From Nannocystis pusilla (lineage in GTDB: Bacteria > Myxococcota_A > Polyangia > Nannocystales > Nannocystaceae): a stretch of DNA of 64,000 nucleotides. This document shows, one piece after another, positions 1-64,000 of the stretch. The stretch spans positions 1,229,204-1,293,203 of the forward strand of contig NZ_JAPNKE010000002.1 in NCBI RefSeq assembly GCF_026626665.1, written 5' to 3'. Under the pieces are notes generated by a model that saw nothing but the letters and a program-made list of their open reading frames with translations, had not been told where the DNA came from and did not search any database. Position 1 is the first letter of the stretch. Each line of letters opens with the position of its first letter. Position numbers and translations under genes: made by a program.

Positions 1-2664
1 CGGGCGGCGGCGACCGACGGCGGCGTGGCGCTCAGCAACGCCTCGGCGAGGGTGCGGTGGGCGCGAGCGAGGCGCGGGGCCCAGTGCGGGTCGTCGGCGG
101 CGAGGACGGTGAGCTCGGCGACGGCGGCGGCCAGCGGGACGCGGGCCTCGAGCGGCCGGCCGCGGACGAGCAAGTTCTGGCCGAGGACGAGGCGCAGCTC
201 GGCGATCTCCTCGCTCGACCAGGTGGTGTCCGGCATGCGCGCGAGGGTGGCCTGGAGGTGCTCGATGGCGGTGTCGTCGTCGACCGAGCCGGCGAGGCCG
301 CGATAGCCGGCGAGCAGGGTCGCCTCGGGCCCGAACAGGCGCGTGCCGGACAGCTCCGACAGCTCGGCGGCGGCGCGGAAGACCGAGGCGGCGTCGTCGT
401 CGTCGCCGATCTCGGTGGCGGCGCGGCCGAGGTGGAACAGGCACCGCGTGCGACGCACGAGGTCGTCGGGCAAGAACCGCTCGAGGGCGACGCAGCCGGC
501 CTGGAGGATCGACCAGGCCTCGCCCGGCTCGGCGAGCTGGGCGGCGGTGATCCGCGCCTCGATGGTGGCGGGGTGAACGACGCCGAGCTCGGCGTCGAAG
601 ATCTCGAGGGCGCGCGCGAGGAGGTCGTCGCGCGCGGCGCCCGGCTCGGTGACGGAGGCGAGGTTGAGGAGGGTGTAGCCGACGTCGCGGTGGCCGGCCG
701 ACAGGGCGCCCTGGCGCACGCTCAGGGCCTCGGTGAAGTAGCGCCGCGCCTCGGCCGAGTTGCGCTGGGCGAGGTTGGCGACGCCGAGGTTGTGCAGGAC
801 GAGGCCGCGCAGGGCCTCGGGAGCGGCGCCGCGAGAGGCGAGGGCGAGGGCGAGAGGCTCGTCGGCGAGGGCGCGCGCGACCATCTCGGGCCGGCGACTG
901 GCGGCGACGATCCGCGAGGCCACGGCCTCGGCCGCGATCGCGTCGCCGCGCGACTCGATGCCGCTGCGCATGGCCCGGGTCAACCACTCGAGCTCCTGGC
1001 CGGTCTCCTCGGAGGTGTTGAGCGAGAGCCGCCCGCGCAGCAGCGCGACCTCGGCCCGCAGCGGGGCGTAGCCGATCTGCTCGGCGGCGGCTTCGATGTC
1101 GACGGCCTGATCGACGGCGTCGTGGATCCGCCCGAGCTTGGCCAGCGCCTCGACCCGCGCCATGTGATTGCGCAGGTCGGCGACGCGCTCGCCGAGCTCA
1201 GGGTCGTCGGGCGCGGGCGGCTCGGCCTTGAGGAAGGCGAGCTCGTGGCAGGCGGAGGGCGGCACGAGATCGCTGGCGGCGCCGAGCGCCCGCGGGGCCA
1301 TGTCCATGTCGGCGATCGAGAGGGCCTTGACGGTCTCGTCGAAGGCGTCGCGCCGGCGATCGAGGCAGCGGCGCTGGCGATCGAGCAGGGCCTCGGTGTA
1401 GCGGCCCTGGTGCTCGGCGAGGCAGGTGTCGCGGTGGTTCTCGGCCCACGAGGCGGCGAAGCGATCGAGCTTGTCGGCGACCCTGGGCCACAGCACGGCG
1501 GCGTAGTTGGGCGCCGCGTCGCGCAGGGCCGTGGCGACGGCGTTGCGCTGAGCCGGGCCCCAGACGCGGGCGATGTCGGCGTCGGCGTCGGCGCACGGGG
1601 ACTCGGCGGCGGCCTCGGGCACGAAGGCGAGGCCAGCGGCGCCGGCGGTGAGGGCGAGCGCCAGGGCGGCGCCGACGAACCGCCAGGTCCGCCCGCGCGA
1701 CGGGACGAGCGCGCCGAGCAGCGCCTCCATCGACGGGTAGCGGTCGCGCGGCTCGGTCTTGAGGCCGCGCATGAGCGCGGCGATGAGCCACGCGGGCACG
1801 CCGTGGTTGCGCGGCGGGGGCCGCAGGTGGCCGTTGGTGATCGCGTGCGAGAGCGCGAGGATGTCGTTGCCGGCGAACGGCGGCAGGCCGAACAGGGCCT
1901 CGTAGAGGGCGACGCAAGCTGAACTGATCGGAGGCCGGCTCGGCCGCGCCGCCGCGCCAGCGCTCGGGCGCGAGATAGGCGGGCGTGCCGAGGATGTCTT
2001 CGCCGTCGTCGCCGACGCGGATCCGCATGCTCTGACTGGCGCCCGAGGACAGGTCGAGCAGGCCCGGGCGATCGGGGGTGGCGCGCACGAGCCCGAAGTC
2101 GAGGACGCAGGCGCGGCCGGTGGCGTCGATCATGACGTTGCCCGGCTTGAAGTCGCGGTGCAGGAGGCCGACCTCGTGGGCGGCGGCGAGGCCTCGCGCG
2201 GCTTGAGTGAAGACGTCGTGGATCTCGCGCCAGGTCCGCGGCCCGGCGGCCAGCCAGGCCGGCAGCGCGGCGCCGCGGATCAGCTCCATGGCGACGTAGA
2301 CCTGGCCCTTGACGACGCCGGCCTCGAGCACGGTGATGACATTGGGGTGGCTCACGCCGGCCATGGCCTGGGCCTCGCGCAGCAGCCGGATCTGGCCCTT
2401 CGACCCGGTGTCGGGCAGGACCTTGATCGCGACCTTGCGATCGAGGAGCTCGTCGTAAGCGGCGTAGACGACGGCCGTGCCGCCGCCGAGGCGCTCGAGG
2501 ATGGTGAACCGACCGAGCCGCGGAGGCAGGGTCGCAGGGACCGAGATCGCGACACCAGGCAGCGACTGCGTGATGTCCACCGAGATCCCCGACGCGTCCG
2601 TATCGGGAATGATGACGCTCATGGGACTCGACCAGTCTTGCACCGACCCGCACGCACGCCCCAA
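1..2664 (-). CDS. Ser/Thr protein kinase with C-terminal TPR-like repeat domain (runs off window start; apparent 1-nt frameshift near 1920)
   Basis: ORF 1198..2664 (-) begins with a canonical Hanks kinase domain (GxGxxG-like LGGGTAVVY, VAIK, HRDFKPGNV, DFG, APE). After ...DQFS it degenerates into R/P/A junk. The shifted minus frame continues with subdomains IX-XI (CVALYEALFG...RYPSMEALL) and then hundreds of residues of TPR-like repeats. That frame is the antisense of the listed + ORF 57..1922. It continues past position 1. Confidence 0.8.
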
Positions 2665-3269
2665 CCGCGAGGTCGCGAGGCCGATGCAGCGCGTTCAAGC
2701 GGCGCCGCCGGCCCGTGGCGCGTGTCCGCCCGAACGCGACGCGCAGCGGGCGCTAATCATCGCCTGTCCCAAAGTTTTAAATCGGTGTGGGCGACGGAAC
2801 GCCGGCAGAAGCGCGCGCAAGGCGGTCAAACCGCCGTTCTCCTGAAGTTGCCGCGGGCCCGTGATTGTGCGGTTGATCAAGCAACGAGCGGCGATCGTAG
2901 CGACGAAAGACCGAGTATCGGCGGGCGTACCGTGCATCGACGCGATCGTGGCTCGTATGCGGAGTGGGGGCGGATCACGGGCGCCGCGCGGCGGCGAATG
3001 GCACTTGTGCAGTGCGCCACGAATGCGGCGTTTCGGAGTGGTCGAGCTCGCCGTCGGCGCGTGAGACCAGAGTGGCGAAGAGGCGGCGGCGACGCTGGAG
3101 CCGCCGCGCCGTTTTGAGGGGCACGACTGCAAACGCGTGAAGACCGGGCGCGGGGGCGCCGGCGTGGTCGGCGTCACGCTGGGCGGCAGATCGGCGAGCG
3201 AGCGGCCGGTGGGGTTCGTGCCTCGCGCGAGGGTCGACGTCGGCGCGGGGACGTCGGCAGAGAATGACG

Positions 3270-3289
3270 ATATGTCTTTCGGGACATAT
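3270..3289. repeat. 20-bp perfect palindrome ATATGTCTTTCGGGACATAT, a member of the window-wide motif family
   Basis: Read directly: atatgtc-tttcgg-gacatat in the 1.1-kb non-coding gap between the kinase start and guaD. Confidence 0.6.
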
Positions 3290-3549
3290 TGATGACTGGG
3301 GCGAGACCGGGCCGGCGGGGAGGACGGCGCGATGGCTCGGCGGTGAGACTCGTTGCACAGGTGGCGCAGGAGCGCGGCGCGCAGGCGCGAGCGGCGAGGG
3401 CTTCGCGGTCGGCGCCGGAGAGGCCGGGCTTGTCGCCGACGGAGGGCGGCGAGGCCGGCGAGGTCGAGGGAGCGCGAATACGGGTGGCTCGTGGGCGTTG
3501 CGAGCGGTGCTCGGCGATGCGGGACGTCTGGAACGGACGGCCTCGTGAC

Positions 3550-3705
3550 TGCGCTCGCGGAGGGACGAAGGGCTCGCGGGCGGCGCGAACACGACGTCGC
3601 ATTCGCGGAGGCACGCAGGTCTCGCGGGCGGCGCGTACACGGGGCGCGCTCGCGGAGGCACGCGGGCGAGGGCGGGGCGAACACGGGTCGCGCTCGCGGG
3701 TCCAC
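3550..3705. repeat. Degenerate tandem repeat, ~40 bp x3 (CTCGCGGGCGGCGCGWACACG...TCGCGGAGGCACGC)
   Basis: Direct repetition visible in the DNA upstream of guaD. The same periodicity shows in the junk ORF 3174..3770 (VPPRMRRRVRAAREPFVPPRAQ). Confidence 0.6.
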
Positions 3706-3787
3706 GTTGGACTCGTAAGCGCTCGTGCGAGCACTTTGGCGCGGGACCGGATTGCGCGCCGCGGCGGCAACGGGCACCTTCGGCCGG

Positions 3788-5082
3788 ATGTCGACGATCA
3801 CCGACGGCCCCGCGAAGACCCCGTCCCGCGCCCGCGTGCTGCGGGGGCGCATGCTGTGTCCCGATCCGCGGCAGGCGAAGATCGAGCGCATCGCCGACGG
3901 GCTGCTGACGATCGGCGAGGACGGACGGATCGCCGCGATCGCGCCGGCGCCGGAGGACTGCACGCTGCCGCAGTCGTACCCGGGGGCGGTGATTTTGCCG
4001 GGCTTCGTCGACACGCACGTCCACTTCCCGCAGACCCGCGTGATCGGCAGCGCGAGCGGGCCGCTGCTCCGCTGGCTCGAGCGGACCGTGTTCCCCGAGG
4101 AGCAGCGGTTCCACAGCGTGCGCTACGCGGCGGCGGTGGCGTGGGAGTTCTGCGAGGCGATGATCCGCCAGGGCACCACGTGCGCGGCGATCTACGCCTC
4201 GAGCCACGAGGCCGCCACCGACGTGCTGTTCCAGGAGCTGAGCCGCTGCGGGCTGCGGGCGCTGGTCGGCATGACGCTGATGGATCGCGGGGCGCCGCCG
4301 GGGCTGCTCGTCGGGGCCGACGAGGCGATCGCGGGCTGCGAGCGGCTCATCGCCCGCTGGCACGGTCACGACGGCCGGCTCGGGTTCTGCGTCACGCCGC
4401 GGTTCGCCCTCGCTGCACGCCGGAGCTGCTGCGCGCGGCCGGGCGGCTGGCGGAGGCGCACGGATTACATGTCCAAACGCACCTGTCCGAAAATACCGAT
4501 GAGTTGGTGCACACCGCGACGGCGTTCCCGGCGGCCCGCGATTACCTCGAGGTGTACGAGTCGCACGGGCTCAGCGGGCCGCGCTCGGTGTTCGCGCACT
4601 GCGTGCACCTGTCGGACGGCGAGTGGGATCGACTGGCGGCGGCCGGCGGGGCGGTGGCACATTGCCCCGACAGCAACTTCTTCCTCGGCAGCGGCTGCAT
4701 GCGCCTGCGGGCGGCCACCGGGCGGGGCATCCGCGTCGGGCTCGGCACCGACGTCGGCGCCGGCCGCAGCTTCTCGCTGCGCCAGGTGGTCGCGAGCGCC
4801 TACGACGCGAGCCTCATCGCCGGGGCGCCCGCGACGGCCGAGGAGCTGTTGTGGCTGGCGACCCGGGGCGGAGCTTGCGCGCTGGGGATGGCGGCCGAGC
4901 TCGGTTGCCTGCAGCCCGGTCACTCGGCCGATCTGGCGGTGATCGACGCGCCCGAGATCGCGGCCGCCGACGGGCTGTTCGACGCCCTGGCGTTCCGGCG
5001 CGACGCGGCGCCCGCCCGCGCGGTGTTCGTCCGCGGGGCGCTGCTGCGGGGCGCGGTCGCTGCCGGTCCCGAGGTGGTGTAA
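3788..5082 (+). CDS. guaD: guanine deaminase (amidohydrolase family), apparent 1-nt frameshift near 4412
   Basis: N-terminal half in frame of ORF 3725..4942 (PGFVDTHVHFPQTRVIGSASGPLLRWLERTVFPEE...). C-terminal half in frame of ORF 3289..5082 (LHVQTHLSENTDE...HCPDSNFFLGSGCMRL...GLGTDVGAG). Junction RFALA|CTPELLRAAG needs one extra base. ATG at 3788. Confidence 0.8.
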
Positions 5083-5090
5083 ACCGAGGC

Positions 5091-6512
5091 ATGCTCCGCG
5101 AGACATATCCCCTGTTCCTCGGCGGCCGCGCGGTGCAGGCCAACTTCGACCTGCCCGTGCTGGACAAGTTCTCCGGCGAGGAGGCGGCCCGCGTGGCCCA
5201 GGCCGACCCGGGCACGCTCGACGCGGCGATCGCCGCCGCCGCCGGGACGACGCGGGCGATGGCCGCGCTGCCGCCCTACGCCCGCCAGGCCGCGCTCGAG
5301 CACTGCGCGCGCCAATTCGAGGCGCGCGCGGCCGAGCTGGCGATGGTGCTGTGCATCGAGGCGGGCAAGCCGATCCGCGACGCCCGCGGCGAGGTGGGCC
5401 GCCTGATCGAGACGTTCAAGGCCGCGGCGGCCGAGGTGACGCGACCGGCCGGCGAGGTGCTGGCGATGGCGAGCAGCCCGCGCCTGCGAGGCTACCGCGG
5501 CCAGTGGAAGCGGGTGCCGATCGGCGCGTGCTCGCTGATCTCGCCGTTCAACTTCCCGCTCAACCTGGCGGCGCACAAGATCGCGCCGGCGATCGCCGCG
5601 GGCTGCCCGTTCGTGCTCAAGCCCGCCAGCGCGACGCCGATCTCGGCGCTGCTGATCGGCGAGGTGCTGGCCGAGGCGGACCTGCCCGAAGGGTCATGGT
5701 CGATCGTGCCGTGCCCGCGCGCCGGCGCCGACGCGCTGGCCAGCGACGACCGCCTCAAGCTGCTCAGCTTCACCGGCTCGCCGGCGGTCGGCTGGGCGAT
5801 GAAGGCCCGCGCCGGCAAGAAGAAGGTGGTGCTCGAGCTCGGCGGCAACGCGGCCTGCGTGGTCGACGAGACCGCCGACCTCGAGAAGGTGGTGCCGCGG
5901 CTCGTCACCGGGGCGTTCTACCAGTCGGGCCAGAGCTGCATCAGCGTGCAGCGGATCATCGCCCACACGTCGATCTACGCCGAGCTGCGCGAGCGCCTGG
6001 TCGCGGCCGTCCGCGAGCTGCGCGTCGGCGACCCGCGCGACGAGGACACGTTCATCGGGCCGATCATCTCCGAGAAGGAGGCGAGCCGGATCGCCGCGTG
6101 GATCGACGGCGCGGTCAAGGCCGGCGCGCGCCTGTTGTGCGGCGGCCAGCGCGACGGGGTGATGGTGGCGCCGACGCTGCTCGAGAACGTGCCGCGCGAC
6201 CAGCCGATCGCCGCCGAGGAGGCGTTCGGGCCGGTGGCGCTGCTGTCGGAGTTCGCCAGCTTCGACGAGGCGCTGTGGCAGGTCAACGACAGCAAGTTCG
6301 GCCTGCAGGCGGGCGTGTTCACCCGCGACATCGACCGCATGCACCAGGCGTGGGACTCGCTCGAGGTCGGCGGGGTGATCATCAACGACGTGCCGTCGTT
6401 CCGCGCCGACCCGATGCCCTACGGGGGGGTCAAGGACTCCGGTCTCGGTCGCGAGGGGCTCCGCTTCGCCATCGAGGACATGTCGGAGATCCGGATGCTC
6501 GTGGTGCGGTGA
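5091..6512 (+). CDS. NAD(P)-dependent aldehyde dehydrogenase family protein
   Basis: MLRETYPLFLGG...FTGS...ELGGNA...GQSCISVQRII: ALDH catalytic Cys and Glu motifs. GAGG RBS before the ATG at 5091. Upstream residues of listed ORF 4623..6512 are read-through. Confidence 0.85.
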   Translation: MLRETYPLFLGGRAVQANFDLPVLDKFSGEEAARVAQADPGTLDAAIAAAAGTTRAMAALPPYARQAALEHCARQFEARAAELAMVLCIEAGKPIRDARGEVGRLIETFKAAAAEVTRPAGEVLAMASSPRLRGYRGQWKRVPIGACSLISPFNFPLNLAAHKIAPAIAAGCPFVLKPASATPISALLIGEVLAEADLPEGSWSIVPCPRAGADALASDDRLKLLSFTGSPAVGWAMKARAGKKKVVLELGGNAACVVDETADLEKVVPRLVTGAFYQSGQSCISVQRIIAHTSIYAELRERLVAAVRELRVGDPRDEDTFIGPIISEKEASRIAAWIDGAVKAGARLLCGGQRDGVMVAPTLLENVPRDQPIAAEEAFGPVALLSEFASFDEALWQVNDSKFGLQAGVFTRDIDRMHQAWDSLEVGGVIINDVPSFRADPMPYGGVKDSGLGREGLRFAIEDMSEIRMLVVR

Positions 6513-6516
6513 TGTG

Positions 6517-6556
6517 TCTTTTCGGGCATGTCGTCAGGGACATGTCCGAAAAGACC
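6517..6556. repeat. Perfect inverted repeat (17-bp arms GTCTTTTCGGGCATGTC / GACATGTCCGAAAAGAC, 6-nt loop) between convergent genes; motif family; possible bidirectional terminator or protein-binding palindrome
   Basis: Read directly. Starts 5 nt after the aldehyde dehydrogenase stop and ends 6 nt before the SDR stop. No U-tract. Confidence 0.6.
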
Positions 6557-6561
6557 TCTCG

Positions 6562-7365
6562 TCACACGACCGGGACGGTGCCGCCGTCGATGGTGGTCTC
6601 GCTGCCGTGGATCGAGGCGGCGCGGTCGGAGACGAGGAAGGCGACGAGCTCGGCGACCTCCTCCGGCCGGCCGGGGCGGCCGATCGGGATGCCGCCGAGC
6701 GAGGTCATGAGGCCGTTGCGCGCGGTGGCCTCGTCGGTGCCGGCCTCGGCGGCCAGGCGGACGACGAGGGCGTGGGCGGCGGCGGTCTCGACGTAGCCGG
6801 GGGCGATGCTGTTGACGCGCACGCCCTGGGGGCCGAACTCCTTGGCGAGGCCCTTGCTGTAGGTGCTGAGGGCGGCCTTGGCCGCGGCGTAGGCGAGGGT
6901 GGACTCGTAGAGCGGCATGCGCCGCTGGATCGACGAGACGTGGAGGATGACGCCGTAGCGCTGGGCGACCATGCCGGGCAGGAAGGCGCGGTCGAAGCGG
7001 ACGGCGGCGAGCAGGTTGAGGTCGAGCTCGTGGCGCCACTGGTCGTCGTCGAGGGCGAGGGCGCCGCCGCCGGGAGCGGTCGAACCACCGGCGTTGTCGA
7101 CGAGGATGTCGAGGCCGCCGAAGGCGTCGGTCACGGCGCGGACGACCCGCTCGACGCCCTCGCGGGTGGAGATGTCGGCCCGCACGAACAGGGCCGGCTC
7201 CTGTCCTTCGGGCAAGGCGGAGCGCGCGGTGGTGGCGACCGACGCGCCGCCGGCGGCGAGCCGACGCACCATCGCGGCGCCCATGCCCTGCGTGCCGCCG
7301 GTGACGAGGACGCGCTTGCCGGTGAATTCGCGGGGGTCGTAGAAGAGGGGCGTTGCCTGGCTCAT
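6562..7365 (-). CDS. SDR family oxidoreductase
   Basis: VLVTGGTQGMG (Rossmann TGxxxGxG), NAG, and a Y-x3-K triad region (YAAAKAAL). Confidence 0.85.
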   Translation of the reverse strand: MSQATPLFYDPREFTGKRVLVTGGTQGMGAAMVRRLAAGGASVATTARSALPEGQEPALFVRADISTREGVERVVRAVTDAFGGLDILVDNAGGSTAPGGGALALDDDQWRHELDLNLLAAVRFDRAFLPGMVAQRYGVILHVSSIQRRMPLYESTLAYAAAKAALSTYSKGLAKEFGPQGVRVNSIAPGYVETAAAHALVVRLAAEAGTDEATARNGLMTSLGGIPIGRPGRPEEVAELVAFLVSDRAASIHGSETTIDGGTVPVV

Positions 7366-7451
7366 GGGTCATCTCCGGGCGAGCGCACGCGCGGCGCGTG
7401 GTTCGCCGCCGCCGATTGCTCGGACCGCGAAGATGGGACGAGTCTGGTGGA

Positions 7452-7700
7452 GTGACAAGTACGCACGAAAAAGTCAGCCACTCACCCGCAGGTAAGTCCG
7501 AGCCGCTGACGCCGGAGGCGGTGGCCGAGGCGGTGGGCGAGGCGCTGGCGCTGCTCGAGGGGCGCTGGAAGCTGCGGATCTTGTTCAACCTGTTCGGCGG
7601 CAAGGTGCTGCGCTACTCGGAGCTCGAACGCGCCATTCCGGAGGTGTCGCAGAAGATGCTGGCGCAGGTGGTGAGCCGAGGACGGCGGCTCGGGGCGTGA
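7452..7700 (+). pseudogene. HxlR-family transcriptional regulator, truncated after the HTH region (~65 aa of an expected ~110-120)
   Basis: ALALLEGRWKLRILFNLFGGKVLRYSELERAIPEVSQKMLAQ is a typical HxlR wHTH. The ORF stops 15 aa later. The 76-bp tandem repeat array lies immediately downstream. Confidence 0.55.
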
Positions 7701-7759
7701 GAGGAGCGCAGCGAGCAGGCGCCGGCGAGCGCGAGCGAGGCGGAGCGTTGGGGTTGCGA

Positions 7760-8110
7760 GGCGGATGTCTCTTCGGACAGATGATCGAGGATGTCCGAAG
7801 AGGCAGGTGCTCGCGGCCGTGAGGCGCGGGCGTTTCGGACAGGCGCGCGCTTCGGTCGCGGAGTGACTGTCGCTTCGGACAGGTGCTCGCGGCCGTGAAG
7901 AGCGGGCGTTTCGGACAGGCGCGCGCTTCGGTCGCGGAGTGGCTGTCGCTTGGGACAGGTGCTCGCGGCCGTGAGGCGCGGGTTTTGGACAGGCGCGCTT
8001 CGGTCGCGGAGTGGCTGCTTCGGACGGGCGGGGCGCGGCGCCAGCTGTCGCTTGGGACAGGCGCTCGGCGCTGCAGGGCGGGGCTGTCTCTTCGGACAGG
8101 TGAACCGGCG
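7760..8110. repeat. Tandem repeat array, ~76-bp unit x ~3.5-4, each unit with two motif cores (TGTCGCTTCGGACAGGTG and CGTTTCGGACAGGCG)
   Basis: Units starting ~7803, 7877, 7953 and 8051 align with few substitutions. Terminal copy is ...CTGTCTCTTCGGACAGGTGAACCGGCG. Confidence 0.8.
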
Positions 8111-8195
8111 CTACTCGAAACGCAACGCCGGAGCGCGGTCGCGACGAAGCCGCCCGGAGTCGCGGGACGCCGGGCGGACGGGGCTCGGGCGCGGT

Positions 8196-8579
8196 TCAGC
8201 GCAGCGAGTTGCGGAGCCGCGGGATGGTGTCCGGGAGGACGACGCTGACGAGGATGCCGAGCGGCGCCTTGATGCAGTCGACGGCCATGCCCATGCGGTA
8301 CTTGTCGGTCAGGTCGACGACGATGATCATGACGTTGCCCTCCTCGCCGAGGCGCAGGAGCGTCTGATAGACGAAGTCGGGCACCGGCAGCTGGGACTTC
8401 TTGAGCGCCTCGGTGATTCGTTCACAGAGGATGTTGAAGAGGGCGCACGCCTTGGGCGAGCTGCGGATGCCGGCGACCGACATACCGGACGTCTTGCTGA
8501 AGACGTCGATGGTGGCGAGGCCGCCCATCAGGCCGTCTTCGATCTCGGTGAGGGTCGAATTCACGTCTTTCAGGTTCAT
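8196..8579 (-). CDS. Roadblock/LC7 domain protein (MglB-like)
   Basis: 127 aa with unbiased composition (MNLKDVNSTLTEIEDGLMGGLATIDVF...) and the size/pattern of Roadblock/LC7. Locally lower GC. GGAGGCACACC-type RBS. Confidence 0.7.
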   Translation of the reverse strand: MNLKDVNSTLTEIEDGLMGGLATIDVFSKTSGMSVAGIRSSPKACALFNILCERITEALKKSQLPVPDFVYQTLLRLGEEGNVMIIVVDLTDKYRMGMAVDCIKAPLGILVSVVLPDTIPRLRNSLR

Positions 8580-8929
8580 CTCGGTGTGCCTCCGGGCCGC
8601 GATCAGCGAGCGAGGACCACACTACATGGAGCCGGGGTCCGATCGGTGGGGTGTCGGCGAGAAAGCGGCCCTGCCGTTCCGCGGGGGCGAGCGCGTCGCG
8701 GGTTGCACGCGTTCCGCGAAAGCGGCCGCAGGGCCACCTCCGCGGCGGTTTGGCGTCGTTTACGGTTGCGCAAACGGCGCCAGGCGGCGAGAAATCCCCT
8801 TGGTCCGGGGGCATCCGGGGGCCTGGGGGGCCGGCGGCCGTAGATCACCCCCGCCCGGTCCCGGCGGGTCGGCCGGCCAACTGTCCTGCCAGTCAGGGTG
8901 GTGCGGAGAGGGGGGCGCGCTCGCAAAGG

Positions 8930-9250
8930 GGAGCCGGCGGCTGTCCTTGAGGGCAGGTCAGGAGCGCCCGGCGACGCGCGGCGGTCGATCGGAGGCTGTC
9001 CTGGGGGACAGGTGGCGTCGCGGCGGTAGCGAGCATCGGTGGAGTGCCGTCGCGGCGGCGGTCTCGAGCATCGGTGGAGTGGCGTCGCGGCGGCGGTAGC
9101 GAGAGCGGTTGCCCGGTAGCGACCGCGGCGAGGTCGGGGCGGCGGACTCGAGCATCGGTGGAGTGGCATCGGGGCGGTGGTGGCGAGAGCGGTTGCCCGG
9201 TCGCGACTGCGGCGAGGCCGGGTGCACCGACCTCGCCGCTCGAGCTGTCC
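8930..9250. repeat. Complex direct-repeat region: CGAGCATCGGTGGAGTGSCGTCGCGGCGGCGG x3 and GCGAGAGCGGTTGCCCGGTMGCGACYGCGGCGAGG x2, flanked by CTGTCC-N5-GGACAGG palindromes
   Basis: Read directly. The periodicity reappears as RSLPGNRSRYRRRDATPPMLE repeats in junk ORF 8958..9227. Confidence 0.6.
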
Positions 9251-9276
9251 TTGCGGACAGGTTTTTTAGATGTCTC

Positions 9277-10658
9277 TCAGGCCAGGAGGGCGGCGCACGG
9301 GGTGTTGGAGTAGCCGTCGCCGTCGGCGTTGGTGGCGCCGACCTCGGTGGCCTCCGGCACGACCGACTGCAGGCAGGCGAGCAGGATGTCGGAGGTGTTC
9401 TCGCTCGACGGCGAGTGGTAGTGCTCGGCGGGGTAGCGCAGGGTGCCGCCGCCGCGGCCGGCGACGATGCAGGGCTGGTCGAACACGCTGTGGGTGTAGC
9501 CCGAGGCGGCGTCGCTGCCGAGGATCACGACCGAGTTGTCGAGCAGGTTGCCGTCGCCCTCGACCGTCTCCTTGAGGCGGTTGAGCAGGACCGCGAAGCA
9601 CTCGACGGTCTTGATCGTGCACTGGTCGACCGCCTCGTTGTCGGCGGTGTCGTGGGTCATGTCGTGGTGACCCTTGGCGTGGCCGAGGCTCTTGAAGATG
9701 TGGTAGCCGACCGAGCCCGAGAACTGGATGCTGACGATCCGGGTGAGGTCGCAGCGGAACGCCTCGATGATGATGTCGACCATGGCCGCGTTGACGAGCT
9801 CGATCGGCTCGGCGCCGTCGATGTCCATGTTGGTTTCGATCGGCATGCCCGGCAGGGTGCAGGCCGGCGGCAGGGTCTCGATCTGCTTCTTGATCTGCTC
9901 GACGCTGGCGAGGTGGGCGTCGAGGCGGATCTTGTCGGCGCTGCCGACCCGCAGCTTGAGCGCCTTCACGTCCTCGCGCACGGCGTCGAGGATGTCGACG
10001 CGCGGGCCCTTGGTCGGGTCGTCGGGCGGGACGAAGCTCTCGAACAGGGCGGCGAAGGCCTCCTGCGGGTTGAAGAAGGGCGGCAGCGGCTGGTCGGGGC
10101 CCTTGTGCGAGAGGTACTGCAGGGTCGGCCCCTCGCCGGTGATGACCCGCTTCGACACCGCGAGCTGCAGCGACGGCAGGAAGGTCTGAGCGCCGACGGC
10201 GGCGGCGGCGACCTGGTCGATCGAGGGGCCGCCGAACTTCGACGAGTAGCTGTTCTCGGCGTGCGGCAGCTCGATGAAAGGGAAGCCGGAGAAGAAGCCG
10301 GCGCAGCCGTCGTGGTGGCCGCGGCGGTGCTTCGACGAGGCCTTGATGTCGAAGCCGGTGAGGAGGTTGCAGTAGTCGCGCACGCCCTCGAGCGCGGCCA
10401 GCTGCGGGTCAGCGGGTAGTTCGGCCCGGTCTCGGCGGGGGCCCAGCGGTTGCCCTTGCCGACGTCGGCGGGGTCGACGAGGGCGACGCCGTTGCCGAAG
10501 TGCCAGGTGATCATGCGCCGCGGCAGGTTGGTGCCGTCGGCGTGGGCGGTGCCGTTCGAGTTGAGCATGGCCTCGAGCAGCGGGAGCGCGAGCGCGACGG
10601 AGGTGCCCCCGGCGACGCCGCGGAGCAGGGTGCGACGGCTGAGTTGATGGCGCTTCAT
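9277..10658 (-). CDS. DUF1552 domain protein (planctomycete/myxobacterial family), apparent 1-nt frameshift near 10405
   Basis: N-terminus MKRHQLSRRTLLRGVAGGTSVALALPLLEA (Tat-like signal) lies in the frame of ORF 9966..11570. The remainder is ORF 9277..10383 (RDYCNLLTGFDIK...). Junction NYPLT|PQLAALEGV needs one extra C in a CCC run. AAGGAG RBS. Start is 14 nt after the upstream gene's stop. Confidence 0.8.
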
Positions 10659-10672
10659 GACTCGTGCTCCTT

Positions 10673-12445
10673 TCACTCCGGGGTGCCCACGCGCAGGAAG
10701 GCGGGGCTGGCGACGAGCTCGGCGAGGAGCTCCTTCATGCGGTACTCGTTGTCCTCGAACGCCTGGTCGAGGTCCTTCAGCGCCCCGGCCTCGCCGGGCA
10801 CCTCGAGGTGGCCGGTGGCGTGGCGGAACAGGTTGCGCACGAGGCAGCGCGTGACCGCGGGGCTCTGGCGCAGGAGGCTGCCGAGCTCGCGGGCGCCGTC
10901 GAACTCGCCGAGGCCGTCGAGGTTGCTGACGGTGTCGAGGGTGACGCCGTTCTCGACGAGGCGGAACACGCCGATGCCGTCGAAGTTCTCGAGGCCTAAG
11001 CCGATGTCGTCCATGAGCTTGTGGCAGCCCGAGCACGAGGGGTTGGTCTGGTGCTCGGCCAGGCGGTCGCGCATGGTCGGGTAGTCCTCGCCGACCGGCA
11101 GCTCGGTGACGACGTCGGGCGGCGGCGCCGGGATGCCCTGACACATCAAGACCTCGCGCACGAACTTGCCGCGCAAAGTCGGCGAGGTGCTGCTGATGTG
11201 CGCGTAGGCGGCGAGGAAGCCGCCCTGACCGAGCAGGCCGCCGCGCTTGCTGTCGACCGGGAGGTCGAACTGCTGCCAGGTGTCGCCGAGCACCGCAGGG
11301 TCGGGGATGAGGCCGTAGAGCGCGGCGAGCGGGCCGTTGGCGAAGGTGTAGGGGGCGTCGAGGAAGTCGCGGAAGTCGGCCTCGCGCGTGAAGGCGATGT
11401 CGTCGATGAGCTTGAGCGCCTCCTCGCGCATGGCGGTCCCGAGGGCGGGCGACCAGGCGGGGAAGGTGGCGGGATCCTTGGGCAGCGCCTCGAGGGTGCG
11501 CAGGCGCAGGACCTCGGCGAAGAAGCCGCCGAGAGCGCCGCGCGCGGCTGGCGTTTCGAGCATGGTCCAAGCGACATCCCGGACGGCGTCGGCGGTGGCG
11601 AGGCCGTCGCCCTCGCCGAGGTCGATGAGCTCGCGCGTCGGGGTGGTGTCGAGCAAGAAGAAGCTGAGGCGCGTGGCGAGCTCGACGCCGGTCAGCACCC
11701 GCTGCGCCGGATCGTCGGGATCGGGCTCGCCGACCTCGACCTGGTAGAGGAAGTAGGGCGACTGCAGCAGGCCGGCGACGGCGTATTCGCGGCCCGACTC
11801 CCAGCTGCCGAACGCCAGCGCGGCGTCGCGGCCGACCGCGCCGTAGCGATCGATCTCGGCCTGGGTGAGGCTGCGGCGCCAGGCGACGCGGCCGAAGTTG
11901 GCGACGAACTCCTTGTGACAGGCCTCGTCGTCGGCGCCGGTCGGCACGCAGGTGTGGTAGCTGGCGAGGATGGCGTCGTCGGCGGCGGCCGCGACCTTGC
12001 GCGCAGACTTCTCGTAGGTGTCGACGGCCTGATCGCCCAGCGCGAGCTGGGCGGCGCCGATCGACTCGAAGCCGTTGAGCGCGCTGTCCGGCGGGGTCTC
12101 GACCTCGGCGGCCGCGGCGTCGCCGAGCAAGTAGGCGACGGAGCTCCGGTACTGACGCGCGAGAAGGAGGCGCAGCCGCGCGGGGGCCGGAGCGAACTCT
12201 TCCCCACCGCCGTCAGTCGGGTCGGTGCCTTCGGTCGGATCGCCGTCGGTGCCGGCGGAGTTCGGCCCGCCGGTCTCGGTGGGATCCTCGCCGCCGGTCA
12301 GGGTGGGGTTGCTGGCGCTCTGGTCCTGGCCGGCGCCGTGGTAGCAACCGCCGGCGAGGCTCGCCGTGAGAGTGAGAAGGACCGCGAGCTCTCCCGGACC
12401 TTGCGGCCTGGATGGTGCGCGGGCGAAACGAGGCTGCCTGGGCAT
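10673..12445 (-). CDS. DUF1592/DUF1585/DUF1588-type lipoprotein, the usual partner of DUF1552 proteins
   Basis: Start MPRQPRFA with lipobox LTASLAGGC and AAGGAG RBS. Body contains a CxxCH-like motif (CSGCHKLMDD) and the conserved DUF158x/159x blocks. Immediately upstream of the DUF1552 gene. Confidence 0.8.
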   Translation of the reverse strand: MPRQPRFARAPSRPQGPGELAVLLTLTASLAGGCYHGAGQDQSASNPTLTGGEDPTETGGPNSAGTDGDPTEGTDPTDGGGEEFAPAPARLRLLLARQYRSSVAYLLGDAAAAEVETPPDSALNGFESIGAAQLALGDQAVDTYEKSARKVAAAADDAILASYHTCVPTGADDEACHKEFVANFGRVAWRRSLTQAEIDRYGAVGRDAALAFGSWESGREYAVAGLLQSPYFLYQVEVGEPDPDDPAQRVLTGVELATRLSFFLLDTTPTRELIDLGEGDGLATADAVRDVAWTMLETPAARGALGGFFAEVLRLRTLEALPKDPATFPAWSPALGTAMREEALKLIDDIAFTREADFRDFLDAPYTFANGPLAALYGLIPDPAVLGDTWQQFDLPVDSKRGGLLGQGGFLAAYAHISSTSPTLRGKFVREVLMCQGIPAPPPDVVTELPVGEDYPTMRDRLAEHQTNPSCSGCHKLMDDIGLGLENFDGIGVFRLVENGVTLDTVSNLDGLGEFDGARELGSLLRQSPAVTRCLVRNLFRHATGHLEVPGEAGALKDLDQAFEDNEYRMKELLAELVASPAFLRVGTPE

Positions 12446-12615
12446 GGGCGGCTCCTTGCTGGGGGATCCACCATAAGGGAGGGTCAAGATCTGCGTCCAC
12501 GGCGCGCATCGTGAGGGGGGCTGTCTACTGAGGTTCCCTGTCCGCAGAAGACCCCACGCGCCGAGGTCGGGCCGTGACGCGCCCACGAAAGCGTTGTATT
12601 ACCGATCGTGGAGCG

Positions 12616-13146
12616 ATGAACCTCGTCCCGCCGACGTACATCTGCCTCGACCTGCCCGAGCCGCAGGCGTCGGAAGTGATGGCGCTGCGTCGCCGCTACT
12701 GTCAGCGCCTCAAAGACTTCCCGCCCGAGATCACGATCACGGGCTCGAGCGGCGTGGGCGCGATGCTGCCGCAGCTCCACTGGGACCGCGTCGAACCCAA
12801 GCTCGAAGCCATCGCGCAGGAGTGGGCGCCGATCCGCGCGAGCCTCGGCGGGATGGTCCGCTTCCCGGACACCGACATCTTCTGCCTCAGCATGTCGGAC
12901 CCGATGCCGTTCATGGCCCTCCACGAGGCGCTCAAACACTCGGGGATCGCGTTCGAGGAGAGCCAGTTCCCGTTCTTCCCCCACTGCACGATCCGCATGG
13001 CGGGGCCGCTCACCGACGCGGACATCAGCGCGCTGTTCTCGCTCACCGTCCCCGGCGAATCCACGATCGCCGAGCTGGCCCTGTATCAGCGCACGACCGA
13101 CGACCGGATCGTCCGCGTGTGGTCGCGGCCGCTCGCCGGCTCGTAG
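12616..13146 (+). CDS. 2H phosphoesterase / LigT-like (2'-5' RNA ligase family) protein, tentative
   Basis: ~175 aa with an H-x-T-x motif (HCTIR) and an ITITGSS block in the position of the first 2H motif. Unbiased composition. Function call is weak. Confidence 0.45.
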   Translation: MNLVPPTYICLDLPEPQASEVMALRRRYCQRLKDFPPEITITGSSGVGAMLPQLHWDRVEPKLEAIAQEWAPIRASLGGMVRFPDTDIFCLSMSDPMPFMALHEALKHSGIAFEESQFPFFPHCTIRMAGPLTDADISALFSLTVPGESTIAELALYQRTTDDRIVRVWSRPLAGS

Positions 13147-13206
13147 GCCCGTCGGCCGGCGAGAAGGTGTTGCCGGTCAGGCCCGCGCTCGGGTACTCGG
13201 TCGATC

Positions 13207-15283
13207 GTGCGCAGATCGAGCCTCGTTTCCCTCGTCACCGTCGGCCTCGTCGCTTGCCAGGATCCGGCCGCGAGCAGCGCGACCGACGGCGCCTCGACCA
13301 CGGGGGCGAGCTCCGAGATGTCCCCGACGACAGGTCCGATGGAACCTGTCCCAACGACCTCGTCATCGGGCAGCTCCGGATCTACCGCCGCGCAGGACGA
13401 TTGCCCCGAGGGCTGCGCGACGGACGAAGCGTGCGTCGGGGGCAGCTGCGAGGCGGTCGGTCGCGCAGACATCGAGGCCGGCTGCCACCCGCTCGGCGAC
13501 CCGGCAGGCCGCGGCCAGTGCGTGTACCCGTGGCCGTCGAACTTCTACACGACGCCGACGGGCGACAGCCCGACGGGCCTGGCAGTGGCGCTGCCGGCGG
13601 CGCTGCTGCCGAAGAACACGCAGCAGGCCGAGTTCCCCGCAGACGAGTTCCTCAATGGGAAGCCAGGGTTCACCCCGAACGCGCAGCTCCGGTTCGCGTC
13701 GGCGCAGCCCGTCGACGGATCGTCGCTGCCGTCGCTCGGCGACATCGGAAGTTCGCTGGCCGAGGAGGCGCCGATCGTGCTGCTCGAGGTCGGCTCGGGG
13801 GAACGCTGGCCGTACTTCGCGGAGGTCGATGCGACGGCCGTGGCAGGCGAGCCCCAGACGATCTTCGTGCGGCCGATGCGACAGCCGCGTGCGGGCGAGC
13901 GCTACGTGGTCGCCGTTCGTGGGCTGCGAGATAAAAACGGCGAGGAGATCCCGACGTCGCCGCTGTTCCGCGCGCTGCGCGATGAACTGACGACCGATGT
14001 GCCGCAGCTCGAGGCCGAGCGCGCGCTACGACGAGATCTTCGCGGCGCTGGTCGCCGCAGGGATCGATCGCGGGTCGCTGCAGCTGGCGTGGGACTTCAC
14101 GACGAACACGCAGGCAGACCTGCAGCGCGACTTCACGGCGATCATGCCGCAGGTGGTGGCGAAGGCGGAGGCGGGCGACCTCGGCTACACGGTCGCGGAG
14201 GTGAGCGAGTTCCCGGGCACGGAGGTGCCGCTGGTGGTGCGCGGGACGTTCACGGTGCCGAGCTGCCTGGAAGGCGACAGCGGGCCCGGCACGGTGTTCG
14301 CCCGCGATCCGGAGGGGCTGCCGGACTGCTCGAACACGGCGACCGCGAACTTCTGGATCGCGGTGCCGCAGGCGATCTACGAGGCGAAGACGCCGGCGCC
14401 GGTGGCGGTGTACGGGCACGGGCTGCTCGGCTCGGGGTCGGAGGCGGAGTCGGTGGCGAAGAAGAACGGGTCGCTCATCATGGCGGGGACGGACTTCTGG
14501 GGGATGTCGGAGGCCGACATCGCAGCGGTGATCGGGATGCTCGGCGGCAACTTCGTCGGCGGCCGCACGCTGGGCGAACGACTGGTGCAGTCGACGGTGA
14601 ACTTCACGACGCTGGCATATCTGGCCCAGGGCGAGCTGGCGCAGGAGCCTGCGCTGCAAGGGTTGATCGACCCGTCGACGGTGTACTACGTCGGCGGATC
14701 GCAGGGCGGGATCATGGGGGCGACGGTGACGGCGATGGCGCCGAACCTGCGCCGCGGGGTGCTGGTGGTCGGCGCGTCGAACTACTCGCTGATGGTGTGG
14801 CGCTCGACGGCGTTCGAGCAGGTGAACTCGGTGTGGGCTGCGACGCAGCCGAGCACGCAGAACCGCGAGTTCCTGTTCGCGCTGTACCAGGCGGTGTTCG
14901 ACGTGGCAGACCCGGTGACGTACCGCTCGGTGATCGAGGAGGCAGGCGACGCGCTGCTGCTCATCGAGTCGATCGGCGACGCGCAGGTGGCAAACGTCGC
15001 GTCGGAAGCGATGGCCCGCTCGTACGGGATGCGGATGGCAGGGCCTTCGATCTATCCGGTGTGGGGAGTGGAGGATGCTCCGCCGGAGTTCACGGGGTCG
15101 GCGCTGCTGCAGGTCGATACGAAGAAAGGGCCGCTGCCTCCGGTCGAGAACCTGCCGGCCGACGGAGACAATGGAGCGCACGGGGCGGCAGTCGACGATC
15201 CGGCGGTGCAGGGGATCCTCGGGGCGTTCTTGCTCGAGGGAGTGGTGGCGAATATGTGCGACGGGGTTTGTGACCCGGGGTGA
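13207..15283 (+). CDS. Secreted lipoprotein, putative alpha/beta-hydrolase fold; apparent 1-nt frameshift near 14025
   Basis: GTG start. MRRSSLVSLVTVGLVAC lipobox, S/T-rich linker, Cys-rich segment. Continues in the frame of ORF 13997..15283 (RYDEIFAALVAAGIDRGSLQLAWDF...) with GHGLLGSGSEAES and GGSQGG nucleophile-elbow-like motifs. Confidence 0.65.
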
Positions 15284-15384
15284 CGGCGGCGGTTCGAGAG
15301 TGGCGGATCCGTGAATTGCTGGGGCGGAGGTTCGAGGGCGGTTCGTGAACCGCTGGGGCGGAGGTTCGAGAGTGGCGGTTCGCG

Positions 15385-15640
15385 ATTGCCGACTGCGCCT
15401 CGCGGGGGGTCCGGGGAAGGGCCGGCCGCGAGTTAACCGGCCGGATGCGCGCTCGTTCCTCGCACCCATCCTGCCTCTAATTCGCGGCCGGCCCTTCCCC
15501 GGACCCCTGGCACGGCTGCAGCCGTGAGAGGCCGCCTCGCCGTCGTCGGCTTCGCTGGGGGCTGTCGTCGGGAGCAGAGCCGGGGCGCCTGTTCGGCGGC
15601 CAGGGCTGGCCGCCGAACAGACGCTTTCTCGCGTCATTGA
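15385..15640. repeat. Structured repeat element copy 1 (~150-bp conserved core 15385..15528 with a long imperfect hairpin, a CACGGCTGCAGCCGTG palindrome and a GGCCAGGGCTGGCC palindrome)
   Basis: ~93% identical to 45644..45787 in the same orientation. Outer stem GGGGTCCGGGGAAGGGCCGGCCGCGA / TCGCGGCCGGCCCTTCCCCGGACCCC. Confidence 0.7.
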
Positions 15641-16059
15641 CGGCGTGGCATCTCCGCGCGGCGAGTGCTGGCGATCGCTGGCAGCGTGGCCGCCTTTGCC
15701 TGTCCCTGTCCCGCCTGCGCGTCTGCATGAGGCGAGTCCGCGGGCGCGAGGTGTCGAGCGTGCCGGGACTTGCTGCCTGTGCGCCCCCGTCGGGCCTCCG
15801 CGTAATCACGGGCGAAGCTGCGCGCGTCGATGAACGGTGAGCAACACGTTTACGAGGCTGTGCCCCGCTGCGGGCGCGCCTCGTCGAGTTTCGGACGATG
15901 AAGCGCGGCCGTCCGGCCCGGCAATGGTGCAACGAGCGGCCGCATGTCGCCGATCCATCGCCGCGCCACACGACGCCCCGGTCGGCGGGGGAGGCCATGC
16001 CTCCAGCGCGCTCGCTCGCGCGCGGAGGGATGTGCGCGGAGGCGGTGAGCCTGGCGACC

Positions 16060-16140
16060 AGGACATGTCCCTTGGAGAATGTCGGCCGGGCCATGTTGTA
16101 TAGGACATGGCCTTTAGGGCATGTCCTTCAGGGCATGGCG
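16060..16140. repeat. Motif cluster (GGACATGTCC / GGGCATGTCC / GGACATGGCC x5)
   Basis: Read directly, downstream of the vWA lipoprotein gene. Confidence 0.6.
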
Positions 16141-17714
16141 TGGAGGGTCGGCTGTAGCATGCCGGCGAGGCAGCCGAGGGCGGCGGTGTAGTCGCTGTCG
16201 CAGACGGACTCGATGCAGCAGCGCATGGCGCGTTCGTTGACGGCGGTGTCGGGGTCGTCGGGGATGTCGAGGGCCTGGCAGACTTCCTGGATCCGCCCGG
16301 GCGGGACGGCCTGGCCGGCAGGGCCGACGCAGCCGGGGCCGATGCCGAACTCGAATTGTTTGTCGGCCGGGGTGTCGGTGTCGCCGGGCAAGATGTCGTC
16401 GGGCTGCCAGTCGCGGTAGACGAGGGCGTCGACGCCGCCGGCGAGGGGCTCGAACGGAGGGGCGTGGTTATGCTCGGTGACCTGGGGGACGCCGCCGAGG
16501 ACGAGCATGACGACGTCCTTGCCGTGGTGCTGGCGCAGGTCGGCGAGGGCCTCGGTGTAGCGGGAGACGGGCTGGAGGACGTGCTTGTCCTCGGACATGC
16601 ACCACTCGTACTCGCCGTCGTCGTCGTCGTCGGCGCAGGTCATGCCGGCGTTCCAGCACACGGCGCTGGTGGGCTCGGTCCGCTGGCCGCTGCTCGGGTG
16701 CGACGGCCAGTACTTGCTGAACTCGGGGTCGTCGTGCAGCTTGGGGTCGAAGTAGGCGAAGTTGAGGGTGGAGCAGTCGGTCTCGTCGGTGACGATGACG
16801 ACCGCGAGCGGGGCGCCAGGGCGCAAGAAGGGCCGCTCGCCGATGTTCCACCGCGCTTCGAGGTCGAGCGCGCGCCGCATGGCCTCGAGCGGCGACTCCA
16901 TGCCGCAGCCGTCGATGCCCTGCGGGCCGATGCAGGCGAGGGCGTCGGCCGCGGGGTCGCCCATGCCGTCAGGGTCGATGACGTTGTGGCTGGTGGGGCT
17001 GAAACGAATGAACGGATCGGTGGGGACGGAGGGAGCAGCCTCGGCGCAGCGCGAGGTGCAGATCTCGGACATCACGGGCGGATCGGCGCCGAGGCCGGTA
17101 AATCGCGCCAGGCGGTCGGTGCACGGGGTGTCGATCGGCTGGCCGTCGGCGGCGTCGTAGTCGGGCTTCTCGAACGGCGTGCACAGCGGGTGCGGCACGT
17201 CGGTGGTGGTGACCATGATGTGCACGTCGGCGCCGACGAGCTGACCGTTGGCGTCGCTGAGGCCGCGCAGCAGCTTGACGAAGGCAGGGAAGCTGTCGGC
17301 GAGCTGGCTCTGCTCCTCGCCCATGGTGCCGGAGTTGTCGATGACGAACAGGACGTCGAGCTGCTCGCAGGCGCCGCCGTCGATGCAACCGGTCTCCGGC
17401 GGCGGATCTTCGCCGGTGGTGACGGGCTCGCCGGTGGTGCCGTCAGGCGGGTCGCCGGTGGTGTCCGGCCCGGCGGTGGTGGTCGGCAGCGGGTCGAGGG
17501 TGGTGTCGTCGACGTGCTGCGAGGTGACGACGAGGGTGTCGACGCTGATGGTGTCGGCGCCGTCGGTGTCGCCGGGGAGCTCGCCCAGAGGGCTAGGATC
17601 GAGGATGCAGCCGAGATGTACGAAAGGACAGGTGAGAACCACGGCGAGGCACGCCCTCGCCGCGGAGGCGATCGGGCTGCGGTGCGTTCGAGAAGTGGGC
17701 ACGGGTCGTCTCAC
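16128..17714 (-). CDS. von Willebrand factor A (vWA) domain lipoprotein
   Basis: Signal and lipobox ...VHLGC. T/P-rich linker. MIDAS motif VLFVIDNSGTM. Many Cys in the C-terminal half. Confidence 0.75.
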   Translation of the reverse strand: MRRPVPTSRTHRSPIASAARACLAVVLTCPFVHLGCILDPSPLGELPGDTDGADTISVDTLVVTSQHVDDTTLDPLPTTTAGPDTTGDPPDGTTGEPVTTGEDPPPETGCIDGGACEQLDVLFVIDNSGTMGEEQSQLADSFPAFVKLLRGLSDANGQLVGADVHIMVTTTDVPHPLCTPFEKPDYDAADGQPIDTPCTDRLARFTGLGADPPVMSEICTSRCAEAAPSVPTDPFIRFSPTSHNVIDPDGMGDPAADALACIGPQGIDGCGMESPLEAMRRALDLEARWNIGERPFLRPGAPLAVVIVTDETDCSTLNFAYFDPKLHDDPEFSKYWPSHPSSGQRTEPTSAVCWNAGMTCADDDDDGEYEWCMSEDKHVLQPVSRYTEALADLRQHHGKDVVMLVLGGVPQVTEHNHAPPFEPLAGGVDALVYRDWQPDDILPGDTDTPADKQFEFGIGPGCVGPAGQAVPPGRIQEVCQALDIPDDPDTAVNERAMRCCIESVCDSDYTAALGCLAGMLQPTLHAMP

Positions 17715-18436
17715 CCGCCGCGGGGGTCAGGCTGCGCGGCCGATCCATTACAGAGCGTGGCCGCCCGGTCGACCAGAGGCGAGCCCGGAAAACGCTGGGG
17801 GAAGCTGGCGACCAGCTCGCGGGCGGCGTCGCGCTGGCCGAGGGCGCAGCGGGCCTCGATCTCGAGCAGGCTGCGCTCGGCGGCCAAAATGCCGCCCGGG
17901 AAGCGCCGGGCGTGCTCCTCGATCAGCTGCAGGCGCTCGGCGGGCGCGGCCAGCTTGGCCCGCCGCAGCAGGTCGACCTCGGCGGCGACGGTGTCCTCAC
18001 GCGCAGGGCGGCGCGCCTTGGAGGTGTCCGCAGGGCCAGGCTTGTCGGTGGGCTGCGCCTCGGGTGCGACCTCGGGCGCCGGATCGGGCGTGGAGGCGCG
18101 GGCCGGATCGGGGCGCTGGACGGACTCGGCGGTCCGGGTCGCGTCGCCCTCGTGGGCCTGATACGGAGCGGCGACGTGGGTCTGCGGCGCCTCGCCGCCC
18201 TTCATGACGGCCCAGGTCAGGGCCAGCAGGACGCCGGCCGCCAAGGCGAAGCCGGCGAGCACCCGCGGGGCGAGGCGCGAGCGAGAGGGCGCTTCGTCGT
18301 CGAGGTCGTCGCCGCCGCCCTCCTCGACGCGCTGCTCGAGCGCGGCGAGGACTCGGTCGGCGATCGCGCGGTCGGGCGACTCGGCGCTGCGAAATGCGGC
18401 CAGGCGCGCCCGCGCCTCCGAACTCAGCGGTTCCAT
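17711..18436 (-). CDS. Putative anti-sigma factor (single transmembrane segment)
   Basis: Starts 13 nt inside the 3' end of the ECF sigma gene. Central hydrophobic helix LAGFALAAGVLLALTWAV. Pro/Ala-rich periplasmic region. Confidence 0.6.
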   Translation of the reverse strand: MEPLSSEARARLAAFRSAESPDRAIADRVLAALEQRVEEGGGDDLDDEAPSRSRLAPRVLAGFALAAGVLLALTWAVMKGGEAPQTHVAAPYQAHEGDATRTAESVQRPDPARASTPDPAPEVAPEAQPTDKPGPADTSKARRPAREDTVAAEVDLLRRAKLAAPAERLQLIEEHARRFPGGILAAERSLLEIEARCALGQRDAARELVASFPQRFPGSPLVDRAATLCNGSAAQPDPRGG

Positions 18437-18990
18437 GCTGCTTGCCTCCCATCCGCTCGTTCGGTCTCGGCGATGGCCCGCTCGAACTCGGCCCGAGCGG
18501 CCCGCAGACGCGAATAAACGGTGTTCAATTTGACATCGAGGGCCTGGGAGATCTCCGGCGCCGTGAAGCCCTCGAGGTCGGCGAGGATGAAGACCATGCG
18601 CTTGTCGTTGTCGAGGCTGTCGAGGAAGCGTTGCACGAAGTCGGCGGCCTCGGCGCGTTCGGCGACGCGCTCGCGCGGTTGATGGGTGTGGACGACGGCG
18701 AATGCCTGGATCCGGCGCTCGTGGCGCCGGAGGCCGCGGCGGAAGTCGCTGGCGACCCGCCGCGCGGTGCCGAACAGCCAGCTGCGCAGCGAGATCTGCG
18801 GGTCGAGGCCCGGGAGGCGGCGGTGCAGGACGAGGAAGACGTCCTGGGCGGCGTCCTCGAGCTGGTCATAAGGGACCCCGAGGCGGCGAAGGATCCGCCA
18901 GACGAGGTCGAAGTAAGCGTAGTACACGGTGGCGAACCCGCGCTGCGCGTGCTCCTCGGGGCCAGATATGGGCGGCTGAAGCTTCAGCAC
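18424..18990 (-). CDS. ECF-type RNA polymerase sigma-70 factor
   Basis: Region 2 (VFLVLHRRLPGLDPQISLRSWLFGTARRVASD) and region 4 (KRMVFILADLEGFTAPEISQALDVKLNTVYSRLRAAR) signatures. Confidence 0.85.
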   Translation of the reverse strand: MLKLQPPISGPEEHAQRGFATVYYAYFDLVWRILRRLGVPYDQLEDAAQDVFLVLHRRLPGLDPQISLRSWLFGTARRVASDFRRGLRRHERRIQAFAVVHTHQPRERVAERAEAADFVQRFLDSLDNDKRMVFILADLEGFTAPEISQALDVKLNTVYSRLRAARAEFERAIAETERADGRQAAWNR

Positions 18991-18999
18991 GGCAGGTAC

Positions 19000-20061
19000 T
19001 TATTTCTTTGGCCGGGCCGAGGTCGATCCGTCACGCCGCGCGCCGGGCCCGAGACGAATCTCGAGGCCGCCGCCGAAGCGCACGCCGACCGGCTGGGTGA
19101 TGAAGACGAGCTCGTCGCTGACGGTGAACTGGGCCCGCAGCGGAGCGATGACGAAGTCGGTGCGGACGCCGAGGCCGACCCGAGGATGCGGCGACCACAC
19201 GAGGCCGAGGCCGAGCAGGACGGCGAACCAGGGCGGGCGGGCCTGTCGGCGGTCGACGGTGATGCCGGCGCCCTCGGCGAGGAGCTGGCCGCCCTCGAGG
19301 CCGAGGCACACCGGGATCTCGAGCGAACCGGGGAGGAACCGGCCGCAACCGCGGACCCCCAGCGCCCAGCGAGCGACGACGCCGACCCGGGCGTCCTCGA
19401 AGGTCAGCGGGCGCGCCGGCATGTAGTGGCCCACGGCCTCGACGCGGAGGCGGTGGTAGAGGAAGCCGAAGGCGCCGCCGATGTCGCCGGCGATCGTCGG
19501 GGTGGCGCCGGCGTCGATCGCCCCGTCGACGCGCAGGAGGACGCTGAGCTTGTGGGCGCGCGCGGGTGGGGGCGCGGGCGGACGCGAGGGCGGAGCGGTG
19601 GGCGGCGCGGGCGGGGGATCGCGGACCGGCGAGGGCTCGGGATCGACGGGGGCAGGCTCGACGGGGTCAGGCGGCGGCGGGACGGGGGTCGGAGGCGCGG
19701 GCTCGGGTTCGGGCTCGGGTTCCGGGGCAGGAGGCGCGAGCTGGTTGGCGAACTCGAGCGGGTCGATGGCGATGGCGATGATCAGGGCCGCGGCGCCGTC
19801 GAGCGAGTCGCAGGCGTCGGCGCGCTCGACCCGGCGCTGGGTGAGGCGCTGGGTGTGGATGTCGAGCCGCAGCTCGTAGCGCCCGGCGACCCTGCGGACG
19901 ACGCCGCGCACGCGCACGCCCTCGAGGTCGGGTGGCCGGGTGAGGGCGGCCAGAGCTTCGAGGACGTCGTCGCGGGTCGGGCAGCCCGCGGGGGCGCGCC
20001 ACTCGATCGCAGGCGGTCCGGCCAGCGACAGGAGGAGCAGCGCGGAGGTCGGACCGAGCAT
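19000..20061 (-). CDS. Hypothetical secreted protein with Pro-rich linker
   Basis: Internal start MLGPTSALLLLSLAGPP (signal peptide) with GAGG RBS. PAPEPEPEPEPAPPTP linker. C-terminal Gly-rich domain. The listed ORF extends 89 aa further upstream as junk. Confidence 0.5.
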   Translation of the reverse strand: MLGPTSALLLLSLAGPPAIEWRAPAGCPTRDDVLEALAALTRPPDLEGVRVRGVVRRVAGRYELRLDIHTQRLTQRRVERADACDSLDGAAALIIAIAIDPLEFANQLAPPAPEPEPEPEPAPPTPVPPPPDPVEPAPVDPEPSPVRDPPPAPPTAPPSRPPAPPPARAHKLSVLLRVDGAIDAGATPTIAGDIGGAFGFLYHRLRVEAVGHYMPARPLTFEDARVGVVARWALGVRGCGRFLPGSLEIPVCLGLEGGQLLAEGAGITVDRRQARPPWFAVLLGLGLVWSPHPRVGLGVRTDFVIAPLRAQFTVSDELVFITQPVGVRFGGGLEIRLGPGARRDGSTSARPKK

Positions 20062-20360
20062 GGCCGCAGCAGCCTCGGATGGTAGACGCGAGCCCCGCCG
20101 GGACGCCAGGGGGCTGCGGCGGGGCGGCGCCGAGTTTGTCCGGCGTTCGGCGGCGGAGCGGTGAGCTGTCCTTCGGGACATGTGAACCGCGAGCGCGACG
20201 CGGCGCCCGGGGCGGAACCGCCCGGCGGTCGCGGGCGCGCCAGGACGCTCGGGGCGGTGTCCGCGGGGTGTCAGCGCGGGCGAGGCGGCGGCGTTGTGGG
20301 GCTGCACGCCGAGGCACGAGGCTGTCAAGCTGGCCCGTGCCCCGGCCCAAGGAGACGCGC

Positions 20361-22529
20361 ATGAACCCGTGGATGAAGTGGATCCTCCTGGCGACCCCGC
20401 TCGCGCTGACGCAGTGCCGCTCGAGCTCGGTGACCCCGATCGGCACGGTGACGCCCGACGGCAACAACAACGTGATGCTGGCCCACGGGCAAGGGGACGT
20501 GGCTTACGAGGCGCCGCCGCACACGTTCTCGGCGCGTCCGCATCCGCCGCGCAACCGGAGCGACGCGCCGCCGCCGAACCTGGCGGCGCTGCCGAAGATG
20601 GTGTCGCGGATCGATCAGTGCTACGGGCCGAGCGGCGGCGCCATCGCTTCCGGTGGCGGTCCCTCGGGCGGGGCGATCCCCAAACCGACCAAGAAGCCGG
20701 CGCCGCCGAAGCCGAAGTACAAGCAGGTGACCTACGGCGGCGGCTCGGCGCCTCCGCCCTCGCCGTCGCCGATCCAGACGACGCCGTCGGCCGGGGCGCT
20801 CGGCAAGGGCGAGGGGGCGGCGGGTCGCGGCAGCAGAGGGGGATTCGATGCCGGCGCAGCGCCGCCGCAGTCTCCTCCGCCGCCGCCGGTGACGGCGTCG
20901 AAGTCGGCGAACTCGCAGGGCGACGCCGACACGCGCCGGGCCGAGAAGGCCGAGCAGAAGAAGCAGAAGAAGGACCGCGGGCGCGACAAGGCGGCGGAGG
21001 AGCGCCCGGGCACCGCCGCGGCGGCGCCGGCCGAGGCGCAGGTGGCCCGTGACGAGGCGGAGGACACGAACTCGGTGGCGTACGAGCCGGTCCAGCAGGT
21101 CGGCGACGGCGAGGCCCAGTACAGCGACTGGGGTCAGGCGACGTACCTGTCGAACGACGACACGATGAGCATGTCGTCGGCGCAGCGGGTGATCTTCGCC
21201 ATCGACAAGTTCCTGCCGGTGCCGCTCGAGCACATCCGGCCGCACGAGCTGCTCAACTACTTCTCGTTCGAAACGGCCGAGGTGGCGCCGACCGACGACT
21301 TCTCGGTGCTGCCCGAGATCGCCAAGGATCCGAAGCAGGACGGGATCTACAACCTGGCGCTGGCGATCCGCGGGCGCCCGGTCGACAAGCAGGCCCGGCG
21401 CAACGGCAACCTGACGTTCGTCGTGGATCGCTCGGGCTCGATGAGCGACGAGGGCCGCATGGACTACCTCAAGCGGGGCATGCGGAAGATGATGGGCGAG
21501 CTCAAGACCGGCGACCTCGTCAACGTGGTGCTGTTCGACCACGAGGTGTGCGTGCCGGTGGAGAACTTCGTGGTCGGGCGCGACAAGCCGGAGGTGCTCG
21601 AGAAGGCGATCGAGCGCATGAAGCCGCGCGGGTCGACCGACGTGCACGCAGGCCTGACCCGCGGCTACGAGCTGGCCGACCGCGGCTACCAGCACACCTA
21701 CAACAACCGCGTGGTGCTGGTCACCGACGCGCTCGCCAACACCGGCAACACCGACCCGCGGACGATGTCGATGGTGGCCAAGTACTACGACGAGCGGAAG
21801 ATCCGCCTGTCCGGCGTCGGCGTCGGCACCGAGTTCAACGACGCGCTGCTCGACAAGCTGACCGAGCGCGGCAAGGGGGCCTACGTGTTCCTCGGCTCCG
21901 AGGCCGAGGTCGACGCGGTGTTCGGCCCGCGCTTCATCTCGCTGCTCGAGACGACGGCGATGGACGTCCACTTCCAGCTGCACCTGCCGCCGTCGCTGCG
22001 CATGAACGTGTTCTACGGCGAGGAGAGCTCGGCGGTGAAGGAGGACGTGCAGGCGATCCACTACTTCGCCAACACGTCGCAGCTGTTCCTGTCCGACCTG
22101 ATGGCGCGCGGCAAGAAGCTGCGGCCGCAGGACCAGATCATGCTGACCATCGAGTACGAGGACCCGGAGTCGGGGCAGAAGATGGTCGAGGAGCGGGCGT
22201 TCCAGCTGGCGGAGATCGAGCGCGAGGCCTACAACATCCGCAAGGGTCGCCTGCTGATCGCCTGGGCCGACCGCCTGGCGCTGATGGCCTCGCGGCCGCA
22301 GCCGATCGGCACGGCGCCGGTCGCAGGGGCGTGGATCGACGCCGACGGCTGGCAGCAGTGCGAGCAGGGCAAGGCCGACCTGCGCGACATGGCCCAGGGG
22401 ATGAACGACCCCGAGGTCACCCGCGTGCTGTCGCTGTGGGACAAGTTCTGCGCGCGCTACGAGCAGCCGCGCAACCCCGTGCGCCGCACCCCGGCGTCCG
22501 GGCCCGACGCGTGGCCGTCGGCCCGCTGA
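20361..22529 (+). CDS. vWA domain lipoprotein (~720 aa)
   Basis: AAGGAG RBS. MNPWMKWILLATPLALTQC lipobox. Long low-complexity linker. MIDAS motif LTFVVDRSGSM, then conserved vWA and C-terminal domain. Confidence 0.8.
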   Translation: MNPWMKWILLATPLALTQCRSSSVTPIGTVTPDGNNNVMLAHGQGDVAYEAPPHTFSARPHPPRNRSDAPPPNLAALPKMVSRIDQCYGPSGGAIASGGGPSGGAIPKPTKKPAPPKPKYKQVTYGGGSAPPPSPSPIQTTPSAGALGKGEGAAGRGSRGGFDAGAAPPQSPPPPPVTASKSANSQGDADTRRAEKAEQKKQKKDRGRDKAAEERPGTAAAAPAEAQVARDEAEDTNSVAYEPVQQVGDGEAQYSDWGQATYLSNDDTMSMSSAQRVIFAIDKFLPVPLEHIRPHELLNYFSFETAEVAPTDDFSVLPEIAKDPKQDGIYNLALAIRGRPVDKQARRNGNLTFVVDRSGSMSDEGRMDYLKRGMRKMMGELKTGDLVNVVLFDHEVCVPVENFVVGRDKPEVLEKAIERMKPRGSTDVHAGLTRGYELADRGYQHTYNNRVVLVTDALANTGNTDPRTMSMVAKYYDERKIRLSGVGVGTEFNDALLDKLTERGKGAYVFLGSEAEVDAVFGPRFISLLETTAMDVHFQLHLPPSLRMNVFYGEESSAVKEDVQAIHYFANTSQLFLSDLMARGKKLRPQDQIMLTIEYEDPESGQKMVEERAFQLAEIEREAYNIRKGRLLIAWADRLALMASRPQPIGTAPVAGAWIDADGWQQCEQGKADLRDMAQGMNDPEVTRVLSLWDKFCARYEQPRNPVRRTPASGPDAWPSAR

Positions 22530-22793
22530 CAACGCAGTGACACCGACGGCCGCGGCCCGACGCTTCGTCGCGGGGCCGCGGCCTGCGTCTGAAGCACGCC
22601 GCGCTGACGCTCCGCCGCGGGGCGACACGGCGGCCGTCGCTGCTTGCGGAGCGCGCTGCGACGCCGCGGGCGGGGCGCTCCGGCGCGGGTGCTGTCGGGC
22701 AGCCGAGGTCGTCGAGCCGGGCTGCCTGGCCTCGGGAGCATGTCCCCAAGAGCCTGCCCCTCGGAGCATGCTCCGAAGGACCTGCCCTGCGGG

Positions 22794-23549
22794 TCACATG
22801 CAGGGCGGCGAGGCCTCGATCGTGTGGCCGCAGTGGACCTGGGCCTCGGCCGGGCCGGTGGCGGCGATCGTGAGGTGGTAGAGGCGGCAGGCGAGGGTGT
22901 TGCCGGCGGCGTCCTCGGTGTTGTACGGCTCGGTGTCCATGAAGTTGGCGCAGGTGGCCATGCAGTCGCCGGGGCTCGGGTGCTCGGTCGGGCAGATCGA
23001 GGTGGCGATGGCGCAGAAGCCCTCGCAGCTCTGACCGCACGCGCCGGCGCCGCTGGGGCCGGCGTGGATGCAGTGCATGCCCGGATCGATCGAGGCCATG
23101 CCGGCGTGGTAGGCCCGGCAGGACAGCGAGTTGCCGGAGGTCTCGCCCGGCGAGCCCGGCGGGAGGCCGCCGCAGGCGCCGAGGCAGCTCTCGTTGCTCG
23201 GGTACTGGGCGTTGGTGCCGGTGCAGCTGCCCATCATCGCCGCGCAGTACATCTGGCAGCCGACGTCGGTGTCGCCGCCGGTGCTCGAGGTGCCGGTGGT
23301 CGGGTCGCCGGTGCTGGTGACCGGATCGACGTCGCTGGTGGTGGTCGAGGAGGTGGGCTCGCCGGAGGTCCAGTCGGTCGTGGCGGTGGTGGTCGTCGTG
23401 GTGGTCGTGACGTCGCCGCTGACCTGGGTCGCGGTCGTGATCATCGCGGTGGTGCTCGCGGCCGAGCCGGTGTCGTCACCGCCCGAGTCGTCGAAGCAGG
23501 CGGGGAGCAGGAGGGTACCGAGGAGGGGAAGGAAGGCGCGAGAGGTCAT
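22794..23549 (-). CDS. Cysteine-rich lipoprotein, paralog A
   Basis: MTSRAFLPLLGTLLLPAC lipobox, poly-Thr linker, ~130-aa C-terminal domain with ~16 Cys that aligns to the next gene. Ends ...SPPCM. Confidence 0.7.
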   Translation of the reverse strand: MTSRAFLPLLGTLLLPACFDDSGGDDTGSAASTTAMITTATQVSGDVTTTTTTTTATTDWTSGEPTSSTTTSDVDPVTSTGDPTTGTSSTGGDTDVGCQMYCAAMMGSCTGTNAQYPSNESCLGACGGLPPGSPGETSGNSLSCRAYHAGMASIDPGMHCIHAGPSGAGACGQSCEGFCAIATSICPTEHPSPGDCMATCANFMDTEPYNTEDAAGNTLACRLYHLTIAATGPAEAQVHCGHTIEASPPCM

Positions 23550-23600
23550 GCGTGGGCCTTGCGTGGCGGCGTGAACCGGCATGGTTGAAGGGACATGTCT

Positions 23601-24293
23601 TTACATGCAGGGCGGGGAGTCCTGGAGGGTGTGCGGGCAGTGCACCGCGGCGTCGGTCTCGCCGGTGGCGGCGACGGTGAGGTGGTAGAGGCGGCAGGCG
23701 AGGGTGTCGCCGGCGACGTCGCCGACGTCGAACTTCTCGTCGTCGGTGAAGCCGGCGCAGGTCGCGAGGCAGACATCGAGGCTGGGGTGCTCGCCCGGGC
23801 AGACGGACACCGCGAGGGCGCAGAAGCCGTCGCAGTTGTCGCCGCAGGCGCCGCCGCCGCCCGGGCCGGCGTGGACGCAGTGGGTCGGCGCGTCCATGGC
23901 GGCGGCGTCGGTGTGGTAGCGGCGACAGGCGTAGCTGTTGCCCGAGACGTCGCCGCGCGCGCCGGCGGGGAAGCTGGCGCAGGCGCGCTTGCAGCTGTCG
24001 GCGTTGGGGTACTGCGCCTGCGGGTCGAGACAATTCGTCATGACGTCGGCGCAGTAGTCGGCGCACAGCGCCTCGTCGACGCCGGTGGTCGAGGTCTCGG
24101 TGTCGCCGGAGGTGGTCGACGTCGACGTGGGCTCGGCGGTGGTGGGCCCGGCGGTGGTGGGCTCGAGGGTGGCGGCAGAGGTCGTGGTGGTGCTGCTGCC
24201 GTCGCTGCCGCTGCCGGTGCTCTCGTCCCCGGGCTCCGACTTGCAGGCGGCGAGCACGAGCGAGACGACGAGCGCGGTGGCCGGCTTCCCCAT
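23601..24293 (-). CDS. Cysteine-rich lipoprotein, paralog B
   Basis: MGKPATALVVSLVLAAC lipobox, S/T linker, same Cys pattern (CxxYCxxxMxxC...AQYP...SGNSxxCRxYH...HCxHAGPxGxGACG...CxGFCAxAxSxCPxEHPS...CxATCAxF...TLACRLYHLTxAATG...HCxHT...SPPCM). Confidence 0.7.
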   Translation of the reverse strand: MGKPATALVVSLVLAACKSEPGDESTGSGSDGSSTTTTSAATLEPTTAGPTTAEPTSTSTTSGDTETSTTGVDEALCADYCADVMTNCLDPQAQYPNADSCKRACASFPAGARGDVSGNSYACRRYHTDAAAMDAPTHCVHAGPGGGGACGDNCDGFCALAVSVCPGEHPSLDVCLATCAGFTDDEKFDVGDVAGDTLACRLYHLTVAATGETDAAVHCPHTLQDSPPCM

Positions 24294-24444
24294 GGCGATC
24301 CGCAGTCTGCGGCCCGCGCGATCGCGTTGTCAACCACGGGCCGTGGGGCCGGAGGGCCGCAGCGGCGCCGCTTGAGACCTGTCTGAAAGGACAGGTGAAC
24401 GGAGGGGGCGAGCGCGGGGCCGCGGCGCGGCGCGTGGGCGCGCG

Positions 24445-24765
24445 TCAGCGCAGGCAGACGTGGCTGATCTCCTCGGCCGAGCCCGCCCGCGCGATGCACT
24501 CGCGCGCGCCCGGCGGGAGCGACAGGCCCTCGCAGCGCTGCAGCTCGGGGACGAACCGCCGCGCGAACTCCTGCTGCTTGCGCCGCGTGAGCTCGGGATC
24601 GCGGTAGCCCTGCTCGGCGAGCTCGAGGGCGACGATCCGGTCGAGGATGACGGCGCAGTCGTCGGCGCCGGCCCGCTCCGAGCGACACGTGAGCAGCAGC
24701 AGCGCGACGCCCAGCGGGGCGAGGCGGCGCGGCTTCGGGGTCGGTGGCTGCTGCGGGTCGAGCAT
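24445..24765 (-). CDS. Small hypothetical lipoprotein
   Basis: LGVALLLLTC lipobox, 106 aa, unbiased composition. Confidence 0.45.
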   Translation of the reverse strand: MLDPQQPPTPKPRRLAPLGVALLLLTCRSERAGADDCAVILDRIVALELAEQGYRDPELTRRKQQEFARRFVPELQRCEGLSLPPGARECIARAGSAEEISHVCLR

Positions 24766-24813
24766 GGGCGGCAGTGAGTGGTCTTCAGGACATGTCTCAA
24801 AGTGCAGGCGACA

Positions 24814-25650
24814 TCAGCGGTCGCGGGTGAAGTGGACGCGGATGGCAGGCGAGGGGGCGCGGACCGGGCGGCCGTCGCGGTCGAGGGCGGGGGTGAAGCG
24901 GGTCCGGCGGGCGCAGGCGAGGGCGGCGGCGCCGAAGCCGTCGCCGGGGTCGGTGACGAGCTCGGCGGACTCGACGACGCCGCGGGCGTCGACGGTGACG
25001 CGGATCGTGGCGACCTGCTCGTCGAGCGCGAGGCCGTCGGCCTCGAGCGGCCAGGGGCAGTTCCACTCGTCGCTGGCGAGGGCGACCGGGCGCGAGCGAT
25101 CGACGGCGCCGGGGGAGGCGGGCGGTGGGCTGGCGGTGGGCGCGGGCGGGGGCGCGGGCGATGGCTCCGAGCTGGCGTTCGGGACAGGTTTGGTACCGGT
25201 GCCGGTCGAGCTGGTGGCGCCGCCGACGTAGGCGCTGGCGTTGCCGACGACGACGACGTCGCCGGTGAGGTCGAGGGCGCCCGGCGGGGCGGCGACGACC
25301 TTGCCGGCGCGCGCGGGGGCGGGCCGGGCCGGTCGTGAGGGGGCGGGCGGGGCGGAGGCGACGGCGGGGGCCGGCTCGCTGGCGGCTGGGGGAGGCTCGG
25401 ACGGCGGGGGCTCGGGCGGCGGAGGCGTTGGCTCGGTGCGCTCGACGTCGGCGAGCTGCAGGCGGGTCAGCTCGTCGTGGACGCGCGCGGCCATGGTGGC
25501 GCTCCAGGTCTCCAGCGTGGGCTGGGCCCGCAAGATCATCACCGCGACGCCGAGGTGCAGGAGGACCGCGACGACGATCGCGTGGTGCCGCCGCGAGGCC
25601 GGCGGCGCGGCGGCGGCGAACACCTGGGCGGCGATGCCCGGCCGAGTCAC
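24814..25650 (-). CDS. tonB: Energy transducer TonB
   Basis: N-terminal TM helix, Pro-rich spacer (PPPPEPPPSEPPP), C-terminal TonB domain. Confidence 0.7.
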   Translation of the reverse strand: MTRPGIAAQVFAAAAPPASRRHHAIVVAVLLHLGVAVMILRAQPTLETWSATMAARVHDELTRLQLADVERTEPTPPPPEPPPSEPPPAASEPAPAVASAPPAPSRPARPAPARAGKVVAAPPGALDLTGDVVVVGNASAYVGGATSSTGTGTKPVPNASSEPSPAPPPAPTASPPPASPGAVDRSRPVALASDEWNCPWPLEADGLALDEQVATIRVTVDARGVVESAELVTDPGDGFGAAALACARRTRFTPALDRDGRPVRAPSPAIRVHFTRDR

Positions 25651-25664
25651 CCGCGGACCTCCGC

Positions 25665-25940
25665 GAAGAACGTCTTATGAAGAGACAGGTGAGGGGCCGG
25701 GGCGCTCGTCCGGGCTCGTGCGGGCGCCTGGACGAGCGCGAAGGAGGATGGCCCGAGGGACAGGTGATGAGCCGCTTCGGGCCCGGCGGAGGATGTCTCG
25801 AAGGACGGGTCATGAGCGGCGGCGAGCGTTCGTGCCGGTGCCTGGGCGAGCGGGGGAGAGGATCGCTCGAGGGACAGGTGAGGAGCCGCGCCGGGCGCTG
25901 CAGAGGATGTCCCGAAGGACAGGTGATTCGGCGACCGGGT
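25665..25940. repeat. Tandem ~100-bp repeat x ~2.5 built from motif cores (GAGGATGTCYCGAAGGACRGGTGA / CGAGGGACAGGTGAKGAG), between exbD and tonB
   Basis: Read directly. Repetition also visible in junk ORF 25335..26006. Confidence 0.6.
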
Positions 25941-26380
25941 CACGGCGCCGCCTCCTGGCCGGCGGGGCCTGGCGCGGGGGACAGGGTGGCGAAGGCGACG
26001 CGGTAGACGCCGCCGCGCTGGAGGGCGTCGATGGTGGCGATCACGCGGCGGTGGGGGACCTCGCCGTCGGCGTGGATGACGGCGCGGACCTGCGGGGTGC
26101 GGGCGCGCACGGAGGCGGCGCGGGTGACGAGCTCGTCGTCGCCGGCGATCGGCTCGCCGTCGACGAGGGTGGCGCCGCGCTCGGGGACGATCACCGACAG
26201 GACGACCTGGACCTCGCCGGCGGTGCTGGCCTCCGGCAGGTCCATCTCGACCGCGGGGGTGACGATGATCTTGGCGGTGACGATGAAGATGATGAGCAGC
26301 ACCAGGACGATGTCGACCATCGGCGTGACGTTGATGCCGACGATCATGCCGCCCGGATCGCCGCTGCCGTGGCCGGCCAT
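25940..26380 (-). CDS. exbD: Biopolymer transport protein ExbD/TolR
   Basis: MAGHGS...INVTPMVDIVLVLLIIFIV. Start overlaps the exbB stop (ATGA). Confidence 0.85.
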   Translation of the reverse strand: MAGHGSGDPGGMIVGINVTPMVDIVLVLLIIFIVTAKIIVTPAVEMDLPEASTAGEVQVVLSVIVPERGATLVDGEPIAGDDELVTRAASVRARTPQVRAVIHADGEVPHRRVIATIDALQRGGVYRVAFATLSPAPGPAGQEAAP

Positions 26381-26382
26381 CA

Positions 26383-27069
26383 GCGCGCCTCCGGCTGGCC
26401 TTCGGGACCTGTCGTATCGGACATGTACGCGAGGACGAGGTTGGTGAGGGCCTCGCTGCCCTGGCACAGCGAGGTGATCTTGCGCTGGAAGGCGTTGTAG
26501 GCGGCGACGGCGGGGAGGGCGACGAGGAGGCCAACCGCGGTGGCGACGAGGGCCTCGGCGATGCTCGACATGACGGCGTTGGAGGCGACCTGCGAGGCGG
26601 CGCCGGTGCCCCCGCCGTGGCCGGGGGCGGCGTGGCCGAGCTCCTCGAAGGCCGCGATGACGCCGATGACGGTGCCGAGCAGGCCGACGAACGGGGCGTT
26701 GTTGCCGAGGGTGCCGAGGAAGATAAGGCCGCGCTCGAGCTGGCCGCGCTCGAGGGCGAGGGCGCTCTGCATGGCGTACTCGGCGGCCTTGGGCCCGCGG
26801 TCGGCGAGGCGCAGGCCGGCGGCGGCGATCGCCGCGGCGACGCTCGGCGAGGCGGCGAGCAGGTTTAGGGCGCCGTCGCGGTCGCCGGCCTGCAAGAGGG
26901 CGGCGACGCGGCCGGCGAGCACGCGCAGGTCGCCGCCGCGGGCGCGCAGGACCAGCCAGCGCTCGACGGTGAGGGCGACGCTGACGACCGAGAGCAGGCC
27001 GAGCAGCCACAGCACCCAGCCGGCGCCGGCGCGGAGGAAGAGCTGCTGGAGGGCGTCGATCGGGGTCAT
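26383..27069 (-). CDS. exbB: MotA/TolQ/ExbB proton channel protein
   Basis: LGTLGNNAPFVGLLGTVIGVIAAF...AYNAF signature. Confidence 0.85.
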
Positions 27070-27073
27070 GGGA

Positions 27074-27802
27074 TCATTCCTCGGCGGCCCAGGCGAACCG
27101 CGGCGGGACGGCGATCATGGCGAAGCGGACGGCGGCCAGGGCGTCGGCGGCGGGCGAGGCCGGATCTTCGGCGGCCAGGGCGGCGAGGTCGTGCGGGCCG
27201 GGGCCGAGCTCGGCGAGCTCGTCGAAGTCGACGCCGGCCCACCAGGCGGCGCCGTCGATCGTGACGTCGAGCGCGCCGCCGACGTCGAGGTCGAAGGGAC
27301 CGACCCGCAGGCCCTCGATGGTGCGGCTGCCGCGGAGCACGGGGGCGACGTCGAGGTCGGCGGTGAACTCGAAGGACATGTCCGCAGAGACAGCCGTGCC
27401 GGCGAACCGGGCCGCGCGCCCGCCCGGCGCGCCGTCCTGGGCGCCCGGCTTGGCCTGCGTCTTGAGCCAGGTGACGCCGTAGTCGAGCATGGCCGAGCGG
27501 ACCTGACCGGGCAGGACGTCGAGCTCGCCGAGCGCCTGAGGCCCGGGGTCGAGCAGGTCGACGGGGGCGACCGCGGCGAACTCGGCGGCCGCGGTGGCGC
27601 ACAGTTCGGAGGAGGCGGCCGCGGTGGCGCACAGGTAGAGCGGGCCGAGGCCGACTTCGGCGCGCGTGAGGGTCACGGTCCAGGCGCCCGCGGTCAGCTC
27701 GGCCGCGGCCCCGCGCGCCCGCAGCGGGGCCTGGAAGGCCGGCTCGCCGGTGGCGCCGCAGGCGGCGCAGAGCAGGAGGAGCATGGCTGGTCGGAGGGAC
27801 AT
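27074..27802 (-). CDS. Hypothetical lipoprotein
   Basis: MSLRPAMLLLLCAAC lipobox. 242 aa. Confidence 0.45.
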   Translation of the reverse strand: MSLRPAMLLLLCAACGATGEPAFQAPLRARGAAAELTAGAWTVTLTRAEVGLGPLYLCATAAASSELCATAAAEFAAVAPVDLLDPGPQALGELDVLPGQVRSAMLDYGVTWLKTQAKPGAQDGAPGGRAARFAGTAVSADMSFEFTADLDVAPVLRGSRTIEGLRVGPFDLDVGGALDVTIDGAAWWAGVDFDELAELGPGPHDLAALAAEDPASPAADALAAVRFAMIAVPPRFAWAAEE

Positions 27803-27814
27803 GCGCGAAAGGAC

Positions 27815-27880
27815 CGGTGACGAGGGACAGGTGCGAGAGGACAGGTCTGGAGGGACAGGCGGCTAGAAGTGCAGGGTGAG
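27815..27880. repeat. Motif cluster (GGGACATGCGCGAAAGGACCGGTGA, GGGACAGGTG, GGACAGGTC, GGGACAGGCGG)
   Basis: Read directly, between the lipoprotein start and the TBDR stop. Confidence 0.55.
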
Positions 27881-30524
27881 GGTGCCCATGACGCTGAGCG
27901 GGGGGCCGGCGGCGAAGTGGCGGGCGGGCAGGAGGGAGGATCGGGCGGGTGCCCCAGTCGGACACGAAGTTGTACTCGGTGGCGGCCCAGCGGCGGGCCA
28001 GCAGGTTGAAGGCCTCGACGCCGACCTCGACGACCGACCAGCGCACGGCGGCGCTGGCGTCGAGGAGGTGGACGGGGTCGGCGAACTGTCCGTAAGGCAA
28101 TGGCCGCGGGGACAGGTAGGAGTAGCCGAGGCCGACGCGCAGGCCGAGCGGGCGACCCTTGAGCTCCACGAGGTCCTTGTCGAGGCCGATGTCGGCGCGC
28201 ACGACGACCGGCGGGACGTAGGGCAGGAGCTGGCCGGGGACGTAGGGCGGGGAGGGGTTCTCGGCGGTGGCCGGCGGCGGGGCGCGCAGGACGGCGTGGA
28301 CGTAGGTGACGCTGCCGGCGGCGACCAGCCACGGGAGCGGGCGCGCGATCAGCTGGAGCGCGGCGCCGGCCCGCCGCGTCGGACCGACTTTCTCGAGCCG
28401 GCCCTCCTCGGGGTCGAAGGCGAGGTCCTGGGCGAGGAAGGTGGCGAAGCCGGCGGCGCTGAGCTGGAGGCGACCGCCGAGCGGGCTCATGCGCACGCCA
28501 CCCTCGGTGCTGTGGACCTTGGCGAACGGGGCCCGCTCGCCCTCGTCGAGCTGGCGCGCCTGCGGCGAGCGGTAGCCCTGGCCGTAGGCGGCGAACAGGC
28601 TGACCCAAGGGACAGGCGCGACCTCGAGGCTGACGCGCGGGCCGGCGGCCACGCCGGTGGCGGTGCGGCGGTGACCGACGAGGTGGCTCTCGACCTGGTA
28701 GGGGGCGATGAAGTTGCCGAGGCGGTCGTCGATGTCGTAGTGGAGGACGTCGGCCCGACCGCCGCCGCGCAGGCGCACGCGCTTGCCGAGGCGGAGGTCG
28801 AGGTCGCCGTAGAGGCCGACGTCGCTGGCGAGGACGGTGGCGTCGACGCGCCGGTCCCAGGTCTCGTTCTGCGGCGCTTGCAGCAGGTTCTGCGCCTGCT
28901 GGATGTTGTGGATCCGGGCGGCGGCGCCGACCTCGAGGGCGGCGTGGAACCACGGGGCGGGGCGCCATCCGGCTGTCCGATGGGACAGGCGCATGCCGCC
29001 GCCGAAGTCGCGGTTCTGCTGCTCGATGAGGTCGCCGCGGCCGACCCACTGCGGCATGACGACGCCGCGCTGGGTGTAGCCGGTGAAGTTCTCGCGGCTG
29101 TGGAGGTCGACGAGGGCGGTCCACACGGCCATGCGGGTGACCGCGCCGCCCTCGCCGCGGCGCTCGAGCTCGAGCGAGAGGTGGCCGCGCGCGGCCGAGG
29201 CGGACTGGCTGTTGGCCGAGGGGTCGCCGTAGCTGTCGTAGAAGCCGACGACGCCGGCGGCGACGTCGTCGCGGCGCAGGACGCCGGCGAGGCCGGCCCG
29301 CGCGGCGTAGGCGGCGACGTGGACCTTGCCGCGCCAGCCGCCCGCGGCCGAGAAGGCGAACTGGCCCATGGCCATGCCCGAGAGGCCGCCGCGGTTCATG
29401 CCGAAGCCGCGGGTGCGACGGACGGCGGCGGCGGCGAAGGTCTCGTCCTCCTGGCCCTTGGGGGCCCACAGGACGAGCTGGCGGAAGGTGGCGAAGGAGC
29501 CGCCGGTGCTGCGCAGCTGGATGCCGCGGCGCGGGACGGCGAGGTCGAAGTCGATGCTGCCGGCGACGGCGAAGTCGCCCTGCCGCGGGTCGTAGACGCC
29601 CTCGGTGACGCGGATCGATCGTACGGTCTCGGGGACGATCCAGTTGAGGTCGGCGTAGCCCTGGCCGTGCAGGTGCGAGACCTGGTTGAGCGGCAAGGCG
29701 CCGGCGGTGATCTCGATGTCCTGGCCGTGCGCGGCGTTGAAGCCGCGCAGGGTGATCTCGTGCGCCACGGCCTCGCCCTCGGCCCGCGCGACGTAGACGC
29801 CGGGGGCGCTGCTCAGCATGTCGGCGGCGCTCTGCCGCGGCGGGGCGGCGAGGACGTCGCGCTCGACGACGAAGTCGCTGGCGGCCCGCGGCGGCGGCCG
29901 CCGGCTGCGCGCGGCGACGTCGAGCACCGGCTCGGGCTGGCTGGCCGAAGGGGCAGGTTGGGACGGGCTGGCCGAAGGGGCAGGTTGGGACGGACCCGGC
30001 TGGCTGGCCGAAGGGACAGGTTGGGGCGGACCCGGCTGGCTGGCCGGAGGGACAGGTTGGGAGGGGGCCGGCTGGCTGGCCGGAGGGGCAGGTCGGGAGG
30101 GACCCGGTTGGCTGGCCGAAGGGGCAGGTTGCCCGGGCGGGGCCGAAGGGGCAGGTTCACCGGCGGGCGCCTCGGCGGGCTGGGCCGGCGGGGCGAAGTT
30201 GAAGGGCACGCGGATCTTGACGGCCACCGCGACGTCGTCCCGGCGCGCCGGGTCGAACCGCCACTGCTTGACCGCGGCGACCGCGGCGTCGTCGAAGGCC
30301 GCGCCGCCGCTCTTCAGCACCTCGACGGCGCCGACCCGCCCGTCGGCCTCGACGGTGACCGCCAGCTTGACCGCGACGACGTCGCTGCGCGCCTCGGCGA
30401 GCGGATAGACGGCGTCGACCCGGGTCCGCGGGCTCGGCGGGACGACCGCGGGCGCGGCCCAGCCCGGCGAGGCCCACAGGCACGCCGCGAGGCAGGTGCA
30501 GAGCGTGGCGCGAGCGCGTGGCAC
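27866..30524 (-). CDS. TonB-dependent receptor with N-terminal TonB-C-like domain and Pro-rich repeat linker; apparent 1-nt frameshift near 27935
   Basis: Signal peptide, TonB-like block (VKLAVTVEADGRVGAVEVLKSGG...AVKQWRFDP), SQPxPSxPAPPA repeats, plug and barrel. The true C-terminus ...PLSVMGTLTLHF* (terminal aromatic) is in a shifted frame. The listed ORF instead runs on to 27066 in the wrong frame. Confidence 0.8.
29930..30170. repeat. ~30-bp tandem DNA repeat encoding the Pro-rich linker of the TBDR (coding)
   Basis: GGCTGGCTGGCCGAAGGGGCAGGTTGGGACGG repeated ~7 times; translates on the minus strand to ...SQPGPSQPAPSASQP... Confidence 0.6.
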
Positions 30525-30749
30525 CGGGATCGAACGGTTAAGAGATCCCGGCCGAGGCCGTCAAGCGAGCGGGCCGCTCTCGCACTCGAGTCGCTGTTGT
30601 CAGCGGACTGCAATTGCAATGCGAGTGCATGTGCGGATGGCGCGCGAACAGGCTTCGGGCGGGCGAGAGGGGCGTGCGCGGGCGCGATGGGCCGATCGAC
30701 GGCGCGAACCGGCGGCGCCGGCGGTCGCCCGGTCGGAGTTAGGTCACGG

Positions 30750-32195
30750 TCAACCCGGCGGGCGGTCGCCGCCGGCGATGTCGGGCGCGCCGTCCATCAG
30801 CGGCCGCGGATCGCCGTCGACGTCGGTCCGCGGGTCGCCCTGCTTCCAGCGGGCGACGCCGGCGAGCGGGAGGCCGTCGCCGAACACGTGCAGGTCGCCG
30901 CCGTTCCAGTCCATGAAGATCTGCGGGACGGCCTGCGGCGGGATGACGCTGGTGTTGGTGTCGGCGTTCTCCAGCTCCGCGGCGCTGACGAGCGAGTCGG
31001 AGAGCTGGGCCGCGCTGGTGGCACAGGAGAAGGTGTCGACGAGGCCGTGGCTGAGGAGCGCCGAGTTGCGCGCGTCGAGCCCGGCGGTGCCGTCGAGGCA
31101 GGCGAACAGGCCCGACTCGTGCTGGGTGACGTCGCCGAGCGTGGTGTAGAGGAGGTTCGCAGTGCTGGCGGCGCCGATCTCGAGCGCGGCGCCCATGTTG
31201 AAGTGGGCGACGAGGCTGTTCTCCAGCCGCAAGGTGGCGCCCTCGGCGATGTGGATCGAGTAGAGGTTCTGCGCGAGCTGGTTGCGGCGGACCACGGTGG
31301 TGCACTCGGCGGCCGAGATGGCGCGACCGCCGTAGCCGACGATCCGGACGTCGTCGAGCCACAGCTGGGCGGCGGCGCGGCAACGGACCGCGGCGGCGCC
31401 CTGACCGTCTTCGATGCGGATCCGCGCGACGTAGAGCTCGCTGTCGATGGCGAGGTCCTGCATCTCGAGGCCGAGGAGGACGGCGGGCTCGACGTCGACG
31501 GTGAAGGTGGTGAGCTCGCTGCCGAGGACGGCGATCTTGCGCCCGCCCTGGTCGAGGTGGATGCCGGTCGCGTAGGTGCCGGGGAGCAGGTGGACGACGA
31601 GGTGCTCCGCGTCCTGGTGCTGGGACATGGCCTGGGCGATCGAGCAGCACGGCTGGTCCTCGGCGCAGGACTGCGCGCCGCAGACGAGCGCGGGGTCGAT
31701 GAAGGCGTGGCTGGTGCTGGCCTTGGGGAAGCAGACGCCGTCGTCGAGCTCGCAGGCGGTCTCCGGGCAGTCGTCGTGCTCGCGGCAGGCGCGGCAGACG
31801 TGGTCGACGGGGTCGCACACGCGGCCGTCGCAGGTGGCGCTGTCGATGCACTCGACGCACTGGCCCTCGTGACACTGCTGGCCGGGCCGGCACTCGGTGG
31901 CGCTGTCGCAGGGGCACACGTCGAGGTCGCAGGGCTCGCCGGTGGTGTCGGTGCCGGTCGAGGTGTCGCCGGTGAGGGTGACGGTGCCCTCCTCGCCGCT
32001 GGTGGGCCCGGTGGGGCCCAGGCTGGTGGCCGGGCCCTCGCCGCTGCTCGTGCTCCCGGGCCCGACCGTGGCGGTGCTCGTGGTGGTCGGGCCGTCGCTG
32101 CCGCCGGTGTCGGTGGTGTCGCTGCCCGCCGGGTTGAAGCAGGCGGCGAGGAGGAGGGATGACGCGAGGGACAGGGGGGATGTCTTCACGGTCAT
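30750..32195 (-). CDS. Secreted lipoprotein with Cys-rich module and probable parallel beta-helix region
   Basis: LLLAAC lipobox, T/S/G linker, Cys-rich block (CDLDVCPCDSATEC...CVEC...CRAC), then NxxG/right-handed beta-helix-like repeats. Confidence 0.55.
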   Translation of the reverse strand: MTVKTSPLSLASSLLLAACFNPAGSDTTDTGGSDGPTTTSTATVGPGSTSSGEGPATSLGPTGPTSGEEGTVTLTGDTSTGTDTTGEPCDLDVCPCDSATECRPGQQCHEGQCVECIDSATCDGRVCDPVDHVCRACREHDDCPETACELDDGVCFPKASTSHAFIDPALVCGAQSCAEDQPCCSIAQAMSQHQDAEHLVVHLLPGTYATGIHLDQGGRKIAVLGSELTTFTVDVEPAVLLGLEMQDLAIDSELYVARIRIEDGQGAAAVRCRAAAQLWLDDVRIVGYGGRAISAAECTTVVRRNQLAQNLYSIHIAEGATLRLENSLVAHFNMGAALEIGAASTANLLYTTLGDVTQHESGLFACLDGTAGLDARNSALLSHGLVDTFSCATSAAQLSDSLVSAAELENADTNTSVIPPQAVPQIFMDWNGGDLHVFGDGLPLAGVARWKQGDPRTDVDGDPRPLMDGAPDIAGGDRPPG

Positions 32196-32393
32196 GCTCT
32201 TTCGGTCATGGTGGTTGGGTCATGAAACGAAGGACAGGTGAGCGGCGGCGCCGACCAGGCCCGGCGAAGCGGCGCCGGTCGGCCCGCAGCGGCGCAGCGA
32301 GCCGACGAGCGGCGGGCTCGACCCGAGGAGGACGCGGGCGAGGGCGAGCGAGCGGGCATGACGGCGCCTGGTCGTCAGGCCGCGGGCAGGGCT

Positions 32394-34094
<1,701 letters not shown>

Positions 34095-34911
34095 GCCTGG
34101 TCTGGCTTACCTACACCAGCCGTCGCCGATCTGCACGCTAGAACGAAGTCCGTTCTGGAGCGAGGCGGTGTGCGGGCGGCGGTGCGCCGGGCGGGCGGAT
34201 CTGCGCTGAAACGGCGTCTTTTGCCATGTTGGGGGCGAAACGTCGAACGGCACGGGTGTGCTCGCGGCGATCGATCGCCGGCGGTGCAGGTGTCCGGGAT
34301 CCTCCCGGCTGCTGGCCGTGATGTGGGTCCCCGGCGCTGTTCGCTGCCCGTCGGCTGCGGTTCTCGTGCAGCGACCGCTGCGCCGGGAGGCGTCGTCGCG
34401 TGCGTGCGCCGACCTCGGGGCGCGGGGCCTCAGGCTCGTCGCACGAGGCTGGCGGACGCGACGGGAGATGACTGGGCGAAGGTCGACGAGGGCCGTGAAA
34501 GCCTCGACCGCGAGGGGGCGAGCCGTCGAACGCGAAGGCGTCGCCGTCACCGGGACGAGGGGCGGCGAGCGGCGCTGCAGCGAGGTGGCGGTCGGCGCCC
34601 TGGACCCCCGCAGCGGCCCTCGCAGCGGCTGCCAGAGGCCCGGCGGCGCGCCGGCGGCGCGGATCAGCGCGACGCTCGACGGGCGCAGGTGTTGTACACT
34701 CGCGCCGGTTTTTCCCCGGATGTCGCGCCGCCTCGCCCGCACCTGGTCGGTCGCCCTCGTCGAGGTCGACTGTGCCTGTGCGGGCCCGGACGGGCCGCCC
34801 CCTCGGCCCTGCCTGCAGCCCGGCCCTCGCCCCCCGAGGCGCCCTGCTGACCGCGCCGGCGCGACGCACCGGTCCGATCCGCCCTGCCCCTTCGGACATC
34901 CCCCCCACGAC

Positions 34912-35796
34912 ATGAAGCACGCCACGCGTCCCTCTCGGGTCCTGTCCCTCCTCACCGCGCTCGCGTTGCTGGCGCCCTCGCCGGCGCCGGCGGCCCCCGC
35001 CCAGGACACGAAGGCGCTGGCGGCGTTCGAGGCCGGGTTCAACGAGGGACAGGCCGAGTTCGACCGCGGCGAGAACCTCGCGGCGGCGCGCACGTGGATC
35101 GCGGCGGCGGCCAACCTCAAGGAGACGACGGCCCACCGGGACAACCGCGCCGCGGTCTACGAGTACGTGGTCGACGCGTTCACGCGCGGGCTGCAGGGCG
35201 AGACGCGGCCCGAGGCGCTGCGCGAGGCGGCCCAGGCGCTCGACGCCTACTGCGAGGGCTTCACCCGCGCGTACGGGACCGAGACGCCGATCAGCCCGAA
35301 GATCGTGGCGGCGCGCGACGACTTCAAGCAGCGGCTGGCCGAGGCCGAAGCGGCGGCCGCGGCCGAGAAGCCGCAGGTGCCGGACGCGGTCGAGGGCCCC
35401 GAGGAGCTGCCGCCGCCGCCGCCCGACGCCGTGCCGGCGGCGAAGCCGTGGAAGGGGCTGGCGATCGGCGGCGGGGTGATGATCGGGCTCGGCGTGGGCG
35501 CGGCGGTGGTGGCCGGGGTCGGCGGGGCCCGCGTCGCTTCGCTCGAGAAGCAGGTCGACGACCCGGCCAACATGTGCGTGCTCAGCATGCCGTCGCCGTC
35601 GTGCCAGGACCTGCTCGACCGCGGCAAGGCGGCCGAGTCGATGACCATCGCCGGCGCGGTGCTGGCCCCGCTGCTGGCGGGCGCCGGCGTGGCCCTGCTG
35701 GTCGTCGGGCTCAAGCGCCGCTCGCAGGCCAACACGGCGTTCGCGCCGGCGCTGGCGCCCGGGTTCGTCGGGCTCAGCCTGCGCGGCTCGTTCTGA
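34912..35796 (+). CDS. Hypothetical secreted/membrane protein
   Basis: MKHATRPSRVLSLLTALALLAPSPAPA signal, two C-terminal hydrophobic helices. A motif copy (CCCCTTCGGACATCCCCCCC) sits 10 nt before the ATG. Confidence 0.5.
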   Translation: MKHATRPSRVLSLLTALALLAPSPAPAAPAQDTKALAAFEAGFNEGQAEFDRGENLAAARTWIAAAANLKETTAHRDNRAAVYEYVVDAFTRGLQGETRPEALREAAQALDAYCEGFTRAYGTETPISPKIVAARDDFKQRLAEAEAAAAAEKPQVPDAVEGPEELPPPPPDAVPAAKPWKGLAIGGGVMIGLGVGAAVVAGVGGARVASLEKQVDDPANMCVLSMPSPSCQDLLDRGKAAESMTIAGAVLAPLLAGAGVALLVVGLKRRSQANTAFAPALAPGFVGLSLRGSF

Positions 35797-35814
35797 GCGG
35801 GGCGGCCGGTCGGG

Positions 35815-36110
35815 GCGCTCGGCAGGGGTGAGGGACATGTCCGAGAGGGCATGTGATCGGGGGCATGTTTTTTCGGGCATGTCCGAAGAGGCAGGCTTCG
35901 CGGGCGGTGAGCGCGGGGTCGGCGCGGGCATGTGTTCGGGGGGATGTTTTTTCGGGCATGTCCGGAGAGGCAGGCTTCGCTTGGTCGGTGCGGGCACGTG
36001 CTCGGGGCATGCGCTCGCGGACTCCGCGGGACAGAGGGCGTTCGAGGGGCGGGCGGACATGTCCTCGGCGACATGTGCTCGCGGGCATCCGCGATGAGCA
36101 GGTCGCGGGC
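35815..36110. repeat. Dense motif cluster with a ~80-bp direct repeat (GGGCATGTTTTTTCGGGCATGTCCGRAGAGGCAGGCTTCGC x2) upstream of the RND efflux operon
   Basis: Read directly. At least 8 GGGCATGT/GGACATGTCC cores in 300 bp. Confidence 0.7.
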
Positions 36111-36264
36111 TCTCAGTCCAGGTGAAGGCGCGGAGGTGCGGGCCGGCGCTGTCGACCCGTCGATGCCGGGCGGCGACGGGTCACTGACTGAAGCTGTCTG
36201 AAGGAGCATGTCCTGAAGGCCATTTTCATCCCGGCCGCCGACCCCGAGGCGGCCGGGCGCCCGC

Positions 36265-37599
36265 TTGCCGGCCGTGGCCGCTGGCATACACCGTCGCGTG
36301 TCTCGCTCGCAGGCCCGTGCGCGCCGGCTCCGCGTCCGCGGGGCGGGGCTCGTGCTCATCTGGCTCTCGGGCCAGGCGAGCGCGGCGCCGCCGACGCCGG
36401 TGGAGGCGATGCGCGTGGAGGAGGCGGTCGACGAGGCGCTGGGGCACAACCTGGAGCTCCTGGCGCGGAGATACGAGGTGCCGCTGGCGCGGGCCGAGAT
36501 CGTCTCGGCGCGGCTGCGCCTGAACCCCACGCTCAGCTTCGGCGCCGACCACCTCGACCTGCTCGGCACGCACTACGACAACGTCAACCACGCGGGCCCC
36601 GAGGAGTTCTTCGTCCGCACCGACTGGCTGTTCCGCGTCGGCCGCAAGCGCAAGCGCCGGATCGAGGTCGCCGAGACCGGCGTGGCGGTCGCCGAGCAGC
36701 GCCTCCGCGACGCGGTCCGCCTCCTGGTCCGCGACGTGCAGTCCGCCTGCGTCGACGTGCAGGCCGCGGCCGCGGCGGTCGAGCTCGCCGAGGTGAACCG
36801 CGACCTGTACGCCCGCGTGGTCGCGCTCAACGAGGTCCGCGTGGCCAACGGCGACCTGGCCAAGGTCGACCTGACGCGCGCGCAGATCGCCGAGCTGCAG
36901 GCGAGCAACGAGCTGCGGCAGGCGGAGGGGGCGCAGCGGGTCGCGAGCAACAACCTGGCGCTGCTGCTCGGCCGCACCGCGTCGGCGGCTGCGATCTTCG
37001 TCACGGGCGAGATGCGGGCCGACGCGAGGCCGCGGGCGCTGGCGGAGATCCAGGCCCGGGCGCTGCGCGAGCGGCCCGATCTGCGGGCGGCGCACGGCGA
37101 GCAGCGCTTCACCCAGCTCGACGTGCGCCGCCAGATCGCCGAGGGCAAGATCGACCTGAGCGTCGGCGTCGAGGCGCGGCGCCAGCAAGGTCTGGCCGGC
37201 ACCGGCAACTCGCTCGGGTTCTTCGTGGTGGTGCCGCTGCGGCTGTTCGACCGCAACCAGGGGCAGATCGAGCGCTCGCGCCAGCAGGCGGCGCAGGCCG
37301 ACCAGCGGGCGCTGGCGGTGGAGCAGGCGATCCGCTTCGAGGCGGCCAACGCCCACGTGGCCTACGAAGTGGCGCGCGAGCTGCTGGCGAGCTTCGAGGG
37401 CGGGATGCTGGCGCGGGCCGAGCGGGTCCTGGCGACGGCGGAGTACGCGTACCGCCGCGGCGAGGCCAGCCTGATCGAGCTGATCGACGCCCAGCGAGCC
37501 CACAACGACACGCGCCGGACCTACAACGAGGCGCGGGCGGCGTTCGCCCGGGCGCTGTACGAGATCGACGCGGTGACGGCGAGCGGAGGATGGCAGTGA
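36265..37599 (+). CDS. TolC-family outer membrane efflux protein (CzcC-like)
   Basis: Signal peptide and two TolC repeat halves. First gene of the three-gene efflux operon. Confidence 0.8.
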   Translation: MPAVAAGIHRRVSRSQARARRLRVRGAGLVLIWLSGQASAAPPTPVEAMRVEEAVDEALGHNLELLARRYEVPLARAEIVSARLRLNPTLSFGADHLDLLGTHYDNVNHAGPEEFFVRTDWLFRVGRKRKRRIEVAETGVAVAEQRLRDAVRLLVRDVQSACVDVQAAAAAVELAEVNRDLYARVVALNEVRVANGDLAKVDLTRAQIAELQASNELRQAEGAQRVASNNLALLLGRTASAAAIFVTGEMRADARPRALAEIQARALRERPDLRAAHGEQRFTQLDVRRQIAEGKIDLSVGVEARRQQGLAGTGNSLGFFVVVPLRLFDRNQGQIERSRQQAAQADQRALAVEQAIRFEAANAHVAYEVARELLASFEGGMLARAERVLATAEYAYRRGEASLIELIDAQRAHNDTRRTYNEARAAFARALYEIDAVTASGGWQ

Positions 37600-38759
37600 G
37601 CGCGCGCGGGTGGTCGGTCGCGCTGTGGCTGATCGGTTCGCTCGGGCCGTGTCGACCGCGGGCGCCGCAGCGCGACGCCGCGTCGACGCCGGCGGCGGTG
37701 CCGGGCGGTTCGCCGCAGATCGAGCTGCCGGCCGACTCGCCGATGCTGTCGAGCCTGAAGATCGGCGAGGTCACCGCGCGCGAGCTGTCGACCGACGAGG
37801 TGGTGTCGCCGGCGCAGCTCGAGATCGATCCGGGCAGGTTGTCGCACGTGCTCCTGCCGGTGACCGGGCGCGTGCGCGAGGTCGACGTCCGCGTCGGCGA
37901 CCGCGTGGCGGCCGGCGACGTGCTGCTGGTGCTCGACAGCCCGGAGGCCGACGCGGCGATCGCCCACTATGAGCAGTCCGAGGCCGACGTGCTGGCGGCG
38001 CGGGCCGGGCTGGTCAAGGCCACGGCCGACCGCGAGCGCGTCCACGGGCTCTTCGCCCACGACGCGGTGGCGCGCAAGGAGGTCGACAACGTCGACGCGG
38101 CCCACGCCGAGGCCCGGGCGGCGCTGGTCCGCAGCGAGGCCGATCGCAGGCAGGCGCGCCGACGCCTCGGGCTGCTCGGGCTGCGCGCGGGCGACCGGCG
38201 CGACACGATCTCGGTGCGCGCGCCGATCGCCGGCAAGGTGCTCGAGCTGCACGTCGCGCCGGGCGAGTTCCACTCCGACACGGCCCAGCCGCTGATGACG
38301 ATCGCCGACCTCAGCGTGGTGCTGGTGACGGCCGACGTGCCGGAGAACCTGATCCGCTTCGTCGGGCTCGGCGAGTCGATGCAGACCGAGCTGGCGGCCT
38401 ACCCGGGCGAGACGTTCGCGGCCAAGGTGGTGCGGATCGCCGATACGGTCGAGCCGAAGACGCGGACGATCAAGGTGCAGGCGGCGCTGCCGAACCCCGA
38501 CGGCCGCCTGCGCCCAGAGATGTTCGGTCGCGTGCGTCACTCGCGGGCGACCACGTCGATGCCGGCGGTGCCGCAGTCGGCGGTGCTGCACCGCGACGGC
38601 GGCGACGTGGTGCTGGTCGAGCGCGGGCCGGGCCGCTTCGAGGTCCGGCCGGTGCGGATCGGGGCGCGCAGCGGCGAGTGGCTCGGGCTGGCGGAGGGGG
38701 CGAAGGTCGGCGAGCGGGTGGTGATCGACGGCGGGCTGTTGCTGCTGCCGTCGGAGTGA
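37590..38759 (+). CDS. Efflux RND periplasmic adaptor subunit (HlyD/CzcB-like)
   Basis: Lipoyl/beta-barrel adaptor blocks (VDVRVGDRVAAGDVLLVLDSPE...IRAPIAGKVLEL). Overlaps the upstream gene by 10 nt. Confidence 0.85.
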   Translation: MAVSARGWSVALWLIGSLGPCRPRAPQRDAASTPAAVPGGSPQIELPADSPMLSSLKIGEVTARELSTDEVVSPAQLEIDPGRLSHVLLPVTGRVREVDVRVGDRVAAGDVLLVLDSPEADAAIAHYEQSEADVLAARAGLVKATADRERVHGLFAHDAVARKEVDNVDAAHAEARAALVRSEADRRQARRRLGLLGLRAGDRRDTISVRAPIAGKVLELHVAPGEFHSDTAQPLMTIADLSVVLVTADVPENLIRFVGLGESMQTELAAYPGETFAAKVVRIADTVEPKTRTIKVQAALPNPDGRLRPEMFGRVRHSRATTSMPAVPQSAVLHRDGGDVVLVERGPGRFEVRPVRIGARSGEWLGLAEGAKVGERVVIDGGLLLLPSE

Positions 38760-38765
38760 GGATCG

Positions 38766-41700
38766 ATGCTGACGCGGCTGCCGCTCCTCGCCCTGCGCTT
38801 CCGCCTCGCGGTGCTGCTGGCCGCGGCGGTGTGGATCGCGGCGGGGGCGTACGCGCTGGCGACGCTGAAGATCGAGGCCTATCCGGACGTGTCGGACACG
38901 CAGGTGGTGGTGATCACGATGCTGCCGGGCTACGCGGCGGAGGAGGTCGAGCAGCTGGTGACGGTGCCGATCGAGCGGGCGCTCGGCAGCGTGCCGCACG
39001 TGATCGGCCGCCGCTCGCGGACGATCTTCGGCCTGTCGGTGGTCGAGCTGACCTTCGACGACGCGATCGACGACCTGGTCGCGCGCCAGGTGGTGCTGGA
39101 GAAGCTGCGCGACGCCGATCTGCCGCCGGGGGTGGAGTCGTCGCTCGGGCCGATGTCGACGGCGATCGGCGAGATGTTCCGCTACCACCTGGTGAGCGCG
39201 ACGCTGACGACGATGCAGCTGCGCACGCTGCAGGACTGGGTGGTGGCGCCGCGGCTGCTGCAGTCGCCCGGGGTGGCCGACGTCATCACGTTCGGCGGGG
39301 AGGTCCGGCAGTACCAGGTCGAGGTCGACCCGCTCGCGCTCGACAAGTTTCATCTGTCGATCGACGACATCGCGGCGGCGATCGAGGAGAACAACGAGAA
39401 CGCCGGCGGCGGGGTGATCGACAACGGGCAGCAGTCGATCGCGGTGCGCAGCGTGGGCCAGCTGCAGTCGGCCGAGGACATCGCGTCGACGCTGGTCGGG
39501 GTCGACGGCGGGGTGCCGATCTTCGTCCGCGACGTCGCCACGGTGCGGATCGGCCCGGCGCCGCCGACCGGGATCTTCGGCCTCGACGCGGCCCAGGGCG
39601 GGGTCGAGGGCGTGGTGCTGATGCGGCGGTGGGAGAACCCGAGCGAGGTGCTGCGGGGCATCCACGCCCGCGTCGACGCGCTGAACGCCGGCGAGGAGCT
39701 GGCCGGGGCCCGCATCGAGGGCTTCTACGACCGCAGCGAGCTGGTCGGTCGGACGCTGCGCACCGTCTCGCGCACGCTCGCCGAGGGGGTGACCATCGTC
39801 GTGTTCGTGCTGGTGCTCTTGCTCGCCAGCGTGCGCGCGGCGCTGCTGACGGCGCTGATGATCCCGCTGTCGCTGCTGTTCGCGTTCGTGTGCATGAAGC
39901 TGGCCGGGGTCCCGGCCAACCTGCTGAGCCTCGGGGCGATCGACTTCGGCATCATCGTCGACGGCACGCTGGTGATGGTCGAGGCGATCGTGCACCGGCT
40001 GCAGCAGCGGCCCGACCCGCGGGCCCCGGCCGAGCCGGACGAGTTCGCCGCGGCGGCCCGCGAGGTGACGCGCCCGATCGTGTTCTCGCTGGCGATCATC
40101 ATCGCCGCGTACCTGCCGCTGTTCATGCTGCAGCGGGTCGAGCGGCGGCTGTTCACGCCGATGGCGTTCACCGTCAGCACGGCGCTGCTGGGCGCGCTGC
40201 TGCTGAGCTTGACGCTGACGCCGGTGCTGGCCAGCTACGTGTTCCGCCGCGGGGTGAAGAGCCGCCCCAGCCGGGTGATGTCGGCGATCGCGGCCGGCTA
40301 CGCGGGGCTCGTCCGGCGCCTCGTGCGGCGGGCCAGACCGGTGGTGGCGGGCGCGGCGGTGGTGACGGTGGCGGCGCTGGTGCTGGTCGGCGGCCGCGTC
40401 GGCACCGAGTTCCTGCCGCAGCTCGACGAGGGATCGATCTGGATCCGCTGCAACCTGCCGCGCGGGCTGTCGCTGTTCAAGTCGGCCGAGATCGCGTCGA
40501 CGATCCGGGGCCTGGTGCTGCAGTCGCCCGAGGTCCGGCAAGTCGCCTCGCAGACCGGCCGCAACGACTCGGGCACCGACCCGTACGGGCCCAACCGCAA
40601 CGAATTCCTGGTCGGCCTGCAGCCGTACGACACGTGGCCGAAGGGACAGGTCAAGGCCGACCTGGTCGAGGCGCTGGCGCGGCGGCTGCGAGCGGCGATC
40701 CCCGGCGCCACGTTCAGCTTCACCCAGCCGATCCTCGACAACGCGACCGAGGCGGCGACGGGGTCGTCGGCCGACCTGGCGATCATCGTCCGCGGCCCCG
40801 ACCTCGGCGAGCTGCGGCGGCTGGCGGTGCAGAGCCGCGCGATCGTGGCCGGGATCGCGGGCGCGGCCGACACGGCGATCGAGCAGGAGGCGGCCCAGGA
40901 GCAGCTGCGACTGCGCCTGCGCCGGGCCGACATGGCGCGCTACGGGGCCGACGTGGCGGACGTGCAGCAGCTGGTGAGCCTGGCGATCGGCGGGCGGCCG
41001 ATCGCCACGGTGTACGAGGGCTCGCGGCGGTTCGCGGCGGCGTTGCGGTACATCCCGGAGGCGCGCGCCAGCGGGGAGGCGATCGGGCGCCTGATGGTGA
41101 TGCCGCACCGCGGCGGCCGGGTGCCGCTGGCCGAGGTCGCCGACATCGAGGTGGCCGAGGGCGCGACGATCATCGCCCGGCGCGAGAACCAGCGCCAGGT
41201 CACCGTGCGCACCAACATCCGCGGGCGCGATCAGGGCAGCTTCGTCGCCGAGGCGCAGCGGCAGCTGCAGGCGGCGCTGCAGCTGCCGCCCGGCTACCGG
41301 CTCGAGTGGGGCGGGCAGTTCGAGAACCTGACGCGGGCGCGGCGACGCCTGGTGGTGATCCTGCCGCTGACGCTGGGCATCATCCTGGCGCTGCTGTGCT
41401 TCGCCTTCCGCTCGCTGCGCTGGGCGCTGCTGGTGCTGGCGTGCGTGCCGTTCTCGCTGCTCGGCGGGGTGCTCGCGCTGTGGCTGCGCGGGATCCACCT
41501 CAGCGTGTCGGCGGCGGTCGGGATGGTGTCGCTGTTCGGCGTGGCGGTGATGAGCGGGGTGCTGCTGGTCGAGTCGATCCGCGCGGTCGCGGCCGGCGGC
41601 GACGCGGTCGAGGACACGGTGCAGGGGGCCACCCGGGCGGTGCGCCCGCTGCTGCTCATGATCCTGGTCGCGCTGCTCGGGATGGTCCCGGCGGCGCGGG

Positions 41701-41861
41701 CGACCGGGATCGGCTCCGACGTGCAGCGGCCGCTGGCGACGGTGGTGGTCGGCGGGCTGGTGTCGACGCTGCTCCTGACGCTGCTGGTGCTGCCGTGCGC
41801 GGCGTCGCTGGTGCGGCCGCGGCGGCGGGGTGGCGCGAGGGACATGTCTTCAGGGACATGA
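38766..41861 (+). CDS. CusA/CzcA-family heavy-metal efflux RND transporter
   Basis: 1031 aa, 12-TM RND architecture. Conserved N-terminus MLTRLPLLALRFRLAVLLAA...YPDVSDTQVVVIT. Confidence 0.9.
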   Translation: MLTRLPLLALRFRLAVLLAAAVWIAAGAYALATLKIEAYPDVSDTQVVVITMLPGYAAEEVEQLVTVPIERALGSVPHVIGRRSRTIFGLSVVELTFDDAIDDLVARQVVLEKLRDADLPPGVESSLGPMSTAIGEMFRYHLVSATLTTMQLRTLQDWVVAPRLLQSPGVADVITFGGEVRQYQVEVDPLALDKFHLSIDDIAAAIEENNENAGGGVIDNGQQSIAVRSVGQLQSAEDIASTLVGVDGGVPIFVRDVATVRIGPAPPTGIFGLDAAQGGVEGVVLMRRWENPSEVLRGIHARVDALNAGEELAGARIEGFYDRSELVGRTLRTVSRTLAEGVTIVVFVLVLLLASVRAALLTALMIPLSLLFAFVCMKLAGVPANLLSLGAIDFGIIVDGTLVMVEAIVHRLQQRPDPRAPAEPDEFAAAAREVTRPIVFSLAIIIAAYLPLFMLQRVERRLFTPMAFTVSTALLGALLLSLTLTPVLASYVFRRGVKSRPSRVMSAIAAGYAGLVRRLVRRARPVVAGAAVVTVAALVLVGGRVGTEFLPQLDEGSIWIRCNLPRGLSLFKSAEIASTIRGLVLQSPEVRQVASQTGRNDSGTDPYGPNRNEFLVGLQPYDTWPKGQVKADLVEALARRLRAAIPGATFSFTQPILDNATEAATGSSADLAIIVRGPDLGELRRLAVQSRAIVAGIAGAADTAIEQEAAQEQLRLRLRRADMARYGADVADVQQLVSLAIGGRPIATVYEGSRRFAAALRYIPEARASGEAIGRLMVMPHRGGRVPLAEVADIEVAEGATIIARRENQRQVTVRTNIRGRDQGSFVAEAQRQLQAALQLPPGYRLEWGGQFENLTRARRRLVVILPLTLGIILALLCFAFRSLRWALLVLACVPFSLLGGVLALWLRGIHLSVSAAVGMVSLFGVAVMSGVLLVESIRAVAAGGDAVEDTVQGATRAVRPLLLMILVALLGMVPAARATGIGSDVQRPLATVVVGGLVSTLLLTLLVLPCAASLVRPRRRGGARDMSSGT

Positions 41862-41985
41862 AGACGGCGGCGGGTTCGCGCGACGCTGGTGTCCCTGGCG
41901 ACATGTCCGATACGACATGCGCCCAGGGGCATGTCCAGGGAGACATGCGCTTACGGGCATGTCCCGGGCGACATGCGGCAGCGGC
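41848..41985. repeat. Motif cluster (GGGACATGTCTTCAGGGACATGAAGAC ... GACATGTCCGATACGACATGCGCCCAGGGGCATGTCCAGGGAGACATGCGCTTACGGGCATGTCCCGGGCGACATGCGG)
   Basis: Read directly. Spans the last codons of czcA and the convergent gap to the GGT gene. Confidence 0.7.
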
Positions 41986-41993
41986 CGCGCCGC

Positions 41994-43605
41994 TCACTCG
42001 CCGCCGAGGCAGACGCCGTCGCGGCGGGGGTCGCCGAAGCCCGACAGGCGGCCGTCCTTGGCGCGCTGGACGGTGTGGACGCCGCCGAAGAACATGTTGA
42101 GGCCGGGCCAGGCGGTGGTGCGGTCGAACAGGCCGGCGAGGAGCTCGGCGGCGGCCGGGGAGAGGCCGGCCTCGAAGCTGACGTGGTCGTCCTCGACGTG
42201 GATCCGCGGGGCCGCGATCGCCGCGGGCAGGGGCAGGCCGAAGTCGAGGACGTTGGAGACGACCTGGAGGACGGCGGTGCGGATCCGCTTCGAGCCGCCG
42301 CTGCCGCACACGAGCAGGCTGCCGTCGTCGCCGACGATCGCCGTCGGCGACATCATCGACGCCAGGCGCTGATCGAGCGGCCAGGCGTGCGGGCCCGGCG
42401 GGTTCACGTCGTCCTCGCCGAGCATGTTGTTGAGCATCATGCCGGTGCCGGGGACGATCTCGCCGCAGCCCTCGCCGTTGCTGACGGTGGCCGAGGCGGC
42501 GTTGCCGGCGGCGTCGATGACGCTGACGTGGGTGGTGCCGCGGCTGCGCAGCGGGCCGGCCAGCGCCGCGGCGTGGGCGGCCAGCAGGTCGCCGCCGAGC
42601 CAGGTCGCCTCGACGCCCTCGCGCGGCGGGCCGGCGGTCGCGCGCGCGCACCGTCTCGGCCTGGACGCGGGCCAGCAGGGCCGCGTGCTCGGCTGTCTGA
42701 AAGCCCATGTCTTTCAGGGCATGTCCGGAGAGCAAGGCGAGGGCGAAGGCGATCATCAGCCCGCCGGCGGCCGGCGGCGGGTTGGTGAGCAGGGTGGCGT
42801 CGCGGTAGCGCAGGCGCAGCGGGGCGCGGGCGTTCACGCGGTAGGCGGCGAGGTCGTCGGCGGTGATGTGGCCGCCGGCCTCGCGGCTCTGGCGGACGAT
42901 CGCGGCGGCGACGTCGCCGCGGTAGAACAGGTCCTCGCCCTCGCGCGCGAGCTGCTCGAGCATGTCCCCGAGGACAGGATTGACGAGGCGCCCGCCGGCC
43001 TTGACCGGCGTCGGCGCGCCGCCCTCGACGGCCGCGGGGTCGCCGAAGATCGCGCGGGCGGCCGGCAGCTCGAGGTAGATCGGCGCCACCAGCGTCATGA
43101 GGTAGGCCATGAACGGCGACACGGCGATGCCGTCGCGGGCGGCCTGCACCGCGGGGGCGGCGATGACGGGCATCGGCAGGCGCGCGAGCTCGCGGTGGAC
43201 GGCGAACATGCCGGCGACGAGGCCCGGCGTGGCGGCGCAGCCGACCCCGATGTGGAACGCCTGCTGCGCGGTGCCCCAGTCGGTGATCACCTCGCGCGCG
43301 TTGGCCTCGGCCTGCGGCCGGCGCACCCGCGGCGTGTGTACGAAGGCGTCGTAGAGCCGCGGCTCGCCGCCGGCTGGGAGCGCGAGGATGAAGCCGCCGC
43401 CGCCGGGCGAGGCGAGCACCGGCTCGGCGACACACGCGGCCATCAGCGCGGCGAGCACGGCGTCGAACGCGTTGCCCCCGGCCGCGAGCGCGTGCATGGC
43501 GGCCGCTGCGGTGACGGGGTGACCGGCGGCGACGCAGCCGCGGCGGTCGTGATGGAACTCGGGTGGCGTGACCGCTGTGTATCGTGCGTGAGGGGTCGCG
43601 CGCAA
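41994..43605 (-). CDS. ggt: gamma-glutamyltranspeptidase, apparent 1-nt frameshift near 42655 in a GCGCGCGC run
   Basis: N-terminal part in frame of ORF 41656..43605 (...MHALAAGGNAFDAVLAALMAACVAEP...). C-terminal part in frame of ORF 41994..42440, with the catalytic GTTHVSVIDAAGNAAS in the shifted frame between them. Confidence 0.8.
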
Positions 43606-43707
43606 CGGCGCTTGGCGCGTCGGGGGGCCGCCGGTATCCTCGCCGCCGATGTCGACCCCGCATCCTGCTTCGCCCGAGGCCCAGTGATCGTCTGGTGCTG
43701 GGAGTCG

Positions 43708-44576
43708 TCGGCGGCTCGGGGCTGTACGAGATCGAGGGGCTCGAAGAGGTCGAGCAGGTCGCGCTCGAGACGCCCTTCGGACGACCGTCCGACGCCTACA
43801 CGGTGGGGCTCCTGCCGCGCGCGGACGGGCTGCCGCCGGTGCGCGCGGTGTTCCTGCCGCGGCACGGACGCGGACACGTGCTGCTGCCGTCGGAGATCAA
43901 CTTCCGCGCCAACGTGCACGGCTTCAAGCAGCTCGGCGTGACCCACCTGCTCAGCGTGTCGGCGGTCGGCTCGCTGCGCGAGGACATCGCGCCCGGCGAC
44001 GTCGTCATGCCCGATCAATTCATCGACCGCACCGCGGGCCGCGCCCAGACCTTCTTCGGCGGCGGGCTGGTGGCGCACGTGCAGATGGGCGACCCGGTCG
44101 ACGCCGGGCTGTCGCGCCGCGTCGCCGGCGCGGCCGAGGCCGAGGGCGCCCGCGTCCACGTCGGCGGCACGTGCGTGGTGATGGAAGGCCCGGCGTTCTC
44201 GACCCGCGCCGAGTCCAACCTGTACCGCTCGTGGGGCGCGCACGTGATCGGCATGACCGCGCTGCCCGAGGCCAAGCTCGCCCGCGAGGCCGAGATCGCC
44301 TACGCCCTGGTGGCGCTGGCCACCGACTACGACTGCTGGCACCAGAGCGAGGGCGAGGTCAGCGTCGAGGCCGTGATCGCGGTGCTAGGGGCCAACGTGG
44401 CGCTGTCGCGCCGCCTCATCGCCCGCGTGGCCGCCGGCCTGCCGGTGTCGACCGCGGAGCTGCCGTACCCGCGCGCGCTGCAGCACGCGCTCATCACCGA
44501 TCCCACGCGCATCCCGGCGGAGACGCGCAAGCGCCTCGAGCTGATCGCGGGGCACCTGCTGCAGGCGCCGGAGTGA
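43708..44576 (+). CDS. mtnP: S-methyl-5'-thioadenosine phosphorylase (purine nucleoside phosphorylase family)
   Basis: LGVVGGSGLY...HLLSVSAVGSL...TCVVMEGPAFSTRAESNLYRSWGAHVIGMTALPEAKLAREAEIAYALVALATDYDCWH. Start uncertain: GTG at ~43708, or an upstream ATG at ~43660 (MSTPHPASPEAQ) joined by yet another indel. Confidence 0.75.
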
Positions 44577-44577
44577 G

Positions 44578-44648
44578 ATGTCCCAGAGGACATGTGCCAG
44601 TGCGCATGTCCGTCGATGCCTGTCCTTTCAGGCATGTTTGAACGAACA
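44578..44648. repeat. Motif cluster (GATGTCCCAGAGGACATGTG, GCATGTCCGTCGATGCCTGTCCTTTCAGGCATGT) between mtnP and the PfkB kinase
   Basis: Read directly. Ends ~20 nt before the PfkB start. Confidence 0.6.
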
Positions 44649-44665
44649 GCAACGAAGAGAGAGCC

Positions 44666-45607
44666 ATGACCGTCAGTAAGCCCCACCTCGTCGTCGTCGG
44701 CAGCGTCGCCATCGACTGGATCATCACGCCCCGCGCCGAGCGGCCCGAGAGCGTCGGCGGATCGGCGACCTTCTTCGCGATGGCGGCGTCGTACCTGTCC
44801 CAGGTGCGGCTGGTCGGCGTGGTCGGGCGCGACTTCCCCGACTACGCGGTGGCCGACCTCAAGGCGGCGGGCGTCGACACGTCCGGCCTCGAGATCGTGC
44901 AGGACGGGCTGACCTTCCGCTGGAAGGGCCAGTACCACGAGAACATGAACGACCGGACGACGCTCGAGACGCACCTCAACGTGTTCGAGAAGTTCCAGCC
45001 GCGCCTGCCGGACGAGTTCCGCGGCAGCGAGTTCCTGTTCCTGGCCAACATCCAGCCGCGCCTGCAGAGCGACGTGTTCGCGCAGATGCAGCGGCCCCGC
45101 CTGGTCGGCCTCGACACGATGAACCTGTGGATCTCGATCGCCAACGACGACCTCAAGGCGGTGCTGAAGAACGTGGACGTGCTGACCCTCAACGACGAGG
45201 AGGCCCGCCAGCTCAGCGGCGAGCACAACATCGTGAAGGCGGCCCGCGCGGTCCGGGCCCTCGGACCCCGCAACGTGGTGATCAAGCGCGGCGAGTACGG
45301 GGCGCTGCTGTTCGACGCGGACGGCGAGGTGTTCTCGGCGCCGGCGCTGCCGCTCGAAGAGGTGGTCGACCCGACGGGCGCCGGCGACAGCTTCGCGGGC
45401 GGCTTCATGGGCTACCTGGCCCGCCCAGGCGTGGAGACCAGCGGGGCCTCGCTGCGCACGGCCATGATCTACGGGTCGGTGATGGCTTCGTTCTGCGTCG
45501 AGGGGTTCTCGTACGACCGGCTGAAGGGGCTCGATGCGGCGACGATCCAGAAGCGCTTCGAGACGTTCGCTTCGCTGACGAACTTCGCTCGGGCCTCGTT
45601 GACCTGA
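44666..45607 (+). CDS. PfkB-family carbohydrate/nucleoside kinase
   Basis: Ribokinase-like fold: N-terminal VVVGSVAIDWI, C-terminal DPTGAGDSFAGGF (anion hole/GAGD) motif. Confidence 0.8.
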   Translation: MTVSKPHLVVVGSVAIDWIITPRAERPESVGGSATFFAMAASYLSQVRLVGVVGRDFPDYAVADLKAAGVDTSGLEIVQDGLTFRWKGQYHENMNDRTTLETHLNVFEKFQPRLPDEFRGSEFLFLANIQPRLQSDVFAQMQRPRLVGLDTMNLWISIANDDLKAVLKNVDVLTLNDEEARQLSGEHNIVKAARAVRALGPRNVVIKRGEYGALLFDADGEVFSAPALPLEEVVDPTGAGDSFAGGFMGYLARPGVETSGASLRTAMIYGSVMASFCVEGFSYDRLKGLDAATIQKRFETFASLTNFARASLT

Positions 45608-45639
45608 GCTGTCTTTCGAGACAGAGGCGCAGAGGCTTC

Positions 45640-45890
45640 GCTAATTGCCGACTGCGCCTCGCGGGGGGTCCGGGGAAGGTCCGTCCGCGAGTTAACCGAC
45701 AGGATGGACGCTCGTTCCTCGCGCCCATCCTGTCTCTAATTCGCGGCCGGCCCTTCCCCGGACCCCTGGCACGGCTGCAGCCGTGAGGAGCCGCCGCGCC
45801 GAACCCGGCTCCATTCGGGAGCGGGGCCGAGAGGCGCTCGTCGGCGTCGATGCGACGGCCAGGGCTGGCCGTCGCATCGACGCTTCTCGC
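45640..45890. repeat. Structured repeat element copy 2 (core 45644..45787)
   Basis: Matches 15385..15528 in the same orientation. Inner stem GACAGGATGG / CCATCCTGTC is perfect in this copy. Confidence 0.7.
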
Positions 45891-46210
45891 GGGCTTTCGG
45901 CGCGGCTCGCTTCGTTGGTGGGTGCGCGAGCGAGGGGCCAGCGGCACGGTGGGCGAGTTCGAACCGACCGCGGCGCCGATCGTCACAGTGGTGACCGGTC
46001 GTCGACGAGGAGCATGCATCGCTCAGGTGACCATGGTTAATTTCGACGCGGTGAGAGCGAGCGAGTTACGCGCTGATCGGGTGAATCTCCTGTAGGAAAT
46101 CGACGCAGCAGAGTCGGCATTCGGAAGGGTAGACGCAGGACCTACGACCTCGGGCGCCTGAGACGCACTGTGTTGTGGGGACGCGGCGCCGCGCGTATCG
46201 TCACTCGAGC

Positions 46211-47158
46211 GATGGACATCACCCAGCTGCGCTACTTCGCGAGGTCGCCCGGCTCGGCAGCATGAGCGCCGCGGCGCGGGCGCTCAAGGTCAGCCAGCCC
46301 ACGCTGAGCGTCGCGGTGCGCCAGCTCGAGGAGTCGCTGGGAGCGACGCTGTTGCTGCGCCACCGCGGCGGGGTCAGCTTGACTGCTGGGGGCGCCGAAC
46401 TGCTGCGGCACGCGGAAGAGGTGTTCGCCGCGCTCGAACGGGCGACGGCGGCGGTCGCCGGGCTCGAACGCGACCTCGTCGGCAGCTACGTGCTTGGTTG
46501 TAACGAGTCGCTCGGAGCCTACTTTCTGCCGCGGTTCTTGCCGGGCTTCCTGCGCGAGGCCCCGCAGATCGCTCTGACGCTGCACAACGCGAACAGCGAC
46601 GACGTCCTGCGCGCCGTCGTCGAGCGCGAGATCCCCTTCGGGCTGGTCGTCAACCCGACGTCGCACCCGGACCTGGTGATCCTGCGGCTATGCCGCGACG
46701 CCGTCGATCTCTTCGTCGCCGCGCCCCCCGACGCGCCCGTCCCCGCGGGGGCGGCGCTGTACGGGCCTGCCGGCTGCTTCACCGCCGACCTCGCTGTCGC
46801 CGCGGCGCTGCTGCGCGACCGCCCGCTGATCGTCGCGGGGCGGGTCCATCAGTGCACCTGGCTGATAGACCAGCTCGCCGAGCACGACATGGTGCCGCGG
46901 CGACTGTTGTCCTGCGGCGACTTCGAGCTCGTCAAGTCGCTGGCGCTCGCGGGCGTCGGCCCGGCGATCTTGCCGCGCCGGATCGCCGCCTACCACCACG
47001 AGGGTCGGCTGCGCCGGCTGCACGCGGAGCTGCCGATCTTCCCCGACGACATCTCGCTGATCTACCGCGCCGACATGCCGAAGACCCGCGCCGCGATGTT
47101 CATCAAGGACGCGCTGGTCCGCTGCGGGCAGCAGATGCCGGACGTCGGCGTGCCGTGA
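46211..47158 (+). CDS. LysR-family transcriptional regulator, apparent 1-nt frameshift near 46240
   Basis: MDITQLRYF(A) then stop in frame. The shifted frame continues EVARLGSMSAAARALKVSQPTLSVAVRQLE (LysR HTH) and a substrate-binding domain. Confidence 0.75.
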   Translation, partial: DGHHPAALLREVARLGSMSAAARALKVSQPTLSVAVRQLEESLGATLLLRHRGGVSLTAGGAELLRHAEEVFAALERATAAVAGLERDLVGSYVLGCNESLGAYFLPRFLPGFLREAPQIALTLHNANSDDVLRAVVEREIPFGLVVNPTSHPDLVILRLCRDAVDLFVAAPPDAPVPAGAALYGPAGCFTADLAVAAALLRDRPLIVAGRVHQCTWLIDQLAEHDMVPRRLLSCGDFELVKSLALAGVGPAILPRRIAAYHHEGRLRRLHAELPIFPDDISLIYRADMPKTRAAMFIKDALVRCGQQMPDVGVP

Positions 47159-47217
47159 CGAACGATCCTGTGTCTCTTCGGACATGTTCCTACGTTCATG
47201 GTGAAAGTCTCTGAAGC

Positions 47218-48348
47218 TCAGCGCGGGCCCTCCGCCGCGCGGACCGCAGGGTGCGTACGCATCACGCGGCCCTGCGACGGGCTGAACCCGAGCGAACCGG
47301 CCAGCTCGGTGCGGGGATTCATGATGTTGTCTGCGTCGGTGTCATCGAGCGGATCGGCGAGGCCGTCCGCCTCGACCGCGTGGTAGAGCCCGAGGTAGTG
47401 CCCGAGCTCGTGCGCGAGCACGCGAGCCTGGGCGCCCAGGGGTATGTCGACTGGGCCGGCGCCTTCCGCGAAACAGTCGAGGCCCGGCATGAACACGCCG
47501 TCGGCAGGGCCGGCGCCGCCGGGGATCCTCGGCGTGAATCCGTTGACCGCGCGGGGCGGTCCGAAGACCGGGTCGTCGTAGAGCAGGCACCCGCCGAAGA
47601 CGACATCGACGGTCGTCTCGTCCTTGGGCGGAGCACCCGCGAACGCCGCCGCCAGCTCGGAGACGTCGCCGGCGTGGAAGCGGAGCGTCGCGGGGATTTC
47701 TTCGAGTTCGCGTGACTCGACGAGCCGCGGGGCGACGCCGCTCGCGGCGAGCTCCTGCTCGAGCAACGCGATCAACTCCCGTTGGCGGTCGTCGTCGCCG
47801 AACAGGATCGAGCTGTCCGCGACGTGGAAGCGCAGATCGATCGTCGCCCGCTCCGGCACCACCTCGACCGGCTGCGCGTCGATCCGCAGCGGCGGGCGAT
47901 CGTCCGGCGTGGAGAGCGGCGTGAGGGTCTGACAGTCGACGCGGGCGAAGCGGAGCGAGGCGCCGGTGTCCGGCGCGAAGCGGCCGGACTCGACGGGGAG
48001 GACGAACACGCCGGCCTCGACGGCGACCGAGGTGCGCAGCTCGCAGTCGCGGCAGAACGACCCCGCGCTGCGGCCGTCGATCACCGTCCGCCCCGCGCCG
48101 TCGACCGCCCCGCTGAGCTGGAAGCACACGCCGGGCGCGGTCGTGATGCGCAGCGCGAGGGCGGCGAGGGGCGCCTGCGCGGCGATCGTCACGCGACCGC
48201 TCTCGCCGTCGCCCTCGAACTGCGTGGCGCCGACCTCGAGCCAGGCCGACGCGAGCGCGCCGTCCTCGTCGACGGCGAGGTCCGCCTCGGCGCACCCGGC
48301 GAGCAGCGCCGCCAGCGTGACCTTCGCTAGTTCGACGGGCCGGCTCAT
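47218..48348 (-). CDS. Metzincin-like zinc metalloprotease lipoprotein
   Basis: MSRPVELAKVTLAALLAGC lipobox. HELGHYLGLYH (HExxHxxGxxH). Start ATG overlaps the upstream gene's stop (ATGA). The listed 855-aa ORF is a wrong-frame 5' extension. Confidence 0.7.
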   Translation of the reverse strand: MSRPVELAKVTLAALLAGCAEADLAVDEDGALASAWLEVGATQFEGDGESGRVTIAAQAPLAALALRITTAPGVCFQLSGAVDGAGRTVIDGRSAGSFCRDCELRTSVAVEAGVFVLPVESGRFAPDTGASLRFARVDCQTLTPLSTPDDRPPLRIDAQPVEVVPERATIDLRFHVADSSILFGDDDRQRELIALLEQELAASGVAPRLVESRELEEIPATLRFHAGDVSELAAAFAGAPPKDETTVDVVFGGCLLYDDPVFGPPRAVNGFTPRIPGGAGPADGVFMPGLDCFAEGAGPVDIPLGAQARVLAHELGHYLGLYHAVEADGLADPLDDTDADNIMNPRTELAGSLGFSPSQGRVMRTHPAVRAAEGPR

Positions 48349-50183
48349 CGCAGCTCCGAGGCGGGCACGAAGGCGCCGATCTGCTGCACCAGCCGCGCAT
48401 GGGTCTCCTCGCGCACGTGGGCCGCGAGCAGGCTGCGCGCCTCGGGTCGGGTGCGCGAGGCGGACCCGAGCCAGGCGATGATCGCCGACCGCTCCGTGAT
48501 CGACGTGCTGGCCGCGAGCTTGTCCGACATCAGCGCGACCGCGTCGCCCGTGGGAGGCCCGCGCAGGGCCTTCACGATCGCGGCGCCGACGGCCGGGTCG
48601 GTCTCCTCGCGGAGGCGGTCCAGGAGACGCGGGCCGGACTCGGCCGGATCGAGGCGACCGAGCGCCTCGACCGCGTGCTGCCGCGTCGTCGCGCTGTCGG
48701 CGTCGGCGTGCGTAGCGAGCACGTCGACGAACGCAGCGTCGCCGCTGTTGCCCATCGCGTCGAGGACGAGGTGGGTCTGCTCCGTGCCCGCGGCGCTCGC
48801 CAGCTCGCCCGTGAGCGAGTCTTGGACGTAGGTGCGGAGCTCGTCGTCGCCGCTGCGCCGGGCCATGCTGCCGAGGCCGAGCAAGCTGACGTTGGCGACC
48901 ATCGGGTCGGCCTCGCTCCTCGCCTGCGCGAGGAGCAGCTCGGCCGTGCTCCGCGTGGGCTCGCCGATGTCCGCCAGCGCCGAAGCGGCCCGGGCGCGAT
49001 CGACGGCGCGGAGGCGCGGGTCCACGAGGGCGTCCGTCAGCGCGTCGCGGGCGGCCTCGGTGCCCGACAGCTCGAGCGCGAGGAACAGCGCCGGGTGGAC
49101 CGCCTCGTCGAGGTCGCCGGCTCGCAGCGCGGCGATCAGGGGGCTCGCTGCCTCGGGGTGAGCCTTCAGCCACGCCGCCAGCGAGCGCGCCGCGGCGTAG
49201 CTCGCCTCCTCGGCCCCGCCGAGGCGAGAAAGGAAGGCCTGCAGCGCCTCCTCGTAGGAGAGCCGCGCGACACGCTCGTCGACGCGGACGTCGCGTTCGG
49301 CCGCGAGCGCGAAGGCGTCGCCGAAGTCGACCTCGTCCGCGTTCAGGGCGCGCACGGCGACGAAACGCCCGTCGTCGCGAGTCAGATGGAACTGCTGCAG
49401 CAGGTCGGCCTCGACCTCGCCCTGCACGAGGATCTGCACCCGCTCGAGGCCGGACGACGTCGTCAGCCAGTGCGGGCGCTCGCGGTCGAAGCTCGCGGTC
49501 GCCTCCGAGCCGACCATCACCACCGACACGCCGAACGTCGCGGCGCCCGTCTGCCCCTCGTACGCGGCCTTGCGCCGCTTGACGCGGACCGCCGGGCCGC
49601 GCGCGGCGGATGCCATCGCATAGCTCGCCTCGAACGCGCCGATGCCGTCCGACTGCGCCGCGCTCCAGCGCTTCGCGCCCTGCTTCGCCGGCAGCACGAA
49701 CTCGTGGGTCAGCAGCGTCGACTGGACGAGTTGACGCCGGCGCGGGTCCCAGTCGCGCGCGAAGCCGAAGCCGACGAAGCGGCACGACGCGTCGACGTCG
49801 ACGAAGAAGGGGTCGGTGAGCCGCCCCTCGACGCGCTCCTCCGGCAGGGTCAGCTCCTGGCTCTGCGACACGTCGGTGAGCGCGGCGCGGAGCCGCCAGC
49901 GATCGGCCGCGAGCTGCGCGTCGACCTGCCAGCTCAGCGTGGCCCGAAGGTGGTCCTCCTCCTCGTCGCGGACGTCTCGGACCGTGGACTCGAGCGTGAA
50001 CGCGGCCGTCTCGCCGGGGCTGAAGCGGCAGCGCGGGGCGGCCGAGGCCGCGGCCGAAGCCGCGGTCTCTCGGGTCGGTGTGCGGGGCTCGGTCGCCCGC
50101 AGCAGGCCGAGCGCGATCACCACGATCGAGCCCGCTGCGAGCGACAGCTTGAGGGAGCGGCCGGCCGTCGCCATGGCGCTCAC
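48345..50183 (-). CDS. Secreted HEAT/PBS-lyase-repeat protein
   Basis: GTG start overlapping the upstream stop (GTGA). Signal-anchor SLKLSLAAGSIVVIALGLL. C-terminal half made of ~30-aa helical repeats (…DPRLRAVDRARAASALADIG…, …DPAVGAAIVKALRG…). Confidence 0.65.
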   Translation of the reverse strand: MSAMATAGRSLKLSLAAGSIVVIALGLLRATEPRTPTRETAASAAASAAPRCRFSPGETAAFTLESTVRDVRDEEEDHLRATLSWQVDAQLAADRWRLRAALTDVSQSQELTLPEERVEGRLTDPFFVDVDASCRFVGFGFARDWDPRRRQLVQSTLLTHEFVLPAKQGAKRWSAAQSDGIGAFEASYAMASAARGPAVRVKRRKAAYEGQTGAATFGVSVVMVGSEATASFDRERPHWLTTSSGLERVQILVQGEVEADLLQQFHLTRDDGRFVAVRALNADEVDFGDAFALAAERDVRVDERVARLSYEEALQAFLSRLGGAEEASYAAARSLAAWLKAHPEAASPLIAALRAGDLDEAVHPALFLALELSGTEAARDALTDALVDPRLRAVDRARAASALADIGEPTRSTAELLLAQARSEADPMVANVSLLGLGSMARRSGDDELRTYVQDSLTGELASAAGTEQTHLVLDAMGNSGDAAFVDVLATHADADSATTRQHAVEALGRLDPAESGPRLLDRLREETDPAVGAAIVKALRGPPTGDAVALMSDKLAASTSITERSAIIAWLGSASRTRPEARSLLAAHVREETHARLVQQIGAFVPASELR

Positions 50184-52282
50184 TGCAGCTCCTCGGAGGC
50201 GTCCATCGCCAGGCTCAGGAGCCGCGTCGTGATCTCCGGCGAGGAGAAGCTGAAGAGGTGGACCTTCAGCGACTTGGCGAAGCGACGGAAGCCGACCTTG
50301 CCGACGATCGAGACGTCGCCGGACAGCGGCCGGAACGACATGTCCCAGGTCGCGCTGCCGCGGACCAGCAGCCGCTCTTCGTCGGTGAGCCCGAAGCCGA
50401 GCGTCGTGTCGAGCGGGAACCGGGTGGTGGCGAAGCGGAGGTCGGCCGCCACGCCCGCCTTCACCAGCTTCAGGTCGATGCCGCCCTCGATCTCGCCGGT
50501 CAGGCCGAAGTTCGGGGTGGTCACGCGGGTCAGCCGGCCGCAGGCGGCGAAGCTCTCGGCCGAGTTCAACAGCTCCTGGCAGGTGGCGTCGTCGGTCAGC
50601 GCCTCGAGGGTGTCCTCGACCTCGATGCCGATGGTGCCGCCGACGCCGATCTTGAAGCCGACGCGCACCGGACCGAAGCCGAAGCCGAGGTTGCCGATCG
50701 TGAAGGACTTGGCGGCGCTGAAGTCCTCGCTGTTGACGATCGTCGTCTCCTGCCGCTCGAGGCCGTAGAGGCGCTGGCCGAAGGCGTCGACGCCGATCTC
50801 GTAGGCGTTCTTGGTCGGGTCGACGGCGAGGGTGGCGGTGCCGAAGGCGCGCGCCAGCGTCAGGTCGAACTTGGCCCCGAGATTTCCATGGAGCGCGACC
50901 TCACCCTCGATCCGGCTCGACGCGCCGCTCAGGTCGAGGCGGTTCTGCGTCGACATCGTGCTGTCGATGCCGATCCGGTCGTTGCCGAGCGTGCGCTCGA
51001 ACTCCTTGTCGAAGCTCAGCGACGAGGCGCCCGAGGCCGGCGCGGTCTCGTGGACCAGCACCACCTCCAGCTCGCGGCAGTCGTCGACCGAACCCTCGCC
51101 GCGGTTGCCGTCCTGGGGGAACTCGGCGTTGAAGCAGCCGCGGACGACGAAGTCGCTCTGGTCCTCCCAGATGCCGCCCGCCGACACGGCCGCGAGCGCC
51201 TCGTCCGCGAGGAACAGCTCGTGCACGACGTCGTTGGCGGTGCCCGGCACGACCCGGTCGATGAGGGCCTCGGCGATCGTGTTGGCCGGGTCGGCAGGGT
51301 CGCGGATGGTGAGGGACAGCCGCGTGGTGCTGTCGGCCGCCGACTCGATCGTGTAGGACACGACCGCCTTGCCGGGCAGCGCGGAGAGAGCGGCCAGCCC
51401 GGCGGGGTCGAGGCCGAATTGCAGGTCCTCGACGATCGAGGGGACAGCCTCGACGAGCGACGGAGGGATCAGCGCCGGATCGACGGCGGAGGTGTAGGGG
51501 TCGCGTCCGTTGACGACGAAGCGCGACTGGACCACGAGGCTGGGCTCGAGGTCGGCGGGCCCGTCGACGCCGATGTTCTCGGTCGGCCGGTACGGCACGA
51601 CGGCCACCGACGAGGTCGCGCTGAGCGCGTAGCGGACGTCGATCAGTGTCCCGCCACCCTCGCTGGGAGTCGGTTGCAGGTCGATGGCGTGGACGCAGCC
51701 GAGCTTCGGGTCGGCGCCGTCCAGCGAGGCGCGGCAGCGCTGGTTGAGCTCGTCGCCGCGGTGCGCCTCGGTCAGCACGACGCTCGGGGCGTCGATGTCC
51801 GACTCGAGCTCGCTCGCGAGCTCCTCACCGCCGTTGAAGTCGACCTGGAGGTTCACCGGGGCGCCCTTCGCCGCGAGCGCGGCGCACAGCGAGGTCGGCC
51901 AGATGAAGCCCTCGACGATCTGCTCCTTCCCGTCGCCGGTCACCTCGACGTCGATCGCGCTCGAGCTGCACGCGAGCGGTTTCTCCGGGTCGCTCGGCTC
52001 GGCCTCGACGAAGGAGAAGGTGACGGCGACGTTGCGGGTGACGGGGTTCGCCGGGTCGGCGGCGTCTGCGGTGATGCCGAAGGTGATGGGGACCCGATTG
52101 TTGACATAGACCGGCTGCGAGAGGTCATAGCGGACGTCGAGGTGCGTCAATCGCACCTGAACCGCGGCGGGGATGCACTGTCCGTCGCGTTCGACGCTCC
52201 CCTCCTCACAAACGGCGGTGCCCTCCTGACAGGCGGCCGCGAACAAAGAAAAGGCAATGAGAGATGGTGTACGAAAATGCAT
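50180..52282 (-). CDS. Large hypothetical lipoprotein (700 aa)
   Basis: MHFRTPSLIAFSLFAAAC lipobox, unbiased composition, AT-richer 5' end. First gene of a three-gene translationally coupled operon. Confidence 0.65.
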   Translation of the reverse strand: MHFRTPSLIAFSLFAAACQEGTAVCEEGSVERDGQCIPAAVQVRLTHLDVRYDLSQPVYVNNRVPITFGITADAADPANPVTRNVAVTFSFVEAEPSDPEKPLACSSSAIDVEVTGDGKEQIVEGFIWPTSLCAALAAKGAPVNLQVDFNGGEELASELESDIDAPSVVLTEAHRGDELNQRCRASLDGADPKLGCVHAIDLQPTPSEGGGTLIDVRYALSATSSVAVVPYRPTENIGVDGPADLEPSLVVQSRFVVNGRDPYTSAVDPALIPPSLVEAVPSIVEDLQFGLDPAGLAALSALPGKAVVSYTIESAADSTTRLSLTIRDPADPANTIAEALIDRVVPGTANDVVHELFLADEALAAVSAGGIWEDQSDFVVRGCFNAEFPQDGNRGEGSVDDCRELEVVLVHETAPASGASSLSFDKEFERTLGNDRIGIDSTMSTQNRLDLSGASSRIEGEVALHGNLGAKFDLTLARAFGTATLAVDPTKNAYEIGVDAFGQRLYGLERQETTIVNSEDFSAAKSFTIGNLGFGFGPVRVGFKIGVGGTIGIEVEDTLEALTDDATCQELLNSAESFAACGRLTRVTTPNFGLTGEIEGGIDLKLVKAGVAADLRFATTRFPLDTTLGFGLTDEERLLVRGSATWDMSFRPLSGDVSIVGKVGFRRFAKSLKVHLFSFSSPEITTRLLSLAMDASEELQ

Positions 52283-52526
52283 ACGATTGTCCGGTGCAAG
52301 GCTGAGGGTGAAAAAGAGCCCGTGCGCGACCGCGATCGGCGCGCACCCATTGGAGGCGTCTTGCCCGTGTCATCGCCCTACCTGGCGCCGGTCGGTTATA
52401 GCCGCGGCGCCACACCGAGTCTCATAGGCCGCATGTATGGCTGCCATAGCGAGCTGCACCGCCGCCGGGCCGCTCCGCAGGCGGAGATTCGGGCGCGACG
52501 GCCGCGGAGCGCTGCATCCGGCCGAT

Positions 52527-53600
52527 TCACGCGCACGGCGACGAAGGCAAAGATCGGCAAATCCTCATGACCCCTCTCGGGCGCGACCCGGAAGACATGT
52601 CCCTTGGGACATGCCGTATCAGGCGCGCGCGAGGCGGCGGGGGCCGCAGGGCGGCGACGACGAGGGCGCGGAAGAACTGCGCGCCGGGGTCGGCGTCGGT
52701 GCGCGCGTGCCAGTGCAGGGCGAGCGGGAAGTCGACGATCTCGAGCGGGGCGGCGACGGTGCGCAGGGGTAGGCGACGGCTGACCTCGGCGGCGAAGCGG
52801 CGCGGGAGGCCGGTCATCCAGTCGGTGCGCGAGACGGCGACGGCGGCGGCCATGAAGTGCGGGACGGTGAGGACGACGCGGCGGCGCAGGCCGGCGCGGG
52901 CGAGGTTGTCGCGGGCGACGCGGTGGCCGTGGCCGCCCTCGCCGAGGATCTGCACGCCGACGTAGGGGGTGGCCTCGAAGCCGGCGCGGTCGAGGCGGCG
53001 GCCGACCTTGCGGTTGTCGCGGCGGACGACGAGGACGCCCTGTTCGCTGTAGAGCGGGGTCTGGCGCAGGCCGGGCGCAGTGACGGCGGCGGGGGCGAGG
53101 GCGAGGTCGACGAGGCCGGCGGCGAGGCCGTCGCTGGCGAGCAGCCGCTCGACGGTGATGACCTGCAAGGAGGCGCGCGGGAGCTGGCGCTCGAAGCGGG
53201 CGACGATCCGCGGCAGGTCGGAGACCTCCTGGTTGTCGGTGAGGGCGATGGAGAAGCGGCGGGTGGTGGTGGCAGGGTCGAACTCGCGGCCGGCGGCGAG
53301 GGCAGCCCGCAGCTCGTGCAGGCCGGCGGCGATCCGCGGCTGCAGCTGGAGCGCCACCGGGGTCGGCGCCAGGCCGCGGCCGCGGCGGACCACGAGTGGG
53401 TCGCCGACGACCTCGCGCAGCCGCGCGAGGGCGTTCGAGACCGCCGACTGGGTGACGTGCAGACGTCGCGCCGCCGCGGTCGCGCTGCCCTCGGTGAGCA
53501 CCGCGTCGAGGACGAGGAACAGGTTGAGGTCGATCGCCGCGAGGTCCACGAGTATCACCGCTGGTGATGGATGAGATGAGGAAGTATCACTGGTCGTCAT
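52527..53600 (-). CDS. LysR-family transcriptional regulator (3' end uncertain)
   Basis: LFLVLDAVLTEGSATAAARRLHVTQSAVSNALARLRE (HTH) plus LysR substrate-binding domain. The last ~35 aa (…PPPPRARLIRHVPRDMSSG…) read through a motif copy and are probably not real. Confidence 0.7.
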   Translation of the reverse strand: MTTSDTSSSHPSPAVILVDLAAIDLNLFLVLDAVLTEGSATAAARRLHVTQSAVSNALARLREVVGDPLVVRRGRGLAPTPVALQLQPRIAAGLHELRAALAAGREFDPATTTRRFSIALTDNQEVSDLPRIVARFERQLPRASLQVITVERLLASDGLAAGLVDLALAPAAVTAPGLRQTPLYSEQGVLVVRRDNRKVGRRLDRAGFEATPYVGVQILGEGGHGHRVARDNLARAGLRRRVVLTVPHFMAAAVAVSRTDWMTGLPRRFAAEVSRRLPLRTVAAPLEIVDFPLALHWHARTDADPGAQFFRALVVAALRPPPPRARLIRHVPRDMSSGSRPRGVMRICRSLPSSPCA

Positions 53601-53625
53601 CGCCGGCCAGGGCTACTCCGATCGC

Positions 53626-54099
53626 ATGCAAACCGAGGAGGCGGAGATCCGTGGGCATGTGCTGGCGACCTTCGAGGTGTGGAGCCGCGGCGACGCGCGG
53701 GCCTTCGCGGCCCTGTTCGCGCCGGAGGTCGATTACGTGACGTTCGACGGCGGGCTGGCGCGCGGGCGGGCGGAGGTCGAGCGGGCCCACGCGGCGCTGT
53801 TCGCGACGGTGCTGCGCGGGACGAGCCTGCGCGGGGAGGTCACCGACGTGCGCACGATCGGCGAGGACGCGGCGGTGGCCCACGCGATCGGCGGGGCGGT
53901 GTGGCCGTGGCAGCGCGGGATCCCGGCCGACCGGCTGTCCCGGCAGACCTACGTGCTGGTCCGCGCCGGCGAGGGCTGGACGATCACCGCGTTTCACAAC
54001 ACGCGCGTGCGGCCGCTGCCGCGGCCGGAATCGCTCGCGTTCAAGCTGTTCGCGTGGTTCGTGCGGCTGCGGCTGCGGCTGCGCGGGGCGATCGGGTGA
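53626..54099 (+). CDS. SnoaL-like / NTF2-fold (DUF4440-type) protein
   Basis: 157 aa (WSRGDARAFAALFAPEVDYVTFDG...WTITAFHNT), divergent from the LysR gene. Confidence 0.55.
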   Translation: MQTEEAEIRGHVLATFEVWSRGDARAFAALFAPEVDYVTFDGGLARGRAEVERAHAALFATVLRGTSLRGEVTDVRTIGEDAAVAHAIGGAVWPWQRGIPADRLSRQTYVLVRAGEGWTITAFHNTRVRPLPRPESLAFKLFAWFVRLRLRLRGAIG

Positions 54100-54240
54100 G
54101 GCGAGCATCCGCGCGCAGGAGGCCGCGGGCGGGCCGCCCGCAAGCGAGGGCGGGGGAGGTTCGGCGCAGCACGCGGACGGGCGAGAGGGCGCTTCGACGC
54201 GCGCGTCGCCGAGCCGGGCCGAGGGGCGCCGGCGGGCCCG

Positions 54241-57200
54241 GTGGTTTTCCCCGGCGGGCTACGCCACGGTATTTGCATGGGCGACGCAGGGACAGCGGAC
54301 CCGGCGAAGTACCGCACCACCGGACTGCTCAGTCAGAGCGCGGGCGCGGGCATCTATCGCGCGGTCCGGCTGGAGGACAACTGCGCGGTCGTCATCAAGA
54401 CGCTCGACCCACGGCTGCGCCCGGCGCGGGAGCTCGAGCGGTTGCGGGCGGAGTACGAGCTGGGGCGGTCGCTCGACCTCCCGGGGACGGTCAAGCCGAT
54501 CGCGCTGGACACGTACCGCGGCATGCCGGCGCTGGTGCTCGAGCACTTCGAGGGGACGTTCCTCGAGCAGCTGCTCACGGGGACGCCGCTGCCGCTCGAG
54601 CGCTTCCTGACGCTGGCGATCGGCATCGCCGGGGCGGTCGAGGAGCTCCACCGAAGCGACGTGGTCCACAAGGACCTCAAGCCCGACAACATCGTGGTCG
54701 ACCCGGTCCGCGGCGAGGTCAAGCTGGCCAACCTCGGCGTGGCGTCGCCGCAGCAGCGCGAGTCCGGGCTCGCGCCCACCGCGGGGATCCTGACCGGATC
54801 GCTGCCGTACATGTCGCCGGAGCAGACCGGGCGGATGAACCGCCCGCTCGACTTTCGCAGCGACCTCTACTCGCTGGGCGTGACGTTCTACCGCATGCTG
54901 ACCGGACGCCTCCCGTTCCGCGCCAGCGACCCGCTGGAATGGATCCACTGCCACGTGGCGCGCCGCGTCACGCCGCCGTCGGCGCTGCGCCCGTCGGTGC
55001 CGGAGGTGGTGTCGGCGATCGTGGTGAAGCTGCTGGCCAAGGTCGCGGAGGACCGCTACCAGAGCGCGCGGGGGCTCCGCCGCGATCTCGAGCGGTGCCT
55101 GGCGGCATGGCGCGCGCGCGGGCAGATCGAGCCGTTCCCGCTCGGCGAGGAGGACCTGGCGGAGCGGCCCCGCGTGCCGCTGCAGCTGTACGGGCGCGAG
55201 CGCGAGCTGGCGGCGCTGCGCGGCGCGTTCGAGGCGATGGTCGAGACCGGGGCGCCGGGGGTCGTGCGCGTGTCCGGCTATTCCGGGGTGGGCAAGTCGT
55301 CCCTGGTCCACAAGCTGCAGCGACCGATCGTCCAGGCCCACGGGTTCTTCCTCTCGGGCAAGTTCGATCAATACCAGCGCGGGATCCCCTACGCGACGAT
55401 CTCGCAGGCCTTCCGCGCGCTCGTCCGCGACATCCTCGCCGAGCCGGAGGAGCGGGTCACCGAGTGGCGCGGGCGCTTGACGGCGGCGCTCGGCCTGAAC
55501 GCGCGGCTCATCGTCGACATCATCCCCGAGCTGGCGCTCGTGATCGGCGAGCAGCCGCCGGTGCCCGAGCTGTCGGGGTCGGACGCGCAGAGCCGGTTCC
55601 ACCTGGTCTTTCGCCAATTCCTCGGGGTGTTCGCGGCGCGTGAGCACCCGGTGGCGCTGTTCCTCGACGACCTGCAATGGGTCGATCCGGCCAGTCTGGC
55701 GCTGCTCTCCCACCTGATCACGCACCCCGACATCCACTATTTCCTGTGGATCTGCGCGTACCGGGACAACGAGGTGAGCGCGGCGCATCCGTTGATGACG
55801 GCGCTCGCCCGGGTGCGCGCGGCGAACGTCGCGATGTGCGACATCTTCCTCACGCCGCTGTCCGAGGAGCACCTCGCGTCGCTCGTCACGGCCACGTTCG
55901 GCGGGCGTGTCCGCGACGCGGCGGCGCTCGCTCGCCTGATCCACGGCAAGACCGACGGCAACCCGTTCTTCGCGCTGCAGTTCTTGAACATGCTGCATCA
56001 GGAGGGGCTCATCGCGCTCGACCTGTCGACCGGGACGTGGGCGGGGGACATCCCGCGGATCCAGGCCAAGACGACGACGATCAACGTGGCCGAGCTGATG
56101 GTGCAGACGCTGCAGCGCCTGTCGCCGGGGGCGCGCGAGGCCCTCGAGCTGGCCGCGTGCCTCGGCGGGACCTCCGAGCTCGGCCTGCTCGCGGCGCTCG
56201 CCGACCGGCCGGAAGAGGAGGTGCGGCGCGACCTGGCGGCGGCGGTCCAGGCAGGGCTGGTGCTGCGCGACGGCGACGCCTACAAGTTCGCCCACGACCG
56301 CGTGCAGGAGGCGGCGTTCAGCCTGATCCCTGCGGCGGAGCGAGCCGCCGTCCACCTGCGGATCGGGCGGGCGCTGCTGGCTCGTCTGGGGCGCGAGGAG
56401 CTCGAGGCGCAGCTGTTCGAGGTCGCCGGTCATTTCGAAGAGGCCGCGCACCTGCTCGAAAGGACAGACGAGAAGGTCCGCGTCGCCGCGCTCCACCTGG
56501 CGGCCGGGCGTAAGGCCCAGGCGTCGACGGCCTACGACGCGGCCGTGCGCTACCACGCGGCCGGGAGCGCGCTGCTCGGCCCCGAGGCGTGGGACGAGCA
56601 GCACTCGCTGGCCTTCTCGCTGGGCTTCGCGCAGGCCGAGTGTGAATATTTGCGGTGCCGATTCGACGCGTCGGTGTCGCAGTTCGCGGCGCTGTTCGAG
56701 CGCGCGCGGACCCGCCGCGAGCGGGCGGAGATCCGGCGGGTCGAGGTCGATCTGTTCACCAGCCGACAGGAGCTGCACACGGCGGTCGAGCGCGGGATCG
56801 AGGGCCTGCGCTGGCTCGGCGTGGAGGTGTCGGCCCACCCGACGCGCGCGCAGGTGCACCGCGAGCTGCAGACGATCCAGGACGCGCTCGGCGAGCGGCA
56901 GATCGAAGACCTCGTCGACCTGCCGCCGCTCGTCGACCCCGACATGCGCGCGGCGCTGGGGATCCTCGCGGTGCTGTTCGCGCCGGCGCTCAACACCGAC
57001 CCCGAGCTGCCGTCCCTCTGCTATTGCCGCATGGTCGAGATCAGCCTGCGCCACGGCAACGGCGAGGCCTCGGCGCTGGGCTACGCGTACTTCGGGATGG
57101 TGCTCGGCCCGTCGTTCGGCCGCTATCGCGAGGGCTACCAATTCGGCAAGCTCGGGTACGACCTGGCGGAGCGGCTCGGGCTGGTGGCCTATCGCGCCAA

Positions 57201-59970
57201 GCTGCATTTCATCTTCGGCGACTGCGTCTGCTCGTGGACGCAGCACCTGCAGGGCGCGCTGCGCTACCTCGAGAGCGCGTTCCAGGCGGCGCTCCAGTCC
57301 GGCGACCTCACGTTCGCCTGCTACTGCTGCAATCATTACGTGGTCGACCTGCTGGTCCTCGGCGAGCCGCTCGAGCAGGTCGAGCGCGAGACGGAGCGCC
57401 GGCTGGAATTCACGCGCAACGCCGACTTCGCCGGCTCGTCGCAGGTGCTGATCGGGATCCAGCGGCTGGTCCGCCACCTCCTCGGGCGGACGCGCAGCCG
57501 CGCGAGCTTCCGCGACGACGCGGCGTACGAGGCGGAGGTGAATGCGTCGCCGTGGACGGTGGTGAAGTGCTGGTACTTCATCATGAAGCTGCAGGGCCTG
57601 TTCATCAGCGGCGATTACGCAGCGGCGCTGGCGGCCGGCGACGCGGCGGCGCCGCTGCTCTGGTGCTCGCTGGCGCATATCCAGGAGCCCGAGTACTGGT
57701 ATTATTACGCGCTGGCGCTGGCGGCCCACGTGTCGTCCGCCGCGCCGGTGCGGCAGCGCGAGGCGCTCGTGGTGCTGGCGCGCCACGAGGCGAAGCTGGC
57801 GGAGTGGGCGGCCTCGTGCCCGCAGAACTTCGGCCACAAGCACGCGCTGGTCTCGGCCGAGATCGCCCGCCTGGAGGGCCGCGAGCGCGACGCGCTGCAA
57901 TGCTACGACCGCGCGATCAGGGGGGCGCGCGAGCACGGCTTCGTGCAAAACCAGGCGATCGCCGACGAGCTGCTGGCCCGCTTCTACCGCGACCGCGGGC
58001 TCGAGATGCTGGCCGAGACGCACCTGCACGCGGCCCGCGCCTGCTACGTGAAGTGGGAGGCGCACGCCAAGGTCCGCCAGCTCGACGAGCAGGAGGAGGG
58101 CCTGTCCGACGGGCGGCCGGACGGCTGCGAGGCCAGCGACACGTTCACCGCGGAGCACGTCGATCTGCTGGCGGTGACCAAGGCGTCGCAGTCGATCTCG
58201 AGCGAGATCGTGCAGGAGAAGCTGCTGCGACGCTTGCTCAGCGTGGTGCTCGAGCAGAGCGGGGCCCGCACCGCGCACCTCATCGGGGTCCGGACCGGCG
58301 AGCTGACGCTCGAGGCCAGCGCCACGCTCGACGAGTCGGGGATGCACGCCGACCTGCGCCGACGCGGCCCCGAGGAGCTAGCGAGGCTGGTGCCGGCGTC
58401 GATCGTGCAATACGTGCAGCGCACCGGCGAGCGCGTGCTCCTCGACGACGCGCGCGCCGACCCGGGTCGGTTCGGCCTCGACGAGTACGTCGCGCAGGTC
58501 CAGCCGCGCTCGCTCCTGTGCTTCCCGATCCGCCGCCGCGGCACGGTGCAGGACGTCCTCTACCTCGAGAACAGCCTGGTCCCGAGCGCGTTCCGCAGCG
58601 AGCACTTGACGGTGCTCGAGCTGCTGGCCGCGCAGGCGGCCATCTCGCTCGAGAACGCGACGCTGCTGACGCAGGAGCAGGCGGCGCGGCAGGCGGCCGA
58701 GGCGGACCACCGGCGCGCGGCGTTCCTCGGCGACGCGAGCAAGCTGCTCGGCGAGTCGCTCGACTACGAGGAGGTGCTGCACCGTCTGGCCGACCTGTGC
58801 GTGGGCTCGTTCGCCGACTGGTGCGCGATCGATGTCGTCGAGGGCCAGGAGATCCGCCGCCGCACGTCGGCGCCGAGCAGCCCGGCGCAGGCGGCGGTGC
58901 TCGAGGAGATCCGGGCTCGCTATCCGCCGCGCCTGGACTCACCGCACCCGTCGTCGACGGCGATCCGCGCCGGCGCGCCGCTCCTCGTCGAGATGACCGA
59001 GGAGAACCTCGCGCGCTACTGCGTCGACGAGGGGCACGCCCGGCTGCTGCGCGAGCTCGGGGTCAGGACGGCGATCGTGGCGCCGCTGCCGACCGGGTCG
59101 CGGATCCTCGGCGCCATCACTCTCGGCTCGGGGCGGCCGGACTTTCACTACGCGGCCGCCGACCTCGATCTCTTGGTGGAGCTCGCCCGCCGCGCGGCCA
59201 TGGCGATCGACAACGCCCGGCTCTACCGCCAGGCCCAGGCCGCGCTGCGGCTGCGCGACGAGTTCCTGTCGGTCGCGTCGCACGAGCTGCGCACGCCGAT
59301 GACGTCGCTGACCCTCGCGCTGCAGACGATCGTCAAGCCGACCCCGACCGGCAAGCCGCTCGATCCGCAGATCACGAGCAAGCTGCTCGACCTGGCGATC
59401 CGTCAGTCTGGGCGGATGAACCGCCTGATCGGCGACCTCCTCGACGTGTCGCGCATCGAGACCTGGCAGCTCGCGCTGTCGCTCGGCGAGGTCGAGCTGA
59501 GCGGCCTCGTGCGCGAGGTCCTGGCCCGGTTCCAGCCCGATCTGGCCCGGGCCGGCAGCTCGGCGACGATCGAGGCCCCGGCGCCGGTGGTCGGACGCTG
59601 GGACCGTTCGCGCCTCGAGCAGGTCGTCTCCAACATCCTCTCGAACGCGGCCAAGTTCGGGGCCGGGGCGCCGATCGAGATCACGGTGAGGCGCCTGGGC
59701 GACGTGGCGCGGTTGACGATCCGCGACCACGGGCTCGGCATCGACCCGGACCGTTTGCCGAAGATCTTCGACCGCTTCGAGCGCGGCGTGTCGGCGCAGA
59801 ACTACGGCGGGCTGGGGCTGGGCCTCTACATCGCCCGCAAGATCGTCGAGGGCCACTGTGGTACGATCCGCGCCACGAGCACGCCGGGCGAGGGGACGAC
59901 GTTCATCGTCGAACTGCCGTGCTGCGCGAGCACGCCGCCGACGGCGACGGGCGGAGGTCCACGGTCATGA
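54241..59970 (+). CDS. Multidomain signalling protein: Ser/Thr kinase + AAA/NTPase (P-loop) + TPR-like + 2xGAF + histidine kinase (HisKA/HATPase_c)
   Basis: Kinase motifs (HKDLKPDNIV, SPEQ). P-loop GYSGVGKSS. GAF-like blocks. H-box SHELRTPMTSL. N/G1/G2 boxes (NAAKFG, DHGLGID, GGLGLGL). Alternative start at ATG 54277. Confidence 0.85.
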   Translation: MVFPGGLRHGICMGDAGTADPAKYRTTGLLSQSAGAGIYRAVRLEDNCAVVIKTLDPRLRPARELERLRAEYELGRSLDLPGTVKPIALDTYRGMPALVLEHFEGTFLEQLLTGTPLPLERFLTLAIGIAGAVEELHRSDVVHKDLKPDNIVVDPVRGEVKLANLGVASPQQRESGLAPTAGILTGSLPYMSPEQTGRMNRPLDFRSDLYSLGVTFYRMLTGRLPFRASDPLEWIHCHVARRVTPPSALRPSVPEVVSAIVVKLLAKVAEDRYQSARGLRRDLERCLAAWRARGQIEPFPLGEEDLAERPRVPLQLYGRERELAALRGAFEAMVETGAPGVVRVSGYSGVGKSSLVHKLQRPIVQAHGFFLSGKFDQYQRGIPYATISQAFRALVRDILAEPEERVTEWRGRLTAALGLNARLIVDIIPELALVIGEQPPVPELSGSDAQSRFHLVFRQFLGVFAAREHPVALFLDDLQWVDPASLALLSHLITHPDIHYFLWICAYRDNEVSAAHPLMTALARVRAANVAMCDIFLTPLSEEHLASLVTATFGGRVRDAAALARLIHGKTDGNPFFALQFLNMLHQEGLIALDLSTGTWAGDIPRIQAKTTTINVAELMVQTLQRLSPGAREALELAACLGGTSELGLLAALADRPEEEVRRDLAAAVQAGLVLRDGDAYKFAHDRVQEAAFSLIPAAERAAVHLRIGRALLARLGREELEAQLFEVAGHFEEAAHLLERTDEKVRVAALHLAAGRKAQASTAYDAAVRYHAAGSALLGPEAWDEQHSLAFSLGFAQAECEYLRCRFDASVSQFAALFERARTRRERAEIRRVEVDLFTSRQELHTAVERGIEGLRWLGVEVSAHPTRAQVHRELQTIQDALGERQIEDLVDLPPLVDPDMRAALGILAVLFAPALNTDPELPSLCYCRMVEISLRHGNGEASALGYAYFGMVLGPSFGRYREGYQFGKLGYDLAERLGLVAYRAKLHFIFGDCVCSWTQHLQGALRYLESAFQAALQSGDLTFACYCCNHYVVDLLVLGEPLEQVERETERRLEFTRNADFAGSSQVLIGIQRLVRHLLGRTRSRASFRDDAAYEAEVNASPWTVVKCWYFIMKLQGLFISGDYAAALAAGDAAAPLLWCSLAHIQEPEYWYYYALALAAHVSSAAPVRQREALVVLARHEAKLAEWAASCPQNFGHKHALVSAEIARLEGRERDALQCYDRAIRGAREHGFVQNQAIADELLARFYRDRGLEMLAETHLHAARACYVKWEAHAKVRQLDEQEEGLSDGRPDGCEASDTFTAEHVDLLAVTKASQSISSEIVQEKLLRRLLSVVLEQSGARTAHLIGVRTGELTLEASATLDESGMHADLRRRGPEELARLVPASIVQYVQRTGERVLLDDARADPGRFGLDEYVAQVQPRSLLCFPIRRRGTVQDVLYLENSLVPSAFRSEHLTVLELLAAQAAISLENATLLTQEQAARQAAEADHRRAAFLGDASKLLGESLDYEEVLHRLADLCVGSFADWCAIDVVEGQEIRRRTSAPSSPAQAAVLEEIRARYPPRLDSPHPSSTAIRAGAPLLVEMTEENLARYCVDEGHARLLRELGVRTAIVAPLPTGSRILGAITLGSGRPDFHYAAADLDLLVELARRAAMAIDNARLYRQAQAALRLRDEFLSVASHELRTPMTSLTLALQTIVKPTPTGKPLDPQITSKLLDLAIRQSGRMNRLIGDLLDVSRIETWQLALSLGEVELSGLVREVLARFQPDLARAGSSATIEAPAPVVGRWDRSRLEQVVSNILSNAAKFGAGAPIEITVRRLGDVARLTIRDHGLGIDPDRLPKIFDRFERGVSAQNYGGLGLGLYIARKIVEGHCGTIRATSTPGEGTTFIVELPCCASTPPTATGGGPRS

Positions 59971-60365
59971 CGGTCGAGAAGAAGGAGGCGGGCGGGCTGG
60001 TGCTCGTGGTCGACGACGACCCGGACGTCTGCGAGACGCTGCAGACGGTCCTCGAGGTGTCGGGCTATCGCGTCGCCGCGGCGGGCAACGGCGAGGAGGC
60101 CCTGAAGACGCTGCGCAGCGGGGTTCGTCCGTGTCTGGTCTTGCTCGACCTGATGATGCCGGTGATGAACGGGCAGGAGTTCCGCGCCCGGCAACGCGAG
60201 GACCCGGCGATCGCCGGGGTCCCGGTGGTGGTGGTCTCGGGCGATCACCGCGTGGCCGAGAAGGCGGTCGAGATGGGCCTGGAAGGGCTGAGCAAGCCGA
60301 TCGACATCGACGACCTGCTGCAGCTCGTGGGCCGGTTCTGCGGGCCGCCGGCTTGTACGTGCTGA
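59967..60365 (+). CDS. Single-domain response regulator (receiver)
   Basis: LVVDDDPDVCE...LLDLMMPVMNG...SKP. ATG overlaps the kinase stop (ATGA). Confidence 0.8.
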   Translation: MTVEKKEAGGLVLVVDDDPDVCETLQTVLEVSGYRVAAAGNGEEALKTLRSGVRPCLVLLDLMMPVMNGQEFRARQREDPAIAGVPVVVVSGDHRVAEKAVEMGLEGLSKPIDIDDLLQLVGRFCGPPACTC

Positions 60366-60417
60366 CGCCCACGCGCCCCGGCCGATGCGTCGAAGCGTCC
60401 GCGAGCGGGCGCCCGCG

Positions 60418-61923
60418 TCACTGCGGGAGGACGAGCTTGAGGCCCTGGCCCGTCATGTCCGAGTAGGTGTACGGATTGACGAGGCCGGTGACGACGAGCT
60501 TGATCTCGTAGGTGTCGGGGTCGACCTTGTAGGCCTTGTTGGCCTTGTCGACGACCCATACGTAGCCCTCGTTGTCGATGCTGACGCCCCACGGCGAGCC
60601 GCAGTCGGGCAATGTGATGTTCTGGTTGGTCCAGGTCTTGGTGTCGCCGTCGAGCTCGATGAGGCGGCACGGGCCGTTGGCGGCGCCCCACACCCGATTC
60701 TCGTCGTCGACGGCGATGCCGAGCGCGCCGCCGCCGTTGTTGCCGCCGTTGCCCATGCCCTGCCACTGCTTGGCGACCGGATCGTAGAAATACATGTGGT
60801 CGGTGCCCGAGAAGCTGCCGACCCACATGTTGCCGTTCTGGTCGACGCCCATGCCGTACTTGTACTGGCCGGGGGAGAGGCCGAGCTCCTCGATCTCGAG
60901 GGTGGTCGCGTCGATGCGGATCGAGACCTCGTTGTCGTAGCCGATGACGAACAGGTCGCCGGCGGAGTTGACGGCGCCGCCGTAGGGGCCGAACGTGTTG
61001 GTGGTCCAGCCGGGGCGCTGGACGTCGTCGAGGATCGCGCCGGTGTCGCCCTCGAGGCGCGCGAAGTGAGCGACGCCGTTCACGTCCTTGTAGCCGACCC
61101 ACAGCCGCGGGACCGGGGTCTCGCAGGTGACGGGGTCCTGGGCCACGCCCTCCCACGCGGTCGGGCGCGCGCCGCCGTAATAACCGTCGGCCAGCGGCAG
61201 CGTGGTGTGCCACAGCACGCATTCGTCTTGACCCCACGGGCGAATGTCGCCAGGGCCGGTCGAGGTGTCGATCACGCCGTTGGCGTTCTTGTCGACGCAC
61301 TTCTCCGGCAATGCCATGACCTTGGTGACGCTGCCCGGGTTGCGGTTGCTGACCGCGACGTCGCCGAACTGGTTGACGGAGGTGCGCGACGGCTCGCCGC
61401 TGCCCGGCACCGGGTTGGTGTAATAGCGGCCCTCCTCGACGCCCGTCATCGTGTTGATTTTGGAGACGGTGCCCTGGGTGGTGTTGGCGATCCAGATGTA
61501 ATCGAAGGTGACGGGCTGATCGTCGGGCGGACAGACCGGCGGACCGCCCATGTCGAGCTTCATGCCGCCCGTGGTGGTGGTCGTGGCGGTGGTGGCGGTG
61601 CCGTCGGTATCGGTGAGCGTGACGCCCTCGGTGGTGGTCGCGGTGGTCGTGCCGGTGGGCGTGGTCGTGGTGGGCGCGGTCGTCGTGGTGCCCTGCGTCT
61701 CGCCCTGCGTGCCGGTGCCGGTGGGTACGTCGCCCGAGGTCTCGGTCGCGGTGCCGGTGCCGGTGCCGGTCATCGTCCCGGCGGTACCGGTCGGGCTGGT
61801 GCCCTGGGTGGCGCTGCCGTCGCTCGTCGTGCTGCCGCCGGCGTCGCCGCATCCGTGGATCGCCGCGAGGGTGGCGAGGGTAACTGCGGTGGATCTCCAG
61901 CGAAGACGAGGCGAACTACGCAT
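60418..61923 (-). CDS. Secreted lipoprotein with Thr/Gly-rich linker and beta-propeller-like C-terminal domain
   Basis: LATLAAIHGC lipobox, T-rich region, repeated G..D/N..VW/Y.V blocks. Confidence 0.55.
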   Translation of the reverse strand: MRSSPRLRWRSTAVTLATLAAIHGCGDAGGSTTSDGSATQGTSPTGTAGTMTGTGTGTATETSGDVPTGTGTQGETQGTTTTAPTTTTPTGTTTATTTEGVTLTDTDGTATTATTTTTGGMKLDMGGPPVCPPDDQPVTFDYIWIANTTQGTVSKINTMTGVEEGRYYTNPVPGSGEPSRTSVNQFGDVAVSNRNPGSVTKVMALPEKCVDKNANGVIDTSTGPGDIRPWGQDECVLWHTTLPLADGYYGGARPTAWEGVAQDPVTCETPVPRLWVGYKDVNGVAHFARLEGDTGAILDDVQRPGWTTNTFGPYGGAVNSAGDLFVIGYDNEVSIRIDATTLEIEELGLSPGQYKYGMGVDQNGNMWVGSFSGTDHMYFYDPVAKQWQGMGNGGNNGGGALGIAVDDENRVWGAANGPCRLIELDGDTKTWTNQNITLPDCGSPWGVSIDNEGYVWVVDKANKAYKVDPDTYEIKLVVTGLVNPYTYSDMTGQGLKLVLPQ

Positions 61924-62192
61924 CGCTCGATGAGAGCAGAAACCCTCGATCGAGACAAGCGCGAGAGCGCTCGCAAGGCCCGTGGAGGGCCCCGGCAGGG
62001 GTTTGCGGGCGCTGGTGAGACATGGGTCGGGGAAGTGCGCGGGGAAGCATCGGCGCTTCCCGTGCGCGAGACCGCGAGCGCGCCGGGACGCGTCGTCGGT
62101 GACGGCGACGAGAGCCGGACGCGGTCGCGCTCGAGAGGATGGTGCGAAGACGGGTCGGCACGTCGCGTGCGCCGCCTGCCTCGCCGCACGGA

Positions 62193-63723
62193 TCAGCGCG
62201 GCGGGAACGGGAGGGTCCAGATGCCCGGCCTGGACGCCTCGAGGTCGAGGTACAGGAGCCCGACGCCCTCGACGAGCGCCGCCTCGCCTGTCCTTTCGAC
62301 CAGGAGCTCGTAATCACCGGTGTCGGGGTCGACCAGCGCATACTCGAACTCGTGCTCGATCTCGTCGTCGCTGATGTCGAGGCGCGAGAGGAGGCGGCCG
62401 TCCTCCAGGACGAGCCACTCGTCGCCCAGGCGCGGGATGACGGTGGTGGCCTCGCCCGAGGCCAGATCGACGGCGATTCGCCGCATGCTGCCGTCGGCGT
62501 TCGGGCGCTCGTAGTGCACGCGACCGCTGTCGTGGCTCAGGCGGAACCGCCAGTCCGGCTCGGGGCCGCGGTAGACCTCGACCATCGCGCCAGTCAGCGC
62601 GTTCCACACGGCGATCACGTGGTCCTCGGGATCGGGCACGACGAGCGCGAATCCGGGGTAACTCCCCTGAATGAAGGTCGAGGTGCCGACGTGGTCCGGG
62701 ATCGCGAGGGGCTCGAGGGTGTCGAGGCGGTAGGCCTCGACGAAGCGAGAGTCGAGGCCACGGAGCGCGAACACCGTGGTGTCCGGGCCGGCCGCCACGC
62801 GCCAAAGGCCGGCGCCGGTCGTCGGACCGCGGCCCCAGGATTCGGCCGCGAAGTCGTTGACGGTGACCTCGCGCTCCTCGCCGGTCTCGAGGTCGCGGAT
62901 GCGCACGGGCTCGGACGTGTCGTCGCCCATGACCTGGTAGAGCAGGTGGAGGTGGCCGTCCGCGGTCCACACCGATTCGATGTAGCGGGCGCCGTCGAGG
63001 ACGTGCGCGGCCTCGCCGGTCTCGCGGTCGAAGGTGTCGACGCTGCCGTCGTCGCCGAGCATGAAGGCGAGGTTCTCGGCCTGGTAGTAACGGACGATGT
63101 CGTCGCCGATGAGCACGGTCGGCGTGTCGGGTTCGCCGCTGTGGAAGTAGTAGCGCGAGCGCCCGCCGCCGAGCCCCGCCACCCCGTCGACCACCACGGG
63201 GTCCGGATCTCTGGCGGTGACGGTGAATCCGTACATCATGCCGAAGTCACCGCCGCGGAACGACACCGACATCAGGGAGCCCTCGCTCGCCTGGGGCGGG
63301 GCGAATTCACCGGCTCGCCGGACCTCGTCGCGGCCGGGGACCTCGAGGCGATCGATCACGTCCAGCGTGTTATCCCCGAATCGATAGAGCACCGGGCCTT
63401 GCTCGGATTGATCACCGAATAGGAGGTGAACGAGGGGCTCTTCTCGGCGACGAACTCGGGGGCGCCGCCGCAGAGCGGGACGAGGTCGAACCGGCCTTTT
63501 TTCCCCGCCTGATCGAAGGAGTAGAGCAGGTGATTCTCGGTGACCCACATATTGACGCCGGAGGACGGCTCGTCCGGATCCCAACCGGCGGGGAGAGGCA
63601 CGAGGAGGGACGGCTGGTCGAGCGCGCAACCATCCTCGGGCTGGTCCTCGAGCGGGCGATCGCCGCACGCGGAGAGGAAGAGGGTCGATACGGCGAATAC
63701 GGCGGACAGGCTTCGAGTTCGCA
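62193..63723 (-). CDS. Hypothetical lipoprotein, apparent 1-nt frameshift near 63415
   Basis: N-terminus in ORF 63356..63751 (MRTRSLSAVFAVSTLFLSAC lipobox). Body in ORF 62193..63890 from ...LVHLLFGDQSEQGPVLYRFGDNTLDV onward. The first ~170 aa listed for the long ORF are wrong-frame. Confidence 0.55.
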
Positions 63724-64000
63724 TGAAGTGGGGCCCGACAGGGCTGCTCAAGCCTGGATCGACGGCGCAGGGTGTTCAAGGGCGGACCGGCGGTCGCGTG
63801 CAGACGCCCGGTGGCGGCGTGCTGGGAGCGGGACGGAGACCGGCAGGGTGGCCCCATCGGCGCGCGCTGGCGGCCTCGCGGGTGGGGCACCAGGGCGCAC
63901 TCGCAGGCCGGGGTCGGATTGCCACGGCGAGGTCGCCACCTCCCCTCAGGACGCGAGGTCCGCCTCGCTGCGAGGCGCGCTGTTCCTCACCCGCCTGGCA

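Follow-up and report, generated by a model that had tools for sequence, protein, structure and literature searches.

Repetitive extragenic palindromes of enterobacteria and pseudomonads (REP/BIME) are imperfect palindromes of ~20-40 nt that occur in clusters of alternating orientation, carry a 5' GTAG and are associated with a REP-flanked RAYT (Y1 transposase) (Nunvar et al., 2010, PMC2817692). The motif described here forms an array in an intergenic spacer in a 64,000-nucleotide stretch of Nannocystis pusilla DNA (the window; 72.6% G+C), and is like REP/BIME elements in being a short imperfect palindrome that is extragenic, very abundant and clustered, that often lies between convergent genes and just after stop codons, and whose copy number varies between strains. 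The array in this spacer also contains an inverted doublet that resembles a REPIN. However, there are several important differences. Specifically, array copies are mostly direct rather than alternating (nine of ten here, with other clusters forming direct 14-bp tandems), no GTAG is evident by eye beside the Nannocystis core in the site listings, and neither RAYT nor other transposase domains were found in the 30 window genes scanned. Because alternating orientation, GTAG and RAYT are thus either absent or not evident, we do not call the motif a REP in the strict sense, and it is apparently an undescribed member of the short interspersed palindromic repeats. Many of its dispersed clusters are 14-bp-phased tandem palindromes, which sets it apart from described REPs where, to our knowledge, such phasing is not a feature. 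We found no relevant literature on REP-like repeats of Nannocystis or other myxobacteria, and the motif family appears to be undescribed.

Two other repeat systems invite comparison. Mycobacterial interspersed repetitive units (MIRU) are VNTR loci for which small translationally coupled ORFs have been described. Like MIRU-type minisatellites, the array consists of intergenic tandem units of tens of bp in a GC-rich genome with strain-variable copy number. Unlike MIRU, where a long unit is dispersed at many loci, its 76-bp unit is confined to one locus and there is no sign of small translationally coupled ORFs at the array. The regular spacing of short palindromic repeats is also reminiscent of CRISPR arrays, but here the ‘spacers’ (~20 bp, within a period of ~38 bp) are themselves repeated, no cas genes or Cas domains were detected in the 30 neighbouring genes scanned and there is no Rfam match. 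An initial sequence-only reading of this locus had already excluded CRISPR.

The array is located between the 3' ends of a gene for an HxlR-type regulator and a convergent gene coding for a 127-aa protein (Table 1). Its center is a tandem repeat detected by Tandem Repeats Finder with 92% matches and a score of 365, in which copy-to-copy identity is 92-95% (95% between units 1 and 2) and the three units are distinguishable at diagnostic positions. The sequence-only reading had described a ~350-bp array of 76-bp units; units of this length are indeed present, though they cover only 214 bp, and the rest of the ~340 bp motif-rich stretch (7764-8102) is a wider motif cluster. This stretch contains ten matches to CTTCGGACAGG with ≤2 mismatches, nine on the plus strand and one inverted, and the form taken by the motif at this locus is CTGTC-N6-GACAGG. 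Two cores per unit had also been proposed, and these are readily seen ~38 bp apart, the unit being composed of two ~38-bp subunits, one of which (‘A’) has the full palindrome CTGTCGCTTCGGACAG while the other (‘B’) has the right half alone, GTTTCGGACAGG. Each of the two inter-motif segments occurs three times in the window, always in this array, where shuffled sequences predict 0.01-0.11 occurrences. As a long repeat the 76-bp unit is therefore restricted to this locus (7804-8017), and what is dispersed elsewhere is the ~18-bp core alone. A degenerate motif copy at ~8009 flanks the 76-bp units, and the two terminal copies begin at 8044 and 8083. The doublet at the other end of the stretch has a predicted RNA fold of -27.6 kcal/mol (z -4.0); its first copy is orthologous to a copy in the closest complete relative, N. 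pusilla GCA_049060185.1 (L044), and its inverted copy is absent from that genome. Note that two long ORFs across the array, 7883-8248 and 7950-8843, should be ignored in annotation.

Table 1. Positions of the features discussed in the text. Gene coordinates come from a crude codon-usage map and start codons are approximate.
Feature	Position in window	Strand	Basis or remark
Short-chain dehydrogenase (SDR) gene, intact, divergent from HxlR	6562..7365	-	Pfam adh_short/adh_short_C2, E 1e-43 to 1e-45
Truncated HxlR ORF (pseudogene)	7452..7700	+	72 homologous codons (7452-7667) + 10 read-through codons, then TGA
Deletion junction GCGCAG|GTGGTGAGCC	7667..7668	.	alignment to L044
Retained native post-stop spacer	7668..7763	+	alignment to L044
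Inverted motif doublet, 14-bp hairpin	7764..7806 (arms 7766-7779, 7792-7805)	+	arms 93% complementary
76-bp tandem array, 2.9 copies	7804..8017	+	same array x3.0 in L051/L054; absent from L044, L001, L046
33-bp sub-repeat GCTGTCGCTTCGGACRGGCGGGGCGCGGCGCCA, ~1.5 copies	8009..8075	+	copy count read by eye from sequence
Last two motif copies	8044..8100	+	orthologous to L044 copies
Convergent gene for 127-aa protein	8196..8579	-	no Pfam match
14-bp-phased intergenic clusters, up to 6 consecutive units	16050-16133, 22725-22790, 27786-27860, 35836-35890, 41888-41975, 44577-44640		

The regulator gene is like other members of the HxlR family (PF01638) in its N-terminal 72 residues, which are 88-92% identical to Nannocystis HxlR proteins, and in having a divergent SDR partner, an arrangement that is found across phyla. 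Specifically, the same divergent pair occurs at loci from Verrucomicrobiota and Alphaproteobacteria (L005, L007, L017, L027), and the SDR gene is the probable regulatory target of HxlR. The SDR protein itself has its nearest relatives within Nannocystis, with 98% amino-acid identity to that of Nannocystis sp. RBIL2 and 92-95% to those of N. punicea, N. exedens and N. bainbridge. On the other side of the array, an identical 127-aa protein is present on 12 contigs (genomes, metagenomes and SRA runs), in each of which the HxlR-SDR cassette adjoins.

The HxlR ORF was thought from the outset to be truncated, ~65 aa in and 50 nt before the array. The truncation stands, and the distances are corrected here: from a GTG start at 7452 the ORF runs through 72 homologous and 10 read-through codons to a TGA at 7698-7700, which leaves 63 nt up to the first motif copy and 103 nt up to the first 76-bp unit. 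It matches only positions 1-39 of the 91 in the Pfam profile and does not contain a complete wHTH domain; with profile positions 40-91 missing, the recognition helix lacks its end, and both wing and C-terminal part are gone. Among 120 HxlR homologues listed, all exceed 100 aa except a few on very short contigs. Every Nannocystis homologue among the matches listed is 116-134 aa long, and intact orthologues at related loci are 122-134 aa long. The 82-aa query also aligns over at most 93% of its length to Nannocystis homologues, versus 99% to some others. These comparisons indicate that the ORF is a pseudogene and not a naturally short variant.

The lesion was defined by global alignment to L044, whose flanks are 96-97% identical to those of the window, and this alignment is unambiguous. 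The window lacks 172 bp of L044 (positions 3217-3388) that take in codons 73-126 of HxlR together with its stop codon and a further 7 nt, and this deletion has near-identical heptamers, GGCGCAG and GGCGCGG, at its borders. The sequence directly following the junction is native post-stop spacer, reading GGTGAGCCGAGGACGGCGGC...CGCCGGCGAGCGCGAGCGAGGCGGAGCG..., in which a 30-bp insertion relative to L044 (7694-7723) supplies the new HxlR stop codon. The first motif copy is reached 97 nt after the junction, there is no motif sequence inside the remaining HxlR ORF, and three-frame translation of 7650-8250 revealed no remnant of the lost C-terminal half downstream of the array. Since native post-stop spacer is kept between the junction and the first motif, the array did not insert into HxlR, and by this alignment the gene was cut short by a deletion that is separate from the array. 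A 10-bp direct repeat, GCGCTACTCG, at 7610 and 8108 was considered as a duplication scar and dropped, as L044 reads GCGCTGCGGG at the second site.

We compared the window with 15 related Nannocystis loci that were gathered via the SDR protein, HxlR homologues and the 127-aa downstream protein. Synteny with four species stops at window positions 7667-7678 and restarts at 8126-8135, and the intact HxlR of relatives runs on ...SQKMLAQQLRRLESDGLV... to its full length. Alignment with orthologous loci had been proposed as the way to reveal a full-length HxlR without an array; full-length HxlR is indeed present in relatives, none of which has a naturally short version, but there it is accompanied by arrays too. 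All relatives with an intact HxlR have a motif array of their own lineage in this spacer, between the HxlR stop codon and the convergent gene for the 127-aa protein. This combination of an intact gene and a different array is observed in RBIL2, N. punicea, N. exedens, N. bainbridge, two N. pusilla genomes and several metagenome or SRA contigs. For example, the spacer contains five ~36-bp units in RBIL2, three 39-bp units in N. punicea and ~100-bp units in N. exedens, and in two further loci (L049 and L050) 74-bp (2 x 37) units are repeated 2.3-2.7 times downstream of an intact HxlR. As each intact-HxlR relative has an array of its own, we conclude from these alignments that the spacer between HxlR and the 127-aa gene is an old repeat hotspot and that arrays are compatible with an intact gene.

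The comparison with L044 also reveals how the present array is put together. The first motif copy and the last two have orthologues in L044, which places the last two copies, as judged from this alignment, in an ancestral cluster. The middle measures ~75 bp in L044 versus ~260 bp in the window, where it includes the inverted copy and the 76-bp units. The 76-bp array is thus best described as a lineage-specific expansion within a pre-existing cluster, separate from the gene deletion. The suggestion that the motif can amplify locally is borne out by a 76-bp unit found at this locus only and by a different array in the same spacer of each lineage. A second early suggestion, that of a replication-slippage hotspot, agrees with an old repeat hotspot of varying copy number, slippage itself being the inferred part.

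Two additional relatives show other changes nearby. In L047 (GCA_026626585.1, ~3654-4049) a 1-nt insertion removes the HxlR stop codon and extends the protein to 131 aa, and in L053 a ~380-bp GC-rich, motif-free insert is located between HxlR and three motif copies. These changes indicate that the HxlR spacer is indel-prone.

Copy number was also compared among close strains. Two loci from other sequencing runs, L051 and L054, have flanks 98.2% and 97.9% identical to the window, respectively, and both span the spacer. Counted from the SDR start to the stop of the 127-aa gene, the distance is ~831 bp in the window, ~746 bp in L051 and ~712 bp in L054. Tandem Repeats Finder reports 3.0 copies of the 75/76-bp unit in each of them relative to 2.9 in the window, so a collapse to one unit is not seen in independent assemblies. 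The 33-bp unit, in contrast, is present in 3.6 (L051) and 2.6 (L054) copies by the same program versus ~1.5 copies counted by eye in the window. Variability between strains, which the sequence-only reading had proposed to check, is therefore observed, and from these counts the array behaves as a VNTR whose copy number varies between close strains. Both strains also have a larger HxlR deletion, GACGCCGGAG|GTGAGCCGAGG, that leaves ~22 codons and has a right end within 3 nt of that in the window. The presence of the same array together with a larger deletion sharing this right end indicates that the HxlR truncation is real and clade-specific, with two allelic states. It also indicates that HxlR is in decay, being down to ~22 codons in these sister strains, and a common right end for the two deletion alleles hints at sequential decay or a fragile site.

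Overall we consider it likely that this locus is a repeat hotspot next to a separate, deletion-made HxlR pseudogene, with a motif that is probably REP/BIME-like. Two alternative explanations bear on the array and the lesion. The sequence-only reading had raised the possibility that the array, or its expansion, disrupted HxlR, with motif units inserting into or overwriting its 3' half. The 76-bp array and the truncation do co-occur in the window, L051 and L054, and two different HxlR deletions have a common end point immediately upstream of the repeat-rich spacer. This explanation is nevertheless very improbable given that the deletion is clean, that 97 nt of native spacer separate the junction from the first motif, that the ORF remnant is free of motif sequence, and that relatives with intact HxlR have arrays in place, those of L049 and L050 being of similar size. 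An assembly artefact, in which copy number, the deletion or both would come from misassembly of a repetitive GC-rich region, has the least to recommend it and we regard it as extremely unlikely. Repeats do trouble assemblers here, as a short-read contig that is probably from the same strain (L052, run ERR2215891) begins within the array at window position 7912. This same contig, however, shows 0 mismatches and 4 gap positions against window positions 7912-10863, a region that takes in the right-hand third of the array, the three 76-bp units differ at diagnostic positions, and the different runs that gave L051 and L054 cross the spacer with both the 3.0 unit copies and a deleted HxlR.

The explanation that we favor, a hotspot with a separate deletion, can be formulated as follows. 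The spacer is an old hotspot for a Nannocystis-wide family of short palindromic intergenic repeats, and in the lineage of this strain a pair of neighbouring motif copies with their spacers (38 + 38 bp) was duplicated in tandem to give about three 76-bp units. Gain and loss of units may occur by replication slippage or by unequal recombination between the ~37-bp-spaced copies. HxlR was truncated by one 172-bp deletion between the two heptamers, and this loss may deregulate the divergent SDR gene. By analogy with REP/BIME, the motif most likely forms small hairpins at transcript 3' ends that would act as a terminator or a 3'-end protector, and it may spread or persist in convergent spacers because insertions there would do little harm.

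There are several practical consequences of this explanation. In annotation, 7452-7700 should be labelled an HxlR pseudogene. The conserved SDR-HxlR cassette is without its dedicated regulator in this lineage, and the resulting natural pairs of intact and deleted strains can be used to look for the targets of this regulator. The array is also a ready VNTR marker with which to type close Nannocystis strains. More broadly, the motif family, at ~1.5 sites per kb, is the probable cause of many contig breaks in the 11-13 Mb genomes of Nannocystis and probably accounts for much of their hypervariable intergenic DNA. The current understanding of bacterial repeats is left unchanged by these points.

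Beyond this spacer the motif has a consensus of ~18 bp, CMTGTCC-N4-GGACAKG, with 7-bp arms and a 4-nt loop. In the non-coding DNA of the window no 7-mers are more over-represented than GGACATG and GGACAGG (26-27 observed versus 2.5-3.5 expected), and half-sites occur at 4.28 per kb in non-coding versus 0.62 per kb in coding DNA, with one-mismatch control words at 0.5-1.1 per kb non-coding. Allowing ≤3 mismatches, the 18-mer has 98 sites in the window versus 15 ± 3.6 in shuffles, and 73 of the 98 sites fall in apparently non-coding DNA, which makes up ~20% of the window. Nannocystis loci all have the 18-mer at a density of 1.25-2.8 per kb, and 39 loci of other phyla, including high-GC actinobacteria, do not exceed 0.47 per kb. 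Among the loci sampled the motif is thus, by these counts, enriched only in Nannocystis. By eye, motif clusters are found in six of the seven convergent spacers of the window, and three neighbouring spacers have retained clusters in every species despite changes in cluster sequence and copy number. Many of the dispersed clusters are exact 14-bp tandems composed of the palindrome GGACATGTCC plus 4 bp, and we know of no described bacterial repeat with this 14-bp-phased palindrome architecture. Half-sites also occur alone and in direct repeats, as in the ‘B’ subunits and at 27825-27853.

A strand bias is also evident, as the asymmetric form GGACAGG is on the plus strand in all ~10 spacers between minus-strand genes. 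The plus strand is G-rich in genes of both orientations as well as in spacers (GC skew of ~+0.1 to +0.35), and C-rich Rho-utilisation sites oriented with transcription were dismissed because this richness is the same in genes and spacers. The strand skew of the window may follow the replication strand and not transcription, two influences that are hard to separate within 64 kb. In addition, UCACCUGUCCUUUC resembles a mimic of the 16S rRNA 3' tail (anti-Shine-Dalgarno), a likeness that does not apply to CATG-type copies.

One array with a motif-like sequence was considered as a family member and set aside. Units of 36 bp (x4.6) and 27 bp at 29939-30167 (GGCTGGCCGAAGGGGCAGGTTGGGACG...) form an in-frame part of an ORF with domains of the TonB_C, Plug and TonB-dependent receptor types, where they probably encode a proline-rich repeat linker instead of being intergenic.

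We also looked at what the motif may form as RNA. The ‘A’ unit with its flanks gives a predicted stem-loop of -14.3 kcal/mol (z -2.6), as expected for a short imperfect palindrome, and 308 of 469 core pair positions are Watson-Crick. Complementarity outside of the 7-bp arms is at chance (32% observed versus 30% expected), so that hairpins do not in general reach past the core. The ‘B’ subunit forms no hairpin (z 0.16). The 76-bp unit as a structured RNA was likewise rejected, as its z values are -1.2 on one strand and 0.0 on the other and folding is limited to the palindromic cores. A search of the whole window with Rfam at the gathering score gave 0 matches, and a search of 7400-9400 at an E-value threshold gave chance-level miRNA matches alone (E of at least 0.4). 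More extensive structure is present at 6516-6556, where a motif-built 16-17-bp hairpin between the convergent Aldedh and SDR genes is kept in seven Nannocystis genomes. Four of its pairs have undergone compensatory changes (one position reads AU, GC, CG or GU), and its z values are -6 to -7. This hairpin looks like a candidate bidirectional terminator.

It is the core sequence that is conserved rather than an extended structure, and this fits a protein-binding site equally well. Thus, motif copies could be putative DNA sites for a Nannocystis nucleoid-associated or regulatory dimer that recognises GGACAKGTCC, with arrays serving as binding platforms. Congruent with such sites are the strong conservation of the core with flanks that lack extra complementarity, the half-sites that occur alone and in direct repeats, the exact 14-bp phasing of many clusters, and cluster positions that are stable across species while the sequence turns over. 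We nevertheless consider binding sites of this kind an unlikely explanation, as no candidate protein is known, the clusters are concentrated in convergent spacers and at the 3' ends of genes and not at promoters, close strains differ freely in copy number, and the copy at 6516-6556 has the compensatory stem changes that are typical of a hairpin. It is similarly doubtful, though conceivable, that the GGACAKGTCC palindromes are an undescribed genus-specific element that organises the genome instead of a passive REP-like repeat. Such an element could be, for example, a set of sites for a dedicated protein or a self-amplifying palindrome that is independent of RAYT. Support for a genome-organising role may come from the frequent exact 14-bp phasing, from clusters that are stable in position while changing internally, and from the strand-biased G-rich variant; the VNTR adjacent to HxlR would then be one visible case of it.

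Several features close to the array deserve mention. The sole terminator-like site in 6400-9400 is a motif followed by six T (CTGTCCTTGCGGACAG-GTTTTTT) at 9245-9268 on the plus strand, with no plus-strand gene upstream of it. Together with a ~180-nt well-conserved non-coding block (8700-8880) upstream of the 127-aa gene, this site might mark an unannotated transcript or leader. A second hypervariable array is found at 9020-9222, between the 127-aa and DUF1552 genes, with an 84-bp unit (x2.1), a 35-bp sub-period and a motif copy on either side (8995 and 9244). Relatives lose synteny with the window at ~9026-9200, and L001 and L044 have either a much shorter array here or none. Finally, ~2 kb at 1800-3840 has no confident gene in the crude map and contains a 48-bp tandem repeat (x3.2) at 3551-3699. 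This region is hypervariable between species, with the alignments of L002-L004 breaking at ~3000-3740.

Follow-up and report, generated by a model that had tools for sequence, protein, structure and literature searches.

Two look-alike, highly structured segments in the genome of Nannocystis pusilla raise the question of what such a pair represents: the remnant of a segmental duplication, a mobile DNA element or a non-coding RNA. The stretch of DNA that was analysed (64,000 nucleotides; referred to below as the window) was searched for the extent and fold of the repeat, further copies were collected from other genomes and from metagenomic and viral contigs, and the resulting family was compared with known classes of structured repeat and RNA.

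Extent and architecture of the repeat unit

A repeat search of the window recovered the two copies reported in the first-pass annotation as a gap-free direct repeat of 242 nt (15385-15626 and 45644-45885; 83% identity). In the pairwise alignment of the copies a near-identical core of ~145 nt is followed by a variable stretch and then by a second conserved block, and a profile search placed the limits of the unit at 15377-15655 and 45635-45913. Taken to the end of its folded part the unit runs over 15377-15649 and 45635-45906, so that its length is put at ~273-279 nt. No third copy was found when the 64 kb were searched with the profile. The 15-mer of the arm, allowing up to two mismatches, occurs five times (0.5 expected), and both copies fold on both strands with z-scores of −7.8 to −12 relative to shuffled sequences; a chance origin is therefore excluded. 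The element had been annotated as ~150 bp long. It is indeed real and highly structured, but the conserved unit extends to ~275 nt, the additional part consisting of a GC hairpin farther downstream and of a 3′ segment (ACGGCGTGKC), also conserved, which pairs with GMCnCGCCGT just 3′ of a 16-nt palindrome. The window copies are members of a ~275-nt, two-domain, hairpin-rich family that is restricted to Nannocystis.

The consensus fold comprises two domains, each of which is closed separately. In domain 1 (alignment columns 1-159), a giant hairpin of 156-159 nt, the outer arms are invariant, the inner stem varies and the apical loop, GCTCGTTCCTCGC, is conserved. Domain 2 (columns 161-279; ~115 nt) is closed by a long-range stem of 10 bp (GMCnCGCCGT / ACGGCGnGKC), inside which lie a variable segment, a 19-bp GC hairpin (P3) with GGCCAGGGCTGGCC at its tip, and a pyrimidine-rich segment. 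The features of the two copies are as follows.

Copy 1:
15285..15379 (+): 34-nt tandem repeat, 2.6 copies, between the upstream stop codon and copy 1
15377..15532 (+): domain 1, giant hairpin (consensus fold, inverted repeat)
15390-15435 / 15478-15524: outer arms of domain 1
15439-15447 / 15467-15475: inner stem of domain 1
15448-15466: apical loop, containing GCTCGTTCCTCGC
15511..15526 (strand not applicable): palindrome CACGGCTGCAGCCGTG, with TGG just before it; sigma-54-like in spacing only
15534..15649 (+): domain 2
15534-15543 / 15640-15649: closing stem of domain 2
15544-15583: variable segment of domain 2
15584-15625: P3 GC hairpin
15626-15639: pyrimidine-rich segment, TTCTCGCGTCATTG

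Copy 2:
45635..45791 (+): domain 1, giant hairpin
45649-45694 / 45737-45783: outer arms of domain 1
45698-45706 / 45726-45734: inner stem of domain 1
45707-45725: apical loop
45770-45785: palindrome
45793..45906 (+): domain 2
45793-45802 / 45897-45906: closing stem of domain 2, GCCGCGCCGA / TCGGCGCGGC, perfect
45803-45842: variable segment of domain 2
45843-45884: P3 hairpin

The individual motifs of the first description were all found in place: the perfect palindrome CACGGCTGCAGCCGTG at 15511-15526 and 45770-45785, GGCCAGGGCTGGCC at 15598-15611 and 45857-45870, the inner stem GACAGGATGG/CCATCCTGTC, which is perfect in copy 2, and a G-C to A-T double change between the copies, which was located at alignment columns 65/100. 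P3 and the domain-2 closing stem likewise differ between copy 1 and copy 2 by compensatory changes. Across the family the palindrome is nearly invariant, with one substitution (in locus L010). Unpaired segments and loop motifs are conserved among the copies as well: a CCTC-type motif is present in the apical loop of 13 of 14 copies, including L003 and L015, in which the sequence of the stem has been fully replaced. Pyrimidine- or U-rich sequence after the hairpins is confined to the + strand.

Some variation was noted at the edges of the unit. The 34-nt tandem repeats before copy 1 resemble its 5′ edge (GGTTCGnGA...), a comparable array of 24-nt repeats precedes the unit at locus L009 (N. exedens), and the same locus carries four to five extra tandem copies of the domain-2 module.

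Family members and conservation of base pairing

One genome per species was scanned with an arm pattern of 21 specified bases. This yielded 14 loci, one of which is a chance match; the other 13 are from Nannocystis (N. exedens DSM 71, N. radixulma, N. bainbridge and strain RBIL2). The exact-pattern scan gave one to six copies per genome, the window itself holding two in 64 kb. With the profile, 12 full units of 274-281 nt were delimited (ten in the scanned Nannocystis loci and the two window copies), together with partial copies at L008, L011 and L012, the second of these being a palindromised head-to-head double copy. Six pattern matches were obtained in a metagenome scan, four of them by chance; the other two are further, divergent full units from one sample (L015 and L018). 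Viral contigs gave no match to the family. The window copies were thus joined by 12 more full copies from four Nannocystis genomes and one metagenome, so the pair is not the remnant of a segmental duplication, which the first-pass annotation had named as the case to be expected if there were only these two copies.

A search of the whole window against Rfam 15 at the gathering threshold returned no match, and copy 1 at relaxed E-values returned only GC-hairpin miRNA models. The ncRNA of a bona fide Mx162 retron, used as a control, was also missed by Rfam, and the silence of this database therefore says nothing about retrons. The family, for which Rfam holds no model, provides a conserved ~275-nt candidate for a new 3′-UTR or small-RNA module in a genus of natural-product interest; non-coding elements of myxobacteria are poorly charted.

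At the PfkB, RimK and acyltransferase loci, the units of different species are orthologous in position. The copy at the RimK locus is full in L010 and L018 and stops at the apical loop in L008 (N. exedens); that at the acyltransferase locus is full in L009 and without domain 2 in L012. L031 comes from a close relative whose PfkB protein is identical; here unrelated DNA takes over after the initial ~22 nt of the unit. The breakpoint in L031 lies at the base of the hairpin and the locus is a rearrangement; a clean empty site was not found among the loci compared. Because copies have been lost or truncated at orthologous loci (L008, L012, L031), no single copy is indispensable. Identity between paralogues is 67-91% and the closest pairs are orthologues, from which it follows that the family is old, predates the species splits and has not been homogenised.

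Selection on structure, at which the annotated G-C to A-T change had hinted, was borne out by the alignment of 14 distinct copies, in which that change is one of many. In this alignment 96.7% of cells are paired, and double (compensatory) changes occur at 16 pairs, compared with 6.9 ± 1.6 in shuffled alignments (none of 500 reached 16) and with 3-6 pairs in controls in which the pairing was slid. Every helix contains such changes. The inner stem changes from GGATG/CATCC to GCATG/CATGC and is replaced entirely in L003 and L015; P3 changes from UGUU/AACA to GAUG/CAUC; the closing stem of domain 2 has C-G in place of A-U in five copies; and double changes in the outer arms were contributed by the divergent copies L015 and L018.

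Conservation was also assessed on an orthologous pair, window copy 2 and L004, both of which follow a PfkB gene. The unit is 93.2% identical in this pair (domain 1, 97.5%; domain 2, 87.7%), the PfkB coding sequence 96.8% (third positions, 92.6%), and the intergenic DNA immediately downstream of the unit no more than ~48%, which makes it unalignable. These comparisons indicate that the unit is under purifying selection and that its base pairing is maintained.

Maintained pairing does not by itself require an RNA, since compensatory changes in palindromes can also come from DNA template switching without RNA function. A palindromic repeat akin to REP/BIME, Correia or MITE elements, having no RNA function of its own, would be tolerated solely at gene 3′ ends, and the complementarity of its arms would be preserved by template switching within the molecule or by gene conversion, and not by selection for any product. 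Several observations are in keeping with this: truncations lie at or in the palindrome (the apical loop in L008, the hairpin base in L031, the end of domain 1 in L012), L011 is a double copy arranged head to head, tandem duplications occur at the unit edges, and the intergenic regions of the genome are rich in other short palindromic repeats. The equal frequency of G.T and A.C mismatches is also what one would expect with no selection on the RNA of either strand. Yet the 10-bp stem of domain 2 covaries over ~100 nt, which template switching explains poorly, and unpaired segments and loop motifs are conserved; copy number is low, positions are orthologous across species, orientation to the neighbouring gene is fixed in eight of nine loci, conservation between orthologues far exceeds that of the flanking intergenic DNA, and neither terminal inverted repeats nor target-site duplications were seen. 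On balance a purely DNA-level origin of the conservation appears improbable.

The known classes of such repeats were considered in turn. MITEs are marked by terminal inverted repeats, a target-site duplication and many variable, non-orthologous sites. The MITE alternative of the first-pass annotation is not supported, as the ends of the unit (GCTTCGCGAATTGCC... and ...ACGGCGTGTC) are not complementary, its arms are internal, its flanks pair no better than shuffled sequences, its copy number is low and its positions are orthologous. REP/BIME elements are imperfect palindromes of 20-40 nt that are present in hundreds of copies at gene 3′ ends, and REP-type elements generally occur in both orientations; a unit of ~275 nt with a low copy number and a fixed orientation in eight of nine loci matches them in its 3′-end location only. 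Integron attC sites are imperfect palindromes at the 3′ ends of cassettes, with RYYYAAC/GTTRRRY core sites and in arrays near intI. The outer ends of the present hairpin carry no core sites and its neighbours are conserved housekeeping genes, with no cassette arrays, and an assignment to attC was rejected.

REP/BIME, ERIC and (in Neisseria) Correia elements can be co-transcribed in 3′ UTRs, where the mRNA is stabilised or cut by RNase III. The Nannocystis unit resembles these elements in being intergenic, hairpin-forming, genus-restricted, multi-copy and placed at the 3′ ends of genes rather than at promoters, and it plausibly acts on the upstream mRNA. It differs from them in being long and composite, with two domains, a long-range stem and no terminal inverted repeats or target-site duplications, and in being very low-copy, nearly fixed in orientation, old and syntenic rather than mobile. 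By analogy, its closest likeness appears to be to interspersed hairpin repeats of 3′ UTRs such as the REP/BIME/ERIC or Correia elements. Were it merely a tolerated palindromic repeat, it would still be of use for marking the hot spots of genome rearrangement in Nannocystis.

Mismatch types carry no strand signal. Counted with 1×1 internal loops included and the two weakest helices excluded, G.T accounts for 44 cells at 11 positions and A.C for 54 cells at 13 positions. The core of domain 1 holds the fixed G.T oppositions (columns 30/135 and 57/108); A.C is fixed, or present in the majority of copies, in the outer extension (17/149, 26/139) and in P3 (218/251, 226/243). A preference for the + strand based on wobble pairs was discarded: the count was biased, as the pairs had been chosen by the + strand fold, and an unbiased recount gave no such preference. 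Of the 14 copies, 11 have the more stable fold of the complete unit on the minus strand, and 12 that of P3, with a tie for the domain-1 core; the consensus energy is −146.7 kcal/mol on the minus strand and −138.5 kcal/mol on the plus strand. The sequence does not single out a functional strand.

Gene neighbourhood and possible modes of transcription

Both window copies follow a gene on the same strand.

13997..15283 (+): gene before copy 1, 428 aa, weak Peptidase_S9 / alpha-beta-hydrolase match, ends 94 nt before the copy
44666..45607 (+): PfkB-family kinase gene before copy 2, stop codon 27 nt before the copy

The annotation of the second gene as a PfkB kinase was confirmed (E 7e-36); for the first, called an alpha/beta-hydrolase, only a sub-threshold match to Peptidase_S9, a family of that fold, was obtained. 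A small hairpin, CTGTCTTTCGAGACAG, lies between the PfkB stop codon and copy 2, and a small hairpin is found between stop codon and unit at several loci. Copy 1 is followed by a convergent gene of 528 aa and copy 2 by a LysR regulator gene (+).

At eight of nine independent loci with Pfam-verified genes, a co-oriented gene ends 25-250 nt, often 25-45 nt, before domain 1. These genes are functionally unrelated: PfkB, RimK, acyltransferase, DAHP synthase, Ser/Thr kinase, hybrid histidine kinase, CDP-alcohol phosphatidyltransferase and the weakly matching Peptidase_S9-like gene. The exception is L015, with a divergently oriented YceI-like gene on the domain-1 side, so that the unit cannot be a 3′ UTR there. 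On the domain-2 side the spacer measures from 137 to more than 1000 nt, often with tandem repeats, and the next gene is in either orientation. Replication direction was rejected as the cause of the fixed orientation: local GC skew, used as a proxy, splits the loci six to four, and as it is not tracked by the units their orientation appears tied to the neighbouring gene, which points to a connection with the transcription of that gene.

It is plausible that the unit is a non-coding RNA. The reading that we prefer, tentatively and short of holding it probable, is that the unit is an RNA module, made as the tail end of the mRNA of the gene before it, that acts in 3′-end processing, stability or termination. 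The unit would be transcribed in sense (+) as the 3′ tail of the message of the preceding gene, a mode that is favoured because the most marked regularity of the family is that domain 1 adjoins the 3′ end of a co-oriented gene, and because there is usually no room after the stop codon for a promoter of its own. Once folded, with domain 1 as the giant hairpin and domain 2 closed, the RNA would work as a 3′-UTR module, its ~45-bp duplex serving as a barrier to 3′ exonucleases, as a processing site for RNase III, or both. The GC hairpin P3 followed by CUUCUC could provide a weak transcription end-point. A scan for the consensus of canonical intrinsic terminators found none in the region of either copy, and the tail after P3 (CUUUCUCGCG or CUUCUCGCG) contains at most three consecutive U. 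A stable structured RNA may possibly be released, exposing the pyrimidine-rich loops UUCCUC (CCUCC in divergent copies) and CUUCUC. The strand data, L015 and the small hairpins after some stop codons all count against this proposal; at several loci such a hairpin could itself terminate the upstream mRNA.

Milder than the 'orphan' retron proposal discussed below, and likewise of low probability, would be a new two-domain 3′-UTR RNA cassette with an anti-Shine-Dalgarno loop that is reused behind many genes. The 3′ UTR of icaR in S. aureus carries an anti-Shine-Dalgarno UCCCC motif, and small RNAs derived from 3′ UTRs are known. As in regulatory 3′ UTRs of the icaR type, the unit lies directly after a stop codon in sense orientation, and its conserved pyrimidine-rich CCUC loops could pair with Shine-Dalgarno sequences; unlike them, the Nannocystis cassette follows many unrelated genes.

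The units might instead be a family of independent small-RNA genes, read from either strand, which we regard as quite unlikely. On the minus strand, the RNA would start in the long spacer beyond domain 2 and be ended by the giant hairpin. The length of these spacers leaves room for a promoter, the minus strand is slightly more stable, and L015, adjoining a divergent gene, would need a promoter of its own. No sigma-70-like promoter was found on either strand, however, and no promoter-like conserved block lies beyond the unit edges.

On the plus strand, the sequence TGGCACG-N4-CAGCC would be a sigma-54 promoter driving a ~115-nt RNA that corresponds to domain 2; the palindromic domain 1 would then be the upstream site for an activator, by analogy with Qrr. 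The sigma-54 consensus is TGGCAC-N5-TTGCW, and the Qrr small RNAs of Vibrio are multi-copy and sigma-54-dependent. The −24 element TGGCACG is perfect, its GG-N10-GC spacing is correct and it is kept in 12 of 14 full copies. Transcription would start ~11 nt after the GC of the −12 element, just where the domain-2 closing stem begins, and the RNA would in consequence have paired 5′ and 3′ ends. Against this, TGGCAC-N7-GC is expected 4.1 ± 1.9 times per window by chance and was found there only in the two copies; the −12 element is CAGCC rather than TTGCW; and TGGCAC lies within an invariant helix, by which its conservation is explained without a promoter. The sigma-54 element suggested by the first-pass annotation is not supported on these grounds. 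Covariation of the domain-1 arms moreover points to base pairing rather than to protein half-sites, and P3 would contain A.C and C.A mismatches in most copies of a plus-strand domain-2 RNA. The family shares with Qrr the several paralogous copies per genome, a TGGCACG box rightly spaced from a GC and a structured segment of ~115 nt downstream; it departs from Qrr in its non-consensus −12 element, the position of the box in a stem, the lack of a linked activator gene and a pattern that is not above chance.

Comparison with retrons and the N. exedens repeats

Repetitive 'msr/msd-like' sequences without a reverse transcriptase (RT) are on record for N. exedens, the species of retron Nex1/Ne160 (Lampson & Rice 1997, as summarised in PMC6868368). 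The present family could be this RT-less repeat, with the minus strand as the retron-sense strand; msr would then correspond to domain 2 and msd to the hairpin of domain 1. Either an RT encoded elsewhere would make a ~160-nt msDNA from the units, or the copies would descend from retrotransposed msDNA. Compared by description only, the family is like the Ne160 repeats in its genus, its multiple copies and its lack of an RT, and in having a hairpin of 156-159 nt beside a shorter, multi-hairpin domain. The length of domain 1 is near 160 nt, a match that is purely numerical. The minus-strand order, domain 2 (~115 nt, short hairpins) followed by domain 1 (~156 nt), would fit in its geometry an msr with an msd after it; the fold of the minus strand is slightly the better one; and the extra tandem domain-2 modules of L009 are in N. 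exedens itself. The RT motif PQG..SP...Y[x]DD is absent from all frames of the 64-kb window and of loci L001-L014, as it should be for RT-less repeats.

Retrons are typically recognised by an RT gene ~20-100 nt downstream of msd and by a1/a2 inverted repeats that pair the 5′ and 3′ ends. Neither an RT nor an effector gene adjoins the units, whose neighbours are PfkB, RimK, LysR, ATP synthase and similar genes. The flanks of 13 copies showed no a1/a2-type complementarity beyond that of shuffled sequences (RNAduplex), the two domains are closed separately with no single terminal a1/a2 stem, and no branching-G context was identified on the minus strand. Unlike a retron msr-msd, the units stand after the stop codons of housekeeping genes at orthologous loci, and dead retrocopies would not keep their pairing, their orthologous sites or a placement at gene 3′ ends in eight of nine loci.

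Similarity to a known retron ncRNA was examined with an nhmmer profile of the Mx162-type (type XIII) ncRNA, built from retron loci of five genera that had been fetched with an Mx162 RT query 98% identical to the real protein. This ncRNA is strongly conserved across myxobacterial suborders, and the profile detects a retron at 54% RT identity with an E-value of 2e-29; it matched nothing in the units. Homology to conserved msr/msd blocks of the Mx162/Sa163 type, such as CGCAAGGTAGCCTGTTCTTGG and CCGGTGAGGCTACCGTGCCCCAGG, was thus not detected by the profile in the window or the Nannocystis loci. In the reverse direction, the unit profile matched none of six Mx162-type retron loci and four loci with distant RT relatives. 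A Nannocystis retron was not found in representative proteins and three further loci. The retron-related reading as a whole is judged unlikely.

More doubtful still is a specific form of this proposal, in which the units would be 'orphan' msr-msd genes, several syntenic, maintained templates per genome that are served by an RT in trans and give rise to the 160-nt msDNA of N. exedens. To our knowledge, a multi-copy ncRNA uncoupled from its RT is absent from current retron classifications, and such genes, if real, would constitute a new retron architecture. The family may nevertheless be the sequence behind the nearly forgotten 1997 report of RT-less msDNA-like repeats. If the two are the same, the cross-species conservation described above would argue for functional loci rather than dead retrocopies and would be of interest to the retron field.

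Truncated and palindromised copies of the repeat unit

A contig from a close relative (L031, GCA_049337375.1), which was fetched by means of the PfkB protein encoded upstream of the second window copy and encodes an identical protein, carried a truncated form of the ~275-nt hairpin element.

L031:2443-2700, truncated repeat unit, corresponding to window 45608 onward
L011:2972-3389 (N. radixulma), head-to-head (palindromised) double copy of the repeat unit

In L031 the unit breaks off after its first ~22 nt (GGTTCGCTAATTGCCGACTG); the DNA that follows this remnant had no counterpart in the window or in the other loci, and the LysR gene was missing from the locus. The truncation marks a rearrangement breakpoint, located at the hairpin base. 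In the double copy of L011, the left arm of the hairpin has given way to the right side in mirror image, so that palindrome and domain 2 run outward both ways. On its right, this locus has a flank that is duplicated with L003, another Nannocystis locus.

The 3′ module of the unit (P3 hairpin and tail, ~86 nt) was also found separately, without the rest of the unit.

L009:5600-6031 (N. exedens DSM 71), tandem array of four to five decaying 3′ modules downstream of a full unit
L006:861-936 (Nannocystis), single 3′ module alone

Mx162-type retron ncRNA

Myxobacterial type XIII retrons were fetched for comparison with the repeat unit.

L021:2680-2940 and L023-L027, Mx162-type retron loci

Long invariant blocks of the ncRNA were common to Cystobacterineae and Sorangiineae in these loci, and the msd stems covary. 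The ncRNA was undetected in an Rfam 15 scan, the sole matches being false miRNA-hairpin ones.

Palindromic decamers and other repeat arrays

The palindromic decamer GGRCATGTCC (≤1 mismatch) occurred 64 times, as compared with 8.0±3.3 times in shuffled sequences.

Window 6524-6547, 16061-16126, 35833-36064 and 41899-41964, example decamer sites
Window 29903-30145, 7789-8083, 9014-9216 and 25716-25927, additional tandem or near-tandem arrays (periods ~36, 76, 84 and 114 nt)

Decamers were concentrated in intergenic clusters, commonly as runs with a spacing of ~14 or 28 nt, and were present too in the flanks of L003, L005, L013 and L014, four of the loci from the arm-pattern scan for the repeat unit. 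Decamer-related motifs (ATGTCC...GGGACAGGT) were contained in the variable segment of several repeat-unit copies. Several of the additional arrays contained GGACAGGT-type motifs.

Follow-up and report, generated by a model that had tools for sequence, protein, structure and literature searches.

Two adjacent genes in the analysed window (the whole 64,000-nucleotide stretch of DNA), called A and B here, are tandem paralogues. Comparison of their sequences showed that each product should consist of a predicted lipid anchor, a disordered tether and one C-terminal all-alpha domain, and that both can be placed, indirectly through their homologues, in PF28386 (BfoA_C), a recently catalogued family. 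They thereby add members to a catalogued Pfam family without solved structure. The explanation we favour, as a possibility that falls short of probable, is that A and B are a pair of envelope lipoproteins which bind a metal or a redox cofactor. The genes, their parts and their neighbours are listed in the table.

Table. Features of the A/B locus, in window positions; gene coordinates of A and B include the stop codon, residue numbers are those of the encoded protein, and the signal peptides and the tether of A were read from the sequence.
Feature	Positions	Strand	Remarks
VWA-domain lipoprotein, convergent	20337..22529	+	VWA matches; conserved neighbour within Nannocystaceae
Gene A, downstream paralogue	22794..23549	-	251-aa lipoprotein
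A BfoA_C domain, residues 98-251	22797..23258	-	16 Cys, both Tyr/His3 tetrads intact
A tether, residues 19-97	23259..23495	-	poly-Thr runs
A predicted signal peptide and lipobox, MTSRAFLPLLGTLLLPA-C18	23496..23549	-	+2 residue Phe
Gene B, upstream paralogue	23601..24293	-	230 aa; ORF, GC3 0.97
B unit 2, residues 153-230	23604..23837	-	Cys 154, 158, 165, 175, 179, 200, 219, 229
B unit 2 tetrad Y203, H204, H218, H221; plus R201	23604..23837	-	
B unit 1, residues 77-152	23838..24065	-	Cys 77, 81, 88, 101, 105, 123, 139, 150
B unit 1 tetrad Y126, H127, H138, H141; plus R124	23838..24065	-	R124 invariant
B tether, residues 18-76	24066..24242	-	Thr/Ser/Gly/Pro/Asp/Glu-rich; predicted disordered
B predicted signal peptide and lipobox, MGKPATALVVSLVLAA-C17	24243..24293	-	+2 residue Lys
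106-aa putative lipoprotein, 4 Cys	24445..24765	-	between tonB and B
TonB-family protein	24814..25650	-	TonB_C, E = 2.6e-6
ExbD/TolR	25940..26380	-	PF02472, E = 4.6e-24
ExbB/TolQ	26380..27069	-	PF01618, E = 1.1e-27
242-aa lipoprotein	27074..27802	-	downstream of receptor; conserved in L005, L007, L009, L092
TonB-dependent receptor, N-terminal TonB_C-like domain	27863..30524	-	plug, barrel, TonB_C matches
DUF8331-type lipoprotein, 481 aa	30750..32195	-	Thr-rich tether, Cys-rich segment
Membrane Ser/Thr protein kinase	32394..34094	-	Pkinase, E = 6.6e-45; heads gene string

Genes in the window were called with a codon log-odds caller. The A and B ORFs have a GC3 of 0.96-0.97, which matches the expectation for real genes in a window of 72% GC. 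The listed ORF for A runs from 22794 to 23582 (262 aa) and uses an alternative upstream ATG at 23582; the start kept in orthologues, which are 251-253 aa long and begin MTSR or MISR, is the ATG at 23549 (251 aa, MTSRAF...). B is 94-96% identical to Nannocystis pusilla-type proteins. Its N-terminus reads MGKPATALVVSLVLAAC and that of A reads MTSRAFLPLLGTLLLPAC; the lipobox Cys is residue 17 of B and residue 18 of A. Both fit the pattern [LVI][ASTVI][GAS]C of bacterial lipoproteins, the Lgt/LspA substrates (VLAA-C17 in B, LLPA-C18 in A), and a lipobox-like motif lies within the first 50 residues of 118 of the 133 two-unit family members. The linkers that follow are 57-79 residues long and rich in Thr, Ser, Gly, Pro, Asp and Glu, and AlphaFold2 gives B residues 1-70 a pLDDT of 54-60, as for a disordered tether. 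At the +2 position most close orthologues of B have Lys (CK[ST]E.GDE, against CG in N. punicea), and those of A conserve Phe (CF[DKEN]D). In M. xanthus lipoproteins a +2 Lys is linked to inner-membrane retention (PMC3222651), a sorting rule that derives from Myxococcus, not Nannocystis.

The C-terminal domains of A and B align without gaps over 154 aa at 56% identity (BLASTP, E = 8e-57) and contain exactly 16 cysteines, which are invariant in 93 family members. The invariant columns in those members include all 16 Cys together with R124, Y203, H204, H218 and H221 (B numbering). The preliminary description of this DNA had proposed a tandem pair of paralogous lipoproteins with poly-Thr/Ser linkers and about 16 conserved cysteines, and these features hold, as do the motifs it quoted: CxxYCxxxMxxC, AQYP, SGNSxxCRxYH, HC[VI]HAGP.G.GACG, TLACRLYHLT and HCxHT...SPPCM-stop. 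Its figure of about 130 aa for the domain was too short. The two halves of the domain are homologous to each other (hhalign probability 99.4%, E = 4e-21), showing that the domain is a tandem duplication of a four-helix, 8-Cys unit of about 75 aa. A profile of the family finds both proteins with hmmsearch (B, E = 2e-77; A, E = 2.6e-73), and they are the only copies in the window. A is closest to B and B to A (168-184 bits, against 59-114 bits to domains D1 and D2 of a Sorangium fusion protein), so the tandem duplication and the Sorangium fusion are independent events. A Rosetta-stone argument from that fusion to the A/B pair was tried and failed on these scores.

The AlphaFold2 model of B has eight helices with a pLDDT above 95 across residues 74-230, those of unit 1 being 74-87, 98-105, 121-130 and 135-142. 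Cysteine co-loss among units (C1 and C5 together in 54, C7 and C8 together in 27) and the helix geometry point to four disulfides per unit: C1-C5 and C2-C4 (together a twin-CX3C hairpin), C3-C6 and C7-C8. In B these would be 77-105, 81-101, 88-123 and 139-150 in unit 1, and 154-179, 158-175, 165-200 and 219-229 in unit 2.

Direct scans of A and B against NCBIfam and a Pfam-A release older than PF28386 returned noise only (FZ_RECK, E = 0.019; a selenolipoprotein family, E = 0.11), and PDB searches by sequence and by profile gave no match. The family was named through the homologues: all 229 + 681 + 242 retrieved carry the precomputed Pfam label PF28386, including the close B orthologues P0001 and P0002, A-type orthologues (P0025), the A orthologue of N. 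bainbridge, and the two genes of L092, the N. pusilla locus. A and B have the family signature of 16 invariant Cys, CRxYH and HCxH motifs and C-terminal position. The domain had earlier been called unrecognised, with the remark that a confident match to a characterised family would make it ordinary; the first point is overtaken by the Pfam label, and on the second a named family was found while no characterisation of BfoA could be traced. A literature search on BfoA, bfo genes and PF28386 found no paper on them, only unrelated uses of the name (the bacterial foraging optimisation algorithm, BiFeO3 and strain names), and the source names of the homologues are all "hypothetical protein". The Pfam name implies that a protein BfoA exists, and its described role might differ from metal binding. 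The family comprises about 3,200 clusters at 50% identity, mostly in Myxococcota.

Helices 3 and 4 of each unit bear a tetrad of the form Tyr-His...His-x-x-His. The tetrad reads YHHH in 698 of 1,081 distinct units and is fully absent in 97 (134 under looser gap criteria); roughly one unit in ten, for the most part in giant surface proteins, has none of it. Its positions are associated with each other, with pairwise odds ratios of 30-250 and p <= 1e-82 over the 1,081 units, values uncorrected for phylogeny and for the relatedness of repeats within a protein, and none of them is positively associated with the invariant Arg. Tetrad-less units retain their cysteines (96-100% at seven of eight positions), Arg51 (98%) and Gly38; the eighth, C8, is kept in 78% of them, the same as in tetrad-bearing units. 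In two-unit proteins, the architecture of A and B, the tetrad is 93-100% conserved in both units, and in the consensus of the four-unit proteins of Polyangiaceae only one unit has it in full. These alignments show that the tetrad is retained or lost as one block, with the Cys/Arg scaffold unaffected; a ligand site behaves in this way, a fold determinant does not.

The domains to which BfoA_C is fused point in the same direction, most of them being extracytoplasmic metal or redox modules. Cupredoxin domains are fused to it in at least six clusters (P0176 has the H...C..H ligands), DOMON in three, a bacterial globin in one, DUF4331 in at least twelve and DUF2271 in two, and P0121 ends with a CxxCH motif. 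The tetrad is nearly always intact in the fusion proteins (20 of 21, 18 of 19, 6 of 6 and 26 of 28). The CxxCH haem-attachment motif of c-type cytochromes occurs in neither A nor B. Altogether the tetrad looks like a candidate metal-binding site, and the earlier guess of metal or redox binding gains circumstantial support from the block-wise tetrad and the cupredoxin, DOMON and globin fusions. Several points count against metal: no metal-responsive regulator or operator was identified, the invariant Arg beside the tetrad is unusual next to a cation site, and the tetrad is missing from the above tenth of units and complete in only one unit of the Polyangiaceae four-unit consensus. The tetrad could instead be a buried hydrogen-bond network.

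The same domain could also be a rigid, disulfide-stapled extracellular block for adhesion or for binding proteins or polysaccharides, with the Tyr, His and Arg residues touching a non-metal ligand or partner and with A and B as tethered binders at the surface or in the periplasm. The giant members of the family have the architecture of surface adhesins, with up to about 20 or more matched stretches (3,796 aa), interleaved PPC-like beta modules and a terminal lamin-tail domain, and tetrad-less units persist in these giants. The two-domain Sorangium protein is predicted as a single rigid body (pTM 0.85, pLDDT 93), and the neighbouring VWA and DUF8331 lipoproteins have similar tethers. However, three His and a Tyr conserved as a block are a more usual mark of metal sites than of interfaces with proteins or glycans, the recurrent cupredoxin, DOMON and globin fusions point to redox chemistry, and no carbohydrate-binding or adhesin family matched by sequence or fold. 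We regard adhesion, which the preliminary description had also suggested, as rather unlikely but as a rival to be reckoned with. That A and B are toxic lipoproteins, or polymorphic effectors of another kind passed from cell to cell, an idea which the preliminary description had raised as a toxin module, is scarcely credible. The lipoprotein anchors, the variable tethers, the Cys-rich module at the C-terminus and the myxobacterial host would suit it, but the domain is conserved rather than polymorphic and recurs in as many as about 20 copies within structural giants, no immunity-like gene is adjacent, and no toxin family matched in Pfam-A or NCBIfam.

The neighbourhood of the pair suggests other roles. 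In the window, in L005, L007, L009 and L092 and in part of L015, the genes for the TonB-dependent receptor, a lipoprotein, ExbB, ExbD, TonB, the 106-aa protein, B and A follow one another on the same strand. The position of the 106-aa gene is conserved in the Nannocystis loci L005, L007, L009, L015 and L092; neither its product nor the 242-aa lipoprotein has a Pfam or NCBIfam match. A scan over 22300-31000 turned up no terminators, and the single promoter-like site that it gave is weak and lies inside exbD; the scan does not settle the operon structure. A copy of GACATGTCC lies 2 nt past the B stop codon (23591-23599), with degenerate copies after the A stop. The motif copies noted earlier at the 3' ends of the genes are thus real, but they are not specific to the pair, since the sequence is an intergenic palindrome found across the whole window (69 matches against 11.5 expected); it was rejected as part of the A/B system.

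This gene order raises the possibility that A and B capture a cargo, like hemophores or metallophores, and deliver it to the adjacent receptor. The string from receptor to A recurs in at least five Nannocystis genomes, the Tyr/His site resembles HasA-type haem ligation, and the best sub-threshold NCBIfam matches of the receptor, besides MxcH at its N-terminus, favour haem or haemoglobin receptors (E ~1e-12) over siderophore receptors (2e-8). All of these family matches are, however, far below their cut-offs. In the window the receptor is frameshifted 26 codons before its end: compared with N. pusilla, 2 nt are missing near 27938, and its orthologues terminate in ...MGTLTLHF-stop. B is separated from the 106-aa gene by a gap of 151 nt, and the fold is unlike known hemophores. 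The TonB block is missing beside the pair in N. exedens (L006) and in the metagenomic locus L085, and no TonB linkage was seen in any non-Nannocystis locus compared; linkage to a TonB-dependent receptor thus holds in part of Nannocystis only, and delivery to this receptor seems quite improbable.

Other neighbours of the pair recur as well. The cluster of VWA lipoproteins (c3) has members in 8 loci and, beyond these, in L085 and L092. The 481-aa lipoprotein is 34% identical (E = 6e-50) to an L085 protein annotated as PF27011 (DUF8331), and a gene of this type lies directly upstream of the BfoA_C pair in L006 and L085. The kinase at the head of the string in Nannocystis is also found upstream in L006, L092 and Polyangiaceae operons. 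In Polyangiaceae the operon is conserved while its flanks differ: a Pkinase protein (477-580 aa, one TM), a secreted TPR/PEGA-like protein (~335-355 aa, TM at the C-terminus) and a two-domain BfoA_C protein. It was found in Sorangium and in Polyangiaceae MAGs whose protein is ~47-49% identical to that of Sorangium, and in L093 and L094, with unrelated flanks, the last two genes overlap start to stop. Large kinases precede BfoA_C proteins of ~600 aa in L053 and L063. In other lineages the BfoA_C gene stands beside a gene for Peptidase_M50B, a membrane protease of a type able to act in transmembrane signalling, or beside nothing recognisable.

From these operons one may suspect a sensory role: outside the cytoplasm, BfoA_C lipoproteins would act as co-sensors for pathways of eukaryotic-like Ser/Thr kinases, with the domain, ligand-bound or not, signalling via a membrane partner to the kinase encoded upstream. 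But myxobacteria have very many kinases, and the kinase cluster (c1) accounts for 6% of the genes across all loci; chance should therefore place some of them next to BfoA_C genes. The kinase in the window is 8 genes away, and many loci have none. We consider co-sensing unlikely as the explanation, and it is compatible with metal binding rather than exclusive of it. The genomic context of BfoA_C is heterogeneous and the receptor in the window is frameshifted; both also count against metal or cofactor binding, our best reading.

If A and B do bind a metal or redox cofactor in the envelope, the tetrad ligand would be a metal ion or metal cofactor, copper being most likely and iron/haem or zinc the alternatives. 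With one tetrad per unit, each protein would therefore present two sites on a flexible leash. By extension of the M. xanthus sorting rule, B (+2 Lys) would be retained at the inner membrane and A (+2 Phe) would go to the outer membrane, and the pair would sample the periplasm from both sides. Their most likely role would be to bind, buffer or hand over, within the envelope, a metal or a redox cofactor. The family at large may be coupled to membrane Ser/Thr kinases, which could read the loading state of BfoA_C. A broader proposal, which we hold as doubtful, is that the unit is an undescribed extracytoplasmic His3-Tyr metal centre on a twin-CX3C-stapled four-helix scaffold without a solved relative. 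It would serve Myxococcota in three ways: on tethered lipoproteins of both membranes, passing on or buffering copper or some other metal across the periplasm; as the sensory input to membrane Ser/Thr kinases; and in multi-copy form within giant surface proteins.

Were the tetrad a metal site, a family concentrated in Myxococcota would contain a new metalloprotein fold; these are soil predators with large genomes, and little is known of how their envelopes handle metals. Some of their many orphan Ser/Thr kinases would also gain a candidate ligand-sensing partner. Otherwise BfoA_C is one more lineage-specific disulfide-rich surface module, already in Pfam.

Among known systems, the Frizzled-like CRD (FZ_RECK, PF23298) is likewise helical, disulfide-rich and extracellular; its weak match spans B residues 72-108, and membership was rejected, with neither a Pfam score above cut-off nor a fold match. 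DUF4215/Dicty_CTDC repeats occur in the same organisms and, in some proteins of ~600 aa, in the same polypeptide, N-terminal to BfoA_C; a DUF4215 or CGDG identity for A and B was discarded, as in the preliminary description, since no Pfam match appeared at E <= 10. HasA-type hemophores ligate haem by Tyr and His. BfoA_C shares with HasA and the helical hemophore Rv0203 a Tyr and His cluster, secretion and, in some genomes, a receptor neighbour, but has no fold or sequence similarity to them, and its TonB linkage is lineage-specific. The copper storage proteins Csp1 and Csp3 (DUF326) are four-helix bundles lined with free thiolates, to which Cu(I) binds. BfoA_C is also helical, Cys-rich and possibly copper-related; it differs in that its cysteines are lost in pairs like disulfide partners and its candidate ligands are His and Tyr, and the A/B domain matched DUF326/Csp neither in Pfam nor by fold. 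The C-terminal place of the domain in both proteins is in line with the family name. The unit also resembles the twin-CX3C or CHCH hairpins of small Tim and Cox17-type proteins: it likewise has C-x3-C on helix 1 and on helix 2, and its outer Cys pair is co-lost, as expected for antiparallel helices stapled by two parallel disulfides.

Genes B (upstream) and A (downstream) are minus-strand neighbours whose GC3 of 0.96-0.97 and codon bias are those expected of genuine genes at the window's 72% GC. The preliminary description had read them as a tandem pair of lipoproteins. This is confirmed, and the identity and architecture of both proteins are nearly certain. The start of A is better placed at the ATG at 23549 (251 aa), which is favoured by orthologues and by a codon-score caller. 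In each protein a lipobox closes a short signal peptide (VLAA-C17 in B, LLPA-C18 in A), and is followed by a tether of 57-79 Thr, Ser, Gly, Pro and acidic residues and, at the C-terminus, by a 154-residue domain containing 16 cysteines. Alignment of one domain with the other needs no gaps and gives 56% identity (E = 8e-57), and every motif quoted earlier is present. A six-frame profile search found copies of the domain in the window in A and B only. Each is the other's closest relative, so the duplication is confined to Nannocystaceae and separate from the two-domain fusion in Sorangium.

Features in the window; numbers give the order in the string of genes sharing a strand with A and B
Feature	Position	Strand	Length
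1, Ser/Thr kinase	32394-34094	-	
2, DUF8331-type lipoprotein	30750-32195	-	
3, TonB-dependent receptor with N-terminal TonB_C-like domain	27863-30524	-	
4, lipoprotein		-	242 aa
5, ExbB		-	
6, ExbD		-	
7, TonB		-	
8, lipoprotein		-	106 aa
9, gene B	23601-24293	-	230 aa
10, gene A (as listed)	22794-23582	-	262 aa
ECF sigma factor-like gene, then 241-aa gene	17711-18990	-	
Palindrome GGACATGTCC or near copies (examples)	6476-6547, 16061-16126, 23591-23600, 24788-24797, 35833-36078, 41840-41964, 52593-52615		

The earlier interpretation is partly supported as a whole; its view of the domain as unrecognised has been overtaken by PF28386, a recent Pfam entry named BfoA_C in contig annotations. Scans of a 2025 copy of Pfam-A and of NCBIfam (June 2026) returned only noise for the domain, and sequence and profile searches found no PDB relative. 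In a large protein collection, the precomputed label PF28386 is carried by 229/229 homologues of the B domain, and at an N. pusilla locus collinear with the window both genes of the pair are labelled BfoA_C. The domain is already catalogued, in a Pfam release later than the copy scanned. Literature searches for BfoA and PF28386 found nothing biological. Nearly all members are named hypothetical in NCBI, UniRef and JGI, and one from Woesearchaeota is titled a cupredoxin-family protein owing to its other domain. A and B are new members of a catalogued family whose fold is structurally unsolved, and their candidate metal site is interesting but unproven.

When a profile was run against 1.84 billion cluster representatives, 3,224 family proteins passed E <= 1e-3, of which 914 reached E <= 1e-30. 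Among one-genome-per-species contigs, all 80 retained loci belong to Myxococcota or to deltaproteobacterial or unclassified MAGs, and include Nannocystis, Sorangium, Polyangiaceae, Kofleriaceae, Haliangiales, Sandaracinaceae and Minicystis. The family extends beyond Myxococcota, since P0227, a membrane-anchored protein whose three BfoA_C units are joined to a cupredoxin-like domain at the C-terminus (L089, 1900-3342), is on a contig that bears an archaeal L18e-L13-S9-RpoN operon and is assigned to a Candidatus Woesearchaeota MAG. Single-domain proteins make up 133/274, and another 34 are two-domain fusions of ~375 aa, the form typical of Sorangium and Polyangiaceae. The giants reach 3,796 aa and 20 matched stretches, both in P0121. 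Like P0122, P0124 and P0125, it is secreted, alternates BfoA_C units with ~138-aa PPC-like modules, and has a lamin-tail domain at its end.

AlphaFold2, given a 93-sequence alignment, predicted eight helices for residues 74-230 of B (pLDDT 94-99) and disorder for residues 1-73. An hhalign comparison shows the first and second halves of the domain to be homologous (probability 99.4%, E = 4e-21), so the true unit is a four-helix, eight-cysteine module of ~75 residues, and BfoA_C is two of them. For the two-domain protein of Sorangium, the prediction is one rigid body (pLDDT 93, pTM 0.85). From the 274 family proteins, 1,125 units (1,081 distinct) were excised and aligned to a single unit model. 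Seven of the eight cysteine positions are 87-100% conserved in every unit class, and the eighth, which in second units lies outside the unit-1 model, is 91-100% conserved where aligned; conservation of the Arg in CRxYH is 96-100%. C1-x3-C2 lies on helix 1 and C4-x3-C5 on helix 2. Cysteines go missing in pairs: 54 units lack both C1 and C5, and 27 lack both C7 and C8. Together, helix positions and co-loss imply a twin-CX3C hairpin with C1-C5 and C2-C4 disulfides, and we infer C3-C6 and C7-C8 by elimination.

Helices 3 and 4 of each unit also carry a Tyr-His...His-x-x-His tetrad at unit positions 53, 54, 65 and 68 (Y126, H127, H138 and H141 in B unit 1; Y203, H204, H218 and H221 in unit 2). Among the distinct units it is YHHH in 698 and wholly replaced in 97 (134 under looser gap criteria), with few intermediates. 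Its positions co-vary pairwise with odds ratios of 30-250 (p <= 1e-82; the counts are uncorrected for shared ancestry of units, so these values overstate independence), and none of them is positively linked to the invariant Arg. Tetrad-free units keep the cysteines, Arg51 and Gly38 at unchanged frequencies. Proteins built of two units, as A and B are, conserve the tetrad at 93-100% in the first and second unit alike. This block-wise behaviour, unlike that of the scaffold, looks like the signature of a candidate ligand site dispensable for the fold. In the model of B, a single turn of helix 4 separates H138 from H141, and H127 has the mirror position on helix 3, beyond a four-residue turn, so clustering of the three histidines is geometrically plausible.

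Generic surface modules aside, BfoA_C is repeatedly fused to metal or redox domains of extracytoplasmic type: at least six clusters have a cupredoxin/plastocyanin-like domain, three DOMON, at least 12 DUF4331, two DUF2271 and one a bacterial globin. A CxxCH motif (CGQCH) terminates P0121. The cupredoxin ligands H...C..H are kept in P0176, and the Cys is lost in P0227. By motif count the tetrad is intact in 20/21, 18/19, 6/6 and 26/28 cases in metal/redox fusion proteins, against ~65% of all units. That BfoA_C is instead a non-metal binding or adhesive building block seems somewhat unlikely. Our preferred, though tentative, reading is that A and B are tethered envelope proteins with putative metal or cofactor sites. 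In both units of each, a Tyr/His3 site would accept a metal ion or a metal-containing cofactor. Copper is the favoured candidate on account of the cupredoxin/DOMON company and the His3 chemistry, with iron/haem or zinc as alternatives, and the pair may serve in periplasmic binding, buffering or hand-over. That A and B are toxins is very improbable.

Membrane kinases might read out these sites. In Polyangiaceae and Sorangium a conserved string of three genes encodes, in order, a membrane Ser/Thr kinase, a secreted TPR/PEGA-like protein of ~335-355 aa whose C-terminus holds a TM segment, and a BfoA_C protein of two domains (loci L052, L056, L064, L066, L067, L071, L073, L075, L077, L080-L083, L093 and L094). 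Start-to-stop overlap joins the second and third genes in L093 and L094, amid unrelated flanks. BfoA_C as a kinase co-sensor, a role compatible with metal binding, is rather unlikely. In another myxobacterial lineage (L001, L012, L033, L047, L086, L087), a single-domain BfoA_C gene is followed on the same strand by a Peptidase_M50B membrane protease gene, after ~20-25 nt in L001, L086 and L087. Next in most of these loci comes a convergent short-chain dehydrogenase gene.

Most close orthologues of B have Lys at +2 (CK[ST]E.GDE; CG in N. punicea), and those of A have Phe (CF[DKEN]D). In M. xanthus, 8/12 inner-membrane lipoproteins have +2 Lys, and a +2 Lys signal sequence sent mCherry to the inner membrane (PMC3222651). 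If this rule holds for Nannocystis, B would be on the inner membrane and A on the outer.

The motif copies reported at the 3' ends of both genes are real, with GACATGTCC 2 nt past the B stop codon and degenerate copies past that of A. They belong to a palindrome that is not specific to the pair. This palindrome, GGACATGTCC, has, with at most one mismatch, 69 matches in the window (11.5 +/- 3.4 expected), clustered in intergenic gaps and often immediately 3' of stop codons. It looks like a putative genome-wide intergenic repeat or operator-like element, and being window-wide it is uninformative on A and B.

A VWA lipoprotein gene is convergent with the end of the string. Just past it are the ECF sigma factor-like and 241-aa genes, conserved across Nannocystis loci (neighbour clusters c23, c24). 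The window's gene order is repeated in N. pusilla, N. punicea, N. bainbridge (one BfoA_C gene only) and strain RBIL2. In N. exedens and a metagenomic relative, kinase and DUF8331 genes lead to B and A and then the VWA gene, and the TonB block is absent; the block is thus an insertion, or a loss, amid older neighbours, and a non-obligate partner of the pair. That A and B are a dedicated hemophore-like pair feeding the receptor, as their neighbourhood in the window might suggest, is improbable. Where the block would stand, N. exedens has two tandem DUF8331-type copies (L006, 6461-9471). The DUF8331-type lipoprotein of the window is built like A and B, with a lipobox and a Thr-rich tether, and its Cys-rich body is a relative of Pfam DUF8331, sharing 34% identity (E = 6e-50) with the family member at L085.

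The receptor gene is frameshifted 26 codons short of its end, at ~27938, where the window has GATCCTCCCTCC and N. pusilla GATCCCCTCCCTCC, a 2-nt deletion. The conserved ...MGTLTLHF-stop ending is lost and the frame reads through the next gene to 27066; orthologues are intact at 872-875 aa. Either the gene is a pseudogene or the assembly has an error in a C-run. At the receptor's N-terminus, a TonB_C-like domain and a Pro-rich spacer precede the plug, an arrangement shared with the N-terminal part of MxcH, the myxochelin receptor model.
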